In this document: piece after piece, positions 1-64,000 of the stretch
How positions within the stretch are numbered: the stretch's first letter is position 1
Layout: the number at the start of each line of letters is the position of its first letter
Source: Acidimicrobiia bacterium
Lineage (GTDB): Bacteria > Actinomycetota > Acidimicrobiia > Spongiisociales > ZC4RG35
DNA length: 64,000 bases
NCBI GenBank assembly: GCA_965203555.1
Contig: CBDBCY010000004.1
Coordinates: forward strand, 1,408,001 to 1,472,000
Direction: 5' to 3'
Translations under genes and position numbers: made by a program
The notes under the pieces: generated by a model
The model's input: the letters and a program-made list of their open reading frames with translations, nothing else
What the model was told of the DNA's origin: nothing
Database searches by the model: none

Positions 1-448
1 CACCACCGCCCATCTGATACCGGCCGGAAAAGACTCCAAAGACCTTTCCCTGGGAACAGTCTGGTATGAGCGCCCGCCCCCCTGCGTGGGACTTGTAATA
101 GTGCTCCACCCCAGTGAACTGCTCCCCATGATAAATCAACAACGTCACCCGACTGACACCACGAAAAGGCAACCTGTTCACGCCCTGAAAACTGGGAGCA
201 TCAGGCACCATAGTCGTAGTGGCGGCAGGCACCGTAGTCGTAGTGGTAGTGGTCGTGGTGGTAGAAGAAGTAGCAGTGGTGTCGGCAGGGGCCGTGCACT
301 GATACAAATCCTTGATAGCACCCCCGATCCACTTCTGACCCGTCCTCGATCTCTGTCTTTCGCGGGGATTGTCGCTCGGGACTGTACCGGGTGAAAGAGG
401 CCGGTCAACAAGTACCCCGACCTCAATGTGGCGATGCGCCCGCCGCAA
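1..448 (-). CDS. Partial ORF (runs off the left edge) with the C-terminal half of the DWGSG...CTAP module and a Thr-rich linker; 5' end apparently truncated
   Basis: Manual minus-strand translation reads RTGQKWIGGAIKDLYQCTAPADTTATSSTTTTTTTTTTVPAATTTMVPDAPSFQG... with no stop before position 1. The only candidate start upstream is TTG at 448; no signal peptide. Absent from the ORF track. Confidence 0.55.
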   Translation of the reverse strand, partial: MRRAHRHIEVGVLVDRPLSPGTVPSDNPRERQRSRTGQKWIGGAIKDLYQCTAPADTTATSSTTTTTTTTTTVPAATTTMVPDAPSFQGVNRLPFRGVSRVTLLIYHGEQFTGVEHYYKSHAGGRALIPDCSQGKVFGVFSGRYQMGGG

Positions 449-493
449 ACTAGCCTTGGTTGGTCAATTGATTGAACCGAAGGTCCGGTATTC

Positions 494-1942
494 ATGAACA
501 AGACACGACTGGCGAGCCTATGTGTTGCTGCCCTGCTCGTGGCGGCCTCCTGCGGCGGAGCGGAGGACTCCGGTTCTCGGACGCCGACCACTGCTCGTGA
601 GACCGATTGGGGATCGGGTATGACCTATGACGATTGCGGTGAACGGGGCCTGACCGATTACGGCCTTCGGACCGGTCAGAAGTGGATCGGGGACTTCTAC
701 GCCGACCTGTACGAGTGCACGGCGCCCATCACCACAGCCGCCGGTTCCCAGCCGATCAGCGATTCCGCTCCCCCACCCACTACGAAGCCCGGAACGACCT
801 CCCCCCAGCCACCGGCGACCTCCACCTCCACCACAACCCTGCTGCCCCTGCGCGGACTGCGCTATGAACTGGTTTTTGCCGGTGTCCGTGAGACCCTGGA
901 CGACGAAGACGCCATGCCTCTGGAAATCGTGGGGCGACCGGGCGGCCGGTTCAACTACATGATCACCCGCGAGGGAAGGGTGTGGATCGTCGAGGAAGAC
1001 ACTTTCTCCAACCCGCCGGTGCTGGATCTGAGGGACTCTATCGCGATCGGATCCGAAACGGGACTGCTGGGACTGGCCCTCCACCCCACCGATCCGCAGC
1101 GGATGTTCCTCTATTACACCGACTTGGAGTTCGACATCATTCTCGCTGAATACCAACTCGATGACGAGTTGAGGAGAGCGATCCCCTCCAGCGCCAAGAC
1201 CTTGATGAAGATCCCCACCCGCAGTGACTTCCACAAGGGTGGAATGATCTCATTCGGCCCGGACGGCTATCTGTATATCGGGGTCGGGGACGACGGATAC
1301 AGCTTCAACGGCCAAGACCACACTACCTTGCTGGGCTCCATACTCCGCATCGATGTCGACGGAGGAGACCCCTATGGCATCCCCACCGACCAACCCCCTC
1401 TCAGCCCGGAGGCTCCGGAGGTATACCTGTACGGGATCCGCAACCCCTGGCGGTTCTGGATAGACCCGACGACCAATCTGATCTTCATAGGCGATGTCGG
1501 AGCCGATGCCTTTGAAGAGATCGATATAACTTCGCTCGACACGTCCGGCGCCAACTTCGGATGGTCGGTTCTGGAAGGACACCAATGGGGGCCCTTCAAC
1601 GAGGGGACCGCCTGCAGGGAGAACCCGGGAACGTGCGACACCAGTGGCTTCACTCCTCCCGCCCTGGCCCTTCGCCACAGTCCCGAGGTCTGCGCCGTCA
1701 TAAGCGGGATGGTGTACCGGGGGCAGGCCATCCCCGAACTCGACGGACACTACTTTTACTCGGATGCCTGCGGCGGCTTTCTCCGTAGCTTCCGATGGAA
1801 CGGGACACTGGCTGTGGACCTACGAGACTGGACCGAGCAGGTGGAGGCTCGAAAGCGGGTGCTCTCGTTCGGGGTGGACACCCAGGGAGAGATGTACGTG
1901 ATGACCGCCGACGACGTTTTCAGGTTGACGCCCGTCCGCTGA
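494..1942 (+). CDS. PQQ-dependent sugar dehydrogenase (glucose/sorbosone dehydrogenase family) lipoprotein
   Basis: Lipobox VAASC; ETGLLGLALHP, HKGGMISFGPDGYLYIGVGD, GIRNPWRF, GDVG..FEEID and ANFGW motifs of the GSDH beta-propeller. Confidence 0.88.
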   Translation: MNKTRLASLCVAALLVAASCGGAEDSGSRTPTTARETDWGSGMTYDDCGERGLTDYGLRTGQKWIGDFYADLYECTAPITTAAGSQPISDSAPPPTTKPGTTSPQPPATSTSTTTLLPLRGLRYELVFAGVRETLDDEDAMPLEIVGRPGGRFNYMITREGRVWIVEEDTFSNPPVLDLRDSIAIGSETGLLGLALHPTDPQRMFLYYTDLEFDIILAEYQLDDELRRAIPSSAKTLMKIPTRSDFHKGGMISFGPDGYLYIGVGDDGYSFNGQDHTTLLGSILRIDVDGGDPYGIPTDQPPLSPEAPEVYLYGIRNPWRFWIDPTTNLIFIGDVGADAFEEIDITSLDTSGANFGWSVLEGHQWGPFNEGTACRENPGTCDTSGFTPPALALRHSPEVCAVISGMVYRGQAIPELDGHYFYSDACGGFLRSFRWNGTLAVDLRDWTEQVEARKRVLSFGVDTQGEMYVMTADDVFRLTPVR

Positions 1943-1960
1943 CATAAACGCCGAAACCGC

Positions 1961-3970
1961 TTACCGCTGAAAGGTGATGCGCCACGAAGTGTCGACCAGA
2001 TCCGGGGGACAGGTCGCCCTGACGACAGTGGCGGGTGTCATCTCCAGGTATCCGACAGAGACCCAACCCTGGTAGGGATCGGTGTCGCCGCGCGCCATGT
2101 CGATCTGGCACCCATCTCCTTCGAAGACCGCCCGGACCAAGACGTCACCGACCTGAACCAGGAAGCCCGAGGTGTTGATCACCGGATCGAGGTCGGGCGC
2201 CAGGTGAAGGTTGGACTGCCAGCGAGAACTCGTTCTGTTGTAGAGACGGTCCCTGATGGTCAGAGACGACCCCGGCGTATAGGAGAAGGTTCTCTCGTGT
2301 CGAAGCAGTCCGGGGCGATCGACGAATCCCTCCACGACGAAACCGGAGTCGGTCGTCCTGATGGGTTGCAGGTGCGTCTCGGCGGGATCGACTTTGCGAG
2401 GATCAATCGGCCGTGACACGAGGCTCGGGATGTTGTGAGCCCGAGCGCTCAGGACGTAACTGCGCATGTGGTCCTTGTTGTAACCGTACTTACCGCTGTC
2501 GACAAAGATTTCGCGACCCCCTTCTATCAGCACGAAACCAAGGTCATCAGTGTGTTTGTGCCTGATGACCGCTCCCACCACGTTTACGAACATCGCGTTT
2601 ACAAACAGCATGCTGGACTCTTCGGCTCCAGGCAGGGAACGTATGATGGCGTACCCCGACTTCGTAAGATCGCGAACCGCCCAGCAACCCGCCTCTCCAT
2701 CGAGACAGTGCGGCTCGACCGGTCCGGTCAACGGCAACCCGATCCCTGCGCTGTCGCCCACCGGCACCCATCGTCCGTCGGGATAGGTCAACCAGGGGGT
2801 CACACGGGCGCCGTCCTCGATGAGGGTACGCACCCCTGGTAGCCGAGTCCGTTCCGCGATGCGAAGCCGTTGGAGGGCATCCAACACGATGCCGTGGTAG
2901 TTGGGTGAGTTCTCACGATGGACACTCTCGTCCGTGAACCACCGGTCCAGCAGCCTCGCGAAAGCCGTGTCCACATAGGATCGGGCGCTGTTGCAAACGC
3001 TTCGCCAACTGAGGACCGCGCACAGCAGGTTGAGGCCTGCAAGCTGAAACAGGCCGTGATTCCCCAGGGAAAGAAAACGAGGATCCAAAAGCTTTCGGAC
3101 ATGGAGTTCGGCCAACCGGGTCAGGGCGGCGAGATCGTCGTCTTCGATGTCGAGATTGCCGACGAATATATTGTCCAGCAAGAACGCCAGACGGGAGGCC
3201 CGGATGCCGGCGGCCATGTCATACCACTGGAAACGGCTCTCTCGATTGTCCTGGACATGGAACCGTTCCCAGTCGAGGGCAATGGCTGCGATGTGCTCGA
3301 GAGACCCGAGGTCACCGTCCTGGTAGGCGTATAGCCAGTACTCCATCATTACCCATGAATGAACGAGGAACTGCCAGTTGCGATCCTCGAAGGGATCGGC
3401 GGCCCAATCCATCGGGAGGGAGTAGTCCCACTCCGGGAGGTCCGGACGCGGCTGGAGTACACCCGGCGAGGGAGGCCGATGGTGCACCGACAATTCCTCG
3501 ACAACGACGCGGGGGCTGGAATAGTCGTCCGGCCGTAAAACGCCCGCCGGGACCGACCCCGAGGCAGGGGTTACGGCAGGCGCGGCGCAGTGATACAGAT
3601 TGGCATAGAAAGTGCCGTTCCTGATCCACCTCTTGCCCGTCACGGGACCGTAGTTCGTCAGGCCCCGCGACCGGCACTCCGAATACGGCGTACCCGATCC
3701 CCAATCAGGCTCCCGCGGAGTAGTCGCGGTGGGCGCCGTGCAGTGATACAGATTGGCATAGAAAGTGCCGTTCCTGATCCACCTCTTGCCCGTCACGGGA
3801 CCGTAGTTCGTCAGGCCCCGCGACCGGCACTCCGAATACGGCGTACCCGATCCCCAATCATGGTCCGACGCAAAAGCACTCGGAACACCATGGACCAGGG
3901 CACCCATCACCCCCACCAGCAACATAACCACCACCTCTCGGATCCCCGGCAAACCATGCCCACTCCTCAT
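1961..3970 (-). CDS. Secreted heparinase II/III-family polysaccharide lyase-like protein with two N-terminal Cys modules
   Basis: Signal peptide ending AFA; DWAADPFEDRNWQF, ENSPNYH, HKHTDDLGF, DSGKYGY and SARAHN motifs; true start may be the downstream ATG (MLLVGVMG). Confidence 0.8.
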   Translation of the reverse strand: MRSGHGLPGIREVVVMLLVGVMGALVHGVPSAFASDHDWGSGTPYSECRSRGLTNYGPVTGKRWIRNGTFYANLYHCTAPTATTPREPDWGSGTPYSECRSRGLTNYGPVTGKRWIRNGTFYANLYHCAAPAVTPASGSVPAGVLRPDDYSSPRVVVEELSVHHRPPSPGVLQPRPDLPEWDYSLPMDWAADPFEDRNWQFLVHSWVMMEYWLYAYQDGDLGSLEHIAAIALDWERFHVQDNRESRFQWYDMAAGIRASRLAFLLDNIFVGNLDIEDDDLAALTRLAELHVRKLLDPRFLSLGNHGLFQLAGLNLLCAVLSWRSVCNSARSYVDTAFARLLDRWFTDESVHRENSPNYHGIVLDALQRLRIAERTRLPGVRTLIEDGARVTPWLTYPDGRWVPVGDSAGIGLPLTGPVEPHCLDGEAGCWAVRDLTKSGYAIIRSLPGAEESSMLFVNAMFVNVVGAVIRHKHTDDLGFVLIEGGREIFVDSGKYGYNKDHMRSYVLSARAHNIPSLVSRPIDPRKVDPAETHLQPIRTTDSGFVVEGFVDRPGLLRHERTFSYTPGSSLTIRDRLYNRTSSRWQSNLHLAPDLDPVINTSGFLVQVGDVLVRAVFEGDGCQIDMARGDTDPYQGWVSVGYLEMTPATVVRATCPPDLVDTSWRITFQR
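3587..3860. repeat. Exact 121-bp direct repeat (3587-3707 and 3740-3860, period 153 bp = 51 codons)
   Basis: Both copies encode DWGSGTPYSECRSRGLTNYGPVTGKRWIRNGTFYANLYHC on the minus strand. Confidence 0.95.
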
Positions 3971-4012
3971 GAACCGACAACCCTACAAGCGGATTCGCAG
4001 AATGCTCACTCC

Positions 4013-6454
4013 TCATGTGCCGCGTGTGCGGGGAGCGTAAAAGGGTCGGAGAGAGGCGGTGGCGGGAAGGCGCGTCCCGGCAACCTCGATCTCGTACTCC
4101 CCTGCCTCGAGCCAAGCCTTGGCGACACCATCGGAATGCTGCAGATACCCCATCGCCAGGCAGCGATCTTCGACGTAGCTCCACATGCCGGAGGTGGTGC
4201 GGCCCACCAACTCGCCGTTGCGGAAAATCGGCTCGTCGTGATAGAGCAACCGGTCCGGATCTTCCAGGCGAAACTGGACGAGTCGCTTGGGAAGAATCCG
4301 ACCGCGCTGACGCTCCAGCGCCTCCTTCCCGCAGAATCCGCCCGGCTTGTTCCAGTCCACTGCGAAACCCAGACCTGCTTCCAGGGGCGTGTCCTCGTCG
4401 GTGATGTCGTGTCCCCAGTGGCGGTAGCCGGCCTCCAGCCGGAGGGAGTTCATGGCGTGGTACCCGGCGTGGCGCAGACCATGGGCGGCGCCCTCGTCCA
4501 CCACCGCGTCGTAGAGTGAGACCGCTTGGTCGACCGGAACGTACAACTCCCAGCCCAGTTCCCCCACGTAGCTGACCCGCATCGCCAGCACCCGGTGTCC
4601 GGCCACCGTGATCTCCTGCGCCCCGCCGAAGGGGAAGGCATCATTCCCCAGGTCGGCGTCGGTGAGCGCCGACAACAGCGCCCTGGACCGGGGACCCATC
4701 ACCCCCAGTGTCGTCATGGAGGTAGTGATGTCCCGTATCCGAACATCGTGGCCCCGCGCAGCCCTGCGCAAGTGCGCCCAGTCCCGGGTGGGCGCACCGG
4801 AACCCGACACCACCAGGAACTTTTCTTCGGAGAGACGGGTCACCGTCAAATCGGCCTCTATCCCTCCCCGTGAGTTGAGCCACTGGGTGTAGACCACCTT
4901 GCCCACCGGACCGGGGACGCGCCCCGATGAAACCCACCCGAGCAGCCGGGCGGCATCGGGACCCTCCACGTCGAACTTGACGAACGAGGTCTGGTCGAAC
5001 AGTCCCACCGCGTTGCGCACCGCCAGGCACTCCTCGCCCGACGCCGCCCACCAGTTCTGCTTCCCGTAGGAATAGACGTAATGGCGCTCCATCCCCTCGG
5101 TGGCGAACCAATTGGGCCTCTCCCATCCCGACATCTCTCCGAACACCGCCCCGGCGGCGTCCAGCCGGTCGTGGAGGGCCGAGAGCTTGACGTCCCGGGC
5201 GCTCTGATACTGGTAGAACGGCCAGTGCATGGCGTACAGAAGACCGAGGCTCTCCGAAATCCGGTCCTCCAGGAACCCGAGTTCGGTCTGATGGGGCTGC
5301 GCCCGGCGGATGTCCACCGGCCACAGGTCGCTGGGAGGATGACCGTCGATGATCCAGTCGGCCAGCACCCACCCCACGCCTCCCGCCGACTGGATGCCCA
5401 CCGAGTTGAACCCGGCAGCCACAAAGCACCGGTCCACTTCGGGCGACTCGCCCAGGTAGTAGACCCCATCGGGAGTGAAAGCCTCCGGGCCGTTGAAAAA
5501 CAGTTGGATGCCCACCTCTCCCAGGGCGGGGACCCGGTGGATGGAACGCTCGAAGATGGGGCCCACATGATCCCAGTCCTCTGCAAGCACCCCGAAGCTG
5601 AAGTCGCGGGGAATCCCGTCGAGCTTCCACACCTTGCCGCGGGGTTCGAAGAAGCCGGTCATGATCTTGCCGGTCTCCTCCTTGAAGTAGGTGTAGTTGG
5701 TGGGATCCCGCAGGGTGGGCATCCCCGGCGGCACCCCGTCCATGGGTTCGGTTACCAGGTAGAAGTGCTCGCAGGCCTGAAGCGGCACATGCACACCGGC
5801 CGTGGCTGCCAGTTGGCGGGTCCACATGCCCGCCGCCAGCACCACGGTCTCGCACTCCACGTAACCGTGCTCGGTTTCCACCCCGACCACCCGTTCGTTC
5901 TCCACCCGGATCGAAGTCACCGCCACTTCCTCCAGGATCCGCACGCCGCGGTCCTTGGCTCCCTTGGCCAGCGACATGGTGGTGTCGACCGGGCTGGTCT
6001 GGCCGTCCTGGGGAATCCAGGCGGCGCCCACCAGATCGTCGGTGCGGATCAGGGGCCAACGCTCCCGCAACTCGTCGAAGTCCATCTCCCGCATCTCCAC
6101 CCCCACCGTGCGAGCCATGGACAGTCCGCGCATGATCTCCTCCCAACGCTCTGCGTCGGAAGCCACCGAAATGGAGCCCACCGCCCGATATCCGGTGGCC
6201 TGGCCGGTCTCGGACTCCAGGTCGGAGAACAGTTGCGCCGAGTAGGTGGCGAGGCGGGTGAGGCTGTAGGACGATTTGAGCTGGCTCACCAGCCCGGCGG
6301 CGTGCCAGGTGGTTCCGCCGGTCAGCTTCCCCTGCTCCAGCAGCAGAACATCGGTCACTCCCCTTCGAGCCAGGTGGTAGGCGACGCTGCACCCCACGAT
6401 CCCTCCGCCCACCACCACCACCTGGGCCCGGCCCGGCAAAGCCTTGGCGCCCAC
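4013..6454 (-). CDS. FAD-dependent oxidoreductase fused to a GcvT-like domain (dimethylglycine/sarcosine dehydrogenase family)
   Basis: GGGIVG Rossmann motif, GTTWHAAG, GPEAFTPD, GWERPNWF, SYVGELGWELY, LRLEAGY. Confidence 0.92.
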   Translation of the reverse strand: MGAKALPGRAQVVVVGGGIVGCSVAYHLARRGVTDVLLLEQGKLTGGTTWHAAGLVSQLKSSYSLTRLATYSAQLFSDLESETGQATGYRAVGSISVASDAERWEEIMRGLSMARTVGVEMREMDFDELRERWPLIRTDDLVGAAWIPQDGQTSPVDTTMSLAKGAKDRGVRILEEVAVTSIRVENERVVGVETEHGYVECETVVLAAGMWTRQLAATAGVHVPLQACEHFYLVTEPMDGVPPGMPTLRDPTNYTYFKEETGKIMTGFFEPRGKVWKLDGIPRDFSFGVLAEDWDHVGPIFERSIHRVPALGEVGIQLFFNGPEAFTPDGVYYLGESPEVDRCFVAAGFNSVGIQSAGGVGWVLADWIIDGHPPSDLWPVDIRRAQPHQTELGFLEDRISESLGLLYAMHWPFYQYQSARDVKLSALHDRLDAAGAVFGEMSGWERPNWFATEGMERHYVYSYGKQNWWAASGEECLAVRNAVGLFDQTSFVKFDVEGPDAARLLGWVSSGRVPGPVGKVVYTQWLNSRGGIEADLTVTRLSEEKFLVVSGSGAPTRDWAHLRRAARGHDVRIRDITTSMTTLGVMGPRSRALLSALTDADLGNDAFPFGGAQEITVAGHRVLAMRVSYVGELGWELYVPVDQAVSLYDAVVDEGAAHGLRHAGYHAMNSLRLEAGYRHWGHDITDEDTPLEAGLGFAVDWNKPGGFCGKEALERQRGRILPKRLVQFRLEDPDRLLYHDEPIFRNGELVGRTTSGMWSYVEDRCLAMGYLQHSDGVAKAWLEAGEYEIEVAGTRLPATASLRPFYAPRTRGT

Positions 6455-6474
6455 CGCGGGCTCGGTGGCCGGAA

Positions 6475-8025
6475 TCAGCCGCCCCTCACCGACTCGACCG
6501 GAAGACGGATGGGGAACCGCTCCCGAATGAGATCATCCACCGCCGGAGGGACATGGCCGGGAAAGTGGCCGGCCAGGGTCTCCACCACGTAGGCGTGGGC
6601 CCGGTCGGCGACCGACAACGCCCCCGCGTCGGTCCAGTCATCAGGGCTGAGGCGATCTCCGACGTGCGGGTAGACATACTCCCGCTGCATAACCCGCAGG
6701 GTCTGTTCATGCCCCAGAAAATGCCCTTCGCCCGACACCACGTCTTTGATCACCTGGGTGGCGAGGCTGTCCGTGTTAACCTCGATGCCCCGCACCGTGC
6801 GGTTGACTGCTCCCAGCAGGTCGTTGTCCACCACCATCATCTCCAACGAACATGCCATGATCGAAGCCATCATTCCCGCCGACTCGTAGACCAGGTTCGA
6901 CCCGGACAGAGCCGCCAGGGCAACGGTGAGACCCTTCTCGTGCCCGGCCTGTCCGTCGATGAGTTTGGAGTCGGTCATCCCCGCCGGCACCCCGGAGGGA
7001 AGTCCCAGCCAGTTGGCCACCTGAGCGGCGCCGGCGGTCAGCACGGCCTCCTCTCCGCTGCCCCCGCTCATGGCGCCGGTGCGAAGATCGGAAACGAACG
7101 GCCAAAGTCCCATTACGCAGGGATGCCCGGGGGACATCATGTTGATGCAGGTCAAAGCGGCCAGGCACTCGGCCAGGGCCTGCACCAGCGATCCCGCCAG
7201 GGTGGCGGGCGAGGTGGCCCCGGCCTGCCCCGCCGACAGCAAATTGATGGGCATGCCGGTTCTGACCATCGCCACCATGCCCTCCGCCGTCTCCATGGCA
7301 AAACGAAGCGGCGGCACCACGAAGGTGGCGTTCGCCGCTATGAAAGGGCGTTTGCGGAACTCACCGGGTCCGCCCAGCACCATGTCGCACATTTCCACCA
7401 CCTCATAGACGTGGGGAGCATGGAAAAAGGAGGTGCCGATCGGCTTGGTGGTGCCCATGATGGCGGCGTAGGCCGTGTTGATGTCCACTTCACGCGCCCC
7501 GTCGACCTCGCGGGTAACCACCGGACGGACGAAGAAATGGATGTGTTCAAGCGTGTCCACAACCCGGGCGAGGTCGTAGAGATCCTGGGTGGTGGAGTGT
7601 CGGAAGGACCGGGTCAGATGGTCGAACATCAGGACGGCGGCGCCCGCCGTACCGAAGTGGACCTTCTTCTCGGAAAGCTCGATGGAACGGCTCTCGTCGA
7701 TCCCGTGCCACACCCACGACTTGGCGGCCAGTTCGACCGCCCGTCTCACCAGGGACTCGGGGAAGCGAAGCCGCCCCGCATCATCGACCCAACCTCCCGC
7801 ATTGACCACGGCCTCGATGAACTCGGGGATCGGATCACCCATGCCCACTTCTTCCAACAAATGCAGGGAAGCCTGGTAGACATCCTCCATATCGGACTCT
7901 GACAGAGGCCGGTAGGCGCCTCCCTGCTGGCCCGGCCTCACCGGGCGGTCGACCTCCCTGAGTCCCGCGGCGCGGGCGGCTATCCGGGCCGCTCTCCCTC
8001 CTGCCCGGCGACCTCGCCTGGCCAT
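6475..8025 (-). CDS. Trimethylamine methyltransferase (MttB) family protein, non-pyrrolysine type
   Basis: HFGTAGAA, GATSPATLAGSLVQALAECLA, FVSDLRTGAMSGG, GMTDSK..DGQAGHEK, GHFLG; no in-frame TAG. Confidence 0.9.
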   Translation of the reverse strand: MARRGRRAGGRAARIAARAAGLREVDRPVRPGQQGGAYRPLSESDMEDVYQASLHLLEEVGMGDPIPEFIEAVVNAGGWVDDAGRLRFPESLVRRAVELAAKSWVWHGIDESRSIELSEKKVHFGTAGAAVLMFDHLTRSFRHSTTQDLYDLARVVDTLEHIHFFVRPVVTREVDGAREVDINTAYAAIMGTTKPIGTSFFHAPHVYEVVEMCDMVLGGPGEFRKRPFIAANATFVVPPLRFAMETAEGMVAMVRTGMPINLLSAGQAGATSPATLAGSLVQALAECLAALTCINMMSPGHPCVMGLWPFVSDLRTGAMSGGSGEEAVLTAGAAQVANWLGLPSGVPAGMTDSKLIDGQAGHEKGLTVALAALSGSNLVYESAGMMASIMACSLEMMVVDNDLLGAVNRTVRGIEVNTDSLATQVIKDVVSGEGHFLGHEQTLRVMQREYVYPHVGDRLSPDDWTDAGALSVADRAHAYVVETLAGHFPGHVPPAVDDLIRERFPIRLPVESVRGG

Positions 8026-10439
8026 CAGGCCCGCAGCCTTTCCGAACGCGGATCCCAGGCCGGGCCGCGCAGCACCCGCGCCCGGCGGCGTTCGCCCATC
8101 ACCCGGATCTCGAATTCCGAGCCCGGTGATCGGTAGTCGGGATGGACATAGGCGAAGAACAGACTCTTGTCCACCGAATATCCGTAGGCGCCGGAGGTGG
8201 TGAGTCCCATCATCGTCCCGTTTCCGTAGACCGGTTCGTTGCCCCGGCAGTCGGCGTCGACCGCGTCCATTGCACCGTAGACCAACACCCAGGCAAGTTC
8301 GGACCCACGCCTGGCCATAGTGGCCGCCTTGCCCTGGAACTCCTTTTGGTAGTTGACAAAACGTTCGATGTCAGCCTCCACGGGCGTGATCTCGGTGGTC
8401 AACTCGAAACCGTGAGCCTTGTAGGCCTTTTCGATACGCATGACGTTCATGGCGTAGGCGCCGAAGTCCACCAGTCCCAGGCCCTCCCCCGCTTCCTGAA
8501 TCGCCGCGTACAATCCGGCCATCTCTTCGATCGGATGGTGCAACTCCCAGCCCAGTTCACCGACGTAACTCACTCGAAGAGCCAGACAGTGCACACCGGC
8601 CACCTCGATCTCCTGTCCCGTGAGCCAGGGGAAGCGGGCATTGGTGAGATCGGCGTCGGTGAGTTTCTCCAACAGTTCCCTCGACCGGGGACCGGTCACC
8701 GCCAATATCCCCCTCCGGTTGGTGACATCGGTGACCGTCACGTCCTCTCCCGGGAGGACATGATGCCGCAGCCAATCCTGATCGTGCTGCTCGGCCATGA
8801 TCGAGGAATTGAGGTAGAAACGGTCGTCGTCCAGCCTGGTGATGGTCACCTCACCCTCGATCCCACCGAGGGTGGTGAGCATGTGGGCCAGCCGGATGCC
8901 CCCCGGTCGGGTGGGCAGGCGGTTGGCCGCCAGCCGGTCCAACAGCGCCGCCGCATCGGACCCGGTCACCTCCAGCTTGGTGAAAGCGGTCAGGTCGGCC
9001 ACCCCCACCCGGTTGCGGACACCCGCCACTTCCTGTCCCACCGGCCCGAACGCCGAAGACCTCCGGAAGGAGTACTCCTCGGGGACGCCGTCGGGAGAGA
9101 AGTATCGAGCCCGCTCCCATCCGTAGATCTCCTGGAACTGGGCGCCCTTTTGGGCCAGGGCGTCATACAGCGGGGTCTGCTTGATCGGACGTCCCGCCTC
9201 CCGGTATTCGCCGGGCATCCGCACCTGGTACATTTCGTGATACTCGTCGATCGCCTTGGCGTGGGTGAAGTCTCCGGGGGCGTGGGGCCCGAATCGGCGG
9301 GGATCCATTTCGGCCACGTTGATCTCGGTCTGGCCATGGACCATCCACTGGGCCAGGTACTTGCCGGCGCCGGGTCCCTGGCAGATGCCGATGGAGGACC
9401 CCACACACATCCAGTAGTTCTGCAAACCGGGCGCCGGACCGATCATGAAGCCGGAATCCGGGGTGTGCGTGATGGGACCGCACACCACTCGCGTTATGCC
9501 TGCCTCCTCCAGGACAGGAGTCCGGCGGGCGGCCAGGTCCAGCCAGGGAAGGAGCTTCTCCACATCGGGAGGAAGCAGATGGAAGGTCAGATCCCAGTCG
9601 ATGCCCTCCATTCCATAGGAAAGGGAGCCCTCCGTCTCGTATGGCCCGATCAGCAAACCGTCGTGTTCCTGCCGGGTGTAGCAGGAGGACCGGGGATCGC
9701 GCAACACCGGGATTTCGAAGTCGAGATCGGCCACGGCCGGTATGGCCTCGGTGACGACGTAGTGATGGATCACCGAGACGATCGGCGTGTCCAGGCCCAC
9801 CATCGCCGCCAACTGCGGACCGAAGTGGCCGGCCGCATTCACCACGTGCTCGGAGACTATGCGTCCCTTTTCGGTGATGGTCTCCCAGCGTCCGTCCGGA
9901 AGTCGGTTCATGTCGATCACCCGATTGCGCCGCACGATCTCGGCGCCCAGTTGTCGGGCGCCGGCCGCCATGGAGTTGGTGGCCGAGGACGGGTCGGTCC
10001 AACCGTCGCCGGGGGTGTGGAGACCCACCACCACCCCTTCGGTGTCCACCAGGGGGTGCAGTTTGCGGATCTCCGAGGGACCCACCAAGTGCGACTCCAC
10101 CCCCACCAACTCGAGTACCCCGTGGACGTATTTGAACCAGTCGGCCTCGTCGGGGTTGGTGGCCAGCCGGACAGCGCCGCAGCCGTGCCACCCCGTGTGA
10201 AGACCTGTCTCCTCCTCCAGGCGGCTGTAAAGCTCGGCGCCGTAGGCGTGGACCTTGGCCATGTTGAGGCTGCCGATGAAATGGGGCACCAGACCTGCTG
10301 CGTGCCAGGTGGATCCTGACGACAATTCGTCCTTTTCCACCAGAACCGTGTCGGTCCAGCCCTCATGGGCCAGGTGGTAGAGCAGACCTACCCCCATTGC
10401 GCCGCCACCCACGATTACGCAACGCGCTTCTTCTCTCAT
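8025..10439 (-). CDS. Dimethylglycine dehydrogenase-like FAD oxidoreductase with GcvT domain
   Basis: GGGAMG, GSTWHAAG, GPITHTPD, GWERARYF, SYVGELGWELH, RIEKAY; start placed at ATG 10439 (MREEARCV). Confidence 0.92.
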   Translation of the reverse strand: MREEARCVIVGGGAMGVGLLYHLAHEGWTDTVLVEKDELSSGSTWHAAGLVPHFIGSLNMAKVHAYGAELYSRLEEETGLHTGWHGCGAVRLATNPDEADWFKYVHGVLELVGVESHLVGPSEIRKLHPLVDTEGVVVGLHTPGDGWTDPSSATNSMAAGARQLGAEIVRRNRVIDMNRLPDGRWETITEKGRIVSEHVVNAAGHFGPQLAAMVGLDTPIVSVIHHYVVTEAIPAVADLDFEIPVLRDPRSSCYTRQEHDGLLIGPYETEGSLSYGMEGIDWDLTFHLLPPDVEKLLPWLDLAARRTPVLEEAGITRVVCGPITHTPDSGFMIGPAPGLQNYWMCVGSSIGICQGPGAGKYLAQWMVHGQTEINVAEMDPRRFGPHAPGDFTHAKAIDEYHEMYQVRMPGEYREAGRPIKQTPLYDALAQKGAQFQEIYGWERARYFSPDGVPEEYSFRRSSAFGPVGQEVAGVRNRVGVADLTAFTKLEVTGSDAAALLDRLAANRLPTRPGGIRLAHMLTTLGGIEGEVTITRLDDDRFYLNSSIMAEQHDQDWLRHHVLPGEDVTVTDVTNRRGILAVTGPRSRELLEKLTDADLTNARFPWLTGQEIEVAGVHCLALRVSYVGELGWELHHPIEEMAGLYAAIQEAGEGLGLVDFGAYAMNVMRIEKAYKAHGFELTTEITPVEADIERFVNYQKEFQGKAATMARRGSELAWVLVYGAMDAVDADCRGNEPVYGNGTMMGLTTSGAYGYSVDKSLFFAYVHPDYRSPGSEFEIRVMGERRRARVLRGPAWDPRSERLRA

Positions 10440-10600
10440 ACCGCGCTCTCCATGATCCCGGGCGGGCCTACCAAACGGGGAAGTATATTTGCCATGTTCT
10501 CGCACACCCCACTTCCAACTCGGAAAAGTCCGGTTCCAGACGCTGGAATATTCCGGCTACTGATATGATGAGGATACCCACTTTACTGGAGAGTTGGATC

Positions 10601-11377
10601 ATGACAGAGAACCTTGCCGCTTGGGCGGGAGGCAGCGGCGACTATGTGAGCGAACCTGCTTTCGAGACTGTCGACGGACTCCGCCGCCACCGCAAACGGC
10701 AGACCGCCCTCTCCTATCGATTGTTCGGCGCATTCGGATGGGGATCGCTGGGAGACGGGCACATCACCGCCCGGGACCCCGAGCGCACCGACTGTTTCTG
10801 GCTCCTCAAATACGGTGTCCCCTTCCGTCAGGCCACGGTGAACGACCTGGTGCTGGTGGGACCGGGCGGCCAATTGGTGGAGGGCGAAGGGCCGATCAAC
10901 ATGACCGCCTATTACATCCACGCTCCCATTCACGACGCCCGGCCCGAGTCGGTGTCGGTCGCGCACACTCACACACCCTATGCCACGCCCTGGGTGTCCA
11001 ATGTCCGCCCTTTCCGGATGATCTGCCAGGAGGCCACCGCCTTTTTCAGGTCCCAGGCGATCTTCGAGGGGGAGGAGGTGCAGGTGATGGACGCCGACAC
11101 CGGCAAGCACATTGCCGCGGCGCTTGATGAGGCCAGGCTGGTGTTCCTGCGCAATCACGGACCGGTGACGGTGGGTCAGTCGGTGGAGGAGACCATCGGC
11201 TGGTTTCTCCTGGCCGAAAGAGTGGCCGAGGTCCACATCAAGGCGCCGGACGCCCTGCCGATATCCGACCAGGCCGCCTTCATCGCCTCAACCGAGATCG
11301 GCCATCCCAGCAACGCAGCCGCCGTCTACGAGTACGCCGTCATGTCCCATGTACCCGACCCCTCGGTGGTGGATTGA
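10601..11377 (+). CDS. Class II aldolase/adducin family protein
   Basis: GHITARDPE, IHAPIHDARP, AHTHTPY, LRNHG metal-binding motifs; start at ATG 10601. Confidence 0.88.
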   Translation: MTENLAAWAGGSGDYVSEPAFETVDGLRRHRKRQTALSYRLFGAFGWGSLGDGHITARDPERTDCFWLLKYGVPFRQATVNDLVLVGPGGQLVEGEGPINMTAYYIHAPIHDARPESVSVAHTHTPYATPWVSNVRPFRMICQEATAFFRSQAIFEGEEVQVMDADTGKHIAAALDEARLVFLRNHGPVTVGQSVEETIGWFLLAERVAEVHIKAPDALPISDQAAFIASTEIGHPSNAAAVYEYAVMSHVPDPSVVD

Positions 11378-11423
11378 TCTCCGGCGCCGGGTGGTCAGGT
11401 CTTGAAAGGGAAGGTCTTAGCTT

Positions 11424-11624
11424 TCACGTCATCTCGAATTCCACGTCGGAGAGGTCGAGGACTCAGGAGCGTCTCGAGAGACGGAGCATCTTCACTCCCA
11501 CCACTTCGTTAAAGACGTTGTAGTCAAGGACCACCCCCCGCGAAACCTCCTCGGATCAAACGATGACCGCGTCATCAAGTCACGGGTACCGCGCATCGGC
11601 TTCTCTGTCGACATGCAACCTCAT
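11424..11624 (-). pseudogene. DUF2283-family small protein pseudogene (three in-frame TGA stops)
   Basis: MRLHVDREADARYP*LDDAVIV*SEEVSRGVVLDYNVFNEVVGVKMLRLSRRS*VLDLSDVEFEMT matches the DUF2283 pattern (D.EADALY..., GVVLD....EVVG.E.L); SD-like AAGGGA upstream. Confidence 0.8.
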
Positions 11625-11900
11625 ACCGTCCCTTTAGTTCTGCGGTGGAAGAACGGTCTCACAACTCATCGGCGTCCGGTGGGGGTGTTCACCTCCACCC
11701 TCACAACACCACGGTGGGGGGAATGCCGGACGGATCCCCTCGGTTGGGGCAAGGCCGCGAAAACCCATCCCTGTCCCGCGAAATCCGGCCCGGCCTTTTT
11801 CACCCGGTGGGTCCCTCCCCCGCCGCCTCCACCGTCGAGTCGACACGCGCTCCGCCAGCCCTGCCAGAGGGTCCGCGTGTCGACAGAGTATGATCTCTCC
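11621..11900 (-). pseudogene. Decayed DUF4258-family (putative toxin) gene remnant upstream of DUF2283
   Basis: C-terminus reads HRGVVRVEVNTPTGRR*VVRPFFHRRTKGTV* and overlaps the DUF2283 start as ATGA; resembles the DUF4258 end RVLRVVVN...VVT.FFDRR.KG; 5' boundary approximate. Confidence 0.6.
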
Positions 11901-12064
11901 GTCCCGCAGGAAACCCTGCGGGGCCCGTACGACGTCGGAACGGACCTGGAGGTGTTACGACCCTCCCAACATGGCGTCGAACCAGTGACGGTTTCAACCC
12001 CCTGTCACACCTTTTTTTCGCGACGTGCCCAGATTCCCGGCGTTCGCTTATCCACCGAGAGGGC

Positions 12065-12601
12065 TTACGCGTTCACCTCTTCGTAGCTGGGGCTTCCGGT
12101 TCCCTCCACCCAGTAACGCCGCGCCCAGGCAACACCCTGCCAGGTGCGCACCTTCTCGGGGATTACCTTGATCAGCCAACGGGGCTGCTTGAGGGTGGGC
12201 ACCAGGTAGGTGGGACCGTTGGGACCCAGGTAGCGCAAAGACATCTCCTCGGCGACCCCGACCCACTTGCCGCCGATATTGGGCTCCTCGGCGATCTCCG
12301 CCCGGCCTTCCACGAACACCTTGGGAATCTCCGCCGTCTGACCGGACTCGTCCGGCGGGCTGTGGGCGGCGTCTATCACCACGCACACCCGCGGGTCGTT
12401 GGCTACGAACTCGCACCACCGCGCTCTCTGCCTACCCACGAACCACAGAGCCTCCCCGTCCCACTGGTACCACAACGGGATAACGTAGGGAGCTCCGTCC
12501 GGCTTGAGGCAGGCGAAGCGCGCCAAGGCGGGAGATGCCAGAAAGGCCTCAACCTCATCACTGCTGAGCGCCCCTATCTTCCCGCGGAAATCGTCGGCCA
12601 T
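12065..12601 (-). CDS. Pyridoxamine 5'-phosphate oxidase-family (PPOX, possibly F420-binding) protein
   Basis: ARFACLKPDGAPYVIPLWYQWDG, NDPRVCVVID, VFVEGRAEI, IKVIPEKVRTW; SD GGAGGA upstream. Confidence 0.82.
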   Translation of the reverse strand: MADDFRGKIGALSSDEVEAFLASPALARFACLKPDGAPYVIPLWYQWDGEALWFVGRQRARWCEFVANDPRVCVVIDAAHSPPDESGQTAEIPKVFVEGRAEIAEEPNIGGKWVGVAEEMSLRYLGPNGPTYLVPTLKQPRWLIKVIPEKVRTWQGVAWARRYWVEGTGSPSYEEVNA

Positions 12602-12727
12602 TTTCCTCCTCCTTGTACTTGACGAATTGGCCTATCACGATACCAAGAGGATCGACCCAGGGCACAATGAGAGACGATATGCTCTCTGAATGGGGACACT
12701 GCTTCCCCTCGCATACTCGACAGGAAC

Positions 12728-13777
12728 ATGAATCAGACCGACTCGACAATCCTGACAATGGGCAGGGATACGGCTGTCTCAGTGCGCAACCTGGTCAAGA
12801 ATTTCGAAGTAGGAGGAGGAATCCTCAGCAGCAGGCCCCGGGGAATCGTTTCGGCTGTGTCCGGGGTCTCCTTCGACATCCCGCGAGGCACCACTTTGGG
12901 GTTGGTCGGTGAGTCGGGCTGCGGCAAGTCGACCACCGCCCGGTGCATCCTGCGGCTGATCGAACCCACATCGGGCAGCGTGCTGTTGCGCAAGGAGTTC
13001 GAAAACGGTGCGGGATCGGAGGTGATCGACATCACCACCGCCGACCGCAGCACTCTTCGAAACCTGCGGCGGGAGATGCAGATAGTCTTCCAGGACCCCT
13101 ACGCCTCCCTCAATCCCCGGATGCGAATCGGCGACGCCATCGGGGAGCAACTGGCTGTCCACACCGACATGACCCGCGAGCAGCAGCGCCGGCGGGTGGG
13201 GGAGCTCCTGGAGATGGTGGGGCTCAACCCACGCTATGCCCGCCGGTTTCCCCACGAGTTCTCCGGGGGCCAGCGCCAGCGGGTGGGCGTGGCCAGGGCT
13301 TTGTCGCTGCATCCCAGTTTCGTGATCTGCGACGAGCCGGTATCGGCGCTCGATGTCTCCATCCAGGCCCAGGTCCTCAACCTCTTGCGGGAGTTGCAGG
13401 ACGATCTGGGGTTGACCTATCTGTTCATCGCCCATGACCTGGCGGTGGTCCGCCACATCTCCGAGCGGATCGCGGTGATGTATCTGGGCAAAGTCGTGGA
13501 ACTGGGTAAATCCGAGCAGCTGTTCACCCGGCCTCTACATCACTACACCAACGCTCTTCTCTCTGCCGCCCCACTCCCCGATCCGGTCTTGGAGAGACAG
13601 CGCACCCGCATTCTCCTGGAGGGAGAGGTCCCCTCTCCGATCAACCCGCCCTCGGGATGCCGTTTCCATCCCCGGTGTCCCGTCGGTCGGACCGAGGAGA
13701 TCTGCCGGAGCGAAGAGCCTCTACTGGAAGAGAAGCAGCCCGGGCACCTGGCGGCCTGCCACTTCCCCCTGGCATGA
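12728..13777 (+). CDS. Oligopeptide/dipeptide ABC transporter ATP-binding subunit (OppF/AppF type)
   Basis: [42 protein letters not shown]. Confidence 0.93.
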
Positions 13778-14922
13778 TGCTCGGTCCTTCCCGCACCATT
13801 ACATCCATGCCTCGCTCGGGTATCCGAGAGATAAACGACCTTTCCTCCCAGTACCCCGATGTCATCCATCTGGAGATCGGCCAGCCCAATTTCGCCACCC
13901 CCGAGCACATCAGCCGAGCGGCGGGCGAAGCGGCGGTCAATGGATTCACCTACTACACCCCCAACGCAGGCATCCCCAAGCTCCGGAGAGCGGCAGCCGA
14001 AAAACTGCACCGCTTCAACGGAATAGCGGCCGGCCCTGAAAACGTCGTCGTCACCACCGGGGGCGTCGGGGCTCTCTCCACTTCCCTGTTGACCCTGTGC
14101 GACCCCGGCGATGCGATCCTGCTGTCCGATCCGACCTGGCCCAACTACTCCATGATGGCCGTCCTGCAGGGATTGGAGGTCCGCTACTACAACTTGAGAC
14201 CCGAAGACGGGTGGCTTCCCAACCCCGAGGAGATCGAGAAGCAGATCACCCCCAACTGCCGGGCCCTGGTACTGGTCTCTCCCTCCAATCCCACCGCCAC
14301 CGTGATCGGTGAGGACCTGATGCGGGACCTGCTGGAGGTGGCCCGTCGACATGACCTGTGGGTGATCTCCGACGAGGTGTACGACGCCATCACCTTCGGC
14401 AGGCCCGCCTTCTCGGCCTACCGGATCGATCCGGAACGGGTGATCTCGGTTTTCAGCTTCTCCAAGACCTACGCCATGACCGGCTGGCGGATCGGCTATG
14501 CGGTCTCCCGCCGCGATGTCGCCAAACAACTCAGCAAGTCCCAGGAACCCACCACCTCATGTGTCAACAGTCTCGCCCAGATAGGGGCGTTGACCGCGCT
14601 GCGGGGCCCCCAGGACGACGTGTGGATGATGCGGGACGCCTACTGGGAACGGCGGAACCAGGTTATGAAATTGCTCACGGAGGCCGACATTCCCTTTGCC
14701 CGACCGGACGGCGCCTTCTACATGTGGGTCGACATCTCCCAAAGCCGCCTCCCGGACACGGAATTCGTGCGACGGCTGGTCACCGACTACCGGGTGGCGG
14801 TGGTGCCCGGCACGGTATTCGGACCGAATGGGGGCACCCATGTGCGCATCTCTCTGGCCACCGACACCGAACTCCTCCTGGAAGGCATGTCCCGCCTCGT
14901 CAAGGCGGTCCGCGCAGGCTAG
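13774..14922 (+). CDS. PLP-dependent class I/II aminotransferase (aspartate aminotransferase-like)
   Basis: [34 protein letters not shown]; ATGA overlap with the upstream gene. Confidence 0.92.
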
Positions 14923-14955
14923 TCGCTCGTTATGAGTTGCATCCGGGGCAGAAAC

Positions 14956-15756
14956 CTAACCCGGATCGCCTCTCTTCCGCCTGAGAAAGGCCACCAACCC
15001 AGCAGTCATGACCAGGCCTCCTGCGAGCAGCAGGACTCGGGTCATGGTGGATACGGCGCCCTTCAGGCTGGAAACCTCGGTTTGGAGAGAGATCGCCTCT
15101 TCTTCAAGACTTGACACTTCTCCCTGCAGACTTACCATCTCATCCTCCTGTCTCAGGTCATCCGGCAGGAGGTCTTCAATGTTTGCCCCCGGTTCCTCCA
15201 CCTCCTCCTCCATACCCTCCGCCTCCTCCTGCAAAGCCAACGCCTCATCAGGCGGATAGCCCTCGCCGAACACTTCCTTGAGTTCACCGATTGTGACCAC
15301 AGACCCACACAGACTCACCATATATTCATCCCCTCCCCTGCTGAAGGCAGCAACCCCTTTGACTCCCTTTTCGGCAAAGTCGACGCCGCAGGACGACCCG
15401 TCTCGCACTGTTTGGACCTCGATCACCGGACCTGCCCGCCCCTTGTACACCCGAGTGACCCCAAAGATCAGAGTAACTGGATCACTGGACCAGGTTGATC
15501 CGTCCGATTCTGAGATTATCCGCTGGATTTGCCAGCCCGTGAAGGCAACATCCACCTCGTCGGCGTAGTCGGACAGAGGGACATCCGCACAACTGCAGGC
15601 ATGAGCCGGTCGGGGAGTTGCCAGGACAGTGATGCCCACCAGGGCCGCCACCAGCATCGATGCGGCCATCACCCTTGCCAATCCACCCCTTCCACTGCTT
15701 CTTTGGACACCGGAGCTTTGATCCACGAGAACTTCCAGGACGCTTGACAGCACCAT
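14956..15756 (-). CDS. Exported TIMP/NTR-like protein with acidic coiled-coil stalk and C-terminal membrane anchor
   Basis: Signal peptide ending AHA followed by CSC; V.RVYKG, SSCG, VSLCGS; EVSSL heptads; C-terminal TM helix followed by RRKR; start uncertain. Confidence 0.7.
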   Translation of the reverse strand: MVLSSVLEVLVDQSSGVQRSSGRGGLARVMAASMLVAALVGITVLATPRPAHACSCADVPLSDYADEVDVAFTGWQIQRIISESDGSTWSSDPVTLIFGVTRVYKGRAGPVIEVQTVRDGSSCGVDFAEKGVKGVAAFSRGGDEYMVSLCGSVVTIGELKEVFGEGYPPDEALALQEEAEGMEEEVEEPGANIEDLLPDDLRQEDEMVSLQGEVSSLEEEAISLQTEVSSLKGAVSTMTRVLLLAGGLVMTAGLVAFLRRKRGDPG

Positions 15757-15902
15757 AACACATCCGCTTCATGATTGATTCCCGATCCCTACCGGAACAA
15801 CTCCTGCTGATCCCGGAGAGCTCAGGACGCTCTTTCAAAGTTCGCTCTGAGTCCGTAAGGCGTTTCCAGGCGATGGCTGGCCGGCAGCGCTCCCTGCCAC
15901 CT

Positions 15903-16520
15903 TCACCCGGCTGATCTGTCGCTCTTCTTTTTCAGAAAGGCCGTCGCTCCACCCACCAGGATCGCTACGGCTGCCGAGACCGACAGGGTTTGGATCACAG
16001 TCCGCTCACTATCCCGCGGACCCGGCCCTTCCACCTCCCCAGCCACGGCTTCTGTCTCCCCAACCACCGGATGACCTTCGCCGAAGACCTCTTCCAACTC
16101 ATCCAAGGCGACGGGTGATGAACAGATGTCCACCGTCAGGCCTTGCCGACCTGCATCGAAGAAGGCGACCATCCCCCTGACGCCTCTTCCTGAGAGATCG
16201 ACGCCGCAGTCACCGCCTCCCAAGCCCGTGCCGACCGAGATCCGAGGGCCGGACCGGCCCTTGTAGACCCGATCAACCTGAAACACCAGGGTGGCTCCGT
16301 GGTCCCCGACGCTTCGAGCCAGTTGACGTCCCGCGAACGCAAGGGACACCTCATCGGCGTACTCCGACAACGGGCCAGGCAGGCAACTGCACGCGTGAGC
16401 GGCTCGGGGAGCCGAGATCAGCAGGGCGCAAACCATGGCGGCGGCAAGCAGCACAGCCTCCGACCTCCGCAACACACCGGAGAATGGCACCGACCGGCGT
16501 TTCTTGAGGTCTCGAAGCAT
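15903..16520 (-). CDS. Exported TIMP/NTR-like protein, paralog of 14956-15756
   Basis: AHA-CSC, YADEV..AF.G.Q, VDRVYKG, GDCGVD, VDICSS, EL.EVFGEG shared with the neighbour; C-terminal TM helix followed by KKK. Confidence 0.7.
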   Translation of the reverse strand: MLRDLKKRRSVPFSGVLRRSEAVLLAAAMVCALLISAPRAAHACSCLPGPLSEYADEVSLAFAGRQLARSVGDHGATLVFQVDRVYKGRSGPRISVGTGLGGGDCGVDLSGRGVRGMVAFFDAGRQGLTVDICSSPVALDELEEVFGEGHPVVGETEAVAGEVEGPGPRDSERTVIQTLSVSAAVAILVGGATAFLKKKSDRSAG

Positions 16521-16938
16521 GGGGTCCCCGGCGAGCGTCTACCGCGAGTCTAAAATCAACCCCCCGCCCGGACCCCGGGTTTGGCCGCGATGCCGGACCT
16601 TCGCCATCCAGCCACGCCGGCGCCTTGCCGGATTTCCCTACGTCGCCCATTCACTCAGACCGCCGCCCCACTCCTTAATTCTGGGAAACCCACCCGACCC
16701 GCCACCGCCCATCCAGCGTCCAAATTCGGACAGGGCGCGACCTGCCCGACCGGAATCCGGTTGGCAAACCGCCTCTTGGAGGCTGACGCCACCCTCAGGC
16801 GGATGGATGATCATCCGGGGCCCGGAACACCGGAGTGATATTTGGACTCTTCCAGCATGTGACGCCGGTGGGACATTTTCAAGATCTCACCACGGAGATA
16901 TTTCCCACGCTCCTACCGCTCGGCACTCTTCATCCCGA

Positions 16939-17745
16939 TCAGGCTCGTTTTACGGCCTTTTGATAGCGGCGCACCGCCAGAGGAGCAAAGATGGCGATGA
17001 TCACAACCGCCCAGATCAAGGAGTACATCACCGGATGCTGAAGCGGCCAAGCGGTGGGGTCAGGCGTTCCGAGGGGAATATTCCCGAACAACTCCCGCAC
17101 CGCCTGGGTGAGGGCCGAGATCGGATTCCACTCCGCGAAAACCCGCAGGATGGTGGGCAGGTTCTCCACCGGAACGAAAGTGTTGGCGATGAAGGTGAGC
17201 GGGAAGATCACCATGAAGCTGGCGTTGTTGATCACTTCGACGCTGGGCACCAGCAGACCGACGTAAGCCATCGTCCACGAGAACGAGTAGGAAAAAGCCA
17301 GCAGCAACCCGAACCCCGCCAAGCCCTCCCAGAAGCTGCTGTGGATGCGCCAACCCACCACCAGTCCGGTGAGGCCCATGATCAGAAGCGTCATCATGTT
17401 GTACACCACGTCGCTGGCGGTGCGACCCAGCAGCACGGCCGCCTGCGACATGGGAAGCGAGCGAAACCGGTCGATGATTCCCTTCTGCATGTCGTCGGCA
17501 AGTCCGGCGCCGGTGAAGGTGGCGCCGAACACCACCGTCTGGGCGAAGATGCCGGCGATCAAATACTCCCGGTAGGAGCCGCCCGGAATGTCGATCGACC
17601 CGCCGAACACGTAGGCGAACAGCAGCACGAACATGATCGGCGACAGCAGCACGAACACCAGGACTTCGGGGACCCGTTTGATCTTGATCACGTTCCGCTT
17701 GGCTATTACCGCCCCATCGGCGAACAGATAGAAGACCGACCTCAT
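16939..17745 (-). CDS. ABC-2 type exporter permease (DrrB-like)
   Basis: PIMFVLLFAYVFGG, YLIAGI, GIIDRFRSLPM, AEWNPIS. Confidence 0.9.
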   Translation of the reverse strand: MRSVFYLFADGAVIAKRNVIKIKRVPEVLVFVLLSPIMFVLLFAYVFGGSIDIPGGSYREYLIAGIFAQTVVFGATFTGAGLADDMQKGIIDRFRSLPMSQAAVLLGRTASDVVYNMMTLLIMGLTGLVVGWRIHSSFWEGLAGFGLLLAFSYSFSWTMAYVGLLVPSVEVINNASFMVIFPLTFIANTFVPVENLPTILRVFAEWNPISALTQAVRELFGNIPLGTPDPTAWPLQHPVMYSLIWAVVIIAIFAPLAVRRYQKAVKRA

Positions 17746-18743
17746 GATTTGCCGCTTTTTCCGGAGTCGGATGGATCTTCGGATGACTTGTGGTTCCCGG
17801 TCGGCTCGGCCATCTGCCCGGTGAGGGTCAGGAAGACGTCATCGAGGGTCGGCCGCCGCAGCCCTACGTCCCGCAACTCGACCCCGGCCGCATCCAGAGC
17901 CCGCAGAGCCTTGGTCAAGACTGCGGCGCCGCCCGTAATGGGAACTGTCATCTTTCGATTGCGTTCCTGCGAGACCAAGTCGCCCACCGCGAACTGCCCC
18001 AATACCTCCCGCGCCGTGGGAAGATCACGCGGCGAGGCCAACGTGACCTCGATCCGCTCGCCACCCACCAACGTCTTGAGTTCGTCGGGGGTTCCCTGGG
18101 CGATATCCCGGCCCCGGTCGATCACCATGATCCGGTCCGCCAGATGGTCGGCCTCCTCCAGATACTGGGTGGTGAGAAGCAGGGTCGAACCGCGCGCCAC
18201 CAGTTCACGGATGACCTTCCACAACTCTAGGCGGCTACGGGGATCCAACCCGGTGGTGGGTTCGTCCAGGAACAACACCGGCGGCGAGGCCACCAATGCG
18301 CCGGCCAGGTCGAGGCGGCGGCGCATCCCGCCCGAGTAGGTCTTGACCGGACGGGCGCCGGCATGGGTCAAACCGAAAATCTCCAGCAGTTCCCGGGCCC
18401 GGGTCCGCGAGCGGGACCGGCCCAGGTGGTAGAGACGCCCGATCATATCCAGGTTCTCGAATCCGGTGAGATGCTCGTCCAATGCCGCGTTCTGGCCGGA
18501 GAGCCCGATTCGTTCCCGAACCTTGGCGGGCTCTGCGATCACATCGGCGCCCGCCACCCGTCCCGATCCCGCATCGGGAACGAGCAAGGTGGACAGGATC
18601 GATACCGCGGTGGTCTTTCCCGCGCCGTTGGGACCCAACAGCCCAAAGATCGACCCCTCCTCCACCGACAGGTCCAACCCGTCCAGCGCCACCACCTCGC
18701 CGTACCGTTTCACGAGCCCCGAGGCTTCTATCACTTTGTCCAT
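17742..18743 (-). CDS. ABC exporter ATP-binding subunit (DrrA-like)
   Basis: GPNGAGKTT, YSGGMRRRLD, LDEPTTGLDP, TTQYLEEAD, PTLDDVF; start ATG 18743. Confidence 0.92.
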   Translation of the reverse strand: MDKVIEASGLVKRYGEVVALDGLDLSVEEGSIFGLLGPNGAGKTTAVSILSTLLVPDAGSGRVAGADVIAEPAKVRERIGLSGQNAALDEHLTGFENLDMIGRLYHLGRSRSRTRARELLEIFGLTHAGARPVKTYSGGMRRRLDLAGALVASPPVLFLDEPTTGLDPRSRLELWKVIRELVARGSTLLLTTQYLEEADHLADRIMVIDRGRDIAQGTPDELKTLVGGERIEVTLASPRDLPTAREVLGQFAVGDLVSQERNRKMTVPITGGAAVLTKALRALDAAGVELRDVGLRRPTLDDVFLTLTGQMAEPTGNHKSSEDPSDSGKSGKS

Positions 18744-18990
18744 GCTTCTCCGTTTCTGCCAACCCCGACGGGGACTTGCCGAGCCTCCCACCAGTCGAGA
18801 TTACGAAACTCGCAGGACTATGCCAAAGTATTTATACCGTGGCGAATAAAGCGCGCCTCGGCACACTCATGACCCCCTGACACCCACGAGTCAGGTGAAA
18901 CCGAGGTGGAGATTAGCCGTATGGACACCACGGCGGAGAAGCAATTGCAGCATGTGGATGGCTCGCCCCATTCCCTCCCAGCACAGGAAA

Positions 18991-19489
18991 TCAAACGTCC
19001 GAGATTGCTAGAGCTTCCATCTCTTCATCGGTTACCTTCACCTCGCTGTACAGCTCATCTACACCCTGTCCTCTGCGCTCTGCTGCTTTCTTGAACAAGT
19101 TCCATGGGTCAACCGGTCGGGGGTTACGCGGTCGGAGCCAGAACACCCCCCGGCTTCCCGCCTCCATTCCTCTGACAGCCGCCGGCAGATCCAGTAACAA
19201 AGCGCCCGTGGCTCTGATCGGATCATCGCCGACTCCTTCGATGGCAAAACACAGTCAGTCTCGTTTTCAGCACCGCAGCAATTGCACCAGGATTACGAAG
19301 CATCCTGTAGTCATTGGTGACCAGGCCCTCGTAGCCAAGCCGAGAGAGGGCGATCAATAACTCACGATCTCCGAGCCTCGCCAGACCAGGATGGATGCGA
19401 CGCAATGGAATCAATTTAGGACGAGGTATGAATCGATCGAGGCAGTCCAGAATCGGCGCCGGGAAGTTGTGGTCGAGCCGGTGTATCAA
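18991..19489 (-). pseudogene. PIN-like toxin partner of the DUF433 gene, +1 frameshift at a T4 run
   Basis: N-part LDHNFP...DRELL...LVTND (PIN acidic residues); removing one base at 19246-19249 joins ...LTVF to AIEGVGDDPIRATGALLLDLP... (ORF 18991-19200). Confidence 0.7.
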
Positions 19490-20202
19490 GCTTCGAGACT
19501 TCGTTCCAGGTCGATGGCCTCCACGAGTGCCCGCTCCTGCTGATGCGGGTACAGGGCAACCACCCGGTCGACATCACCAAAGCGTTGGTGGAGCGAAGCG
19601 ATGGTCCGGGTCGTGATGCGGGAGTCGAGAAGATGGGGCTGGCCGGAGACCTTGCCCGGGATCACTCTCAGCAGGGGCCGAGGACGAATCAGGTCGGGCC
19701 CCTGGGCGCTCGGCCCATCGAACGGACCCAGGATATCCAGGAAATCCGCCCGCACCTGTCGGCGCCCGGTAGTGGTCACCGACTCCCCGGATGCAATGTG
19801 TATCCTGCCCCGGGGATCCACTTGGAGCGGGGTTTGTCCCGACCGGCTCTCGTCCCATATGTCCAGGTCCATCCGGTCCAGTATTTCCAAGGCCTTCCTG
19901 ACCTCGCTCATCGGGCCGGCGGTGACCTCCGCTGGGCCGGCCTTCTTGGGGTGCCGCAGCCAATACACGATGCGCAGGGCCATCAGATCCGCATATGACC
20001 ACAGCTTCGTTCCGACCGCGGAGATGGCGGGCGTCACTATTCCCTTCCTCGCCCAGTCGTAAACCCTGGAAACCGGAACCCCTGACAGCGCCGCGGCCCT
20101 GGGCGCTTGGTAGCACCCGTCGAATGCCGCAGAATACCTTGGTCTGACATCAGTAAACCGGTCCATATGTTCTGCGATCATGCTATCAAGCATTCTCTGC
20201 AC
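19486..20202 (-). CDS. MerR-like HTH plus DUF433 antitoxin (VapB45-like)
   Basis: RAAALSGVP.SRVYDWARKG, LWSYADLMALR; C-terminal PGKVSGQPHLLDSRITT DUF433 motif; overlaps the PIN gene start. Confidence 0.82.
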   Translation of the reverse strand: MQRMLDSMIAEHMDRFTDVRPRYSAAFDGCYQAPRAAALSGVPVSRVYDWARKGIVTPAISAVGTKLWSYADLMALRIVYWLRHPKKAGPAEVTAGPMSEVRKALEILDRMDLDIWDESRSGQTPLQVDPRGRIHIASGESVTTTGRRQVRADFLDILGPFDGPSAQGPDLIRPRPLLRVIPGKVSGQPHLLDSRITTRTIASLHQRFGDVDRVVALYPHQQERALVEAIDLERSLEA

Positions 20203-20320
20203 CGATGGGCAACCAAGAGAAGGGATGCTCGGCGACCGGTCTCCGGTGCCTTTCTCGATAGTTCGCTAATCTACGCATTCTTATGGTCGCCCGTCGCGTA
20301 TTGTCAGCAATAGGCAAGTA

Positions 20321-23300
20321 ATGCGGAGTGTGTTCGAAACCGTCCGTCCCCGAAGGGACGTGCTCTCCGGGGAGTTGCGGGACGAGATCTTCGCCGCCCA
20401 GCTGGCGGAGGTGGTGGCCGGACGGGGTGAGCCCGTCTACCGTGATTCGACCGTCTTCTTCGCCAACACCTACCCCACCAACGGACTCAAGGCCCTCCTG
20501 CACCAGGCCCTGGGACGGATCGCCGGGCGGTCGACGGCGCCCATCATCCGCTTGGAGACGGCCTTCGGCGGCGGCAAGACCCACTCGCTGATCGCCCTCT
20601 ATCACCTGGCCGCCCACCGGGCCCGTCCCATCGGCGTCGAGGACTACGTGGACCCGGCCCTCCTTCTCGACCGGCCGGTGCGGGTGGCGGCCGCAGTGGG
20701 AAACGACCTCGACCCGACCCAGGGTGTCACCCACCCCGACGGCGTCACCACCTACACGCTGTGGGGAGAACTGGCCCATCGGCTGGGCGCCTTCGGACAT
20801 GTGAAGAAAGCCGACCGACGGAAGACCGCGCCCGGAGTGGGTTCGCTGGCGAAGGTGTTCGAGGGTGCTCCGGTGGTGGTGATGCTGGACGAGATGGCCC
20901 GCTACCTGACGGTGGCGGCGGGAGAACCGGTGGGACACGGCACCCTGGCCGACCAGACGGTGGCCTTTCTGATGGCGCTCCTCGAGTACGCGGCCGGGGT
21001 GGATCACGTTGTGGTGGTGTACACCCTCGCCGGTTCAGCCGACGCCTTCCCGGGCCGCACCGAGGGCGTGCTGGAGAAGATCGAGTCGCTGCGGGACGCC
21101 GAAGCGATCTCGTCGCGGCACGAGCACGTTATCACCCCCACCGGCGAGAACGAGATCTCCGCCATCGTGCGGCATCGACTATTCGACTGGGTGGACCCGA
21201 CCGCCGCGCAGGAGACGGCCCTCACCTACCACCGGGCGATCGCCGATCAGATGGAACGCGACGCCGACCTTCCCGCTCACGCCGCCACCGCCGGGTACAC
21301 CCGGGACATCCGCGACAGCTACCCCTTCCATCCCGAACTCCTCACCGGACTCAACGAGAAGGTCTCCACCATCCCCAACTTCCAGAAAACCCGCGGTGCG
21401 CTGCGGCTTCTCTCCCGGGTGGTGCGACAGCTATGGACGGACCGCCCGGCGGACACCTTCCTGATCCATCCCCATCACGTCGACCTCTCGACCGACGAGA
21501 TCGCCAACGACCTGACCAGCCGGCTGAACCGGGCGGTGTTCCGGCAGGTGATCGAGGCCGACATCGCCAACCCGATGGCCGGCGCCAAGGCGCACGCCGC
21601 CCTGGTGGACGACCATCTGATCGCCTCCGGCAAGCCCCCCTTCGCCACCCGGGCGGCCACCACCGTGCTACTCCATTCCCTGGTGCAGGGCGTGGCCTCG
21701 GGGCTCAGCCCCACCCAGGCCAAGCTGGCCGCCTACACTCCCGGCGACGACCTGGGTTTGATGGAGGGCCAGATCCGAAAGCTGCTGGACCGGGCCTTCT
21801 ATCTCCACTTCGACGGTAACCGCTTCCGCTTTTCCACCGAGCCGTCCCTGGCGGCCGTGGTCAACCAGGAGACGCAATTGATCGGGCGGGCCACCGCCAA
21901 GACCGAGTTGGATCGACGGATTCGCACCATCTGGAAGAAGGGCGTCTTCAGCCCGGTGTTCTTCCCGGCCGAGCCGTCGGAGATCGAGGACACCCCCGGC
22001 CCGCCCCGCCTGGTGGTGATGCATTACGACGCGGTGGCGGCTTCTGCAACAGATGCTCGACCCCCCCCCCCATCGAACGCATGTTCGACCGCGCCGGGAC
22101 GGCGGAGGGGTTCCGCAGCTTTCGCAACCACGTCGTGTTCCTATGTGCGGACGGGGCCAATCTCGAACATGCGGTAGGAGAGGCCCGTCGCTACCTGGCG
22201 ATCAGCCGGATCGTCGGCGACCCGCAACGCCTCTCCCAGTTCACTCCCGATAACCGAAAGCGCCTGCAGGCGCTGGGAAACCAGGCCGAACTCACCCTGC
22301 GGGTGGCCGTCACCCGGCTCTACCGGCTGCTCTACTACCCCGACGCGGCGGCGCCCCGCCGGCAGGCGCAGCTCACCCGGGCCCTGCTCCCGGCCCAGCA
22401 GCAGGGAGACGTCAAACGCGATCAGAGCCGGACGGTGCTGGCCACCCTGCGGGAACTGGGCAAGGTGCGCACCGCCGACGATCCGGGATTCCCACCGGCA
22501 TTCATCCGTACCAAGGCGTGGCCGGCCCAGGCCGAGCGGACGACGCCTCGCAAGATCCAGCGGGAGTTCGCCTCCCGGATAGGGCTGCCGATCGTGCTGG
22601 ACGTCAACCTCCTGAAGGAGGCCATCAAAACCGGGATCCGGACCGGCCAGTGGCTCTACTACGACCCCCGCCAGGAGTGCGCCTACTCAGCGGACTCACC
22701 CACCACGCCGCTGGTGGAGATCACCGACGACGTGGAGTTGATCCTCCCCTCGGCCGCCGAGGGAGTCCCCATCTGCGGGCAGTGTGCGGTTTGCGAGGAA
22801 CCCCGGGGGCGGTGCCAGTGCTCCCGGTCACCCAAGCCATGCCCGGTGTGCAATCACCCCCAAGACCGGTGCGCCTGCGGCAAGGGCGGGCCGACCCCTG
22901 CGGTGGGAGCGATCCGGGCGGAGGGCTCTGCGGCCCAGGCCTTCCAGAAGGTGGTGGATCTCGCCCACGAACGAGAGGTCACCGCCGTGGCACAGGTCAC
23001 GATTCTCGCCGAAGGAAGCGGACGGGAGTTCGTCCGTGACCTGGGAGCGGTCACCCTGGCGGTGCCGCAATTGCCCAAGTCGGAGGTGCGGGTGGAGATG
23101 GACGCCGCCTTCAACCTGCCGGACAAAAGCAACCTGCGGGTCGAGTACCGGGGTCCGTGGGCACGGTTCCGTGAGATCGTCAACACCGCCCGGCGGGTGG
23201 GAAAGGAGGCGACCGACAGCTCCGGTCGCATCCGGCTGCAGGTCACCTTTCCCGAGCCGGTCGAACCCGGCGGGCGGGAGATCGGAGGCATGCGGGACAC

Positions 23301-23364
23301 CTTCGTGAGGCTCGACCCGGGCCGGATCTCCCTGATCGCCACTCCCATGCAGGAGCCGGGATGA
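20321..23364 (+). pseudogene. DUF499-family ATPase of a restriction-like defence system, split by a C11 homopolymer frameshift
   Basis: FFANTYPTNGL, Walker A TAFGGGKTHSL, TLWGELA, Walker B VMLDE, SYPFHPEL, NFQKTRGALRLL; frame break at 22061-22071 continues into ORF 22081-23364 (FRNHVVFL). Confidence 0.88.
22061..22071 (+). repeat. C11 homopolymer tract inside the DUF499 gene
   Basis: cga CCCCCCCCCCC atc gaa cgc atg; C9 or C12 would restore the frame. Confidence 0.95.
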
Positions 23365-23786
23365 ACCGCCGCCTCCGCTCCTTCGAGCTTCGGGTGTTCC
23401 CGGTGGAGGACACGGGTTTCGGTGTGGAACTGTCCCAGGGCATGAACGGCCAAGTCCCCCGGCGGGTGGTGCGCTCCTGGGGCCCGGCCCTCCAGTCGAT
23501 CGGCCATCACTTGCTGGAGGCGCTGCGGGCGTCGGGATACCGGCCCGCCGACCTGAAACGGACCCGCCGCAAGCCCTTCGCCGTGCCGGAGGTGGTGGGA
23601 GTCCGCCTAGGACTGGCGCTTTTGGCGCTCAAGCCTCTTCGCAAGGTCCGGCGCCTGGAGGAGGTGGCCTCGGCGGTCCGGGACCTGGGTGACGACGAAG
23701 CCTTCTACTGGTACGCCAAGTGCACCGACCCCCACACGGGGCGGCGGGCGCAGCGGGCCTTCCGCGACCTGGTGAGCGACCGATGA
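23361..23786 (+). CDS. Small accessory protein of the DUF499 system (positional equivalent of DUF3780)
   Basis: Overlaps both neighbours; GVRLGL..LALKPLRK and DEAFYWYAKC motifs. Confidence 0.75.
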   Translation: MNRRLRSFELRVFPVEDTGFGVELSQGMNGQVPRRVVRSWGPALQSIGHHLLEALRASGYRPADLKRTRRKPFAVPEVVGVRLGLALLALKPLRKVRRLEEVASAVRDLGDDEAFYWYAKCTDPHTGRRAQRAFRDLVSDR

Positions 23787-26665
23787 CCCGGCGCCGTTCT
23801 CTGATCGACGACTGGCTGCCCATCGCCGAACTCAGCGTCGAAAGCCGTCGGGAGAGAGGAGCTTCTTCGGCGCTGCCACCCCTGTACTTCCTCCATGTCT
23901 GGTGGGCGAGGCGGCCGCTCACCGCCTCGCGGGCGTCGGTGCTGGGGTCGCTGCTGCCCGCCTGGTCGGAGGACTGGCCTGAACCCCTGAGGGCACGCTT
24001 CTTCAACCAGGATGAGTATCGGAAATGGTTCACGCATCTGCTGGGCATCCGCGGCAACCCGGTGGAAGCTCAACGCAAACTGGTCAAGGCCCGTCAAAAG
24101 GGCAAGCGGATACCCAACCCATACGAAGGACCACGGGCGTTCACCCTGGCCGCCGAGGCCGAAGATATACATACGCTCCGAAAACTCCTGAAGTGTCGAT
24201 GGGGAACCGAGACGCCCACGGTACTCGACCCCACCGCCGGAGGCGGATCGATCCCCTTCGAGACCATCCGCTTCGGGTTGCCCGCCCTGGCCAACGAACT
24301 CAACTCGGTGGCGTCGTTCGTACTTGAAAGCAGCCTCACCCTCCCTGCCCGCTTCGGTACGGACTTGGCCAATGACATCGTCCATTGGGGCAGACTTTGG
24401 ACCGAGCGAGTCAGAAAACGTCTCTCCGGCTTCTTCCCACAGCCCCCCGAGCAGTCGGTGAGAACCTATCTCTACGCCCGCACCGTGACTTGCCCCGAGA
24501 CCGGCAAACCGGTGCCGCTCAGTCCCAACTGGTGGCTGCGGAGAGGCAAGAACCCCGTCGCAGCCCGGCTGATCGCAGAACCCGGCATGTCGGAGTGCCG
24601 ATTTGAGATCGTCGAAGGCAAACAGATCGACTTTGACCCGAGCGTGGGGACCGTCCGCCGCGGCACCGGGCGCTCTCCATGGACCGGCGCCACTATTCCC
24701 GGGGATCACATCAAGGCCGAGGCGCAGGTGGGCCGCATGGGTTCGCAGATGTACGCCATCGCGGTCAAGACCGGACGTGGACTTGAATTCCGAGCCCCAG
24801 ACCGAACCGACTTGGAGGCCGTCCGTGCCGCCGAGAAGGAACTTGACAGGGTTATTGACAGGTGGCTTCTCGAAGACACGGTTCCTACCGAGAGGTATCC
24901 CGATTTTGCCTCTGATATGCGTCCTCACCATTACGGAATGTCTAAGTGGCGGGGGTTCTTCTCCTCACGACAACTGCTGGTGTTGGGCACCGCGGTTGAG
25001 GAATTACGTATTCTCAACCATGAACTTTCCAAACGTCTCGATCCCACAAAAGCCAAAGCCGTCGGAACCTATTTGACCGCAGCATTCAACAAGATGACCT
25101 CATACAACTCTATGGGATCTTCCTGGCATGCAGGCCGTGCAGTCATTGCTCCGAGATTTGCTCGCCACGACTTCTCGTTCAAGTGGTCCTTTTCTGAAAT
25201 GAACTTCGCTGTCTCTCGGTTGGGCCTTGAGTGGGCCGTCGATCAGATCACCGATGCCTACCGGGGCATCGCCAGCCTGCTGGAGCCCTCTCGCCAGGTT
25301 CTGTTCCCCGATCGCCCCGAGAGGGCCGCCGACCTAGTGAAGGTGTACAACCGGGACGCTGCCGACCTGCCGCTGGAAAGCAACAGTGTCCAAGCGGTGG
25401 TGATGGACCCTCCCTACTACGACAACGTCCAGTACGCCGAGCTCTCCGACTTCTTCTACGTGTGGCTGAAGCGCACCGCCGGGCATCTGTACCCGCAGTT
25501 CTTCTCCACCGAGTTGACCGAGAAAGCAACGGAGGCGGTGATGAACCCCGCCCGGTTCGTCGAGTTCGACCGCAAGAACGCCAAGGCCCTGGCCAAGGCC
25601 GACTACGAAGCCAAGATGACCCGCATCTTCGCCGAGGCGCACCGGGTGCTCACCGACGACGGCGTGCTGACCGTGATGTTCAACCACAAGAAGACCGAAG
25701 CCTGGGACACCCTCGGCCAGTCGCTGATCGAGGCGGGCTTCCGGATCGAGTCGTCCTGGCCGGTCCACACCGAGTCGGAGCACTCCCTCCACCAGGCCCG
25801 CAAGGCCGCGGCCGCCTCCACCATCCTCCTCACCTGCCACAAACGGGCACCCAACCCCGAGCCGGCCTGGTGGGACGACCTGAAGGCACAGGTGCGCCGG
25901 ACCGCCCGCCACAGCGCCGAGCGATTCCGGAAAGAGGGCGTGGACGGGGTGGACCTCTACATCTCCACCTTCGGGCCCGCCCTGTCGGTGATCTCCCGCC
26001 ACTGGCCGGTGTTCACCTCCGAAGTGGACCTCGCCACCGGCGAGCCCCGTCGGCTCCGCCCCGAGGAGGCGCTCGACCTGGCCCGCCGGGAGGTGGCAGA
26101 TCTGCGACTGCGGGGGATGCTGCTGGGGCGCCGGGTGGAGTTCGACCCGGTCACCGACTGGTACCTGCTGGCCTGGGACTCGTTCCGAGCCGTGGAGTTC
26201 CCCTACGACGACGCCCGCAAGCTAGCCCTGGCCCTGGGGGTGGACCTTGCCCGTGACCTGCGCCGCCTGCGCCTGGTCACCAAGAAGCAGTCCACGGTGG
26301 TGCTCCAGGATCCCGTCCAGCGGCGGAGGACCGGCCTGGCCGACACCGAAGCCACCGAATTCGAGCGGCTGATCGACGCCGCCCACGCCCTGATGGTCAC
26401 CTACCGCGAGGACGGGACAGCCGGCGCCGTGCGGTTCCTCGAGCGCACCCGCCTAGGCACCGACACCCGGTTCCACTCCCTGATGCAGGCGCTGGTCAAC
26501 GCCGTCCCCCGCACCCGCATCAAGGGCCGCTTCGCCCGCCCCGAAGCCGAGGACCTGGACGGCCTGGGCGTCGGCCTGGCCCACGTCTTCGGCGATCTGC
26601 GCTTCCCCGAGGACCCGCCCTCGGCGCTGCGGCCCACCCAGGGCAACCTCAGATTCGGATCGTAG
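23783..26665 (+). CDS. DUF1156-domain adenine-specific DNA methyltransferase
   Basis: LHVWWARRPL, LDPTAGGGSIPFE (SAM binding), YLYARTVTCP, DPPYYDNVQYAELSDFFYVWLKR, MFNHK. Confidence 0.92.
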   Translation: MTRRRSLIDDWLPIAELSVESRRERGASSALPPLYFLHVWWARRPLTASRASVLGSLLPAWSEDWPEPLRARFFNQDEYRKWFTHLLGIRGNPVEAQRKLVKARQKGKRIPNPYEGPRAFTLAAEAEDIHTLRKLLKCRWGTETPTVLDPTAGGGSIPFETIRFGLPALANELNSVASFVLESSLTLPARFGTDLANDIVHWGRLWTERVRKRLSGFFPQPPEQSVRTYLYARTVTCPETGKPVPLSPNWWLRRGKNPVAARLIAEPGMSECRFEIVEGKQIDFDPSVGTVRRGTGRSPWTGATIPGDHIKAEAQVGRMGSQMYAIAVKTGRGLEFRAPDRTDLEAVRAAEKELDRVIDRWLLEDTVPTERYPDFASDMRPHHYGMSKWRGFFSSRQLLVLGTAVEELRILNHELSKRLDPTKAKAVGTYLTAAFNKMTSYNSMGSSWHAGRAVIAPRFARHDFSFKWSFSEMNFAVSRLGLEWAVDQITDAYRGIASLLEPSRQVLFPDRPERAADLVKVYNRDAADLPLESNSVQAVVMDPPYYDNVQYAELSDFFYVWLKRTAGHLYPQFFSTELTEKATEAVMNPARFVEFDRKNAKALAKADYEAKMTRIFAEAHRVLTDDGVLTVMFNHKKTEAWDTLGQSLIEAGFRIESSWPVHTESEHSLHQARKAAAASTILLTCHKRAPNPEPAWWDDLKAQVRRTARHSAERFRKEGVDGVDLYISTFGPALSVISRHWPVFTSEVDLATGEPRRLRPEEALDLARREVADLRLRGMLLGRRVEFDPVTDWYLLAWDSFRAVEFPYDDARKLALALGVDLARDLRRLRLVTKKQSTVVLQDPVQRRRTGLADTEATEFERLIDAAHALMVTYREDGTAGAVRFLERTRLGTDTRFHSLMQALVNAVPRTRIKGRFARPEAEDLDGLGVGLAHVFGDLRFPEDPPSALRPTQGNLRFGS

Positions 26666-26678
26666 GGAATACCACGGG

Positions 26679-29600
26679 ATGGGAACCGGAGCGGCCGATC
26701 TCACCGCCGGCCGGGCAGGGAAAGGGCTCCGCCACCTGAACCTGAAGGTCGGATACACCACCTCCGACCAACCCGTCAAGAATTTCTACATCCCAGTGCT
26801 GTCCCGGGCCACCGAGTTGGACCGCATGGCCGGGTACTTTTCGTCCGCCAGTCTCGCTCTCGCCGCCCGCGGACTGGCCGGGCTGATCCGCAACGGGGGC
26901 CGGATGCGGCTGCTGGTGGGGACCGACCTGAAGCCCGAGGACATCGCGGCGATCGAACGGGGCCACAGCCTGGAGTCGGTGGTCACCGAGCATCTTCTCG
27001 CCCTGCTGGAAGGGCGCCCGAGCGAATTGGAGAAGGAGCGACTCAAGGCCCTCTCCTGGATGGTGGCCGACGGAACCCTACAGATCAGAGTGGTGGTCCC
27101 CCGACCCGGGGCCGGCTACTTTCACTCCAAGAACGGCATCGCCACCGACCATCGGGGAGACCGGATCGCCTGGCAGGGAAGCAACAACGAGACCCCCCAC
27201 GGCTGGATAAACAACTACGAGCAGTTCTCGGTGTTCAACAGTTGGGGCACCGAAGACCACGTCGAGTTCGTAGAGGGAGAGTTCCAGCAGGCCTGGAAAG
27301 GCAGGCTGTCCGGGATACATCACTCTCCCCGTCCCCGAAGCGGCCCGTCGCAGGCTCCTCCAATACCGACCGCAGGCACCCCCCGATCGCGACCCCGAGG
27401 AGCCCGATCCCAGGCTCAACGCCCGCCAGGCCGTGATTGCGGCTTGGCTGAGAGACGTTCCCCACCTGCTGGGCATGGAAGGACGGATCGGACCAACCGC
27501 CGCTATCCGGCCCTGGCCGCACCAGCGACTGGTGGCCGACCAGGTGGTGAGCACCTTCCCCGAGAGGTACCTGCTGGCCGACGAGGTGGGGCTCGGCAAG
27601 ACCATCGAGGTGGGGCTGGTACTGCGCGATCTGGTCCTCTCCGAACGGGTGCGCCGGTGCCTGATCCTCGCTCCCGCGTCGGTGCTGCGCCAGTGGCAGG
27701 AGGAACTTTGGGAGAAGTTCGGGATGGCGGTCCCCCGGTATGAGGGAGGGAAGCTGATCGATCCCAGCCCCGGCGCGGGCGCGTCCGGCCCGGGGGCCAG
27801 GGCCGGCTGGCTGGACGAACCGATGGTGCTGGTCTCGAGCCAACTCGCCAAACGAAAGGAACGCCGCGCCGAGCTGTGGGAGAGATCCGACTGGGACATG
27901 GTGGTGGTCGACGAGGCCCACCACGCCCGGCGTAAGGGCCACAACGAGCCGAGGCGTCGACCCAACCGCCTCCTGGAGCTGCTGGAAGGAGTCGGCGGTC
28001 AACCCGGACTCGCCCGCAAGACCCGGGGGCTGCTGCTCCTCACCGCCACCCCCATGCAGGTACACCCGATAGAGGTATGGGACCTGCTCACTCAACTGGG
28101 ACTGCCTGGACGCTGGGGTGCCGATGAGACGAACTTCCTGCGCTACTTCCAAGAGCTGCGGAGAGCCGCCGGCGAGTGGGAGGAGGTGAACTGGCGGCTG
28201 GTGGGGGCCATGGCATCCGACGAACTCCGACACGGCGGCCCTGTCCATCGCGAAATAGAACAATACGTCAAGAACAGGCTGGGTTGGGCGGGGTGGGAAC
28301 GCCTCCGCCGGTATCCCGACCGGCCGGGCCGGATCCCCGCCATCCGGGACCCCGGGGAGCGGGCCGCCCTGCTTCGGATGTTCGGCCATCTCACGCCGCT
28401 GCGTCGCCGCATGCACCGCAACACCCGGCAACTGCTGCGGGAATATCGCGACCGGGGGATACTGGACGCCCGGCTGGCCGAGCGGCGTCCCCAACCGCGC
28501 TGGGTGACCATGTCGCCGGCGGAGCGAGCCCTGTACGACCGGGTGGAGGAGTACATCTCCGACTTCTATGCCCGCTACGAGGGCCGGCGCAGAGGCCTGG
28601 GATTCGTGATGACCGTCTACCGGCGACGGCTGACCAGTTCCTTCCACGCCCTGGAACAGAGCCTGCGCCGCCGCCTCGAATTCCTCCGCGGAGAGAGTTC
28701 CACCTGGGCCACCGACGAGGACCTGGAGGAAGACGACCTGCAGACCGACGTCTCCGAGGAGATCGAGGACGATCCCGGCGGTCTCCGATCGCTGTACGCC
28801 GAGGAGATCGGGTACGTGGAGGACTTCCTCGGCGCCCTGGGGAACCTGGGGACCGACACCAAGTACGCCCGCCTGGCGGACGACGTCGACCGAGCCCTGG
28901 CCCGGCGCCCCAACATGGTGATCTTCACCCAGTACACCGACACCATGGACTACCTCCGAGCGCATCTGCGGGCGGTGTACGGGCGCCGTGTCGCCTGCTA
29001 CTCAGGACGGGGCGGGGAGCGATGGACCGGGGCGGAATGGGAACAGGTCGGCAAGGAACAGATCAAGGGCGCCTTCCGGAACGGTGAGATCCAGATCCTG
29101 CTGGGCACCGACGCCATGGCCGAGGGACTCAACCTGCAGTCCTGCGGGGTGGAGATCAACTACGACGTGCCCTGGAACCCGATGCGCCTGGAGCAACGGA
29201 TCGGGCGGGTGGACCGCATCGGACAGCGGTTCCCCACCGTCTGGATCTGGAATTACTTTCTGGAGGACACCATCGAAGCGGAGGTCTACCGACGGCTGAT
29301 GGACCGCATCGACTGGTTCCAGAGCGTGGTGGGCGCCCTCCAACCCATCCTGCACCGGGTGGACCGTACCATCCGCAGCCTGGCGATGCAGACCCCGGCG
29401 CAGCGGCGCGGGCGGATCGAACAGGAACTGGCCGAGATCGACGACCAGGTCACCGCCGCCGAGGGGGGTTTCGATCCCACCGATCACCTCACCCGCACCA
29501 CCCCGTCGTCGCCGCCGCCCCCACCGGCCACCCCCGACCAACTCCGGCGCTTCTTCACCGAGTCCTCCCCCACGCTCCGAACCCGCCTTCGTCCCCATCC

Positions 29601-30312
29601 CGATCTCCCCGGTGCCTACCGGGTGAGGTGGGAGAACCGGGACACAACAGCCACCTTCTCGCCCGACCTGGCCCGCCGCCACCCCGACACCCTGCGGTTG
29701 CTGACCTTCGGCGACCCGTTGTTCGAGCACCTGCTGGGCGAGGTCGACGATGCCGCACCGTCGCGGTTCGGCCTGGCGCGACTGCAAGCCCGGCTGGAGG
29801 GACGACGCCGGATCGGCTGGTATCGCAACCGGCAGGGCCGCCCCTCTCTCATCGAGTCGATGTCGGAGCTGGAGGACGCCCTGGACCGAGCGCCCGACCG
29901 GCCCGCCCTCGGGGAGGAGGCGGCCCGAGACGCCTTCGACGCGCAGCTCGCCCAGGAGACCGACCGCCGCCGCCGGGCGGAGACCGCAATCGCCGAGGAA
30001 CAGCGTTCGGCGCTGCTGGAAGAGGCCCGCCGCCTGCTTGCCCGCGCCGCCTGCACCTGGGCCGCCCGCCGGGCCAACCTGTTCGCAGCGGAGACCGCCT
30101 CATTGCCGGATAACACCATCGAGGCCATGGCCGGCGCCGAGGGTTACCCCTGGGCCGGCCTGCTGGCGCTGCTCGGCGCCCCCACCCCTCCGTCGCCCGA
30201 CGCCGAGCAGTGGCAGGAGGCATCCACCCTGACCGACCGCCAGCTACAGGCCCGCCACCGCTCCCTCAAAACCCGAGCCGAACTACTCCTCCACCGCCTC
30301 GCCGCCACCTGA
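26679..30312 (+). pseudogene. PLD-nuclease/SNF2 helicase fusion, frameshifted near 27312-27319
   Basis: PLD HSKNGI and GSNNET; after the shift ITLPVPEAARRRLLQYRP... runs in frame into ORF 27433-30312 with LLADEVGLGKT, DEAHH, TATP, EGLNLQ, PWNPMRLEQRIGRVDRIGQ. Confidence 0.88.
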
Positions 30313-30381
30313 TTCAGCCCGCAGGACCACCGAGAAAACTCCCCAGTGCCCCTCCCGCCCCCGTTGCCACTCATCGAGCAA

Positions 30382-30399
30382 CCCGGAGGCGTCTCCGGG
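30382..30399. terminator. GC-rich hairpin after the helicase gene
   Basis: CCCGGAG-gcgt-CTCCGGG followed by cactttgatt. Confidence 0.4.
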
Positions 30400-30404
30400 C
30401 ACTT

Positions 30405-30475
30405 TGATTAATCTTATGCTCAGGAACCATAAGATCAATAAGATGCTGATAGAAACATAAGATCAGGTAAGATTC
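30405..30475 (+). promoter_or_regulatory. AT-rich patch with clustered TAAGAT repeats upstream of the AAA ATPase
   Basis: TAAGAT at 30430, 30439, 30458, 30468; inverted ATCTTA at 30411; CATAAGATCA twice, 28 bp apart. Confidence 0.55.
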
Positions 30476-30481
30476 ATCAAA

Positions 30482-31651
30482 ATGGAGGGTCTCGACAACC
30501 CCTACCGCCCCGGCGCCGGGACTCCCCCACCCGCCCTGATCGGCCGTGAGGAACTGACGGACGGTTTCGAAATGGCTGTGCGGCGGGCACTGGCCGGACG
30601 ACCGGGCAAGAGCTACATGCCCATCGGATTGCACGGCGTCGGCAAGACCGTGCTGCTGAACCGATTCGCCCAGATCGCCGAGAACCACGGCATGAAGGTC
30701 GGATTCATCGAAGCGCCGGAAGGTGACGACTTTCTCCACATCCTGGCGATCAGGTTGCGCAGGGTGCTGCTGCAACTGGGCAGAAGAAGAGTCCGAAGAG
30801 CAGTGAGCAGAGCCCTGGGGGCGCTCAAGTCGTTCACCCTGCAACTTCCGGATGGCTCTTCGATCGCGCTGGGGGTGGACGCCCTGTTCGGCCAAGCCGA
30901 CTCCGGCATTCTGTCCGAGGACCTTACCGACGTCCTGGTCTCGGTCGGAGAAGCCGCCCGGGAGTGCGGGTCCGGCCTCGTCTTGGCCGTGGACGAGATA
31001 CAGTACCTGTCCGCCGTAGAACTGGGAGGATTGATCGCCGCCATCCACCGGACCACCCAACTGGAATTGCCGGTGGTCCTGGTCGGCGCCGGACTACCGC
31101 AGCTGCCCGGGATCGCCGGGAATGCCAAGTCCTACGCCGAACGCCTCTTCGAATTTCCCGAGATCGGATCGCTGTCGCCCGAACAGGCCGCCGACGCCCT
31201 CCTCCTGCCTGCCCGCCAACTCGGAGTGGACTTCGAGCCCGCCGCCTTGCAGTACCTGGCCGACCGCTCGCACGGTTATCCGTACTTCCTCCAAGAGTGG
31301 GGTCACCATGTGTGGAACGGGGCGCCGGGCAGCCCGATAACCAGGGAGGACGCCGTCTCGGTTCGCCAGGAGGTGATCGCCACGCTGGACAGGAACTTCT
31401 TCCTGGTCCGCACCGATCGACTGACGCCGAAAGAACGAGAATACCTGCGGGCCATGGCCGAACTGGGACCCGGTCCCCACCGCTCCGGTGACATAGCAGC
31501 CGAACTCGGAGTGAAAGTCGAATCGGTGGGGCCGCGACGATCCGCCCTCATCGCCAAGGGAATGCTCTACAGCCCCGCTCACGGCGACACCGCCTTCACC
31601 GTTCCCCTCCTCGACAGTTTCCTGCGCAGACGCTTCCCCTTGGCGAAATAG
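30482..31651 (+). CDS. AAA_16-type P-loop ATPase with probable C-terminal winged helix
   Basis: NPYRPGAGTPPP.L.GR, GLHGVGKT, LAVDEIQ, KSYAERLF, GYPYFLQ, RSALIAKGMLY..FTVPL. Confidence 0.85.
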   Translation: MEGLDNPYRPGAGTPPPALIGREELTDGFEMAVRRALAGRPGKSYMPIGLHGVGKTVLLNRFAQIAENHGMKVGFIEAPEGDDFLHILAIRLRRVLLQLGRRRVRRAVSRALGALKSFTLQLPDGSSIALGVDALFGQADSGILSEDLTDVLVSVGEAARECGSGLVLAVDEIQYLSAVELGGLIAAIHRTTQLELPVVLVGAGLPQLPGIAGNAKSYAERLFEFPEIGSLSPEQAADALLLPARQLGVDFEPAALQYLADRSHGYPYFLQEWGHHVWNGAPGSPITREDAVSVRQEVIATLDRNFFLVRTDRLTPKEREYLRAMAELGPGPHRSGDIAAELGVKVESVGPRRSALIAKGMLYSPAHGDTAFTVPLLDSFLRRRFPLAK

Positions 31652-31934
31652 CCGACAGTCCGCAAGGATGACCTCGAGAGGTGCTGAGGGCGGTGACCCT
31701 TATAATCTTCAGAGGAATGATCCTTCTGCCCCGACAGTTGTCATCAGAGACACGATTAGGATCACAACATAGGATTCCCCCTTATGGGCAGGGGGATAGG
31801 AAAGGCATCGCCCGTGCCGATCCGCCTCAACGAGAAAGGGGCGTCGGTAACTAAGTCCGGCCTAGAGACTTTTAGGATCGCCCGACGCCCCGGACTCAAT
31901 CCTACCGAGTGTCACACCCTTCTGTTAGCCAACC

Positions 31935-32140
31935 TGTTCGCATGGCGCACCAACGCCTTCTCCCCAAGAAGCTCGTCAACCACCCTCACGGCATGAGCCT
32001 GTATTCATGAACTACAACTCTGCCCACCTCCACCACACGCTGGAGGGCAAACTCGGCGATGGTTGCGGGGGTAGCGGATCATCGGTGGACCCACACCGAG
32101 ATCATCGACCGCGTTGCCGGTTCCAACTGAAACCACTACC
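31935..32140 (+). mobile_element. IS1-family-like transposase 3' remnant with putative right end
   Basis: Frameshifted peptide TNAFS-KKLVNHPHGMSLY-MNYN...HHTL...AMVAGVADHRWTHTEII followed by terminal CAACTGAAACCACTACC (reverse complement GGTAGTGGTTTCAGTTG). Confidence 0.7.
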
Positions 32141-32262
32141 CGGGTTTGCCCGCATTTGCGACAATGCAACCGGTCAGGTAAAGGTCATCCCCACCAGCAA
32201 CAAGGTGGGAATGGTTGCGAGATCGGGATCGACCACCGGGCGGGAGGGGCCGGTGCCCGCGG

Positions 32263-32985
32263 TCAGGTCAGGCGAGCCACCCGGACCTGTGCCTCGGCCA
32301 TGTGGAGAGAGGCGACCACCGGATCGATGCAGAACGCGTCGATTTGATCAGCCACCTCGCCGACCAGACCTCCCCACAGCGTGCATCCGAAGAAGACGGC
32401 CTCCACATGATCCCGTTCGATCATGGCTCGGGCGGATTCGACTCCCACCGCGTGGAGTTGGCGCCGGAACTGCTCCTCTACGATTTCGGCGGTGACCTCG
32501 GTGTTGCCCACCAGCGACTCCTCACCCTCCACGTGCAGGGGCACGAAGACAACCGAAGTAAAGGCCCCCGCAAGCCCGTAGGCGCCGAGCAGGCGGTGAG
32601 TCATGTTGGCGATCCGGCGCCGACCATGTTCGTCGGGTGACAGCATGCCGACGGTGGCCCCCCGGCCGGCGGCCAATGCAACCGCGGCCTGGAGCGGACC
32701 GATCACCGGAATCTTGACGCAGCGCTGCACCTCCAGCAACGCCGGGTCCGCACAGCATCCGATGATGGCTGCGTCGGCGCCTTCGCGTTCCGCCCGGAGA
32801 ACCTCGCCGATCAGTTCGTTCATGTACAGGGGCTCGAGGGGAAGCATGGGTCCGGCGAGTTCGGGGGGCAATTCCAAGTGGCGCACCTCGACGGACACAC
32901 CGGCGGAGGCGTGCTTCTCCAAGATGGACAGCATCCGTTTGGTGTGAAGGTCACTTCCGATGGGTTCTATGTAGCGGATCAACAT
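32263..32985 (-). CDS. Asp/Glu/hydantoin racemase family protein
   Basis: ADAAIIGCCADPAL, IPVIGP, FFGCTLWG (two catalytic Cys motifs), IDPV; SD GGAGGA before ATG 32985. Confidence 0.85.
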   Translation of the reverse strand: MLIRYIEPIGSDLHTKRMLSILEKHASAGVSVEVRHLELPPELAGPMLPLEPLYMNELIGEVLRAEREGADAAIIGCCADPALLEVQRCVKIPVIGPLQAAVALAAGRGATVGMLSPDEHGRRRIANMTHRLLGAYGLAGAFTSVVFVPLHVEGEESLVGNTEVTAEIVEEQFRRQLHAVGVESARAMIERDHVEAVFFGCTLWGGLVGEVADQIDAFCIDPVVASLHMAEAQVRVARLT

Positions 32986-33119
32986 GTGCTCTTCCTCCTG
33001 GACTCGGCGCCTCGATGGCCGGTCGAATATCACACAGGGTTGATCCAGAATATAGTCAGGGCCTGCGGCGTCGCTCCTGGCGGACCGGGACATCCGGTGG
33101 CATCGGTCCCAGTCGACCC

Positions 33120-33908
33120 TCAGCGCAGGCCTGCGGGATAGTCACCGGGAGCGTCGGCTTGCCGGGAGGCTTGCGCGCCGGCGCGGATCAACAGCAGGGC
33201 CACCGTGGGCGTACCGGTCAGGGCCCCGCCGTGCCACACCCCCGCCGGTCTGTAGAAATACCCCTCTCTGTTAAGCTCCGCGACCTCCGGCCCGTTCTTG
33301 AGTTGGGAGGCCTGCCGCCACGTCCCCTCCAGGACGAACACCTCGGTGGGCTCATCATCCACGTACCAACGATCCAGGTGCAGATCGACCGCGGCGGTCT
33401 GCCAGAATAACCCACCCCGCAGCGACGGCCCCAATGGGCGTTGCCGGGAATTGGGCGGTGCCCCCGGCATCCGGGTCCACTCCCGCTCTCCCGCAGCCAC
33501 CGGCGCCGGTCGGTCGACCTCCTCGTCGCCCTCTCCCGGCACGAACCTGAGGGGGGCGCCGGAGAAAAGCAACACGGAAGCGCCTTTGCTGCTCCCCAAC
33601 CCGTTCACAATCGTTCCCCCCCGGGCGCCCCAGAGAGTGTGGGCGATCAAAATGCGGCCGTCAGCTTCTACCTCACCGGATAGAACGAACAGTTCCACAT
33701 CGCCGCTGAAGGAACCAGACCGCAACGTCCCCCAACCCGCAGGTAACTGCAGGAGCCGGGTGGAGGGCCCCGAACCATCGCGGCTCAGGATCCAGGTGGC
33801 CGGCCGGCCCTCCAGGCCGTAGATGGTCATTGGCCGGGACGGGAAATCCCGAGGGTTGGGAAGGGTAAGGGGTTGGAAGCGCCGATCGGCTACGCCGGGA
33901 TCATCCAC
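33120..33908 (-). CDS. Tandem cupin-like protein (DUF4437/ChrR-like)
   Basis: LSRDGSGPSTRLLQLPAGW, ELFVLSG, EVFVLEG, YFYRPAGVWHG; start uncertain. Confidence 0.6.
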   Translation of the reverse strand: MDDPGVADRRFQPLTLPNPRDFPSRPMTIYGLEGRPATWILSRDGSGPSTRLLQLPAGWGTLRSGSFSGDVELFVLSGEVEADGRILIAHTLWGARGGTIVNGLGSSKGASVLLFSGAPLRFVPGEGDEEVDRPAPVAAGEREWTRMPGAPPNSRQRPLGPSLRGGLFWQTAAVDLHLDRWYVDDEPTEVFVLEGTWRQASQLKNGPEVAELNREGYFYRPAGVWHGGALTGTPTVALLLIRAGAQASRQADAPGDYPAGLR

Positions 33909-33924
33909 CTTCCTGGAGTTGCCT

Positions 33925-34794
33925 CTATGAGAAGTCGAACAGTCGCATGGCGTTCCCACCCCGGATGGCGTCACGGTCTGCCGCTGACAGATCGGGCAGG
34001 TAGTTGTCCACCAACGCCAACTGTTCGGGATAGCCGGGTTCCACCGCGATCCATGGGTAGTCCGAGGCCCACATCATCCGGTCGGCGCCGAACATCCCGT
34101 ACACGGCGTCCACCGTCGACTGCAGGTCGGGATGGGGATAAGGTTCGTGGGTAAAGGCGTACTGTCCGGACAGATGTACGTACACGTTGGGGCGGGCGGC
34201 GATCACCTCTATGGTCGGCAGGGATTTGGGCGGAAGCGCCAGGCTGAACCGGGGACGGCCCCACTCGTCGGCTCTGATCTCATCCCAGATGCTGGGGCAG
34301 AACCCCAGGTGGTTGATGACCACGGTCAGATCGGGAATGTGATCCAGCACCCGATCCAGCAGCAATACCTGTTCTTCAGTCGCATAGAACCACAGCTTCA
34401 CCCCGTCGGCGGCCATCTGCTCCAGGACGGGAAACATCTCGATCCGGTCGGCAGGTTGAGTGGGATCGGGATCGAGGTTGAACAGTCGGAAACCCTGGAA
34501 GGGCGTGGCCCGGCGGCGTTCCCGGTAATTGGCGAGTTGATCTTCGGCAGTTACATCCTGCACTCCCACGATGGCGAACAGGTCCGGCCTGGTGGCCACC
34601 ACGTCCCGCACGTACTCATCGTGATGGGAGATCGACACGATAACCGCCTTGTCCACTCCCGCCCGCTCCATGTAACCGAAGTACTCGTCCATCGGCGCCC
34701 GACGCTCCGGCGGCGTCAAACCCGGAAACACATCGCGAGGAAATTGCTCGGAAATCGACTCGAACAGATGGAGGTGGGCATCGACCACCGTCAT
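33925..34794 (-). CDS. Amidohydrolase_2 family protein (lactonase-like)
   Basis: VDAHLH, VINHLGF, NVYVHLSG, RMMWASDYPW, IRGGNA; SD AAGGAG. Confidence 0.88.
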   Translation of the reverse strand: MTVVDAHLHLFESISEQFPRDVFPGLTPPERRAPMDEYFGYMERAGVDKAVIVSISHHDEYVRDVVATRPDLFAIVGVQDVTAEDQLANYRERRRATPFQGFRLFNLDPDPTQPADRIEMFPVLEQMAADGVKLWFYATEEQVLLLDRVLDHIPDLTVVINHLGFCPSIWDEIRADEWGRPRFSLALPPKSLPTIEVIAARPNVYVHLSGQYAFTHEPYPHPDLQSTVDAVYGMFGADRMMWASDYPWIAVEPGYPEQLALVDNYLPDLSAADRDAIRGGNAMRLFDFS

Positions 34795-35048
34795 GGGAGC
34801 TCCTTTCAAAGACCGTTAGAGATATCGTAACCTCACGCCACCACCGTCAGGCAGGTGGCATCGGGAGCCATGTGGAATACCACCGACACCCGCCTTCGTG
34901 GATTCGGCTGTTGCCCTGTTGTTGGCCCTTGTCTTCCTCTTGTCATTGGCCATCTGGGGACCAGTGGGCGAAACCCCGTCCTATGAATAAAATGCGTCCG
35001 ACCATAAACCTGCCACAAGAAACGTGCTGCTTATCGTAAGCTGAGATC

Positions 35049-35369
35049 ATGTTGCTTTCTACCACTTCTGAAGTTCCAGGACACACCGTCACCGGCTACA
35101 AGGGTGTAGTCATATCACAGGTCACTGCGGGTCGCCACCTCGGGAAAGATGTCCTGGCAGGCGTTCGGGACGTGTTCGGCGGCCGGAGCAAATCTCTGGA
35201 GAAAGACCTGGAGGCGGCCCGCCAGGAGGCTCTCTCGGAGTTGGCGGCCAAGGCGCAGAGGATGGGCGCCAACGCGGTGGTCGGCATCCGGCTCGACATG
35301 GAGAATGTGGGAGGATCGATGCTGCTCTTCGTCGGCCAGGGCACTGCGGTGACGGCCGTCCCCAACTAG
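35049..35369 (+). CDS. YbjQ/UPF0145 family protein
   Basis: RDVFGGRS..LE..L..AR, GANAVVGIRLD, GTAV. Confidence 0.9.
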   Translation: MLLSTTSEVPGHTVTGYKGVVISQVTAGRHLGKDVLAGVRDVFGGRSKSLEKDLEAARQEALSELAAKAQRMGANAVVGIRLDMENVGGSMLLFVGQGTAVTAVPN

Positions 35370-35430
35370 GGTCCCTTCCCACCGCCTGATTCTCCCGGGC
35401 CGTTCTCATCCACAGGGCGGGTACGCGCTA

Positions 35431-35787
35431 TCAACGGCGGAGCCGAGGCACGCAGTAGAACAGGGCGATCAGCGGAACCACCGAGAAAATCAAAGGCAGC
35501 CACCAGTCACCCCTGGTGACCCCCGCCCGGATCGCCAGGGAGATGAACGCGTCCGACGCCACACTGAGCAGCAGCAGCGCCACGGTGACCCTCACCAGTA
35601 GCCGGGACGCCTCGGCGCCGAACGCCAGAACCAGCAGTGCCACCGCCGCCGCCGGATGGACACCCACCAGGTTCAGCCGCTCCCACCACTGCCCCCCGTC
35701 CGCAAAGCTGCCCACCATAGCCGCCAGGACAACCAGCAGAGTATGCACCACCACCAGCACCCGCACGTACCCGGGAAACCTGCTCAT
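35431..35787 (-). CDS. Small four-TM membrane protein
   Basis: Four hydrophobic segments, GC-rich third positions. Confidence 0.6.
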   Translation of the reverse strand: MSRFPGYVRVLVVVHTLLVVLAAMVGSFADGGQWWERLNLVGVHPAAAVALLVLAFGAEASRLLVRVTVALLLLSVASDAFISLAIRAGVTRGDWWLPLIFSVVPLIALFYCVPRLRR

Positions 35788-35979
35788 AAACCCAGGGTAC
35801 ATCCCACAATCGATGCAAGCGATCCGCATCTGCTATCTGAGGCCAATCCCGTTCGACCGACCAGCTTCCCGGTGGCAACTGTCACACCCTCTCCCTACCG
35901 TCCCAGAGAAACACATCAGGAGCAATCCTGGGAACGATACTGACCGTTGTACCACCTCCACACCTCGGAGGAAGTGCAG

Positions 35980-36306
35980 ATGTCGATGGTGGAAGATCAC
36001 TCCACCGCCCGGCGCGGATGGATGATCCCCCGCGCCGAGCAGTTCTTCCCGAGCGATCATCTGCGTACCGAACCGCTGAGGGCAACCCGCAGGACCGCCC
36101 TGGACCTGATGGACCAGGCGCGGGCAGTCCTCGACTCCCTGATGCTGGTTGCCATCTTCCTCATGTCGTTGACCCCGCCGGAGTACGGGAAGCCAAAACG
36201 TCACCACCCAAGCCTATGGGAAAATGGTTGGTGGAGACCCTGCCGGGCAAGATCGACCTTGAGACTCCCAGCCGTCGGGAACCCCCAAGAGAGATACCCT
36301 TTCTGA
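35980..36306 (+). CDS. Hypothetical protein (uncertain)
   Basis: SD GGAGGA before ATG 35980; no recognisable family. Confidence 0.3.
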   Translation: MSMVEDHSTARRGWMIPRAEQFFPSDHLRTEPLRATRRTALDLMDQARAVLDSLMLVAIFLMSLTPPEYGKPKRHHPSLWENGWWRPCRARSTLRLPAVGNPQERYPF

Positions 36307-36319
36307 TCCGCGCCGACGA

Positions 36320-37039
36320 ATGAGAGGTTCTGCTCGCCATGAAGGAGCGGAGATGAGGTGGCGGGTAAACTGCGTGAGGGCTTCCCGGCTTCTGCCCGAA
36401 ATAGCAAAACCGACCGAAAGGCTCAGGGCGATCTCCGACACGTTCATCGGGAAAGGCATATACGACCAGGTCGATGCGGCTCGATTGATCCGCAGGCACC
36501 CTGAAACAGTCGCCCGGTGGACAGATGGGAAGCAGTCGTTGCATCCTGTTTCCCCTTCCGCCTACCTGGAGTTCCTGGACGTGATCAGCCTCTACGTGAT
36601 CTCCCAGCTGCGGGAGCGGGAGGTCTCCCTGAACGACATTCGCCGGGGCCGGGAGTATCTCACCGAGAGGTTGCAAACTCCATATCCTTTTGCGCACCGA
36701 CGGTTGGCCACCGTCGGCACAGCATTCTTCGGCGAGATCGAACAGTGGGTCGATGTTGGCCGGCGAGGCCAAGGGGCCTTCAAAACCATGATCACGGATG
36801 TCCTGGCACCGATCGGATACGGCTCGGACGGACTGGCGAGTGTGTGGAAACCGGCCCCAGGTGTGTGGATCAACCCCCTCATCCAAACAGGCTCACCCTG
36901 TATCGAAGGAACCAGAGTGCCCACTCGGGTGCTGGCGGAGATGGCCGCAGCCGGAGATGATCCCGCCGAGATAGCCGACGACTACGCCTTGGAACTCATC
37001 CAAGTGGAAGCCGCGCTGGCCTACGAACAGGCAACCTGA
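36320..37039 (+). CDS. HTH plus DUF433 antitoxin (VapB45-like)
   Basis: GIY...DAARL, FLDVISL, PYPFA, INPLIQTGSPCIEGTRVPT, EIADDY.L...QVEAALAYE; real start may be further downstream. Confidence 0.85.
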   Translation: MRGSARHEGAEMRWRVNCVRASRLLPEIAKPTERLRAISDTFIGKGIYDQVDAARLIRRHPETVARWTDGKQSLHPVSPSAYLEFLDVISLYVISQLREREVSLNDIRRGREYLTERLQTPYPFAHRRLATVGTAFFGEIEQWVDVGRRGQGAFKTMITDVLAPIGYGSDGLASVWKPAPGVWINPLIQTGSPCIEGTRVPTRVLAEMAAAGDDPAEIADDYALELIQVEAALAYEQAT

Positions 37040-37050
37040 GCAGAAGTTGC

Positions 37051-37161
37051 GTGGCGAGGGCAGAGTCTTCGTTCAGCTTGCTGTTCGACGAGAGTCTCCC
37101 GTGGAAGGTGGCTGCTGAAAGGGTGATGATCATGGATCCGTCGCGTCAGGATACCGCTTAG
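37051..37161 (+). pseudogene. Truncated PIN-like toxin remnant
   Basis: GTG start, then ...FSLLFDESLPWKVAA (PIN strand 1 with catalytic Asp) and a stop after 36 codons. Confidence 0.6.
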
Positions 37162-37255
37162 CCGCCCACAAGGGGCGTTCCGACTTCCTGGTGAACTCGG
37201 CACACCGAACCGCGCCACCCACTCCCCAACCGTCCATCCGGCGTCAGAACCGTGC

Positions 37256-37867
37256 CTAGCTCAGTTCGGCGGTAGCGAAAAGAACGTGGAAGGGTTTGCA
37301 GTAGATGACCACGGTCAGTTGGTCGGGGATCCGGTAGCCGGCGGGGAAGTCATAGTTCTGCGAACCGATGTTTCCCTTCAGCGGACCCAACTCTATGTAA
37401 CCGGCCGCCTGCAGGGTGGTGCGATCGGTGATCCCGTGCCTCGGGGCAACCAGCACCCGGAGGTCGGGACCGTTGGTCACCTCGATGTCTTCCAACCGAA
37501 GGACTTGGGAGCCGTCTTCCAGTCGGTACGCGGTAACCCCTCCCGAGCCTCTGTGGAAGTCGTCGGCGTCCATGAGGTTCCCCGTCGCCAGGGCCACCGG
37601 TCCCGTGACTTCGGGTTCCTCCGATGCGGGCATCTCCTCGGTGACCATCGTCTCGACGGTCTCGGCTTCCATCATCGCTTCCTCGACCTCCTCGGAGGTC
37701 ATGTCATCGGGGATCACCGCCATGGCCGCGCGGGGGAAGTCCTCCACCACAACCTCGTCTATGAAGAGGGGAGAGATCAGCCACCATGCCGCAACCAGAA
37801 CGGCGACAGCCACGATGGCCGCCACGACCTGTGCCGGTCGCCGTTTGTAGAAGGGGGAACGGTTCGT
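37256..37867 (-). CDS. DM13 domain membrane protein; probable ACG start
   Basis: WWLISPLFIDEVV.E, HRGSG, TNGPDLRV, LGPLKGNIGSQNY, VVIYCKPFHVLFATA; AAGGAGG lies 6 nt before ACG at 37867. Confidence 0.85.
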   Translation of the reverse strand, partial: TNRSPFYKRRPAQVVAAIVAVAVLVAAWWLISPLFIDEVVVEDFPRAAMAVIPDDMTSEEVEEAMMEAETVETMVTEEMPASEEPEVTGPVALATGNLMDADDFHRGSGGVTAYRLEDGSQVLRLEDIEVTNGPDLRVLVAPRHGITDRTTLQAAGYIELGPLKGNIGSQNYDFPAGYRIPDQLTVVIYCKPFHVLFATAELS

Positions 37868-37920
37868 TTTGCACCTCCTTTGCTCTAGTCCCCGAATCTA
37901 CGGGGATGGCTGTTCTTCTG

Positions 37921-38586
37921 CTAGGAGGTTTCCGCCGTCTCTGCTTCTTTGCGGTTGATCCAAGCCATGTTGATTGGCGCCAGGTAGTACCGAAAGAACT
38001 GCGCCATGTCCTCCAGAATCGAGGGGCGAAGGGTGGCCAGCCCAACCCCGGTCTCCGCCGTTCCGGCCACCGTCATCATCATCCGCTGCCCAGGGAGGTG
38101 GTCGTGAGCGGCCTTGGCGGCGGCGTGCCCGTTCTCGTCGGTTCCACCCGCCATGATCATGCGCATGGCCCTCTCCCCTCCTTTGAGGACATCGGTTCGC
38201 AGCTCCGGCGGCGACAGGAGAATCTGTACCGGTGCGCCTTGGGCGGCCCCCACTCCCACCGCTCCTCTACAGCTGTCACCGTTGACCACCAAACCGCAGG
38301 GGCCCCACACCCGGCTGGTGTGAACGACCATACTCCGCACATCCTCTGCAATTGTGGACGGGTCAGGGTCGCCATCGGACAGACCATGGCCTGACAACTC
38401 CAGGCTCACCACCCGGTAGCCGGCTTCGGACATTCCGCTCGTCAGCGACTCCCACTGGTCCAGGTCGGCGCCGTAGTCATGGACGAATATCACCGGGGGT
38501 CCGGGAGTGGGCCACTCCAGCCCGCGAAGACTCACTCCGCTCTCCCCGACCACCTCGACCGGGATCGGCGTCTCGCTCAGGCCCAT
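37921..38586 (-). CDS. Alpha/beta hydrolase fold protein (nucleophile elbow degenerate)
   Basis: VIFVHDYG..LDQW, GYRVVSLELSGHGLSDG; the GxSxG position reads NGDSCRG. Confidence 0.7.
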   Translation of the reverse strand: MGLSETPIPVEVVGESGVSLRGLEWPTPGPPVIFVHDYGADLDQWESLTSGMSEAGYRVVSLELSGHGLSDGDPDPSTIAEDVRSMVVHTSRVWGPCGLVVNGDSCRGAVGVGAAQGAPVQILLSPPELRTDVLKGGERAMRMIMAGGTDENGHAAAKAAHDHLPGQRMMMTVAGTAETGVGLATLRPSILEDMAQFFRYYLAPINMAWINRKEAETAETS

Positions 38587-39557
38587 GTCAAGGGTTGGGG
38601 ATTGAAACAACGCAGGTCCCGCCCGTTCTCCGACACCAGATCCGGATGCTCCTCCCAGCAACGAACCAGCGCCTGGGAGCAACGGGGACTGAACGGACAG
38701 CCCGGTGGGATGAACTGGGGCGGCGGAACCCGGCCCGGGATGGTGTGCAGGGCGCCGCGCTGGTGGCGGGTCTGGGGAACCGCCTGCAGAAGACCCTGTG
38801 TGTAGGGGTGTTGCGGGTCGGCAAACAACTGCTCGACCGTGGCCTGCTCCACGATTTCTCCCGAATACATGACCGCGACCCGGTCCGCAACCGCCGCCAC
38901 CACTCCGAGATCATGGGTGATGAGCAACATCGACATATCCCTGCGCCGCTGCTGGCCCACCAAACGGTCGAGGATCTGAGCCTGCACGGTGACGTCCAAA
39001 GCGGTGGTGGGCTCATCGGCGATCAGAATGTCGGGATCCAACATGAGCGCCATGGCGATCATCACCCGTTGCCGCATGCCGCCCGACAGTTGGTGCGGGT
39101 ACTGGTCCATCCGGGTGTCGGCGTCGGGCAACTCCACTTCTGTCAGCGCCTGAAGGGCGATGGCCCGGGCTTCGGATCGCGTGACCGGACGATGACGCCG
39201 GATCACCTCGATGAGCAAATGCCCGATGGTGAACATGGGATCCAGCGAAGTGAGCGGGTCCTGGAAGATCATGGAAATGTCATCTCCCCGCACCTCCCGC
39301 ATCTGCCTCTCCGGCAGGCTCACGAGGTCCTTGTCGCGGAACATGACCTCACCTCCGGCGATACGGGCGGCCGGGGCGGGTATCAACCCCATCACGGAGA
39401 GAGCCGTCATCGTCTTGCCACAACCGGACTCCCCCACCAGGCCCAGGATCTCATTGGGATACAGGTCGAACGAGACCCCCCTCACCACTTCGAATTGGAT
39501 GCCCTCGGTGCGGATTACGGTGGTGAGATCCCGAACGGAGAGTACCGGCGTCGCCAT
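38577..39557 (-). CDS. Peptide ABC transporter ATP-binding subunit (OppD type)
   Basis: [51 protein letters not shown]. Confidence 0.93.
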
Positions 39558-40474
39558 CAGGTTTTCCGCAGCCGCGGATTGGCGGCGAGGTATCCCAGAT
39601 CAGCAAGCCAGTTGCCCAACACCACCATTACCACCAATACCAGCGAGAAGAACTGCGCCACCGGATAATCACGACGCAGGACTGCGTTGACCAGCACCTG
39701 GCCCAGTCCCGGCCAACCGAAGATCACTTCGACGATCAGGGCGTATCCCACGATCTGACCGATACGCAGCCCGGCCAGGGAGATGATCGGGATCAGGGCG
39801 TTGCGGAACACGTGCTTGCCGATTACCCGGGCCTCGGAGAGGCCCCCGGCCCGCAGGGTCCGCACCCAGTCGGAGTCGAGGTTCTCCAACATGGCGGAGC
39901 GGGTCATCCGCACCGTCAGAGCCGTGCCTTCCGCCGCCAGGACGATAGCCGGCAGGATCAGCTGCCTGGGCTCGCAGCACCCCGCCGAGGGAAGCCAGCC
40001 CAGCACGCTGGCGAACAGCCAGATGCTCAGCAGGGCAAGCCAGAAATTGGGCACGGCCATGCCCGCCACCGAGAAGGTCATGATCCCCTGGTCCAGGAAG
40101 CGGTTTCGTCTGACCGAGGCCAGCATCCCCAGCGGCACACCCACCAGGAAAACCAGGAGAAAGGCGGCCGCTCCCAGGATGATGCTGTTCCGTCCGTGCT
40201 CGATCACCATCTTGGAAATCAGGGCGTTGTTGGTGAGAGAATTGCCCAGGTCCCCGCTGAGCAGCCGTCCCATGTAGGTGAAATACTGCTGGTAGATGGG
40301 ATCGTTGAGTCCCAGGACCTCCCGCAGGGTTTCCCGGTCGGCCTCGGTGGCCGAGGCCGGCAAACGGGCGGCGGTGGCGTCCCCACCGGACAAACGGATG
40401 GCGTAGAACACCGCCACCGAGGAGATCGCCAGGATGATCAGCATGTAGACGGTGCGGCTGGCCAGGTACCTCAT
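39557..40474 (-). CDS. Peptide ABC transporter permease (OppB type)
   Basis: LGLNDPIYQQY, GDLGNS, VPNFWL, RTLRAGGL, HVFRNALIP, VEVIFGWPGLG, RDYP. Confidence 0.92.
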   Translation of the reverse strand: MRYLASRTVYMLIILAISSVAVFYAIRLSGGDATAARLPASATEADRETLREVLGLNDPIYQQYFTYMGRLLSGDLGNSLTNNALISKMVIEHGRNSIILGAAAFLLVFLVGVPLGMLASVRRNRFLDQGIMTFSVAGMAVPNFWLALLSIWLFASVLGWLPSAGCCEPRQLILPAIVLAAEGTALTVRMTRSAMLENLDSDWVRTLRAGGLSEARVIGKHVFRNALIPIISLAGLRIGQIVGYALIVEVIFGWPGLGQVLVNAVLRRDYPVAQFFSLVLVVMVVLGNWLADLGYLAANPRLRKT

Positions 40475-41514
40475 GAGTCGATTCCCTTGGCCTCATGCCG
40501 CAGGCGGGGATCGAACACATCCCGCAGGCCGTCTCCGATCAGGCTCACCGACAGCACCATCACCACCAGGGTCAACCCGGGAACCGTGGTCTCCCAGTGG
40601 TTGAGTTGCAGGAAATTGCGCCCCTCCGCCACCATCTGCCCCAGGCTGGGAAGGGGAGGCTGGGCGCCCAAGCCGATGAAGGAGAGAGCCGCTTCCGCGA
40701 TGATGGCCACCGCTACGTAGTAGGAGGCAAGCACCAGGGCAGGCGCCAGGATGTTGGGAAGGAGATGCTTTCGGATGATCCGCCAGTTGGAGAGTCCCCC
40801 CGCCCGGGCGGCTTCGACGAATTCCCGCTCCGACAGCGCCAGCACCTCGCCGCGCACCACCCGGGCGATGGCGGCCATGTTCACCAGTCCCACCGCCAGG
40901 ATCACCGAAGGCAGGCCTTCGCCCAATCCTCCGGCAAACAGCACCGCCACCAGTATCAGGGGAAATCCCCAGATGAAGTCCATCACGCCGCCCAGCGACC
41001 GGTCGGTCCACCCACCCCGGAACCCGGCGAGAGTACCCAAGGCCAATCCCACCACCAGGGCCAGGGCGGTCACCCCCACCGCCACGGCCAGGCTCACCCG
41101 GATGGCGACAAACAGCCTGGTGGCGGTGTCACGCCCCAGATGGTCTGTTCCAAGGACCGCCTCCCCGCTGCGAAGGTGGTCGACCATTTTCGAGAAGGCC
41201 TCGCCGGTTTCCCCCAACTTCGAGATGTCCCTCGTCACGACCGCTTCTCGAAACACCTCGAACGGGGGATCCCAGAAGGGCTTGGCGTGGATGTTGGAGA
41301 AGTTGATCAACTCGTAGTCTCCCCCGATGATGATCGGCCCCACCAGCCCGGAGCCCACTACCAGCACCCCCAGAATCACCCCGGCCAGCAGCAGACGGTT
41401 GCGCACCAGATTGTGCATCCCGCGCCGGAAAACAGAGACGTGTTGACTTTCCTCAAAGTCCAAGAGCCGCTGGTTCCACTCGGCCAGGTAGGACTCGGGA
41501 GTGGAAGCTGACAT
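40471..41514 (-). CDS. Peptide ABC transporter permease (OppC type)
   Basis: LGTDHLGRD, EFVEAARAGG (EAA loop), HLLPN, EAALSFIGLG, GDGLRDVFDPR. Confidence 0.92.
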   Translation of the reverse strand: MSASTPESYLAEWNQRLLDFEESQHVSVFRRGMHNLVRNRLLLAGVILGVLVVGSGLVGPIIIGGDYELINFSNIHAKPFWDPPFEVFREAVVTRDISKLGETGEAFSKMVDHLRSGEAVLGTDHLGRDTATRLFVAIRVSLAVAVGVTALALVVGLALGTLAGFRGGWTDRSLGGVMDFIWGFPLILVAVLFAGGLGEGLPSVILAVGLVNMAAIARVVRGEVLALSEREFVEAARAGGLSNWRIIRKHLLPNILAPALVLASYYVAVAIIAEAALSFIGLGAQPPLPSLGQMVAEGRNFLQLNHWETTVPGLTLVVMVLSVSLIGDGLRDVFDPRLRHEAKGIDS

Positions 41515-41553
41515 TACGGGTTCAGTGTAAATACCGATGTCCGGGAAATTGAA

Positions 41554-41586
41554 CAAAAGAGAAATCCCCGCCCCCGGCGGCGGGGA
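41554..41586 (-). terminator. Intrinsic terminator-like stem-loop between the SBP and permease genes
   Basis: Minus strand TCCCCGCC-gccggg-GGCGGGGA followed by tttctcttttg. Confidence 0.65.
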
Positions 41587-41619
41587 CGAGGAGTTCTCTC
41601 AATCGTCGGATCGGGTCTT

Positions 41620-43422
41620 TTAGGCCTCGATCCAGGTGTCGTTGTAGTAGGGATAGAGGAGCCACACGAACGGCGACCAGCCGTGTACCCGGTTGTTCTT
41701 CACGAACGTGGAGTTCTGGTTGATGAAGGACATGTTGGGCAGCGTCTCCGCCCAGGCGATCTGGAAATCGGACTGCGCCTTGGCGGCTGCCTCGACCGTT
41801 CCGGCGTTCTGCCAGTCGGAGATCGCCTGGTCGATGCGAGGCTCGTTGGCGTGGGACCAGTTCGGGACCGGGATGGTGTAGCTGGCGCAGAACAGCGTCA
41901 GGACGTCGATCGGTATGGGCCACAGCCACATGAACAGACCGGCGGCCACTTCCGGACCTCCGGCCCTCTCGAACCACACCGCCCGGTCGACCACGTTCAC
42001 ATCCGCCTGTGCGCCCACCTGGGCGAACTGCGCGGCGGCGGCGGTGCCGATAGCGGTCTGCAGAGACTCGTTCTCCACCATGAATTCGAACTGAAGCGGG
42101 ACCCCGTCACGTTCTCTCACCCCGTCGGAGCCCATCGACCAGCCGGCCGCGTCCAGCAACCGGTTGGCCTCGGCCACGTCGTAGTTGTTGTACTGCTCCA
42201 CCGCCGGGTCGTAGAAGCGGTCGGTGGTGGGGAAGGGACCGTAGGTGGCGGCGCCGTTGCCGAACAGCAGCGCCTGCACCATGCCCTCCCGGTCCACGGC
42301 GTGGGAGAGGCCGCGGCGGGTCTCGACGTCCCCGAAGATCTCCGGGAAGTTCTCCCGGTTCATGAACATGAAATAACCGGACCACTCGGCGTGCTGATAG
42401 ACGGTCAGGTCCGGATTGCCCTGCAGCCGGGCCAAGTCCTGGTGGGCGGGGTTCAGCAGCGTGTCGATATCCCCGTTCTCCAACTGGGTGGCCCGCTGGC
42501 CGGCCTCGGTGATCACCGTCCACCGGATAGCGTCGAGGTGAGCGGTCCCCTTGTTCTCGAAGTAAGGGACGTTGCTGCCGGGGTACTCGTCCCAGCGCTC
42601 GACGTAGGAGTGGCTCCCTGGTACCCATTCGGTGTGCTTGAACGGACCGGTGGCGTCCACGACCTCGGTGCCGTAGACCGAGGCAACGACACTCTCGCCC
42701 GCCAAGCCGGTCTCGTCGTCATAGCCGCCCACATCCTTCCAAGTGTTGATGTTGGCTATGCGCCAGTAGCCGGTGGCCAGGGGTCCGAGGGTGCCCACCC
42801 AGGCATTGTTCATCTTGGCGACCACCTGGTTCCCGTCCACCTCGTAGTGGCTGATCGGCGACGCCAGGCTGGCGATGAAGCTGAACTTCTGGATGCGGTA
42901 GAACTCGGCCACGTCGGCGGCAGTGATGGTGCCGCCCGAATGGGACTGACGGTCCTCAACCGTAAACCGGTACTCGAGACCGTCGTCGGATACGCTGAAG
43001 TCAGTGCAGAACTGGGGAACGAAGTCGCCGTCGGGTGAGACGGTGACGATCGCCTCGTAGATGGCGAAGAACGCCGGATCGTACCAGTTGGTGGTAATCG
43101 GGTCGTGCTTGGAGACGTCCCGGTTGTATCCCTCGCGCAGGGTGCCGCCCTTGGTGGGACCCATTGGTTCAGGGGCGGCCGTGGTCTCAGGGGCGGCGGT
43201 GGTCTCGGCTGCCGCGGCCGTGGTGGCAGGCGCCGCCGTGGTGGTAGGGGCCGCCGTGGTGGCCGCCGGCTCCTCATCGCCGCCGCAGGAGGCCAGGATT
43301 GCAGCCGCGGCCGTGGCCCCGATTCCGGCTGCACCCACCTTCTTGAGAAACTGGCGGCGGTTTAATTTCTTCTGCTGATAGTCATCCAGAATGCTCTGGA
43401 TCTCTGGACTGCTCTCCGTCAT
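41620..43422 (-). CDS. Family-5 ABC substrate-binding protein, Tat-exported lipoprotein
   Basis: NRRQFLK twin-arginine motif, lipobox LASC, Ala/Thr/Pro linker, GGTLREG, TGPFK, LENGDID. Confidence 0.9.
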   Translation of the reverse strand: MTESSPEIQSILDDYQQKKLNRRQFLKKVGAAGIGATAAAAILASCGGDEEPAATTAAPTTTAAPATTAAAAETTAAPETTAAPEPMGPTKGGTLREGYNRDVSKHDPITTNWYDPAFFAIYEAIVTVSPDGDFVPQFCTDFSVSDDGLEYRFTVEDRQSHSGGTITAADVAEFYRIQKFSFIASLASPISHYEVDGNQVVAKMNNAWVGTLGPLATGYWRIANINTWKDVGGYDDETGLAGESVVASVYGTEVVDATGPFKHTEWVPGSHSYVERWDEYPGSNVPYFENKGTAHLDAIRWTVITEAGQRATQLENGDIDTLLNPAHQDLARLQGNPDLTVYQHAEWSGYFMFMNRENFPEIFGDVETRRGLSHAVDREGMVQALLFGNGAATYGPFPTTDRFYDPAVEQYNNYDVAEANRLLDAAGWSMGSDGVRERDGVPLQFEFMVENESLQTAIGTAAAAQFAQVGAQADVNVVDRAVWFERAGGPEVAAGLFMWLWPIPIDVLTLFCASYTIPVPNWSHANEPRIDQAISDWQNAGTVEAAAKAQSDFQIAWAETLPNMSFINQNSTFVKNNRVHGWSPFVWLLYPYYNDTWIEA

Positions 43423-43674
43423 CGGTCCACTCCTTCTTGCCAAACTCTTATCACAGCGGATCAAGGGCCGTCAAACCCCTACTCATGAACTTTGCGACTC
43501 AGAATAGCAATCCACTCCGAACGCGCTCGCTGATCCCATGGTAACCAATCCGCCCCAAGCCCACCCCGGTGAGGGACCTCGTGGATAGTGTCGAGGGGAA
43601 GCCGGGACCCGGCGCCGCCGGATCCCGGCTGGGGAACCCCTTAGCATTGCAGACCACGACCGATAGGAGCAGGC

Positions 43675-44481
43675 ATGTGTACCACCGGCGCCCTGCGTAC
43701 CGACAACGGATACCTACTGTTCAAGAACAAGGACTTCGGGCGCGCCAGTTTCGAGGATCTGCTGGTGATCGAGGAGGACGTTTTCGGAATAGCCGGGGTG
43801 GAGACCTGGGCCGGAACCGACCCCGACCTGGACCGATTCTCCGGATTCTCACTGGGCGCCAACCGCCACGGATTGCTGTGCTGCGATTCCAACGTGCGGA
43901 CCGTGGCGGGTTTGAACTACGACCGGCTGACGGAAATCGCCCTCCGGGAGGGAACCGACGTCCGGAGCGGGGTGGCAGCCGTGGAGCGGGCCATGAGTCG
44001 GCATCCCTACATCTGGGCGAATCTGGTGATGATCGATCAACATGAGCTGGCCACGGTGGAGGTGCGGGGGCAGGAAATGAAAGCCACCCTGCATGCCGAC
44101 GACCGGATAGCCCGGTCCAACCATCATGTGGAACTGGGCGCCACCCCCGACGACGACGACACCGTCACCACCGGTCCCCGGCTGCGGTCGGCTACCCGGC
44201 GCATCACCGACGCCCACCAATTGTCGGACATCTTCGGACTTCAGGAGTCCCACGACGACGGCGACTCGGGAATCTGCAACCACACTTCGTACGACACCGT
44301 CTACTCCTACGTGTTCGAACGCCGTGACGACGCCACCACTTTGCATGTGACCCAGGGCAAACCGTGCGAGAACCCCGGCCGCCTCGCCCTGCGCCTCCCC
44401 CTCGGATCGGAGTGGAACCCCGCCGCCGTCGGCGCCTTTCAGGACACCTACCCGTCGCAGCGGATTTCATCTCCGGCCTGA
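43675..44481 (+). CDS. Ntn-hydrolase (peptidase C45 / acyltransferase-like) with N-terminal Cys
   Basis: M-CTT start, LFKNKD, GANRHGL, ARSNH, GICNH; SD AGGAG. Confidence 0.75.
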   Translation: MCTTGALRTDNGYLLFKNKDFGRASFEDLLVIEEDVFGIAGVETWAGTDPDLDRFSGFSLGANRHGLLCCDSNVRTVAGLNYDRLTEIALREGTDVRSGVAAVERAMSRHPYIWANLVMIDQHELATVEVRGQEMKATLHADDRIARSNHHVELGATPDDDDTVTTGPRLRSATRRITDAHQLSDIFGLQESHDDGDSGICNHTSYDTVYSYVFERRDDATTLHVTQGKPCENPGRLALRLPLGSEWNPAAVGAFQDTYPSQRISSPA

Positions 44482-44608
44482 CCCCTCGCCCTTCACGCGC
44501 ACAGGTCCCCTCCCATTCGGCGCCTGCCGCGGCGCTTCCCTACTGCAAGTTCCAGGAGGTGACGGCCGAGGAAAAACATTTACGAGGTAATTTCAGATCA
44601 AAACTGGC

Positions 44609-44731
44609 TCTATTTATTAATATCTTTCCTCAATATATGGGACTTTAGGGGCGATTTGCCGAAAGATATTATAATCTTTTGGCAAAAGGGGTTAGAATCA
44701 ACTTTATAAAGGAAAGATATTACAATCTTTT
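44609..44731. repeat. Three AT-rich 20-bp quasi-palindromes at 51-52 bp period, upstream of the AlbA_2 gene
   Basis: TCTATTTATTAATATCTTTC (44609), GAAAGATATTATAATCTTTT (44661), GAAAGATATTACAATCTTTT (44712). Confidence 0.85.
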
Positions 44732-44736
44732 CGCAT

Positions 44737-46377
44737 ATGGCGCTCCGGTCCAACTTCCATGACATACCAGATCAACTCACGGTTAAGGATTTCTGGGAGT
44801 TGTTCGGAAAGATCGAGCATGAGGAACTCGACTTCAAGAAGGGAGTCTCCGACAGCATCCTCACCACGATTCCAGCCATGGCCATGACAAATGGGGGAAT
44901 CATCATCCATGGCGTAACCGACAATCGGACCATCGTCGGTTGCCCACGGTCGCAAAAAACCGTGAACGGCATCACGCAACGCGCCTATGAATGCGGGGTC
45001 CAGGTCGAGACCCGTTCCATCATGGTTGGGAAAAAGCAACTCACCCTCACGTGGGTGCCGGAGATCAGGGGACGGATCGTCACGACCCCCGACGGCCGGT
45101 TGCTGAGACGCTCGGGTGAGCAGTCCCGGCCTCTCCGGGGAGACGCCCTCGGCTGGTTTGTGCGCGCTCGGACAGAACTTTCGGGAGAAGATGAACCGGT
45201 GGCGGGTTTCGGCCCGTCCGATCTGGATTTGGCTTCCCTCAATCAGGCCCTCGAAGCCGACGGCCATGCCGGCGCCAGCCATGACAATGCCCTGAGGGCG
45301 CTGTGCGATTTGCATGTGGCAGAGATGAAATCCACCTCTTCCGATCCCACCGTGCTGCGCGCCGCGGTCGTTCTCTTTGCTAAGGACCCTGGGCGATTCA
45401 TACCGCGAGGCACGGTACATCTGGTCCGTCGCGAAGGGGTGGGTCCCGGACCGGGCCCCACCTCGGAGCGAAAGGAGATTTCAGCGCCCTTGGCCGAGAC
45501 TCTCGAGCAGTGTTTGGAGTTCATTGCCCGGCACACCAAACAGTACGACATCGTTGTCGGCACAACCCGGGATGTCCTTCCTGAGTACCCGACCCCTGTG
45601 CTCCGAGAGGCGATAATCAATGCGCTGGCGCACCGAGACTATAACCTGACCGGCGCAACAATCGACATCACGATTTGGGATGACCGCATCGAGGTCCAAA
45701 GTCCGGGGCCTCTGCCCGCTCACATAACGGTTGAAAACATGCGGAACGAGCATTTCAGCAGGAACCATCGGATCATGCGTGTTCTGAAAGGCATGAAGCT
45801 GGTAGAGGAGTACGGCGAAGGGGTGGATCGCATGTTCAGGGAGATGGAAGCACGCCTCATGGAACCACCCATTTTTCTCGGCAGCGACAGTTCGGTGACT
45901 GTAACGCTACGAAACCGGTTTCTCGTCGATGTCGAAGACCAGGTTTGGCTGGCCTTGCTCGGGGGCTACCACCTGACCGCAGACGAACGTCGCATCCTGG
46001 TAGCGGCTCGAAAGGAAGGCGCTGTTACGCCCCGGCGGGTTAGGCAACTGCTTCCCAGTCGCGAAGTCACCAAGCTGCTGTCCGGAGGGGTGGCCAAGGG
46101 TCTGCTTACGCGAATCGGAAGGAGAGGAGGATCCCGGTATGTGCTGTCAGATGAGGTGCTCCTGAGGGTCGGCAGCACAGCCATGGAGGCGCAAAACCGC
46201 AAGAGGCAGATGCTTTTGGACGAGATAAACCGAGTTGGAAGCATCTCGACCGTAGAAGGAGCGCAACTCTTGGGCGAAGAGATGGCCATGGTGAGAAGCA
46301 TCCTGAACGACTTGGCTCGGGCAGGCCTGACTCGTGCAGAGGGCCGGACCAGGGCACGACGTTATTACCGCCCTTAG
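44737..46377 (+). CDS. Schlafen/AlbA_2 domain plus RecG-C/HATPase_c_4 domain plus HTH protein
   Basis: EHEELDFK, AMAMTNGGIIIHGVTD, YP..VLREAIINALAHRDY, DRIEVQSPG, SRNHRI, EEYGEGV, C-terminal wHTH GRTRARRY. Confidence 0.88.
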   Translation: MALRSNFHDIPDQLTVKDFWELFGKIEHEELDFKKGVSDSILTTIPAMAMTNGGIIIHGVTDNRTIVGCPRSQKTVNGITQRAYECGVQVETRSIMVGKKQLTLTWVPEIRGRIVTTPDGRLLRRSGEQSRPLRGDALGWFVRARTELSGEDEPVAGFGPSDLDLASLNQALEADGHAGASHDNALRALCDLHVAEMKSTSSDPTVLRAAVVLFAKDPGRFIPRGTVHLVRREGVGPGPGPTSERKEISAPLAETLEQCLEFIARHTKQYDIVVGTTRDVLPEYPTPVLREAIINALAHRDYNLTGATIDITIWDDRIEVQSPGPLPAHITVENMRNEHFSRNHRIMRVLKGMKLVEEYGEGVDRMFREMEARLMEPPIFLGSDSSVTVTLRNRFLVDVEDQVWLALLGGYHLTADERRILVAARKEGAVTPRRVRQLLPSREVTKLLSGGVAKGLLTRIGRRGGSRYVLSDEVLLRVGSTAMEAQNRKRQMLLDEINRVGSISTVEGAQLLGEEMAMVRSILNDLARAGLTRAEGRTRARRYYRP

Positions 46378-46381
46378 CTAT

Positions 46382-46625
46382 CAAACTTATTAATATCTTT
46401 CTATAACAAAAGGGGTAATCGACCTATATTCGGCAAAGATAAGAATATCTTTATTTCAAATCGCCAGAAGAAATCCGCTGATTCCACCCGTCTGCCCAAA
46501 TGCTCTGTTAGCCCTTTTGATCGCTAAGGTCCTTTACCCACTTTTATCGCCAATTTATTAATATCTTTCCCCCGAAAGGAGCATATAGCCTTTTATTCGC
46601 GAAAGATAGAAATATCTTTCGCGAA
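46382..46625. repeat. Four copies of the same AT-rich motif in two pairs, downstream of the AlbA_2 gene
   Basis: CAAACTTATTAATATCTTTC (46382), CAAAGATAAGAATATCTTTA (46434), CCAATTTATTAATATCTTTC (46550), GAAAGATAGAAATATCTTTC (46601, within the 14-bp perfect IR ATTCGCGAAAGATA/TATCTTTCGCGAAT). Confidence 0.85.
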
Positions 46626-46630
46626 TTCCT

Positions 46631-48085
46631 TCACAGATAGATCGCCGATTCGACCAGATTGAGGAGAGGCTGGGGAAAGATTCCGAGGATCACCGTGACG
46701 GCGGTGGCCACGCCCAGGGCCCAGAAAGTGGGGCGGTCGAACTCCACCGGGTCGTCGGTGGCGGGAGACTGCATGTACATGGTCACGATCACCCGCAGGT
46801 ACAGATAGATCGCCACCGCCGAGGCGAGCACTGCCACCACCACCAACCACTCGAGGTCTTCTCGCCAGGCTTGGAGGAACACGCCCAGTTTGGCCACGAA
46901 ACCGGTGGTGAGGGGAAGACCCGCCATGCCGAGCAGCGACACCGACAGGACCACCGCCAGAAACGGCGAGCGACGGTACAGGCCCCGATAGTCGGACAGC
47001 GCCGATCCGGAGGAGGCCGCTCCTCCCACCGCCGAGATGACCGAGAATGCCGCCACCAGTTGCACGGTGTAGACCGCCAGATAGAACCAGACCGAGGGCG
47101 ATCCCGGGGCGCCGGACGCCAGCCCTGTCAGAATAAAACCGGCGTGGGCCACCCCTGAGTAGGCCAGCAGGCGACGGATATCGGTCGAGATTATGGCCAT
47201 CACCGCTCCCACCAGCATGGAGAGGGCGGCGATTCCCGCCACCACCAGCGCCCAGTCGGCCCGGAAGGTCCCGAAGCCGGATAAAAGCACCCGGGCCAAG
47301 GCCGCGAATCCTCCCACCTTGGCCACCGCCGCCATGTAGCCCACTATCCCGGCCGGGGCGCCCTGGTAGACATCCGGCGCCCACACGTGGAACGGGGCGG
47401 CCGCCACCTTGAAGCAAAGACCCACCGTGATAAGACCGATCCCGATCAGAAGAACAGCCGGAGAGAGCACCAGGTACCGGGCGAGAAAATCTCCGATGGC
47501 CGTCAGTCCCAGCGAACCGGTCCCCGCAAACACCAGGGCGGCGCCGTAGATGAACACCGCCGAGGCCACCGCCCCCAACAACAGGTATTTGATGGCCGCC
47601 TCGTCCGAGCGAACTCCGTCTCCGGTGATGCCGGCCAGAATGTAGAGAGAGATGGAACCCATCTCCAGCCCCAGAAACATCATCACCAGGTTCTGGGAGG
47701 CGGCCATCAACACGAAGCCGGCCGCTGCCAGGAGCACCAGCGCCAACCCTTCCGCCGCCCGGTTGCCCAACTGGGCAAAGAGGCTGCGCCCGGCCGCCAT
47801 CGCCAGGATGGAGACCACCAGCACCACCAGGCGCGCAAAGGCCGCCGCCGGGTCGAAGACCAGCATCCCTCCGAATGCCAACTCCCCTCCAGGTTCGGTG
47901 ACCATCCACTGCCAGATTCCCAAAGCAAGGGCCGCCACCACGATCGCCATTCCGGATCTCCACAGGACCCCGACACCCGGCTTCATCTGGACGTCCAGCA
48001 AAAGCAAAAACACCGCCCCCAGCACCATTACCAACTCGGGGGCCAGGCCGGCCCAGGCGATATCGGGGAAGGCGCCCGGACTCAC
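46631..48085 (-). CDS. nuoN: NADH-quinone oxidoreductase subunit N
   Basis: FLGLEMGSISLYIL, EAAIKYLLLG, FKVAAAPFHVWAPDVYQGAP, RLLAYS. Confidence 0.93.
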   Translation of the reverse strand: MSPGAFPDIAWAGLAPELVMVLGAVFLLLLDVQMKPGVGVLWRSGMAIVVAALALGIWQWMVTEPGGELAFGGMLVFDPAAAFARLVVLVVSILAMAAGRSLFAQLGNRAAEGLALVLLAAAGFVLMAASQNLVMMFLGLEMGSISLYILAGITGDGVRSDEAAIKYLLLGAVASAVFIYGAALVFAGTGSLGLTAIGDFLARYLVLSPAVLLIGIGLITVGLCFKVAAAPFHVWAPDVYQGAPAGIVGYMAAVAKVGGFAALARVLLSGFGTFRADWALVVAGIAALSMLVGAVMAIISTDIRRLLAYSGVAHAGFILTGLASGAPGSPSVWFYLAVYTVQLVAAFSVISAVGGAASSGSALSDYRGLYRRSPFLAVVLSVSLLGMAGLPLTTGFVAKLGVFLQAWREDLEWLVVVAVLASAVAIYLYLRVIVTMYMQSPATDDPVEFDRPTFWALGVATAVTVILGIFPQPLLNLVESAIYL

Positions 48086-49629
48086 TGTTCATCCTCCCCG
48101 GATGCCGAGGCGAACACATCCGCCAGCCGGCCGGGAGAAGGCGCCTGGTAATCGGTGGTCTGCTCGATACGATCCAAAATGGCCTCGACGGAGGGGGCGG
48201 TCCGGTCCAAGAGGATCCCCGGATACAGTCCCAACAGCACCACCAGAACCGCCAGCGGCGCCAGAATCGCCGTCTCCTTGGGAGACAGATCCACCAATCT
48301 TCGGTTGGCCACTCCGGTCAGAGGTCCGGTGAACACCCGCTGATAGGCCCACAACATGTAGATGGCGGCCAGCACCACCCCGAAGGCAGCCACCACCGCA
48401 AAGGCGGGCAGGGAGGGGAAACTGCCCACCAGCACCAGGAATTCCCCGACGAACCCATTCAAACCCGGCAGGCCGATGGAAGCAAAAGCCATGAACAGGA
48501 AGAACCCGGCCATCAGGGGCACCCGACTGGCCAGACCCCCGAAGTCAGCGATCTTCTTGGTGTGTCGGCGATCGTACAGCATCCCCACCAGCAGGAACAG
48601 CGCGCCGGTGGTGAGACCGTGGTTGACGTTCTGGATCACCGCTCCCTGCAGGCCGGCGGAGGTGAGAGCGAAAATGCCGAGCACCACAAAACCGAGGTGG
48701 CTCACCGAGGAATAAGCCACCAGTTTCTTCAAATCGGGTTGGACGATCGCCACCACCGCTCCGTAGATGATCCCCACCACCGCCAGAACAGCCAGAACGG
48801 GGACCAGGGAAACAGTGGCCTCGGGAAACAGGGTGAGATTGAAACGCAGCAGCCCGTAGGTGCCGAGTTTCAGCAACACCCCGGCCAGCAGCACCGACCC
48901 GGCCGTGGGGGCTTCCACGTGGGCGTCGGGCAGCCAGGTGTGGAAAGGAAACAACGGCACTTTGATGGCAAAAGCCAGGGCAAAGGCGCCGAACAGCCAC
49001 ATCTGGGCAGTCGGAGAGATTTGCAGGTTGAGCAGAGCAAGATAGTCAAAGCTGAACGCCCCGTCCAGGCTCTGGGACGCGTGCATGACCGCCAAGGCGA
49101 TGATCGCCGCCAACAGCAATGCCGAACCGAAGGCGGTGTAGATGAAGAACTTCACCGCCGCATAAACCCGACGTTCCCCGCCCCAGATCCCGATGATCAG
49201 GTACATCGGGACCAGGATCACCTCGAAGAACACGAAAAACAGCACCAGGTCCAGCGCCAGGAAGGTCCCGATCAGACCGGTCTCCAGGACCAGCATGGCC
49301 ATCACGAACGCCTTCCGGCGGTGGGTGATGGAGTCGGAGGCGGCCAGGCTCAGCGGGAACAACAGGGTGGTGAGCGCCACCAATCCCAGCGAGATCCCGT
49401 CCACGCCCAGGTGCCAGGAGATCCCCCACGGTTCCCACCAGACCATCCTCTCCACCATCTGGAAGGAAGCCTCTCCCTTCTCGAATGAGAAGAACACCGC
49501 CCCGGCCACGCCCAGCGGGGCCACCGACACAGCCATGCCCAGCGGCAGTTGAAGTTCACGGCGCCGGGCCGGGACAAGGGCGATGACCACCGCTCCCAAG
49601 AGAGGAGTCAGTACCAGGAGAGTCAGCAT
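48082..49629 (-). CDS. nuoM: NADH-quinone oxidoreductase subunit M
   Basis: LGVDGIS, FFVFFE..LVPMY, KVPLFPFHTWLPDAHVEAP, LLKLGTYG, GLPGLNGFVGE. Confidence 0.95.
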   Translation of the reverse strand: MLTLLVLTPLLGAVVIALVPARRRELQLPLGMAVSVAPLGVAGAVFFSFEKGEASFQMVERMVWWEPWGISWHLGVDGISLGLVALTTLLFPLSLAASDSITHRRKAFVMAMLVLETGLIGTFLALDLVLFFVFFEVILVPMYLIIGIWGGERRVYAAVKFFIYTAFGSALLLAAIIALAVMHASQSLDGAFSFDYLALLNLQISPTAQMWLFGAFALAFAIKVPLFPFHTWLPDAHVEAPTAGSVLLAGVLLKLGTYGLLRFNLTLFPEATVSLVPVLAVLAVVGIIYGAVVAIVQPDLKKLVAYSSVSHLGFVVLGIFALTSAGLQGAVIQNVNHGLTTGALFLLVGMLYDRRHTKKIADFGGLASRVPLMAGFFLFMAFASIGLPGLNGFVGEFLVLVGSFPSLPAFAVVAAFGVVLAAIYMLWAYQRVFTGPLTGVANRRLVDLSPKETAILAPLAVLVVLLGLYPGILLDRTAPSVEAILDRIEQTTDYQAPSPGRLADVFASASGEDEQ

Positions 49630-49639
49630 CTGAAAGCCC

Positions 49640-51541
49640 TCACGCCACGCCCCTCACCAGTATCCAGATCAAGAACGCCACCATGCCCAACCCGAACCAA
49701 AGCCCGTACTGACGAATGAGCCCACTCTGCGCCGGGCGGATCAGGCGCCCGGTGGCCTGCACCAGCCATGCCACACCGTTCACGGCGCCGTCCACCACCT
49801 TCATATCCACCCCGAAGGCGGCGTGTTCGGCGAGTCGCCGACCGGGACCTACCAGCATCGTCCCGTACGCATCATCCACCCGGTAGGCGTTCTCCCACCA
49901 TCCCCACACCTTTCCGAATCCCGACTGGAACCGGCGCCATCCGGCGGCGGGACGATGGTACGCGAAGAAGGCCATCGCCGCTCCCACCACCCCGGCGCCG
50001 ACCGCCAGGGCCGCCAGGATCAGCACCAACCCCACCCCTTCGGGAGGATGCCCGAGATGGACGCCTTCGAATGAAGGTTCCAGAAAGTGCTCCAAACCCA
50101 GCCGGAATGGCGTGTTGATCAACCCTCCGGCCACCGACAGCACTGCCAGGATGACCAGGGGAGCGGTCATCGAACGAGGCGACTCGTGCGGCGTCACGCC
50201 GTCAGGCCAGCGGGGTTTGCCCAGGAACACCATCACGAACTGGCGGAACATGTAGAAGGCGGTGAGCAGTGCGGTTATCAGTCCGACCAGCCACAGGACC
50301 GTGTACCACCCGCCCTGGTTGAAGACCACGCTGAGGATCTCGTCCTTGGACCAGAAACCCGCCAGCGGGGGGAAGCCGGCAATGGCCACCACCCCCACTC
50401 CCATCGTCACGAAAGTAACGGGCATGGCTTTGCGCAGGCCTCCCATCTCCTCCATGTCCTGTCGTCCACCCATGGCGTGAATAACCGACCCGGCGGCCAG
50501 GAACAGAAGGGCCTTGAAGAAGGCGTGGGTCATCAGGTGGAACACGCCGGCCACATAGGCGGTGGCCCCCACCGCCAGGAACATGTAGCCCAACTGGCTG
50601 ATGGTCGAATAGGCCAGGACCCGCTTGATGTCGGACTGGCCGATGGCGATGGTCGCCGCCCAGAGGGCGGTCAGCGCCCCCACCATGGCCACCACCCCCG
50701 ACGCCGCCGGGGCCAGGTCAAAGATCGGCGCCGAGCGGGCTATCACGTAAACCCCCGCCGTGACCATGGTGGCGGCGTGGATCAGAGCCGAGACGGGCGT
50801 GGGGCCCTCCATGGCGTCTGGCAGCCACACGTAGAGAGGTATCTGAGCAGACTTTCCGATGGCGCCGGTGGCCAGCATCAAACCTATAGCCGTGGGCGCC
50901 CAGCCGCTCAACTCCTGTGCGGCCCGGTCGAAAATTCCCGAATAGGACAGAGTCCCGAAAGTGCTGAATATCAGCATCAGGGCTATCAGGAATCCGAAGT
51001 CGCCGATCCGGTTGACCACGAACGCCTTCTTACCCGCCGACGCGGCCGACGGCTTGGTGAACCAAAAAGAGATCAGCAGATAGGAGCAGAGACCCACCAA
51101 TTCCCAGCCCACGAACAACATGGCGTAGTTTCCGGCCAGCACCAAAATGAGCATGGATGCGGTGAAGAGGTTGAGGTAGGTGAAGAAGCGGGCGAAGCGG
51201 GGGTCCCCGTGCATGTATCCCACCGAATAGATGTGAATCACCGAACCCACCCCGGTCACCACCAGGGTCATCAGCGCCGACAACGGGTCCCAGGAAATCT
51301 CGAAGGAAGCCCCCACCGCCGGCATCCACTCCCACAACAGGGACTGGGACGGGTGGCCGTCCCCGGTGAAGAACGGAACGGCGGCGACCCCTGCCACCAC
51401 AAAGGCGGCCAGTGAAGCGGCGACGGCCAGATATCCGGCCCGGGGCTCACCAACCAGCCGACCGGTGAAGTGGAGCAGCAACGCCCCACCGAGCGGGAGG
51501 GCGATTACCAACCACAGCGCCTCGGTGGGAAGCTCCATCAT
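49640..51541 (-). CDS. nuoL: NADH-quinone oxidoreductase subunit L
   Basis: [60 protein letters not shown]. Confidence 0.95.
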
Positions 51542-51846
51542 CCCCGAAGAGCCGCCAGTTCGTCAACCGAGGCGGTGGCCCGCCTCCGGAAGATGGCCAC
51601 GATGATGGCCAGGCCCACCACCACCTCCGCGGCAGCCACCACCAATACGAAAAAGACCGCCACCTGTCCGTCCAGCACTCCCAACGCCCGGCCGGCCGCC
51701 ACGAAAGTGAGGTTCACCGCGTTGAGCATCAACTCCACGCACATGAACATCACCAGGGCGTTTCGCCTGATCAGGACTCCGGTCATGCCCAGCACGAACA
51801 GCACGGCGGCCAGAGTCATGTACCAGCCGGGAGTGACTTCCAGCAT
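51538..51846 (-). CDS. nuoK: NADH-quinone oxidoreductase subunit K
   Basis: [40 protein letters not shown]. Confidence 0.93.
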
Positions 51847-52379
51847 CACTTCTCCGCCGAAGCCTTCCCTGAACGACCGTAAAACGCCAACGCGATCGCC
51901 CCCACCGCGGCGATGGTCAGCAACAGGGCGGTGACCTCGACCCCCAACACCCAGGTTGTGAACAGTTCCCCTCCCAGAGCCTGAACGGTCCCGTTGGGAA
52001 TCGGTACCGATTCCGCGGCGGCCGGCGTCCAGGAGAACCTGCCCCTCCAAACCAGTACCGCAGCCCCCACGGCCACCGACAGGGCGAAGCCGGCCACCAG
52101 TTTCCGCTGCAGCGGGATGGTTTCCGAGGTGTCCTCGGCCCGATCCACACCGATGAACATGATCACGAACAAGAACAAGGTAAGCACCGCCCCGGCGTAG
52201 ACCACCACCTGCACCGCCGCCACCAGGTGAGCGAGGTTCACCACGTAGATCACCGCCAGGGAGACCAGGGCCGCCAGCATCCCCAGAGCGGATCTGACCG
52301 GGTTACGGGCCAGCACCACCGTCAGGCCCCCGGCCAGGGTACCCAAACCCATCAGCACGAAGACGACCAATTCAACCAT
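51846..52379 (-). CDS. nuoJ: NADH-quinone oxidoreductase subunit J
   Basis: [33 protein letters not shown]. Confidence 0.92.
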
Positions 52380-53010
52380 CGGCGGAGTCCCTGGTCTCCT
52401 GGTCCGGCTCCGGCTCCCAGGAAGCGGGGCCGGGCGTCGGCTGCCACATCGTCTCGCCTTCATAGGCCGCCACTCCGCTCGGCGCGGTGGCCCGCAACCA
52501 GCCGTCCGCGGCGTCCAGTTCGGAGAGATCGGCAAAGGGGTCCTCCTGGTAGATGTGCGGCACCGACCCGTCCTCGGTCATCAACAACTCGTCCCTGGTG
52601 TGGATTGCGTCACTTCGGTTGGTGACCGACATCTCGAACAAGTGGGTCATGGTGATGGCCTCGGTGGGACAGGCCTCCACGCACAGGCCGCAAAATATGC
52701 AGCGCAGCATGTTTATCTCGTACACGTATCCGAAACGCTCTCCCGGGCTTTTCGGATCATCAGCAGGATTGTCGGCGCCCCGGACGTAGATGCACCGGGC
52801 GGGGCACGCCCCGGCGCACAACTCGCATCCGATGCACTTCTCCATCCCGTCGGGATAGCGATTGAGTACGTGACGTCCGTGGAACCGCACCGGCTTTTCC
52901 CGCATCTGTTTGGGGTACTGGGTGGTGACGATGCCTTTTCCGAACAGTCCCCGCAGACCGATCGATCCGGTTACCTTGAAGCCTTTCCAAAAGTCGCTAA
53001 AAATCCCCAT
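52372..53010 (-). CDS. nuoI: NADH-quinone oxidoreductase subunit I
   Basis: [17 protein letters not shown] and [12 protein letters not shown] 4Fe-4S motifs. Confidence 0.95.
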
Positions 53011-53018
53011 TTCTCTCC

Positions 53019-54134
53019 TCACCCGCTAAACGGCAGACCGAAGTGGCGGAACCCGATCACCACCGTGGAAATCACCAGCCACACCATCGACAGCGGAATC
53101 AACCGCTTCCAGCCCAAAGTCATCAACTGGTCGTAGCGCAGCCGGGGAAGGGTGGCTCTTATCCAATAGAAGACCACCACCAGCACATAGCTCTTCACCA
53201 TCAGCCATACCACCGGAAGTATGGCCGAAACCCAACTGGGAACCATCCCCTCCCACACCGGACCGTTCCATCCTCCCAGGAACAGGGTGGCGGCAATGGC
53301 GCACATGGAAAAAATGTTGATGTACTCGGCCAGAAAGAACATCGCAAACCGTATTCCCGAGTACTCGGTGTGAAACCCTCCCACTATCTCCTGCTCGGCC
53401 TCCACCAGGTCGAACGGCGCACGGTTGGTCTCCGCCACCGCCGCTATGAAGAAAATGACGAAGGCCACTGCCTGGGGAAAGATGTTCCAGCGGGGAATGA
53501 AACTCAGCGCCGGATCGAGAAAACCGACGGCGCCCTTCCAAGTGCCTGACTGTCTCTCCACGATCTCGGCCAGGGAAAGCGTCCCGCTGTCGGCCCCCGC
53601 GGCAGTGGCCGAGAACATCACCACGGCCACCATCGCCAGGCCCATGGCGGCCTCGTAGGAGATGGCCTGGGCGGTGGCCCTCACTCCTCCCAGCAACGGA
53701 TACTTGGAACCCGACGACCATCCGGCCAGCACCACCGCGTAAACCGCCATCGACGACATGGCCAGAATGAACAACAGCCCGATATTGAGATCGGCGCCCT
53801 GCAGCGGCACCGACCGGCCCGCAATCTCCAAGCCCGGACCGAGGGGCACCATCATGAAAATCAAAAATGCCGGCACCACCGCCAGGAAGGGGGCCAGCAG
53901 ATAGGCGCCCAGGTCCACTTTGCGGGGGGTTATGTGCTCTTTGAAGAAGAGTTTCAACCCATCCGCCAGCGTTTGCAGGATTCCCCAGGGTCCGGCCCGC
54001 ATCGGGCCCAGGCGATTCTGCATGTCCGCCACCACTTTTCGTTCCATCCAGATATTGACCACGGTCAACAGCAGCAACAGCACGAACACGCCCACCACGC
54101 GGGCGGCTACAAGTAAGAGATCTATCCAGTCCAT
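53019..54134 (-). CDS. nuoH: NADH-quinone oxidoreductase subunit H
   Basis: [58 protein letters not shown]; start ATG 54134. Confidence 0.95.
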
Positions 54135-54322
54135 TGAAGGCTGTTCATCAGGAAAGAGAGCGCGGACACGGCCTAGGTGAGAGATTAGAAATGCCCATCT
54201 GTTTGACAAAAACCTCCCACTGTCGGGACGGCCCGTCCTGCATGTCCTCCGTCCTCACCGATCCACTGCCAATTTGGCCGACCCGAAGATGGCCTCTGAG
54301 CGCCGAAGGCCCTTCATCAAGG

Positions 54323-54337
54323 TTAACATTATGTAAA
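54323..54337. promoter_or_regulatory. Putative operator TTAACA-tt-ATGTAAA upstream of fhs
   Basis: Quasi-palindrome; 13/15 match to the inverted copy upstream of the FDH gene (57074-57088). Confidence 0.5.
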
Positions 54338-54391
54338 CACCCGGCGGTTTCATCCCCGACACCAAACCTCAGACCCCCCAGGAGGCGTCCC

Positions 54392-56158
54392 TTGAATTCG
54401 TCCCCCATCCCCTCCGACCTGGACATCGCCCAAGCCGCCCAGGTACTGCCCATCACCGAAATAGCCGACCGGGTGGGGATCAGAACCCGAGAACTGATCC
54501 CCTACGGGCATGACAAGGCCAAGGTCCATCTCGACATCCTGCAACGGCTTCGCAACCGTCCGAGAGGCCGTTACGTTGACGTGACCGCTATCACTCCGAC
54601 TCCCCTGGGCGAAGGCAAGACCACCACCACCATCGGCCTGACCCAAGGCTTGGGGGCCCGGGGCCGCAACGTCATGGCCTGTATTCGCCAACCCAGCATG
54701 GGCCCCACTTTCGGGATCAAGGGAGGAGCGGCCGGAGGAGGGTACAGCCAGGTTATTCCCATGGAGGAGTTCAACCTTCACCTCACCGGCGACCTGCACG
54801 CCATCGGGGTTGCCCACAACCTGGCGGCCGCCGCTATCGACGCCCGGTGGTATTTCGAGGAGAGGCTCAACGACGAGCAGATGGAGGAACGGGGCCTGCC
54901 GCGCCTGCGGATCGACCCTCACAACATCCTGTGGCGGCGGGTGGTCGACGTCAATGACCGAGCGCTGCGCAACATAGTGCTGGGACTCGGCGGTCGGATC
55001 GACGGGCTGCCCAGAGAAACCGGGTACGACATCACCGTGGCCAGCGAAATCATGGCCATCCTGGCCCTGGTGGACGGGCAGGACTACGCCTCCGCTCTCC
55101 GCAACCTGCGGGAACGCTGCGCAAGGATGGTGTTCGGCTACTCCAAGAGCGGGAATCCGCTCACCCTCGAGGACCTGGGGGTGGCGGGAGCGGTGACCGT
55201 GCTGATGAAGGACGCTCTCCATCCCACCTTGATGCAGACCCTGGAAGGACAGGGCGTCTTCGTCCACGCCGGACCTTTTGCCAATATCGCCCACGGCAAC
55301 TCCTCGGTGCTGGCCGACCGGGTGGCTCTCCAGTTGGCCGACTACACGATCACCGAATCGGGTTTCGGAGCCGACATGGGCATGGAGAAATTCTTCAACA
55401 TCAAGTGCCGCACGTCGGGACTGGCGCCGAACTGCGTGGTGCTGACCACCACCATCCGCGCCCTGAAAGCCCAGGGAGGGGGTCCGCCGGTCAAACCGGG
55501 ACGGCCGCTGCCCAGGGCGTATGTCGAAGAGAACCTCGGACTGCTGGGCGAAGGAGTGGTCAATCTCCAGGCGCATCTGCGCACGATTGAAAAGTTCGGA
55601 GTACCGGCGGTGGTGGCGGTCAACGTGTTTCCCACCGACACCCAGAGGGAGATCGAGTACGTCCAGGCGGCGGCTTCCGAGGCCGGCGCCCACGCTGCGG
55701 CGCCCACCACTCACTGGGCCGACGGAGGCCAGGGCGCGCTGCAAATGGCCGAGGCGGTGGAAGACGCCTGTACGGTGGAGAGCAATTTCCGGCTGCTCTA
55801 TCCGAAGGAATTCTCGCTCAAGGAGAAAATCGAGAGCATCGCCTGCAATGTCTACGGTGCGGCGGACGTTTCCTACACGCCGCTGGCCAATCGCCAACTC
55901 GCCCAGTACGAGAAGGCGGGATTCGGGGAGCTGCCGATCTGCATGGCCAAGACCCACCTTTCCATCAGCCACGACCCCAACCTGAGGGGTGCTCCCCAGG
56001 GATACACTCTCCCCATCCGGGAGGTGCGCGCCTCGGTGGGTGCCGGATTCATCTACCCGCTGGTGGGAGCGGTGCGCACCATGCCGGGCCTGTCATCGAC
56101 GCCCGCCTACCTCAACGTGGATATCGACTCGTCCGGCAAGGTGGTGGGGCTTTTCTGA
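54392..56158 (+). CDS. fhs: Formate--tetrahydrofolate ligase
   Basis: SDLDIAQ, TPTPLGEGKTTT, GIKGGAAGGGYSQ, HAGPFANIAHG, TESGFGADMGMEKF, MAKTHLS, TMPGL; TTG start with AGGAGG. Confidence 0.96.
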   Translation: MNSSPIPSDLDIAQAAQVLPITEIADRVGIRTRELIPYGHDKAKVHLDILQRLRNRPRGRYVDVTAITPTPLGEGKTTTTIGLTQGLGARGRNVMACIRQPSMGPTFGIKGGAAGGGYSQVIPMEEFNLHLTGDLHAIGVAHNLAAAAIDARWYFEERLNDEQMEERGLPRLRIDPHNILWRRVVDVNDRALRNIVLGLGGRIDGLPRETGYDITVASEIMAILALVDGQDYASALRNLRERCARMVFGYSKSGNPLTLEDLGVAGAVTVLMKDALHPTLMQTLEGQGVFVHAGPFANIAHGNSSVLADRVALQLADYTITESGFGADMGMEKFFNIKCRTSGLAPNCVVLTTTIRALKAQGGGPPVKPGRPLPRAYVEENLGLLGEGVVNLQAHLRTIEKFGVPAVVAVNVFPTDTQREIEYVQAAASEAGAHAAAPTTHWADGGQGALQMAEAVEDACTVESNFRLLYPKEFSLKEKIESIACNVYGAADVSYTPLANRQLAQYEKAGFGELPICMAKTHLSISHDPNLRGAPQGYTLPIREVRASVGAGFIYPLVGAVRTMPGLSSTPAYLNVDIDSSGKVVGLF

Positions 56159-56169
56159 ATCTGGCCGCA

Positions 56170-56712
56170 GATCAGCCGTGTGACCTTCCAAACCGATCAG
56201 GGCGTCTCGGAGAACCACAACGAGAACATCGAGCACCTCGGTGTCGTCAATGCCGTGGTCGTAGGCGACCATGCTGATCGCCGCGTCGAACTCGCTGTCA
56301 GGCTGGTACTCCTGGTAGACAAAATCGAAGGCAAGTTTCTGGATCTGGTCGGGTCGCTTAGCGCCGGCCCTGTCCCGCAGAAGCTCGTCCGTGCGTTTCG
56401 CCCAATCCCAGGCTTAAAGTTCGTCGGCTGTCTTCTCGCCGAGTTCCGACAGTCGCAGCGGACTGTCCTTCACAACGGTAAAGACTGGACCCGCCGAAAA
56501 AGCCTACTCATGTCGTGGCGCATCGCCTCCAGTTCGTGGCATATCGCAGCCAGTTCGTGGCATATCGCCTCCAGCAGAGAACTATGGGACTCGAGCCGTC
56601 TGTCCACGCTTTGCGCCCACTTCCCTCCCTTGAATGCCAGCGTTCCGATAGCCTTGGCACCCGCCAGGACGGCCAAGGCCACAGCAAGCAGTTGCCCGGC
56701 ACCGGCAGTCAT
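56170..56712 (-). pseudogene. Disrupted hypothetical membrane-anchored coiled-coil protein gene
   Basis: MTAGAGQLLAVALAVL..., a 21-bp tandem duplication (AICHEL twice), a frameshift near 56480 into TVVKDSPLRLSELGEK..., in-frame TAA at 56414-56416, then ...AYDHGIDDTEVLDVLVVVLRDAL; 3' end approximate. Confidence 0.55.
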
Positions 56713-57073
56713 GACGCTGAGAGGGACAGCGCACTGTGACTCGCCTGATGACCGACGTCGCGGGGACTCCCTCCGCCCTCCTTTCTTTGAACAAGCAGAA
56801 AGATAGCATCGGCGGGTGTGCGCCTCCACCACCTTCCGCAAAGTTCACCGGCTTGTTTTCGACAACAAGGGTTGATCGGGCCGCGACGGTGCGAGCGATG
56901 AAGCCGTCTTCGTCGGCCAAGGCGACCTCCTCAAAATACCGAACCCCCACCCGCCCGACCGTTCCTGCGCCAGGCGCCCCGCCAACCGTCCCCCGCCGCC
57001 GATGCCGGACCTTTTCCGTTCCACCTTGCCCGGGGACAGCCGACCTGCCGACCGCCTTTTGGGCTCAGGCCGC

Positions 57074-57088
57074 TTTACATTGTGTTAA
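57074..57088. promoter_or_regulatory. Putative operator TTTACAT-tg-TGTTAA overlapping a TAAAAT -10-like box upstream of FDH
   Basis: Inverted match to 54323-54337. Confidence 0.5.
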
Positions 57089-57139
57089 AATGCAAGCCAC
57101 GGGACTCATGGCCCGTGGATATTTCAAGGAGAGTCGACT

Positions 57140-59041
57140 ATGGGAAAAAAGACCCGGCTGACCCATCCGCTGGTGCGCCGCGACGGCGTGCTGGGGAAAG
57201 CCTCTTGGACCGAGGCCCTCGGCAGGGCCGCTGACGGACTCGGCGCGGTCCGCGATGCTCACGGTGGTGAGGCCATCGGGATGTTTTCCTGCTCCAAGGC
57301 CACCAACGAGACCAACTTCCTGGCACAGAAGTTCGCCCGGGTGGTGATGGGCACCAACAACATAGATTCCTGCAACCGGACCTGACACGCTCCCAGCGTC
57401 GCCGGTCTGGCGGCGGTTTTCGGAGCCGGAGGGGGAACCAGTTCCTATCGGGAGATGGATGACGCCGAGGTGGTGATCCTGTGGGGGTCCAACGCCCGGG
57501 CGGCACACCCCATCTTCTTCCACCGGATCATCCAGGCGGTCCGGCGCGGCGCCCAGTTGTTCTGCGTGGATCCTCGCCACAGCGAATCCGCCCAGTGGGC
57601 GGACCTGTGGCTGGGTATCGACGTAGGATCCGACATCGCTCTGTCCAACGCCATGGCCCGGGAAATACTCGCCTCGGGATTGGAAAACCGCCGATTCATC
57701 GAGCGCTCGACTCTCAACTTCGACGAATACGCGCAAAGTGTGGAGGAGTGGACCCTGGAACGGGGAGAGCAGGTCACCGGGGTGCCCGCTCACGCCATCC
57801 GCACCCTCGCCCATGCCTACGCCAAAGCCGAACGAGCCCAACTGTGCTGGACGCTCGGAATAACCGAACACCACAACGCCACCGACAATGTCCTGGCTCT
57901 GATCAACCTGGCGCTCCTCTGCGGTCATGTGGGTCGCTACGGGTCGGGACTGGTGCCGCTCCGAGGCCAGAACAACGTTCAGGGAGGCGGCGACATGGGC
58001 GCCATCCCCAACAAACTGCCCGGATTCCAGGATGTCGAGTCCGCCGAGCTTCGCGCTGCATTCGAGGCCACCTGGGGCGTCTCCATACCTCCCCGCAAAG
58101 GGTGGCACCTCACGCAGATGTTCGAGGCCATGGAAGAGGGCCACCTGCGCGGCCTGTACGTGATCGGGGAGAATCCCGCCGATTCCGAGGCTGACGTCCA
58201 AAGAGCCCGCCACCTGATGGAAGGACTGGACTTCATGGTGGTCCAGGACATCTTCCTGACCCGCACCGCCCGCATGGCGGACGTGGTACTTCCCGCCGCC
58301 GCCGACTGGTGCGAAGCGGAGGGGACCGTAACCTCCAGTGAACGACGGGTACAGCGGGTTCGTCCGGCCCTGCGGCCGCCGGGACAGGCTCGCACCGACT
58401 CCTCCATCATCTCTTCCATGGCGGCCGCTTTGGGGCACGATTGGGGAATGCCCTCCGCCGAGGAGGTGTGGAACGAGCTGCGCAGCCTCTCACCCATGCA
58501 CAGAGGCATGTCCTACCGCCGCCTGGAAGACAACGGGGGGTTGCAATGGCCCTGCTATGACGAAGACCATCCCGGTGAGCTGTACCTGCACTCCCGCCTG
58601 TGGGAAGACCCGCCGGTCGGTCCGCTCGCCCCCTTTTTCGCAGTGGAGTGGGTTCCCCCGGTCGACCGCCTGACCGACCGGTACCCGACTCGTCTGACCA
58701 CCGGTCGTCACCTCGACTCCTATAACACCGGAGTGCAAAGCGGGGGCACCGACACACCGATACGCATCGGGGGAACTCTCGACATCTCACCGGAGGATTC
58801 ATCGGCCTGGGATATCACCGAAGGAGAAGACGTACGGGTCACCTCCCGGAGGGGTTCGATAACCGTCCCCGCCCGAGTGGACGAAAGCCTCCGCCCGGGT
58901 TTGGTGTTCATGTCGGTGCACTTTCCCGAGCAGGCCGACATCAACAAACTCACCATCGAGGCCTGGGATCCCAAGAGTGGCACCGCCGAGTTCAAGGCCA
59001 CCGCGGTGAGGGTCGAAAAAGCGCCGGCGTTGGTCGGGTAA
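57140..59041 (+). CDS. Selenocysteine-containing Mo/W formate dehydrogenase catalytic subunit lacking the N-terminal Fe-S domain
   Basis: ORFs 57140-57385 and 57455-59041 are in one frame across TGA 57383: NNIDSCNRT-U-HAPSVAGL; PLRGQNNVQG, VVQDIFLT.TA..ADVVLPAA, ERRVQ, LTTGR, TAEFKATAV. Confidence 0.92.
57397..57415 (+). promoter_or_regulatory. Bacterial SECIS hairpin
   Basis: CGTCGCC-GGTCT-GGCGGCG starting 11 nt after the UGA; loop sequence and spacing as in E. coli fdhF. Confidence 0.85.
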
Positions 59042-59065
59042 CCACCTTTCGATAGTGCCTGACTG

Positions 59066-60874
59066 ATGGACCTTCGCTTCACGGATGCACAGCCCACCGC
59101 CGCCGAGCGCAGAGCCGTGGAGCGAGCCACCGGAATAGCGGAATCGGAGACTCACGACCGGGTGCGCACAGCCGCCAACCTGCGTATCTTCCGAACCGGA
59201 CGCCAGAGCGTCGTCAACCGGCGCCACCTGTTGCTCCCCGCCCTGGAAACGGTGCAATCGGAGGTGGGCTGGGTTTCGGAGGGCGCCCTCATGCACATTT
59301 GCCGGGTCCTGTCGGTCCCGCCGGCCGAAGCATGGGGAGTAGCGACTTTCTACTCTCTGATATCGACGGACCCCTCCCCTCCGGAAGTCTGGCACATCTG
59401 CGACGACATCGTGTGCCGCCGCGACGGCGCCCTGGATTTGGTCGACAGATTCCAAGGGGGAGAATTCCAGTCCCCCGATGCCCGATGGGCGCCGTCACCA
59501 TGCCTGGGACAGTGCGACCGGACCCCGGCTGCCTACATACAGCGCGCCGGGAGGGATGACCTGGTCGTTGCCGGGGAGAACGTCTCCCGACTTAACGGGT
59601 CCTCCCCCGCGCCGTCCACATCGAATGGACATCCGGGCAGGCTCCCCATCCCCCAGTTCGGCCAACCTCATCTCCGGCTGCTACGCCGGGTCGGGGTGGT
59701 GGACCCGGGCTCTCTTGACTCCTACCTGGAGGCCGGGGGATACCGAGCGCTGGGCGCAGCCGTGGAGATGGGACCGGCGAAGGTGGTGGCGGAGGTCAAG
59801 GCGTCGGGTCTGCGAGGTCGGGGCGGGGCGGCTTTCCCCGCCTGGATCAAGTGGGAGACGGTGGCCAACTCACCCGAGCCGGTCCGCTACCTGATCTGCA
59901 ACGCCGACGAATCGGAGCCCGGCACTTTCAAAGACCGCGTTCTGATGGAAGACGATCCGTTCTCGGTGATCGAAGCGATGACCGTCACCGGGTTCGCCAT
60001 CGGCGCCCGGCGCGGCTACCTGTATATACGGGGCGAATATCCCCTGGCCACGCGGCGACTCTCCCAAGCCCTCGACGAGGCTCGTCAGCGAGGACTGCTC
60101 GGAGAAGGAGCCGAAACGGGCGTGGACTTCGACATCGAGATCCGAAGGGGTCAGGGCGCCTACATTTGCGGGGAAGAGACCGCCCTGATGAACTCGATCG
60201 AGGGCTTCCGGGGAGAGCCCCGCAACAAACCCCCCTTCCCCACGGTATCGGGACTGTTCGGCAAACCGACTGTCATCAACAACGTCGAGACGCTGTGCAA
60301 CGTGCTCGACATTGTCACCGAGGGAGGAGAGGCCTTCGCCGGGTTGGGGACCGACCAGTCCACCGGTCCCAAGTTGTTCTGCCTGTCGGGATCGGTCAAC
60401 CGGCCCGGTGTCTACGAGGTGGAGTTCGGCGCCACCCTGGGAGAGTTGATCGAAATGGCCGGAGGACTGCCCGATGGGCTGGAGTTGAAAGCCGTCCTCC
60501 TGGGAGGAGCGGCCGGCTCGTTCGTGTTACCGGACCTGCTGGAAATGCCCCTGACCTTCGAAGCCTCTTCAGAGGCCGGAGTCTCCCTGGGGTCCGGGGT
60601 GATAATGGCGTTCGACCAGCACACCGACTTCGCAGATATCCTGACCCGCATAGCCGCCTTCTTCCGGGATGAGACCTGCGGGCAGTGCGTGCCGTGCCGG
60701 GTTGGTACCGTTCGCTTGGAAGAAGCGCTGGCTCGCATCCGCCGCCAACCCACAGACGGAGACATGCACTTGATAGAAGAGATCGATCTGGCCATGCGGG
60801 ACGCCTCGATATGCGGGCTGGGTCACACTGCCGCCATCGCCCTGCGGTCTGCTCTCGAGTTGGGATTACTGTGA
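59066..60874 (+). CDS. NuoE-NuoF fusion (NAD/FMN diaphorase subunit of formate dehydrogenase)
   Basis: GVATFY, CDDIVC, CLGQC (2Fe-2S); SGLRGRGGAAFP, CNADESEPGTFKDR, GAYICGEETAL, ETCGQCVPCRVG, SICGLG. Confidence 0.92.
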   Translation: MDLRFTDAQPTAAERRAVERATGIAESETHDRVRTAANLRIFRTGRQSVVNRRHLLLPALETVQSEVGWVSEGALMHICRVLSVPPAEAWGVATFYSLISTDPSPPEVWHICDDIVCRRDGALDLVDRFQGGEFQSPDARWAPSPCLGQCDRTPAAYIQRAGRDDLVVAGENVSRLNGSSPAPSTSNGHPGRLPIPQFGQPHLRLLRRVGVVDPGSLDSYLEAGGYRALGAAVEMGPAKVVAEVKASGLRGRGGAAFPAWIKWETVANSPEPVRYLICNADESEPGTFKDRVLMEDDPFSVIEAMTVTGFAIGARRGYLYIRGEYPLATRRLSQALDEARQRGLLGEGAETGVDFDIEIRRGQGAYICGEETALMNSIEGFRGEPRNKPPFPTVSGLFGKPTVINNVETLCNVLDIVTEGGEAFAGLGTDQSTGPKLFCLSGSVNRPGVYEVEFGATLGELIEMAGGLPDGLELKAVLLGGAAGSFVLPDLLEMPLTFEASSEAGVSLGSGVIMAFDQHTDFADILTRIAAFFRDETCGQCVPCRVGTVRLEEALARIRRQPTDGDMHLIEEIDLAMRDASICGLGHTAAIALRSALELGLL

Positions 60875-61872
60875 TGAACCAGCCGCAGCAAAGCAACGGT
60901 TCGGCTGAAAAGGTTCGACTGACCGTGGACGGCGCCTCGGTGGAAGTGGAAAAGGGCGCCACTCTGCTGCAGGCGTGCCAGCAGATGGGAACCGAGGTCC
61001 CGACCCTGTGTTACCTCGAGACTCTCACTCCGGTCAACGTATGCAGGGTCTGCGTTGTGGAGGTGGAGCGCAACCGCACCCTGGTCCCGGCCTGCTCCCG
61101 GGTGGCCGAAGAGAGCATGGTGGTGGCCACCGACTCCGACCGAGTGCGTCACAGCCGGAAGATGGTGTTGGAATTCCTGGGTTCCTCGGTGGATCTGTCG
61201 GTCGCCGATGAAGAGGTCAACCACTGGATGGAGCGCTACGGCGCCGACCCGGACCGGTACGGGCCCCTGTCCGAACCCACCGCGGCGGGGGAGCGGGACG
61301 GACGCAAGCCCGGGCACCATCATGAGGTCAACGGGAAGACTGCCGAGGGGGTCCACCAACCCACCAAGGTCGACAACACGCTCTATGTCCGCGACTACTC
61401 TCGCTGCATCCTGTGCTACAAGTGCGTGGAGGCGTGCGGGATAGACGCCCAGGGGACCTACGCCATAGCCGTGGCAGGCCGGGGTTTCGATGCCCGCATC
61501 TCCACGGAGATGGACCTTCCACTGGGAGACAGCGCCTGCGTGTTCTGCGGGAACTGCATCGCAGTCTGTCCCACCGGCGCCCTGATGTTCCGCTCCGAAT
61601 GGGAACTGCGCCGGGCCGGCGTATGGGACCCGCAGGCCCAAGCGGTGACCCGCACGGTCTGTTCCTACTGCGGAGTGGGTTGCAACCTGGAACTGCACAC
61701 CCAGGACAACCGGATCGTCAAGGTCACCTCCCCCCAGGACCACGAAGTCACCAGCGGCAATCTGTGCATCAAAGGCCGGTTCGGCTACGACTACGTGCAG
61801 AACCTGGGCGACCTGGAGCAAAACACCATCGACGAGGTTCTGCAGTCCGCCCGCCGGCGCTCCCCCGAATAA
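60874..61872 (+). CDS. Fe-S subunit (2Fe-2S, 2x4Fe-4S, Molybdop_Fe4S4) corresponding to the N-terminal part of FDH alpha/NuoG
   Basis: PTLC, CRVCVVEV, LVPAC, CILCYKCVEAC, CVFCGNCIAVCPTGAL, CSYCGVGC...NLCIKGRFG. Confidence 0.92.
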   Translation: MNQPQQSNGSAEKVRLTVDGASVEVEKGATLLQACQQMGTEVPTLCYLETLTPVNVCRVCVVEVERNRTLVPACSRVAEESMVVATDSDRVRHSRKMVLEFLGSSVDLSVADEEVNHWMERYGADPDRYGPLSEPTAAGERDGRKPGHHHEVNGKTAEGVHQPTKVDNTLYVRDYSRCILCYKCVEACGIDAQGTYAIAVAGRGFDARISTEMDLPLGDSACVFCGNCIAVCPTGALMFRSEWELRRAGVWDPQAQAVTRTVCSYCGVGCNLELHTQDNRIVKVTSPQDHEVTSGNLCIKGRFGYDYVQNLGDLEQNTIDEVLQSARRRSPE

Positions 61873-62047
61873 CAGTCTGTCCCCTCGCCGGACTCCTGCC
61901 GCACACAGGCAAGATCGTCGGCAAGCCCGGCAGGCGGCCCCGGCCGGCTGATCGGAGTTGAATTCTTCTTCACAGCCCATGGCGCAGTGAAAGCCTGTCA
62001 TAACCGACTCGGGCGCTGTCGACTTCTTGGCGTTTGAGGCGTCTGTT

Positions 62048-62902
62048 CTATATCCCCACGGAAACCGACGGATTCTTCCTGAGGGCGTTTCGCACCCGGG
62101 ATCCGGTCAGCACCACGAAGAACATGACGACCGAGATCAACACGATGGTGGCGGAGGCGGCAGTGGAATAGTGGTAGCTGACCATCAAGCCGGACACCAC
62201 TGAGAAGATGGCGCAGACCGCCGACACGACCATCACCAAAACGACCCTCCGAACCATGATGATGGCGGTGGCGGGAGGGCCCACCAGCAACCCGAACACC
62301 AGGATTGCCCCCACCCCCTGGAAGAGGAGCACCACCGCTCCGGTGATGAGCGCCAGCAGGGCGAAATGCGCCACCTGGGGACGGAATCCCATCATCTCGG
62401 CTTTGTCGGCATTGAAGGCCAGAGCGAGGAACGGCCGGTACATGACAAAGGACAACACCAGGGCGACCACTAAACCGATCGCTTCCAGCACGACGACACC
62501 CCACGTGACTCCCAGCAGATCCCCGAAGAGGATGGCGGTGATGGAGCCTGAAAAGGTGGGAGTCAGGGAGATAACCACAACTCCCAGGGCAAGCATGCCC
62601 ACGAACAGCAGGCCGATCCCCACGTCTGCGCTGAGTTTGGTGTGCTGGTGGACCTGGTTGATCCCCAAGATCATGACCACGCCCGCCACCAGCGCTCCCC
62701 AAACCGGGTTGACTCCCAGCAGAATGGCGATCGCCACGCCGGGTATGACTCCGTGAGCCACCGCATCCCCCATGAAGGACATCCCCCGGATGACCACCCA
62801 GGCGCCCACCACCGAGGTGAGCACACCGGCAAGCGCTCCTCCCACCAGGGCCCGCTGCTGAAAGGCCAACTCGAAAGGTTCCACGATCCAGTCCATGCCC
62901 AT
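62048..62902 (-). CDS. Zn/Mn ABC transporter permease (ZnuB-like)
   Basis: RGMSFMGDAVAHGVIPGVA, ILFGDLLGV, VGAILVFGLLV.PPATA. Confidence 0.9.
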   Translation of the reverse strand: MGMDWIVEPFELAFQQRALVGGALAGVLTSVVGAWVVIRGMSFMGDAVAHGVIPGVAIAILLGVNPVWGALVAGVVMILGINQVHQHTKLSADVGIGLLFVGMLALGVVVISLTPTFSGSITAILFGDLLGVTWGVVVLEAIGLVVALVLSFVMYRPFLALAFNADKAEMMGFRPQVAHFALLALITGAVVLLFQGVGAILVFGLLVGPPATAIIMVRRVVLVMVVSAVCAIFSVVSGLMVSYHYSTAASATIVLISVVMFFVVLTGSRVRNALRKNPSVSVGI

Positions 62903-62912
62903 CCAACCCTAC

Positions 62913-62976
62913 CCAGCGTCATTATCGTGAGGGCACGATAATCATTATCACAGGACACCGATGGCGATGATTATCA
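62913..62976. promoter_or_regulatory. Fur/Zur boxes in the divergent promoter
   Basis: cGATAATCATTATCA at 62936-62950 (14/15 to the 7-1-7 TGATAATnATTATCA), plus weaker copies at 62962-62976 and 62913-62927. Confidence 0.8.
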
Positions 62977-62988
62977 TAAGACTCAGTT

Positions 62989-63426
62989 ATGGCCGGGGTG
63001 CACACCAAGGTAGAACAAAGCTTGCGTTCGCAGGGTATGCGCTACACGTCCAACCGCCGAGAACTCATCTCTGTACTTGAGCACACCCACGGTCCACTCA
63101 CCGTCGATGAACTGTATCGGGCTACCCAGCGGCGGGTCCCCTCCTCTTCCATCTACCGGGAGGTGCGCGCACTGTTCGAGGCCAAGGTGCTTTCCCTTAT
63201 CCGCTGCACGGACCGGTCGAATCGCTTCGAGTTGGCGGAATGGCTGTCGGGCCATCATCACCACATGGTGTGCAGACCGTGCATGGCGATTTCCGACATA
63301 GTCCTGCCCCCCGAGGCGGAACGCCGCCTCGCCGAATTGGTCGACCTAGCCGCCACCCACACCGGATACCTGGTCACCGAACACACCCTGGAGGTCGAGG
63401 GCATCTGCCCGGATTGCCGATCATGA
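62989..63426 (+). CDS. Fur-family metalloregulator (Zur-like)
   Basis: RYTSNR, SSIYR, HHHHMVCRPC, HTLEVEGICPDC. Confidence 0.9.
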   Translation: MAGVHTKVEQSLRSQGMRYTSNRRELISVLEHTHGPLTVDELYRATQRRVPSSSIYREVRALFEAKVLSLIRCTDRSNRFELAEWLSGHHHHMVCRPCMAISDIVLPPEAERRLAELVDLAATHTGYLVTEHTLEVEGICPDCRS

Positions 63427-64000
63427 AATGGCCTGCAGGACCGGTCGGACCCGCGGTCGAGGCGCAAGACCTGGAACTGCGGTACGGCTCGCACGTTGTC
63501 ATGGAACCTTCTTCTTTCACCGCTCCCATGGGAGCGATCACCGCCCTGATCGGACCGAACGGTGCCGGAAAGTCCACACTGCTTCACACCATGGTCGGCC
63601 TGATCGCCCCGGCGGGTGGGGAGGTGAAGGTGATGGGCACCACCCCGCAGAAGGCCCGCAAGCAGGTTTCCTACGTGCTCCAGTCCAAGGACGTAAACCA
63701 GTCTCTCCCGCTTACCGTCGCCCAGATCGTGGCCATGGGCCGCTATCCGAAACGGGGCATGGTCCGGCCCTTCCGGATCGACGACCGCGCTCGGATCGCG
63801 GAAGCCATGGAGAGGATGGACATCACCCATCTCGCCAACCGGCATCTCACCGAACTGTCGGGAGGACAGCGGCAGAGAGTCTTCATGGCCCAGGGAATCG
63901 CCCAGGATCATCTCGTGATGCTGTTGGACGAACCGCTCACCGGCTTGGATGTCATCTCGGCGGAAACCGTGGACAGGATCATGCACGAAGAGAGGGAGCA
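63423..64000 (+). CDS. Zn/Mn ABC transporter ATP-binding subunit (ZnuC-like), truncated by the window edge
   Basis: ATGA overlap with the Fur gene; [30 protein letters not shown]. Confidence 0.88.
   Translation, partial: MKWPAGPVGPAVEAQDLELRYGSHVVMEPSSFTAPMGAITALIGPNGAGKSTLLHTMVGLIAPAGGEVKVMGTTPQKARKQVSYVLQSKDVNQSLPLTVAQIVAMGRYPKRGMVRPFRIDDRARIAEAMERMDITHLANRHLTELSGGQRQRVFMAQGIAQDHLVMLLDEPLTGLDVISAETVDRIMHEERE

Follow-up and report, generated by a model that had tools for sequence, protein, structure and literature searches.

Exported enzymes encoded in the 64-kb window (the whole stretch of DNA analysed here) share a genuine protein module that is conserved, under purifying selection, N-terminal and variable in copy number. 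As judged from sequence searches, this module is confined to a narrow clade of uncultured Acidimicrobiia. We tentatively propose that it could retain or co-localise enzymes at the cell surface, where its tandem copies would bind an envelope polymer by avidity; a binding role as such is plausible and indirectly favoured by the SLH domains or lipobox that replace the module in orthologues.

Module copies and host genes in the window

The three full copies were combined into a profile, whose search of the six-frame translation of the window, together with a motif scan, located the four module stretches reported in the initial annotation (Table 1); this profile found no further copies in the 64 kb. 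The accompanying count of four copies in three ORFs needs to be corrected, since three of the stretches are intact and lie in two genes, the half copy belonging to a pseudogene fragment. The two copies of the heparinase-like gene differ at 8 of 141 nt, share an identical core of about 121 nt and recur with a period of 153 nt, and this near-identity suggests that tandem duplication or gene conversion took place recently. The description of each copy as followed by a Thr/Pro-rich linker and then a different domain is right for the linkers but not for the first heparinase copy, from which a six-residue T/P linker leads to the second copy.

Both intact hosts were assigned to Pfam families above cut-off. 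The GSDH-like protein matches PF07995 (E 3e-33, 116 bits for a cut-off of 25) and is related, among PDB entries, to soluble glucose/aldose dehydrogenases and to the HHIP beta-propeller; its NCBIfam TIGR03606 score (50) is far under the cut-off of 434.55. We take its Cys20 to belong to a putative lipobox, presumably in agreement with the general lipobox rule, and the motif LL[IL]AAACGG is retained in the orthologues. The heparinase-like protein matches PF07940 (E 8.1e-16, 58.7 bits for a cut-off of 24) and has no PDB sequence relatives at E<=0.01.

The third ORF aligns with residues 214-300 of protein P0002 (BLASTP, 64% identity). By tblastn, these residues fall at window positions 346-92 in frame -3 and P0002 residues 302-332 at positions 90-1 in frame -1, with a frame change near position 91. 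DNA similarity to the other modules starts abruptly at about position 346, with nothing upstream, and no signal peptide is present. From the abrupt start, the missing signal peptide and the frame change, we conclude that this ORF is a relic, best read as a pseudogene fragment and not as a working third gene; it stops short of the zinc-motif region of P0002-type proteins. An inversion between module copies was considered as the source of the truncation and dropped because the GSDH module is intact.

Table 1. Features of the module-bearing locus, in window coordinates
Feature	Position	Strand	Basis
Relic of a metzincin-like exoprotein gene (~1000-aa, multi-module product); 5' part lost up to a point within the last module, runs off the window	1-346	-	BLASTP, tblastn
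C-terminal module half RTGQKWIGGAIKDLYQCTAP; first half absent	287-346	-	Motif scan and profile (281-373, E 6.4e-6)
PQQ-sugar-dehydrogenase-like lipoprotein gene (GSDH family, 482 aa), one module	494-1942	+	ORF, Pfam PF07995
Signal sequence ending in lipobox-like LLVAAS-C (Cys20)	494-553	+	By eye from translation
Module copy, GSDH-like protein residues 36-80	599-733	+	hmmsearch E 2e-29
Pro/Thr/Ser-rich linker, module to beta-propeller	734-868	+	Translation
GSDH beta-propeller domain, residues 156-473	959-1912	+	Pfam PF07995
Heparinase II/III-like protein gene (669 aa, exported), two tandem modules	1961-3970	-	ORF, Pfam PF07940
Hepar_II_III_C domain, residues 433-617	2120-2674	-	Pfam PF07940
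Module copy 2, heparinase-like protein	3572-3712	-	hmmsearch E 7.2e-34
Module copy 1, heparinase-like protein	3725-3865	-	hmmsearch E 7.9e-34
Putative cleavable-type signal peptide, residues 1-34, ..SAFA/SD end	3869-3970	-	By eye from translation

Conserved residues, predicted fold and searches for relatives

The module is about 45 aa long. The 73 distinct full modules compared all share W4, G5, G7, C13, T19, G26, W29, L37, Y38, C40 and P43; the conserved aromatic positions are W4, Y/F10, Y21, W29, F33, Y34 and Y38. Orthologous GSDH modules gave dN/dS values of 0.08-0.42 in 10 of 10 pairs, which indicates purifying selection on the module. An AF2 model computed from 18 sequences (pLDDT 91, pTM 0.65) contains a strand (3-5), a helix (10-15) and a hairpin (24-30/33-38), and Cys13 and Cys40 are predicted to be probably joined by a disulfide. 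Alignment, model and Pfam/NCBIfam scans thus bear out the earlier description of a separate, conserved unit in which two cysteines are invariant and which no database names.

Indeed, no named relative emerged from the databases searched. Pfam-A placed no family over the module when whole host proteins were scanned, including CBM_2, CBM_5_12, CBM_10, LysM, SLH and Dockerin_1; the newer precomputed Pfam annotation is "-" for the module-only proteins P0008 and P0012, and NCBIfam gave no family for the isolated module or for P0002, P0007 and P0020. When 18 single modules were compared with Pfam at E<=10, DEFB136 alone appeared, in 4 of them (best E 0.044), and this beta-defensin identity was rejected as a chance match. 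The module profile found one match among PDB sequences (E 0.13, over 11 residues), and a Foldseek search of the PDB with the model returned nothing at E<=0.001 (best E 6.9, TM (query) <=0.37), small domains being hard for this program, so that a distant relative in fold may still exist. ESM Atlas was uninformative (best score 0.82, no family). Two family labels on multi-module proteins were also discarded: Urocanase_N, best on P0012 (23.6 bits against 23.2, with no stretch passing alone), because it sums weak partial matches over repeats and single modules show no such match, and PF27503.1, annotated on P0007, because other multi-module proteins lack it. The initial statement that this is not a named Pfam family therefore holds, and extends to NCBIfam, PDB sequences and Foldseek/PDB. 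A keyword search of the literature, at the level of its listings, gave nothing relevant on the module motif or on heparinase in Acidimicrobiia.

Distribution and partner domains

Searched with the profile, 1.84 billion representative proteins yielded 14 clusters at E<=1e-10, and five module-bearing MAG loci, from Acidimicrobiia or unclassified, were recovered; the module therefore occurs beyond this locus and is not a local duplication alone. P0048 (35 bits, six matches at profile positions 15-28) was excluded as a non-member with low-complexity FGN[KR]TGQR repeats.

Across the family, as first proposed for this locus, T/P-rich linkers join the module to exported enzymes that are unrelated to one another: lipoproteins of the PQQ-dehydrogenase-like type, heparinase II/III-like proteins, fn3-containing metzincin-like proteins and a clostripain-like (C11-like) protein. 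The metzincin-like assignment relies on the motif HEAGHA[LF]GF..H (HExxHxxGxxH type), seen by eye in P0001, P0002 and P0007, and on Pfam matches to Reprolysin_3 and Peptidase_M10, both under cut-off; the clostripain-like partner is known as an ESM Atlas lead. With these putative proteases included, the suggestion that the partners act on carbohydrates fails family-wide.

The position of the module is strict. Its first copy starts at most 52 residues from the N-terminus in 47 of 47 member proteins, either 2-3 residues past an AxA-type cleavage site or about 15 residues past the lipobox Cys; in fragments truncated at the N-terminus it begins at residue 1. Each protein has 1-4 modules with T/P-rich linkers between them, and modules in tandem within a single protein often group as sisters on the module tree.

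Anchors found at the module position

The heparinase-like protein has orthologues at 65-77% identity, and module number differs among heparinase-like orthologues (one, two or three). On the tree of their catalytic domains, P0051 clusters with 13 module-bearing proteins (SH-aLRT 100) and has a signal peptide and SLH domains at its N-terminus (Pfam E 1.5e-17), in the module position of the window protein. The sister clade (14 rows) has a lipobox in 11 rows by rule and in two more by eye, the last one being without Cys. Module-bearing heparinase-like and metzincin-like proteins end at precisely the point where their anchored orthologues do, and inspection of their sequences revealed no other anchor. 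In orthologues the module is thus seen, from these comparisons, to alternate with SLH and lipid anchors, and since heparinase orthologues have SLH or a lipobox in its place, we read it as a candidate surface retention or binding module. SLH exoproteins and module-bearing exoproteins are found side by side in at least one relative (L001), so that the module is not simply the SLH substitute of this clade.

The GSDH-like proteins complicate this reading. Paralogues with and without the module occur together on each of two contigs, and both kinds have a lipobox-like signal. As the lipobox is already present in the module-bearing proteins, retention by the module alone would be redundant there, and as the module-free paralogues also have it, the module is suggested to contribute something besides anchoring on GSDH-like proteins.

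Proposed function and alternatives

Under the retention reading, the module would be a lineage-restricted, non-catalytic, independently folding domain at the mature N-terminus of a few exported enzymes. One to four tandem modules would grip a repetitive cell-envelope polymer, a wall glycan being the likeliest, through avidity, and the flexible Thr/Pro-rich linker would let the catalytic domain project outward; the module would then be a functional analogue of SLH domains without being their relative. Copy-number variation and the sister relationship of tandem copies are as expected for avidity on a repetitive ligand, and the catalytically unrelated partners argue against targeting of one substrate.

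That SLH or a lipobox can stand in the module position fits a CBM-like role just as well. In such a role the module would target the enzymes to a substrate or matrix by binding an external glycan, for instance a sulfated or acidic polysaccharide from the habitat or from a host matrix, and concentrate them there. Conserved aromatic residues are plentiful in the module, the two intact window hosts fall into families that take their names from sugar-acting enzymes, and a module followed by a T/P linker and a catalytic domain, in variable tandem copies, is the architecture of CBM-bearing actinobacterial glycanases; the lipobox already present on GSDH-like hosts also suits a role other than retention. 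We nevertheless regard this explanation as rather unlikely: metzincin-like and clostripain-like partners have no common glycan substrate, the module resembles no Pfam CBM model and no PDB entry, and its place some 15 residues from the lipid anchor, with the long linker beyond it, would keep it at the envelope and not at a distant substrate.

A role that involves no binding, be it as a cap for folding or stability, as a spacer or as an element recognised during processing, glycosylation or export, would fit the strict location at the mature N-terminus, right after the cleavage site, and the T/P-rich linker that follows every module, of a type that is O-glycosylated in actinobacteria. Three to four near-identical tandem copies are hard to explain for such a tag or cap and close GSDH paralogues do without it, which makes this role improbable. 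Similarly speculative is a reading in which an enzyme-display system, undescribed so far and specific to this clade, would have the module as its docking half. As a protein-protein or protein-polymer tag with a new fold and a new receptor, the module would gather a dehydrogenase, a polysaccharide-lyase-like enzyme and proteases in one surface layer.

The dockerin-like tag suggested initially, by which the enzymes would dock onto a scaffold or one another in a surface complex, seems very improbable: one tag is indeed shared by 3-5 exoenzyme types per clade, and the 3-8 repeats of a domain of about 115 aa in the ~1000-aa proteins could in principle be receptor modules, but no positive evidence or candidate partner emerged, Pfam dockerin matches are absent, no Ca-binding segment is seen to be duplicated within the module in the alignment, the fold is predicted to be rich in beta-strands, copies vary from 1 to 4 with most on the putative scaffold itself, the sole large repeat protein visible in the window is the truncated, frameshifted relic although the modules of both enzymes are intact, and the two window enzymes stand alone among the matches listed from the 3.14-Mb contig that contains the window.

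Significance

Acidimicrobiia are abundant and largely uncultured and, to our knowledge, little is known on the means by which they keep enzymes on their surface. The module, unnamed in current databases, could enter them as a domain family of its own. Should binding be demonstrated, its presence would reveal which exoproteins cooperate at the surface of these bacteria; the module could also find use as a small tag for affinity or display purposes. With a narrow range (14 clusters) and a familiar kind of device, the broader impact is modest.

Comparison with known systems

Like the type I dockerin (PF00404), the module is a small tag common to several secreted enzymes of one organism. It differs by the lack of the duplicated Ca-binding loop-helix that defines dockerins (two tandem segments of about 22 residues), one helix and strands being predicted instead, by its N-terminal position and variable multiple copies, and in that no cohesin-like partner was identified.

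Small CBMs carried on Pro/Thr linkers (CBM2, CBM5/12, CBM10; LysM/CBM50) are similar in size, aromatic residues, tandem copies, likely disulfide, linker-then-catalytic architecture and spread over different enzymes. In contrast to them, the module has no Pfam, PDB-sequence or Foldseek match, includes proteases among its partners and is limited to one narrow clade; neither the PDB-sequence search nor the 1.84-billion-protein profile search found a characterised relative.

SLH domains (PF00395) differ in sequence, as 0 of 18 modules match SLH at E<=10, and in structure, the SLH fold being helical without a disulfide whereas a strand-helix-hairpin arrangement with two invariant Cys is predicted for the module. 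Copy number also differs, with 1-4 modules against typically three SLH domains. Both are nevertheless short (about 45-55 aa), non-catalytic, tandem elements at the N-terminus of exported enzymes, and SLH attachment is non-covalent, as would be that of the module.

Module copies and host genes in the window

Two convergent genes at the window's left end code for a GSDH-like and a heparinase II/III-like protein, a pair that is syntenic in three of the relatives' loci carrying the module (L002, L003 and L004). All six frames were scanned with a regular expression and then with a profile derived from the three complete modules. The copies described in the initial annotation were recovered in their places and no further copy was found by these scans in the 64 kb. 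The aligned consensus is DWGSG..Y..C...GLT.YG..TG.[KR]WI..G.FYA.LY.C.AP. The two copies of the heparinase-like protein lie 153 nt apart and differ at 8 of 141 nt, with about 121 nt identical.

Module copies, host genes and other features of the window
Feature	Position	Strand	Support
C-terminal half of module	281-373	-	six-frame profile, E 6.4e-6
GSDH/PQQ-sugar-dehydrogenase protein, 482 aa, lipobox-like signal	494-1942	+	Pfam PF07995, E 3e-33
Intact module, GSDH-like protein	599-733	+	six-frame profile, E within 2e-29 to 7e-34
Hepar_II_III_C protein, 669 aa, cleavable-type signal	1961-3970	-	Pfam PF07940, E 8.1e-16
Intact module, heparinase-like protein	3572-3712	-	six-frame profile, E within 2e-29 to 7e-34
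Intact module, heparinase-like protein	3725-3865	-	six-frame profile, E within 2e-29 to 7e-34
MttB-family methyltransferase gene between two dimethylglycine-oxidase-like genes (DAO + FAO_M + GCV_T)	4013-10505	-	
HmaC-like AAA+ ATPase	within 20321-30312	+	PADLOC, E 3.9e-94
HmaB-like DUF1156 methylase	within 20321-30312	+	PADLOC
HmaA/BrxH/DrmD-like SNF2 helicase	within 20321-30312	+	PADLOC
AAA_16 ATPase gene, after the Hma-type set	30482-31651		
Schlafen/AlbA_2 + HATPase_c_4 protein	44737-46377	+	weak PADLOC matches, pAgo-associated models, E 1.4e-24
Complex-I genes	46-54 kb		

Elsewhere in the window, the Hma-type set corresponds to anti-phage defence genes; its HmaC-like ATPase matches only profile positions 8-571 of 941 and is possibly truncated. 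The dimethylglycine-oxidase/MttB cluster suggests catabolism of methylated amines (glycine betaine, dimethylglycine or sarcosine), and the first oxidase-like gene is syntenic with L002.

Relation to known domains and predicted fold

The module constitutes a domain family that carries no name, has no relatives that could be detected and is predicted to adopt a fold that nothing matches. The initial annotation did not recognise it as a named Pfam family; no Pfam-A family covered it in whole proteins, and 18 modules searched singly at E<=10 returned DEFB136 alone (4 of 18, best E 0.044). There was no match in NCBIfam, no relative among PDB sequences (a single 11-residue match, E 0.13) and no family in the ESM Atlas (best score 0.82); a newer-version precomputed Pfam annotation was likewise empty for P0008 and P0012, two proteins with little besides modules. 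AlphaFold2, run on an 18-row alignment, gave a confident model (mean pLDDT 91, pTM 0.65) with a strand (3-5), a helix (10-15) and a hairpin (24-30/33-38). The two invariant cysteines, carried by exported proteins, and the model topology suggest a probable disulfide. Foldseek against PDB found nothing at E<=0.001 (best E 6.9, TM<=0.37); this tool performs poorly on domains of only 45 residues and may have missed a distant relative of the fold.

Distribution

A word-indexed search of longer proteins with the three-copy profile returned 42 proteins. When 1.84 billion representatives were searched exhaustively with an 18-module profile (hmmsearch), 15 matched at E<=0.001, 14 of them at E<=1e-10, and scores drop from 58 to 35 bits with no tail of distant relatives. 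The fifteenth match, P0048, was rejected as a low-complexity chance match. Scanning one genome per GTDB species yielded at least five module loci among 27 pattern matches, a lower bound since only two peptide patterns were used; all five are MAGs titled Acidimicrobiia or just "bacterium". Copies thus occur outside the locus where the module was first noticed, both in the profile search of representatives and in the MAG loci. Overall, 55 of the 257 collected proteins carry it.

Domain architectures across the family

The 47 member proteins contain 84 module matches (74 full-length, 73 of these distinct), with W4, G5, G7, C13, T19, G26, W29, L37, Y38, C40 and P43 invariant. The first module always starts within 52 residues of the N-terminus, 2-3 residues past an AxA-type site or about 15 past the lipobox cysteine, and the one to four copies per protein are separated by T/P-rich linkers. 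According to our own simple marker motifs, the partners are 21 GSDH-like proteins (counting fragments) that have a lipobox-like signal and one module apiece, 15 heparinase II/III-like proteins (1-3 modules) and 11 "large/other" proteins. The latter include metzincin-like proteins of about 1000 aa with 3-4 modules, P0042 (short fn3 + metzincin-like) and P0020, whose C-terminal 330 residues resemble Peptidase_C11 (Atlas score 0.95; a lead only, with no Pfam match).

On a tree of the 74 modules, built on only 44 columns and with many open forks, the partner labels can be placed with 4 changes, compared with 33.8 on average for shuffled labels (0 of 200 shuffles that low), GSDH modules form a single group (SH-aLRT 89) and tandem copies of one protein are often sisters. 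Orthologous GSDH modules have dN/dS of 0.08-0.42 across all 10 pairs.

An unnamed domain of about 115 aa, without a Pfam match, is repeated 3 to about 8 times in P0047, P0001-P0003 and P0007 (..F[TS].[VL]E[HY]Y..C...W.V.TG.G..EC......VRV....WS.W, two conserved cysteines). The start of one copy lies at window 92-199.

The relic at window 1-346

The half module had been attributed to a third, minus-strand ORF. This ORF (1-346) is instead a relic, truncated 5' in mid-module, devoid of a signal peptide and frame-broken near 91. In translation it shares 64% identity with P0002 over residues 214-300 of the latter. P0002 is a 1025-aa protein that bears four modules at its N-terminus and also has a T-rich linker, repeats of a domain of about 115 aa, an fn3-like region and, C-terminally, an HExxHxxGxxH motif. 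By tblastn, P0002 214-300 falls on window 346-92 (frame -3) and 302-332 on 90-1 (frame -1), hence the frame break. DNA likeness to other modules begins sharply at about 346, and DNA comparison found nothing module-related upstream of it. An assembly error could account for the frameshift and cannot account for the truncation. In L001, L002 and L004 the GSDH gene is preceded by molybdopterin dehydrogenase, PfkB kinase and Indigoidine_A (PsuG-like) genes; L003 has the dehydrogenase and kinase, with no Indigoidine_A match. This places the relic at a break in synteny. It is the pseudogene remnant of a multi-module metzincin-like exoprotein of about 1000 aa, cut inside its last module. In L005, an IS110-family transposase (2592-3866, +) lies about 2 kb upstream of an intact multi-module metzincin-like gene.

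Replacement of the module in orthologues

With residues 150-669, the catalytic part of the heparinase-like protein, as query, 120 proteins were listed: 14 already-known module-bearers and 106 new ones without module. In one of the latter, P0051, 65% identical to the window's protein, N-terminal SLH domains (Pfam E 1.5e-17, best stretch 30-72) come after the signal peptide, and the junction and catalytic domain beyond them are as in the window's protein. At the module position P0054 and P0091 carry a lipobox and short linker, and P0117 and P0121 an unknown N-terminal domain of about 270 aa in place of module, SLH or lipobox. In a tree of 36 hand-picked rows (all 13 full-length module-bearers, P0051 and 22 spread down the ranking), P0051 groups with the module-bearers (SH-aLRT 100). 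The sister clade of 14 has a lipobox in 11 by our rule and in P0059 and P0062 by eye, while P0056 has no cysteine. GSDH-like orthologues (72-81% identity) all have a lipobox, some with and some without the module, and two contigs each encode both a module-bearing and a module-free protein. In L001, the gene following the module-bearing GSDH encodes a 1159-aa SLH protein (7579-11055, +; four SWM_repeats, arylsulfotransferase propeller, Big_5, SLH E 1.5e-7), in the position that the heparinase-like gene occupies in the window, L002, L003 and L004.

Functional interpretation

Several features fit a non-catalytic module binding a repetitive ligand by avidity. The module invariably stands at the mature N-terminus, in variable tandem number and on catalytic partners that are unrelated. 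In lipoproteins it is membrane-proximal, with a long linker beyond. Module-bearing heparinase-like and metzincin-like proteins show no further anchor, and close orthologues have SLH domains or a lipid anchor where these proteins have the module. As ligand we tentatively favour a cell-envelope polymer; in function the module would then be analogous to SLH. A CBM-like role, on an external glycan, seems less likely; it would accommodate GSDH-like proteins that combine lipobox and module, and SLH and module proteins sharing one genome, both of which speak against pure retention. A dockerin-like role is highly improbable, the module having no defining motif, fold or partner of that kind, and the one repeat-rich candidate scaffold being visible in the window solely as a pseudogene whereas enzyme-borne modules are intact.

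Finally, we propose that the module be registered as a domain family in its own right. An accessory module on exoenzymes is a familiar kind of device, and this one has a very narrow range.
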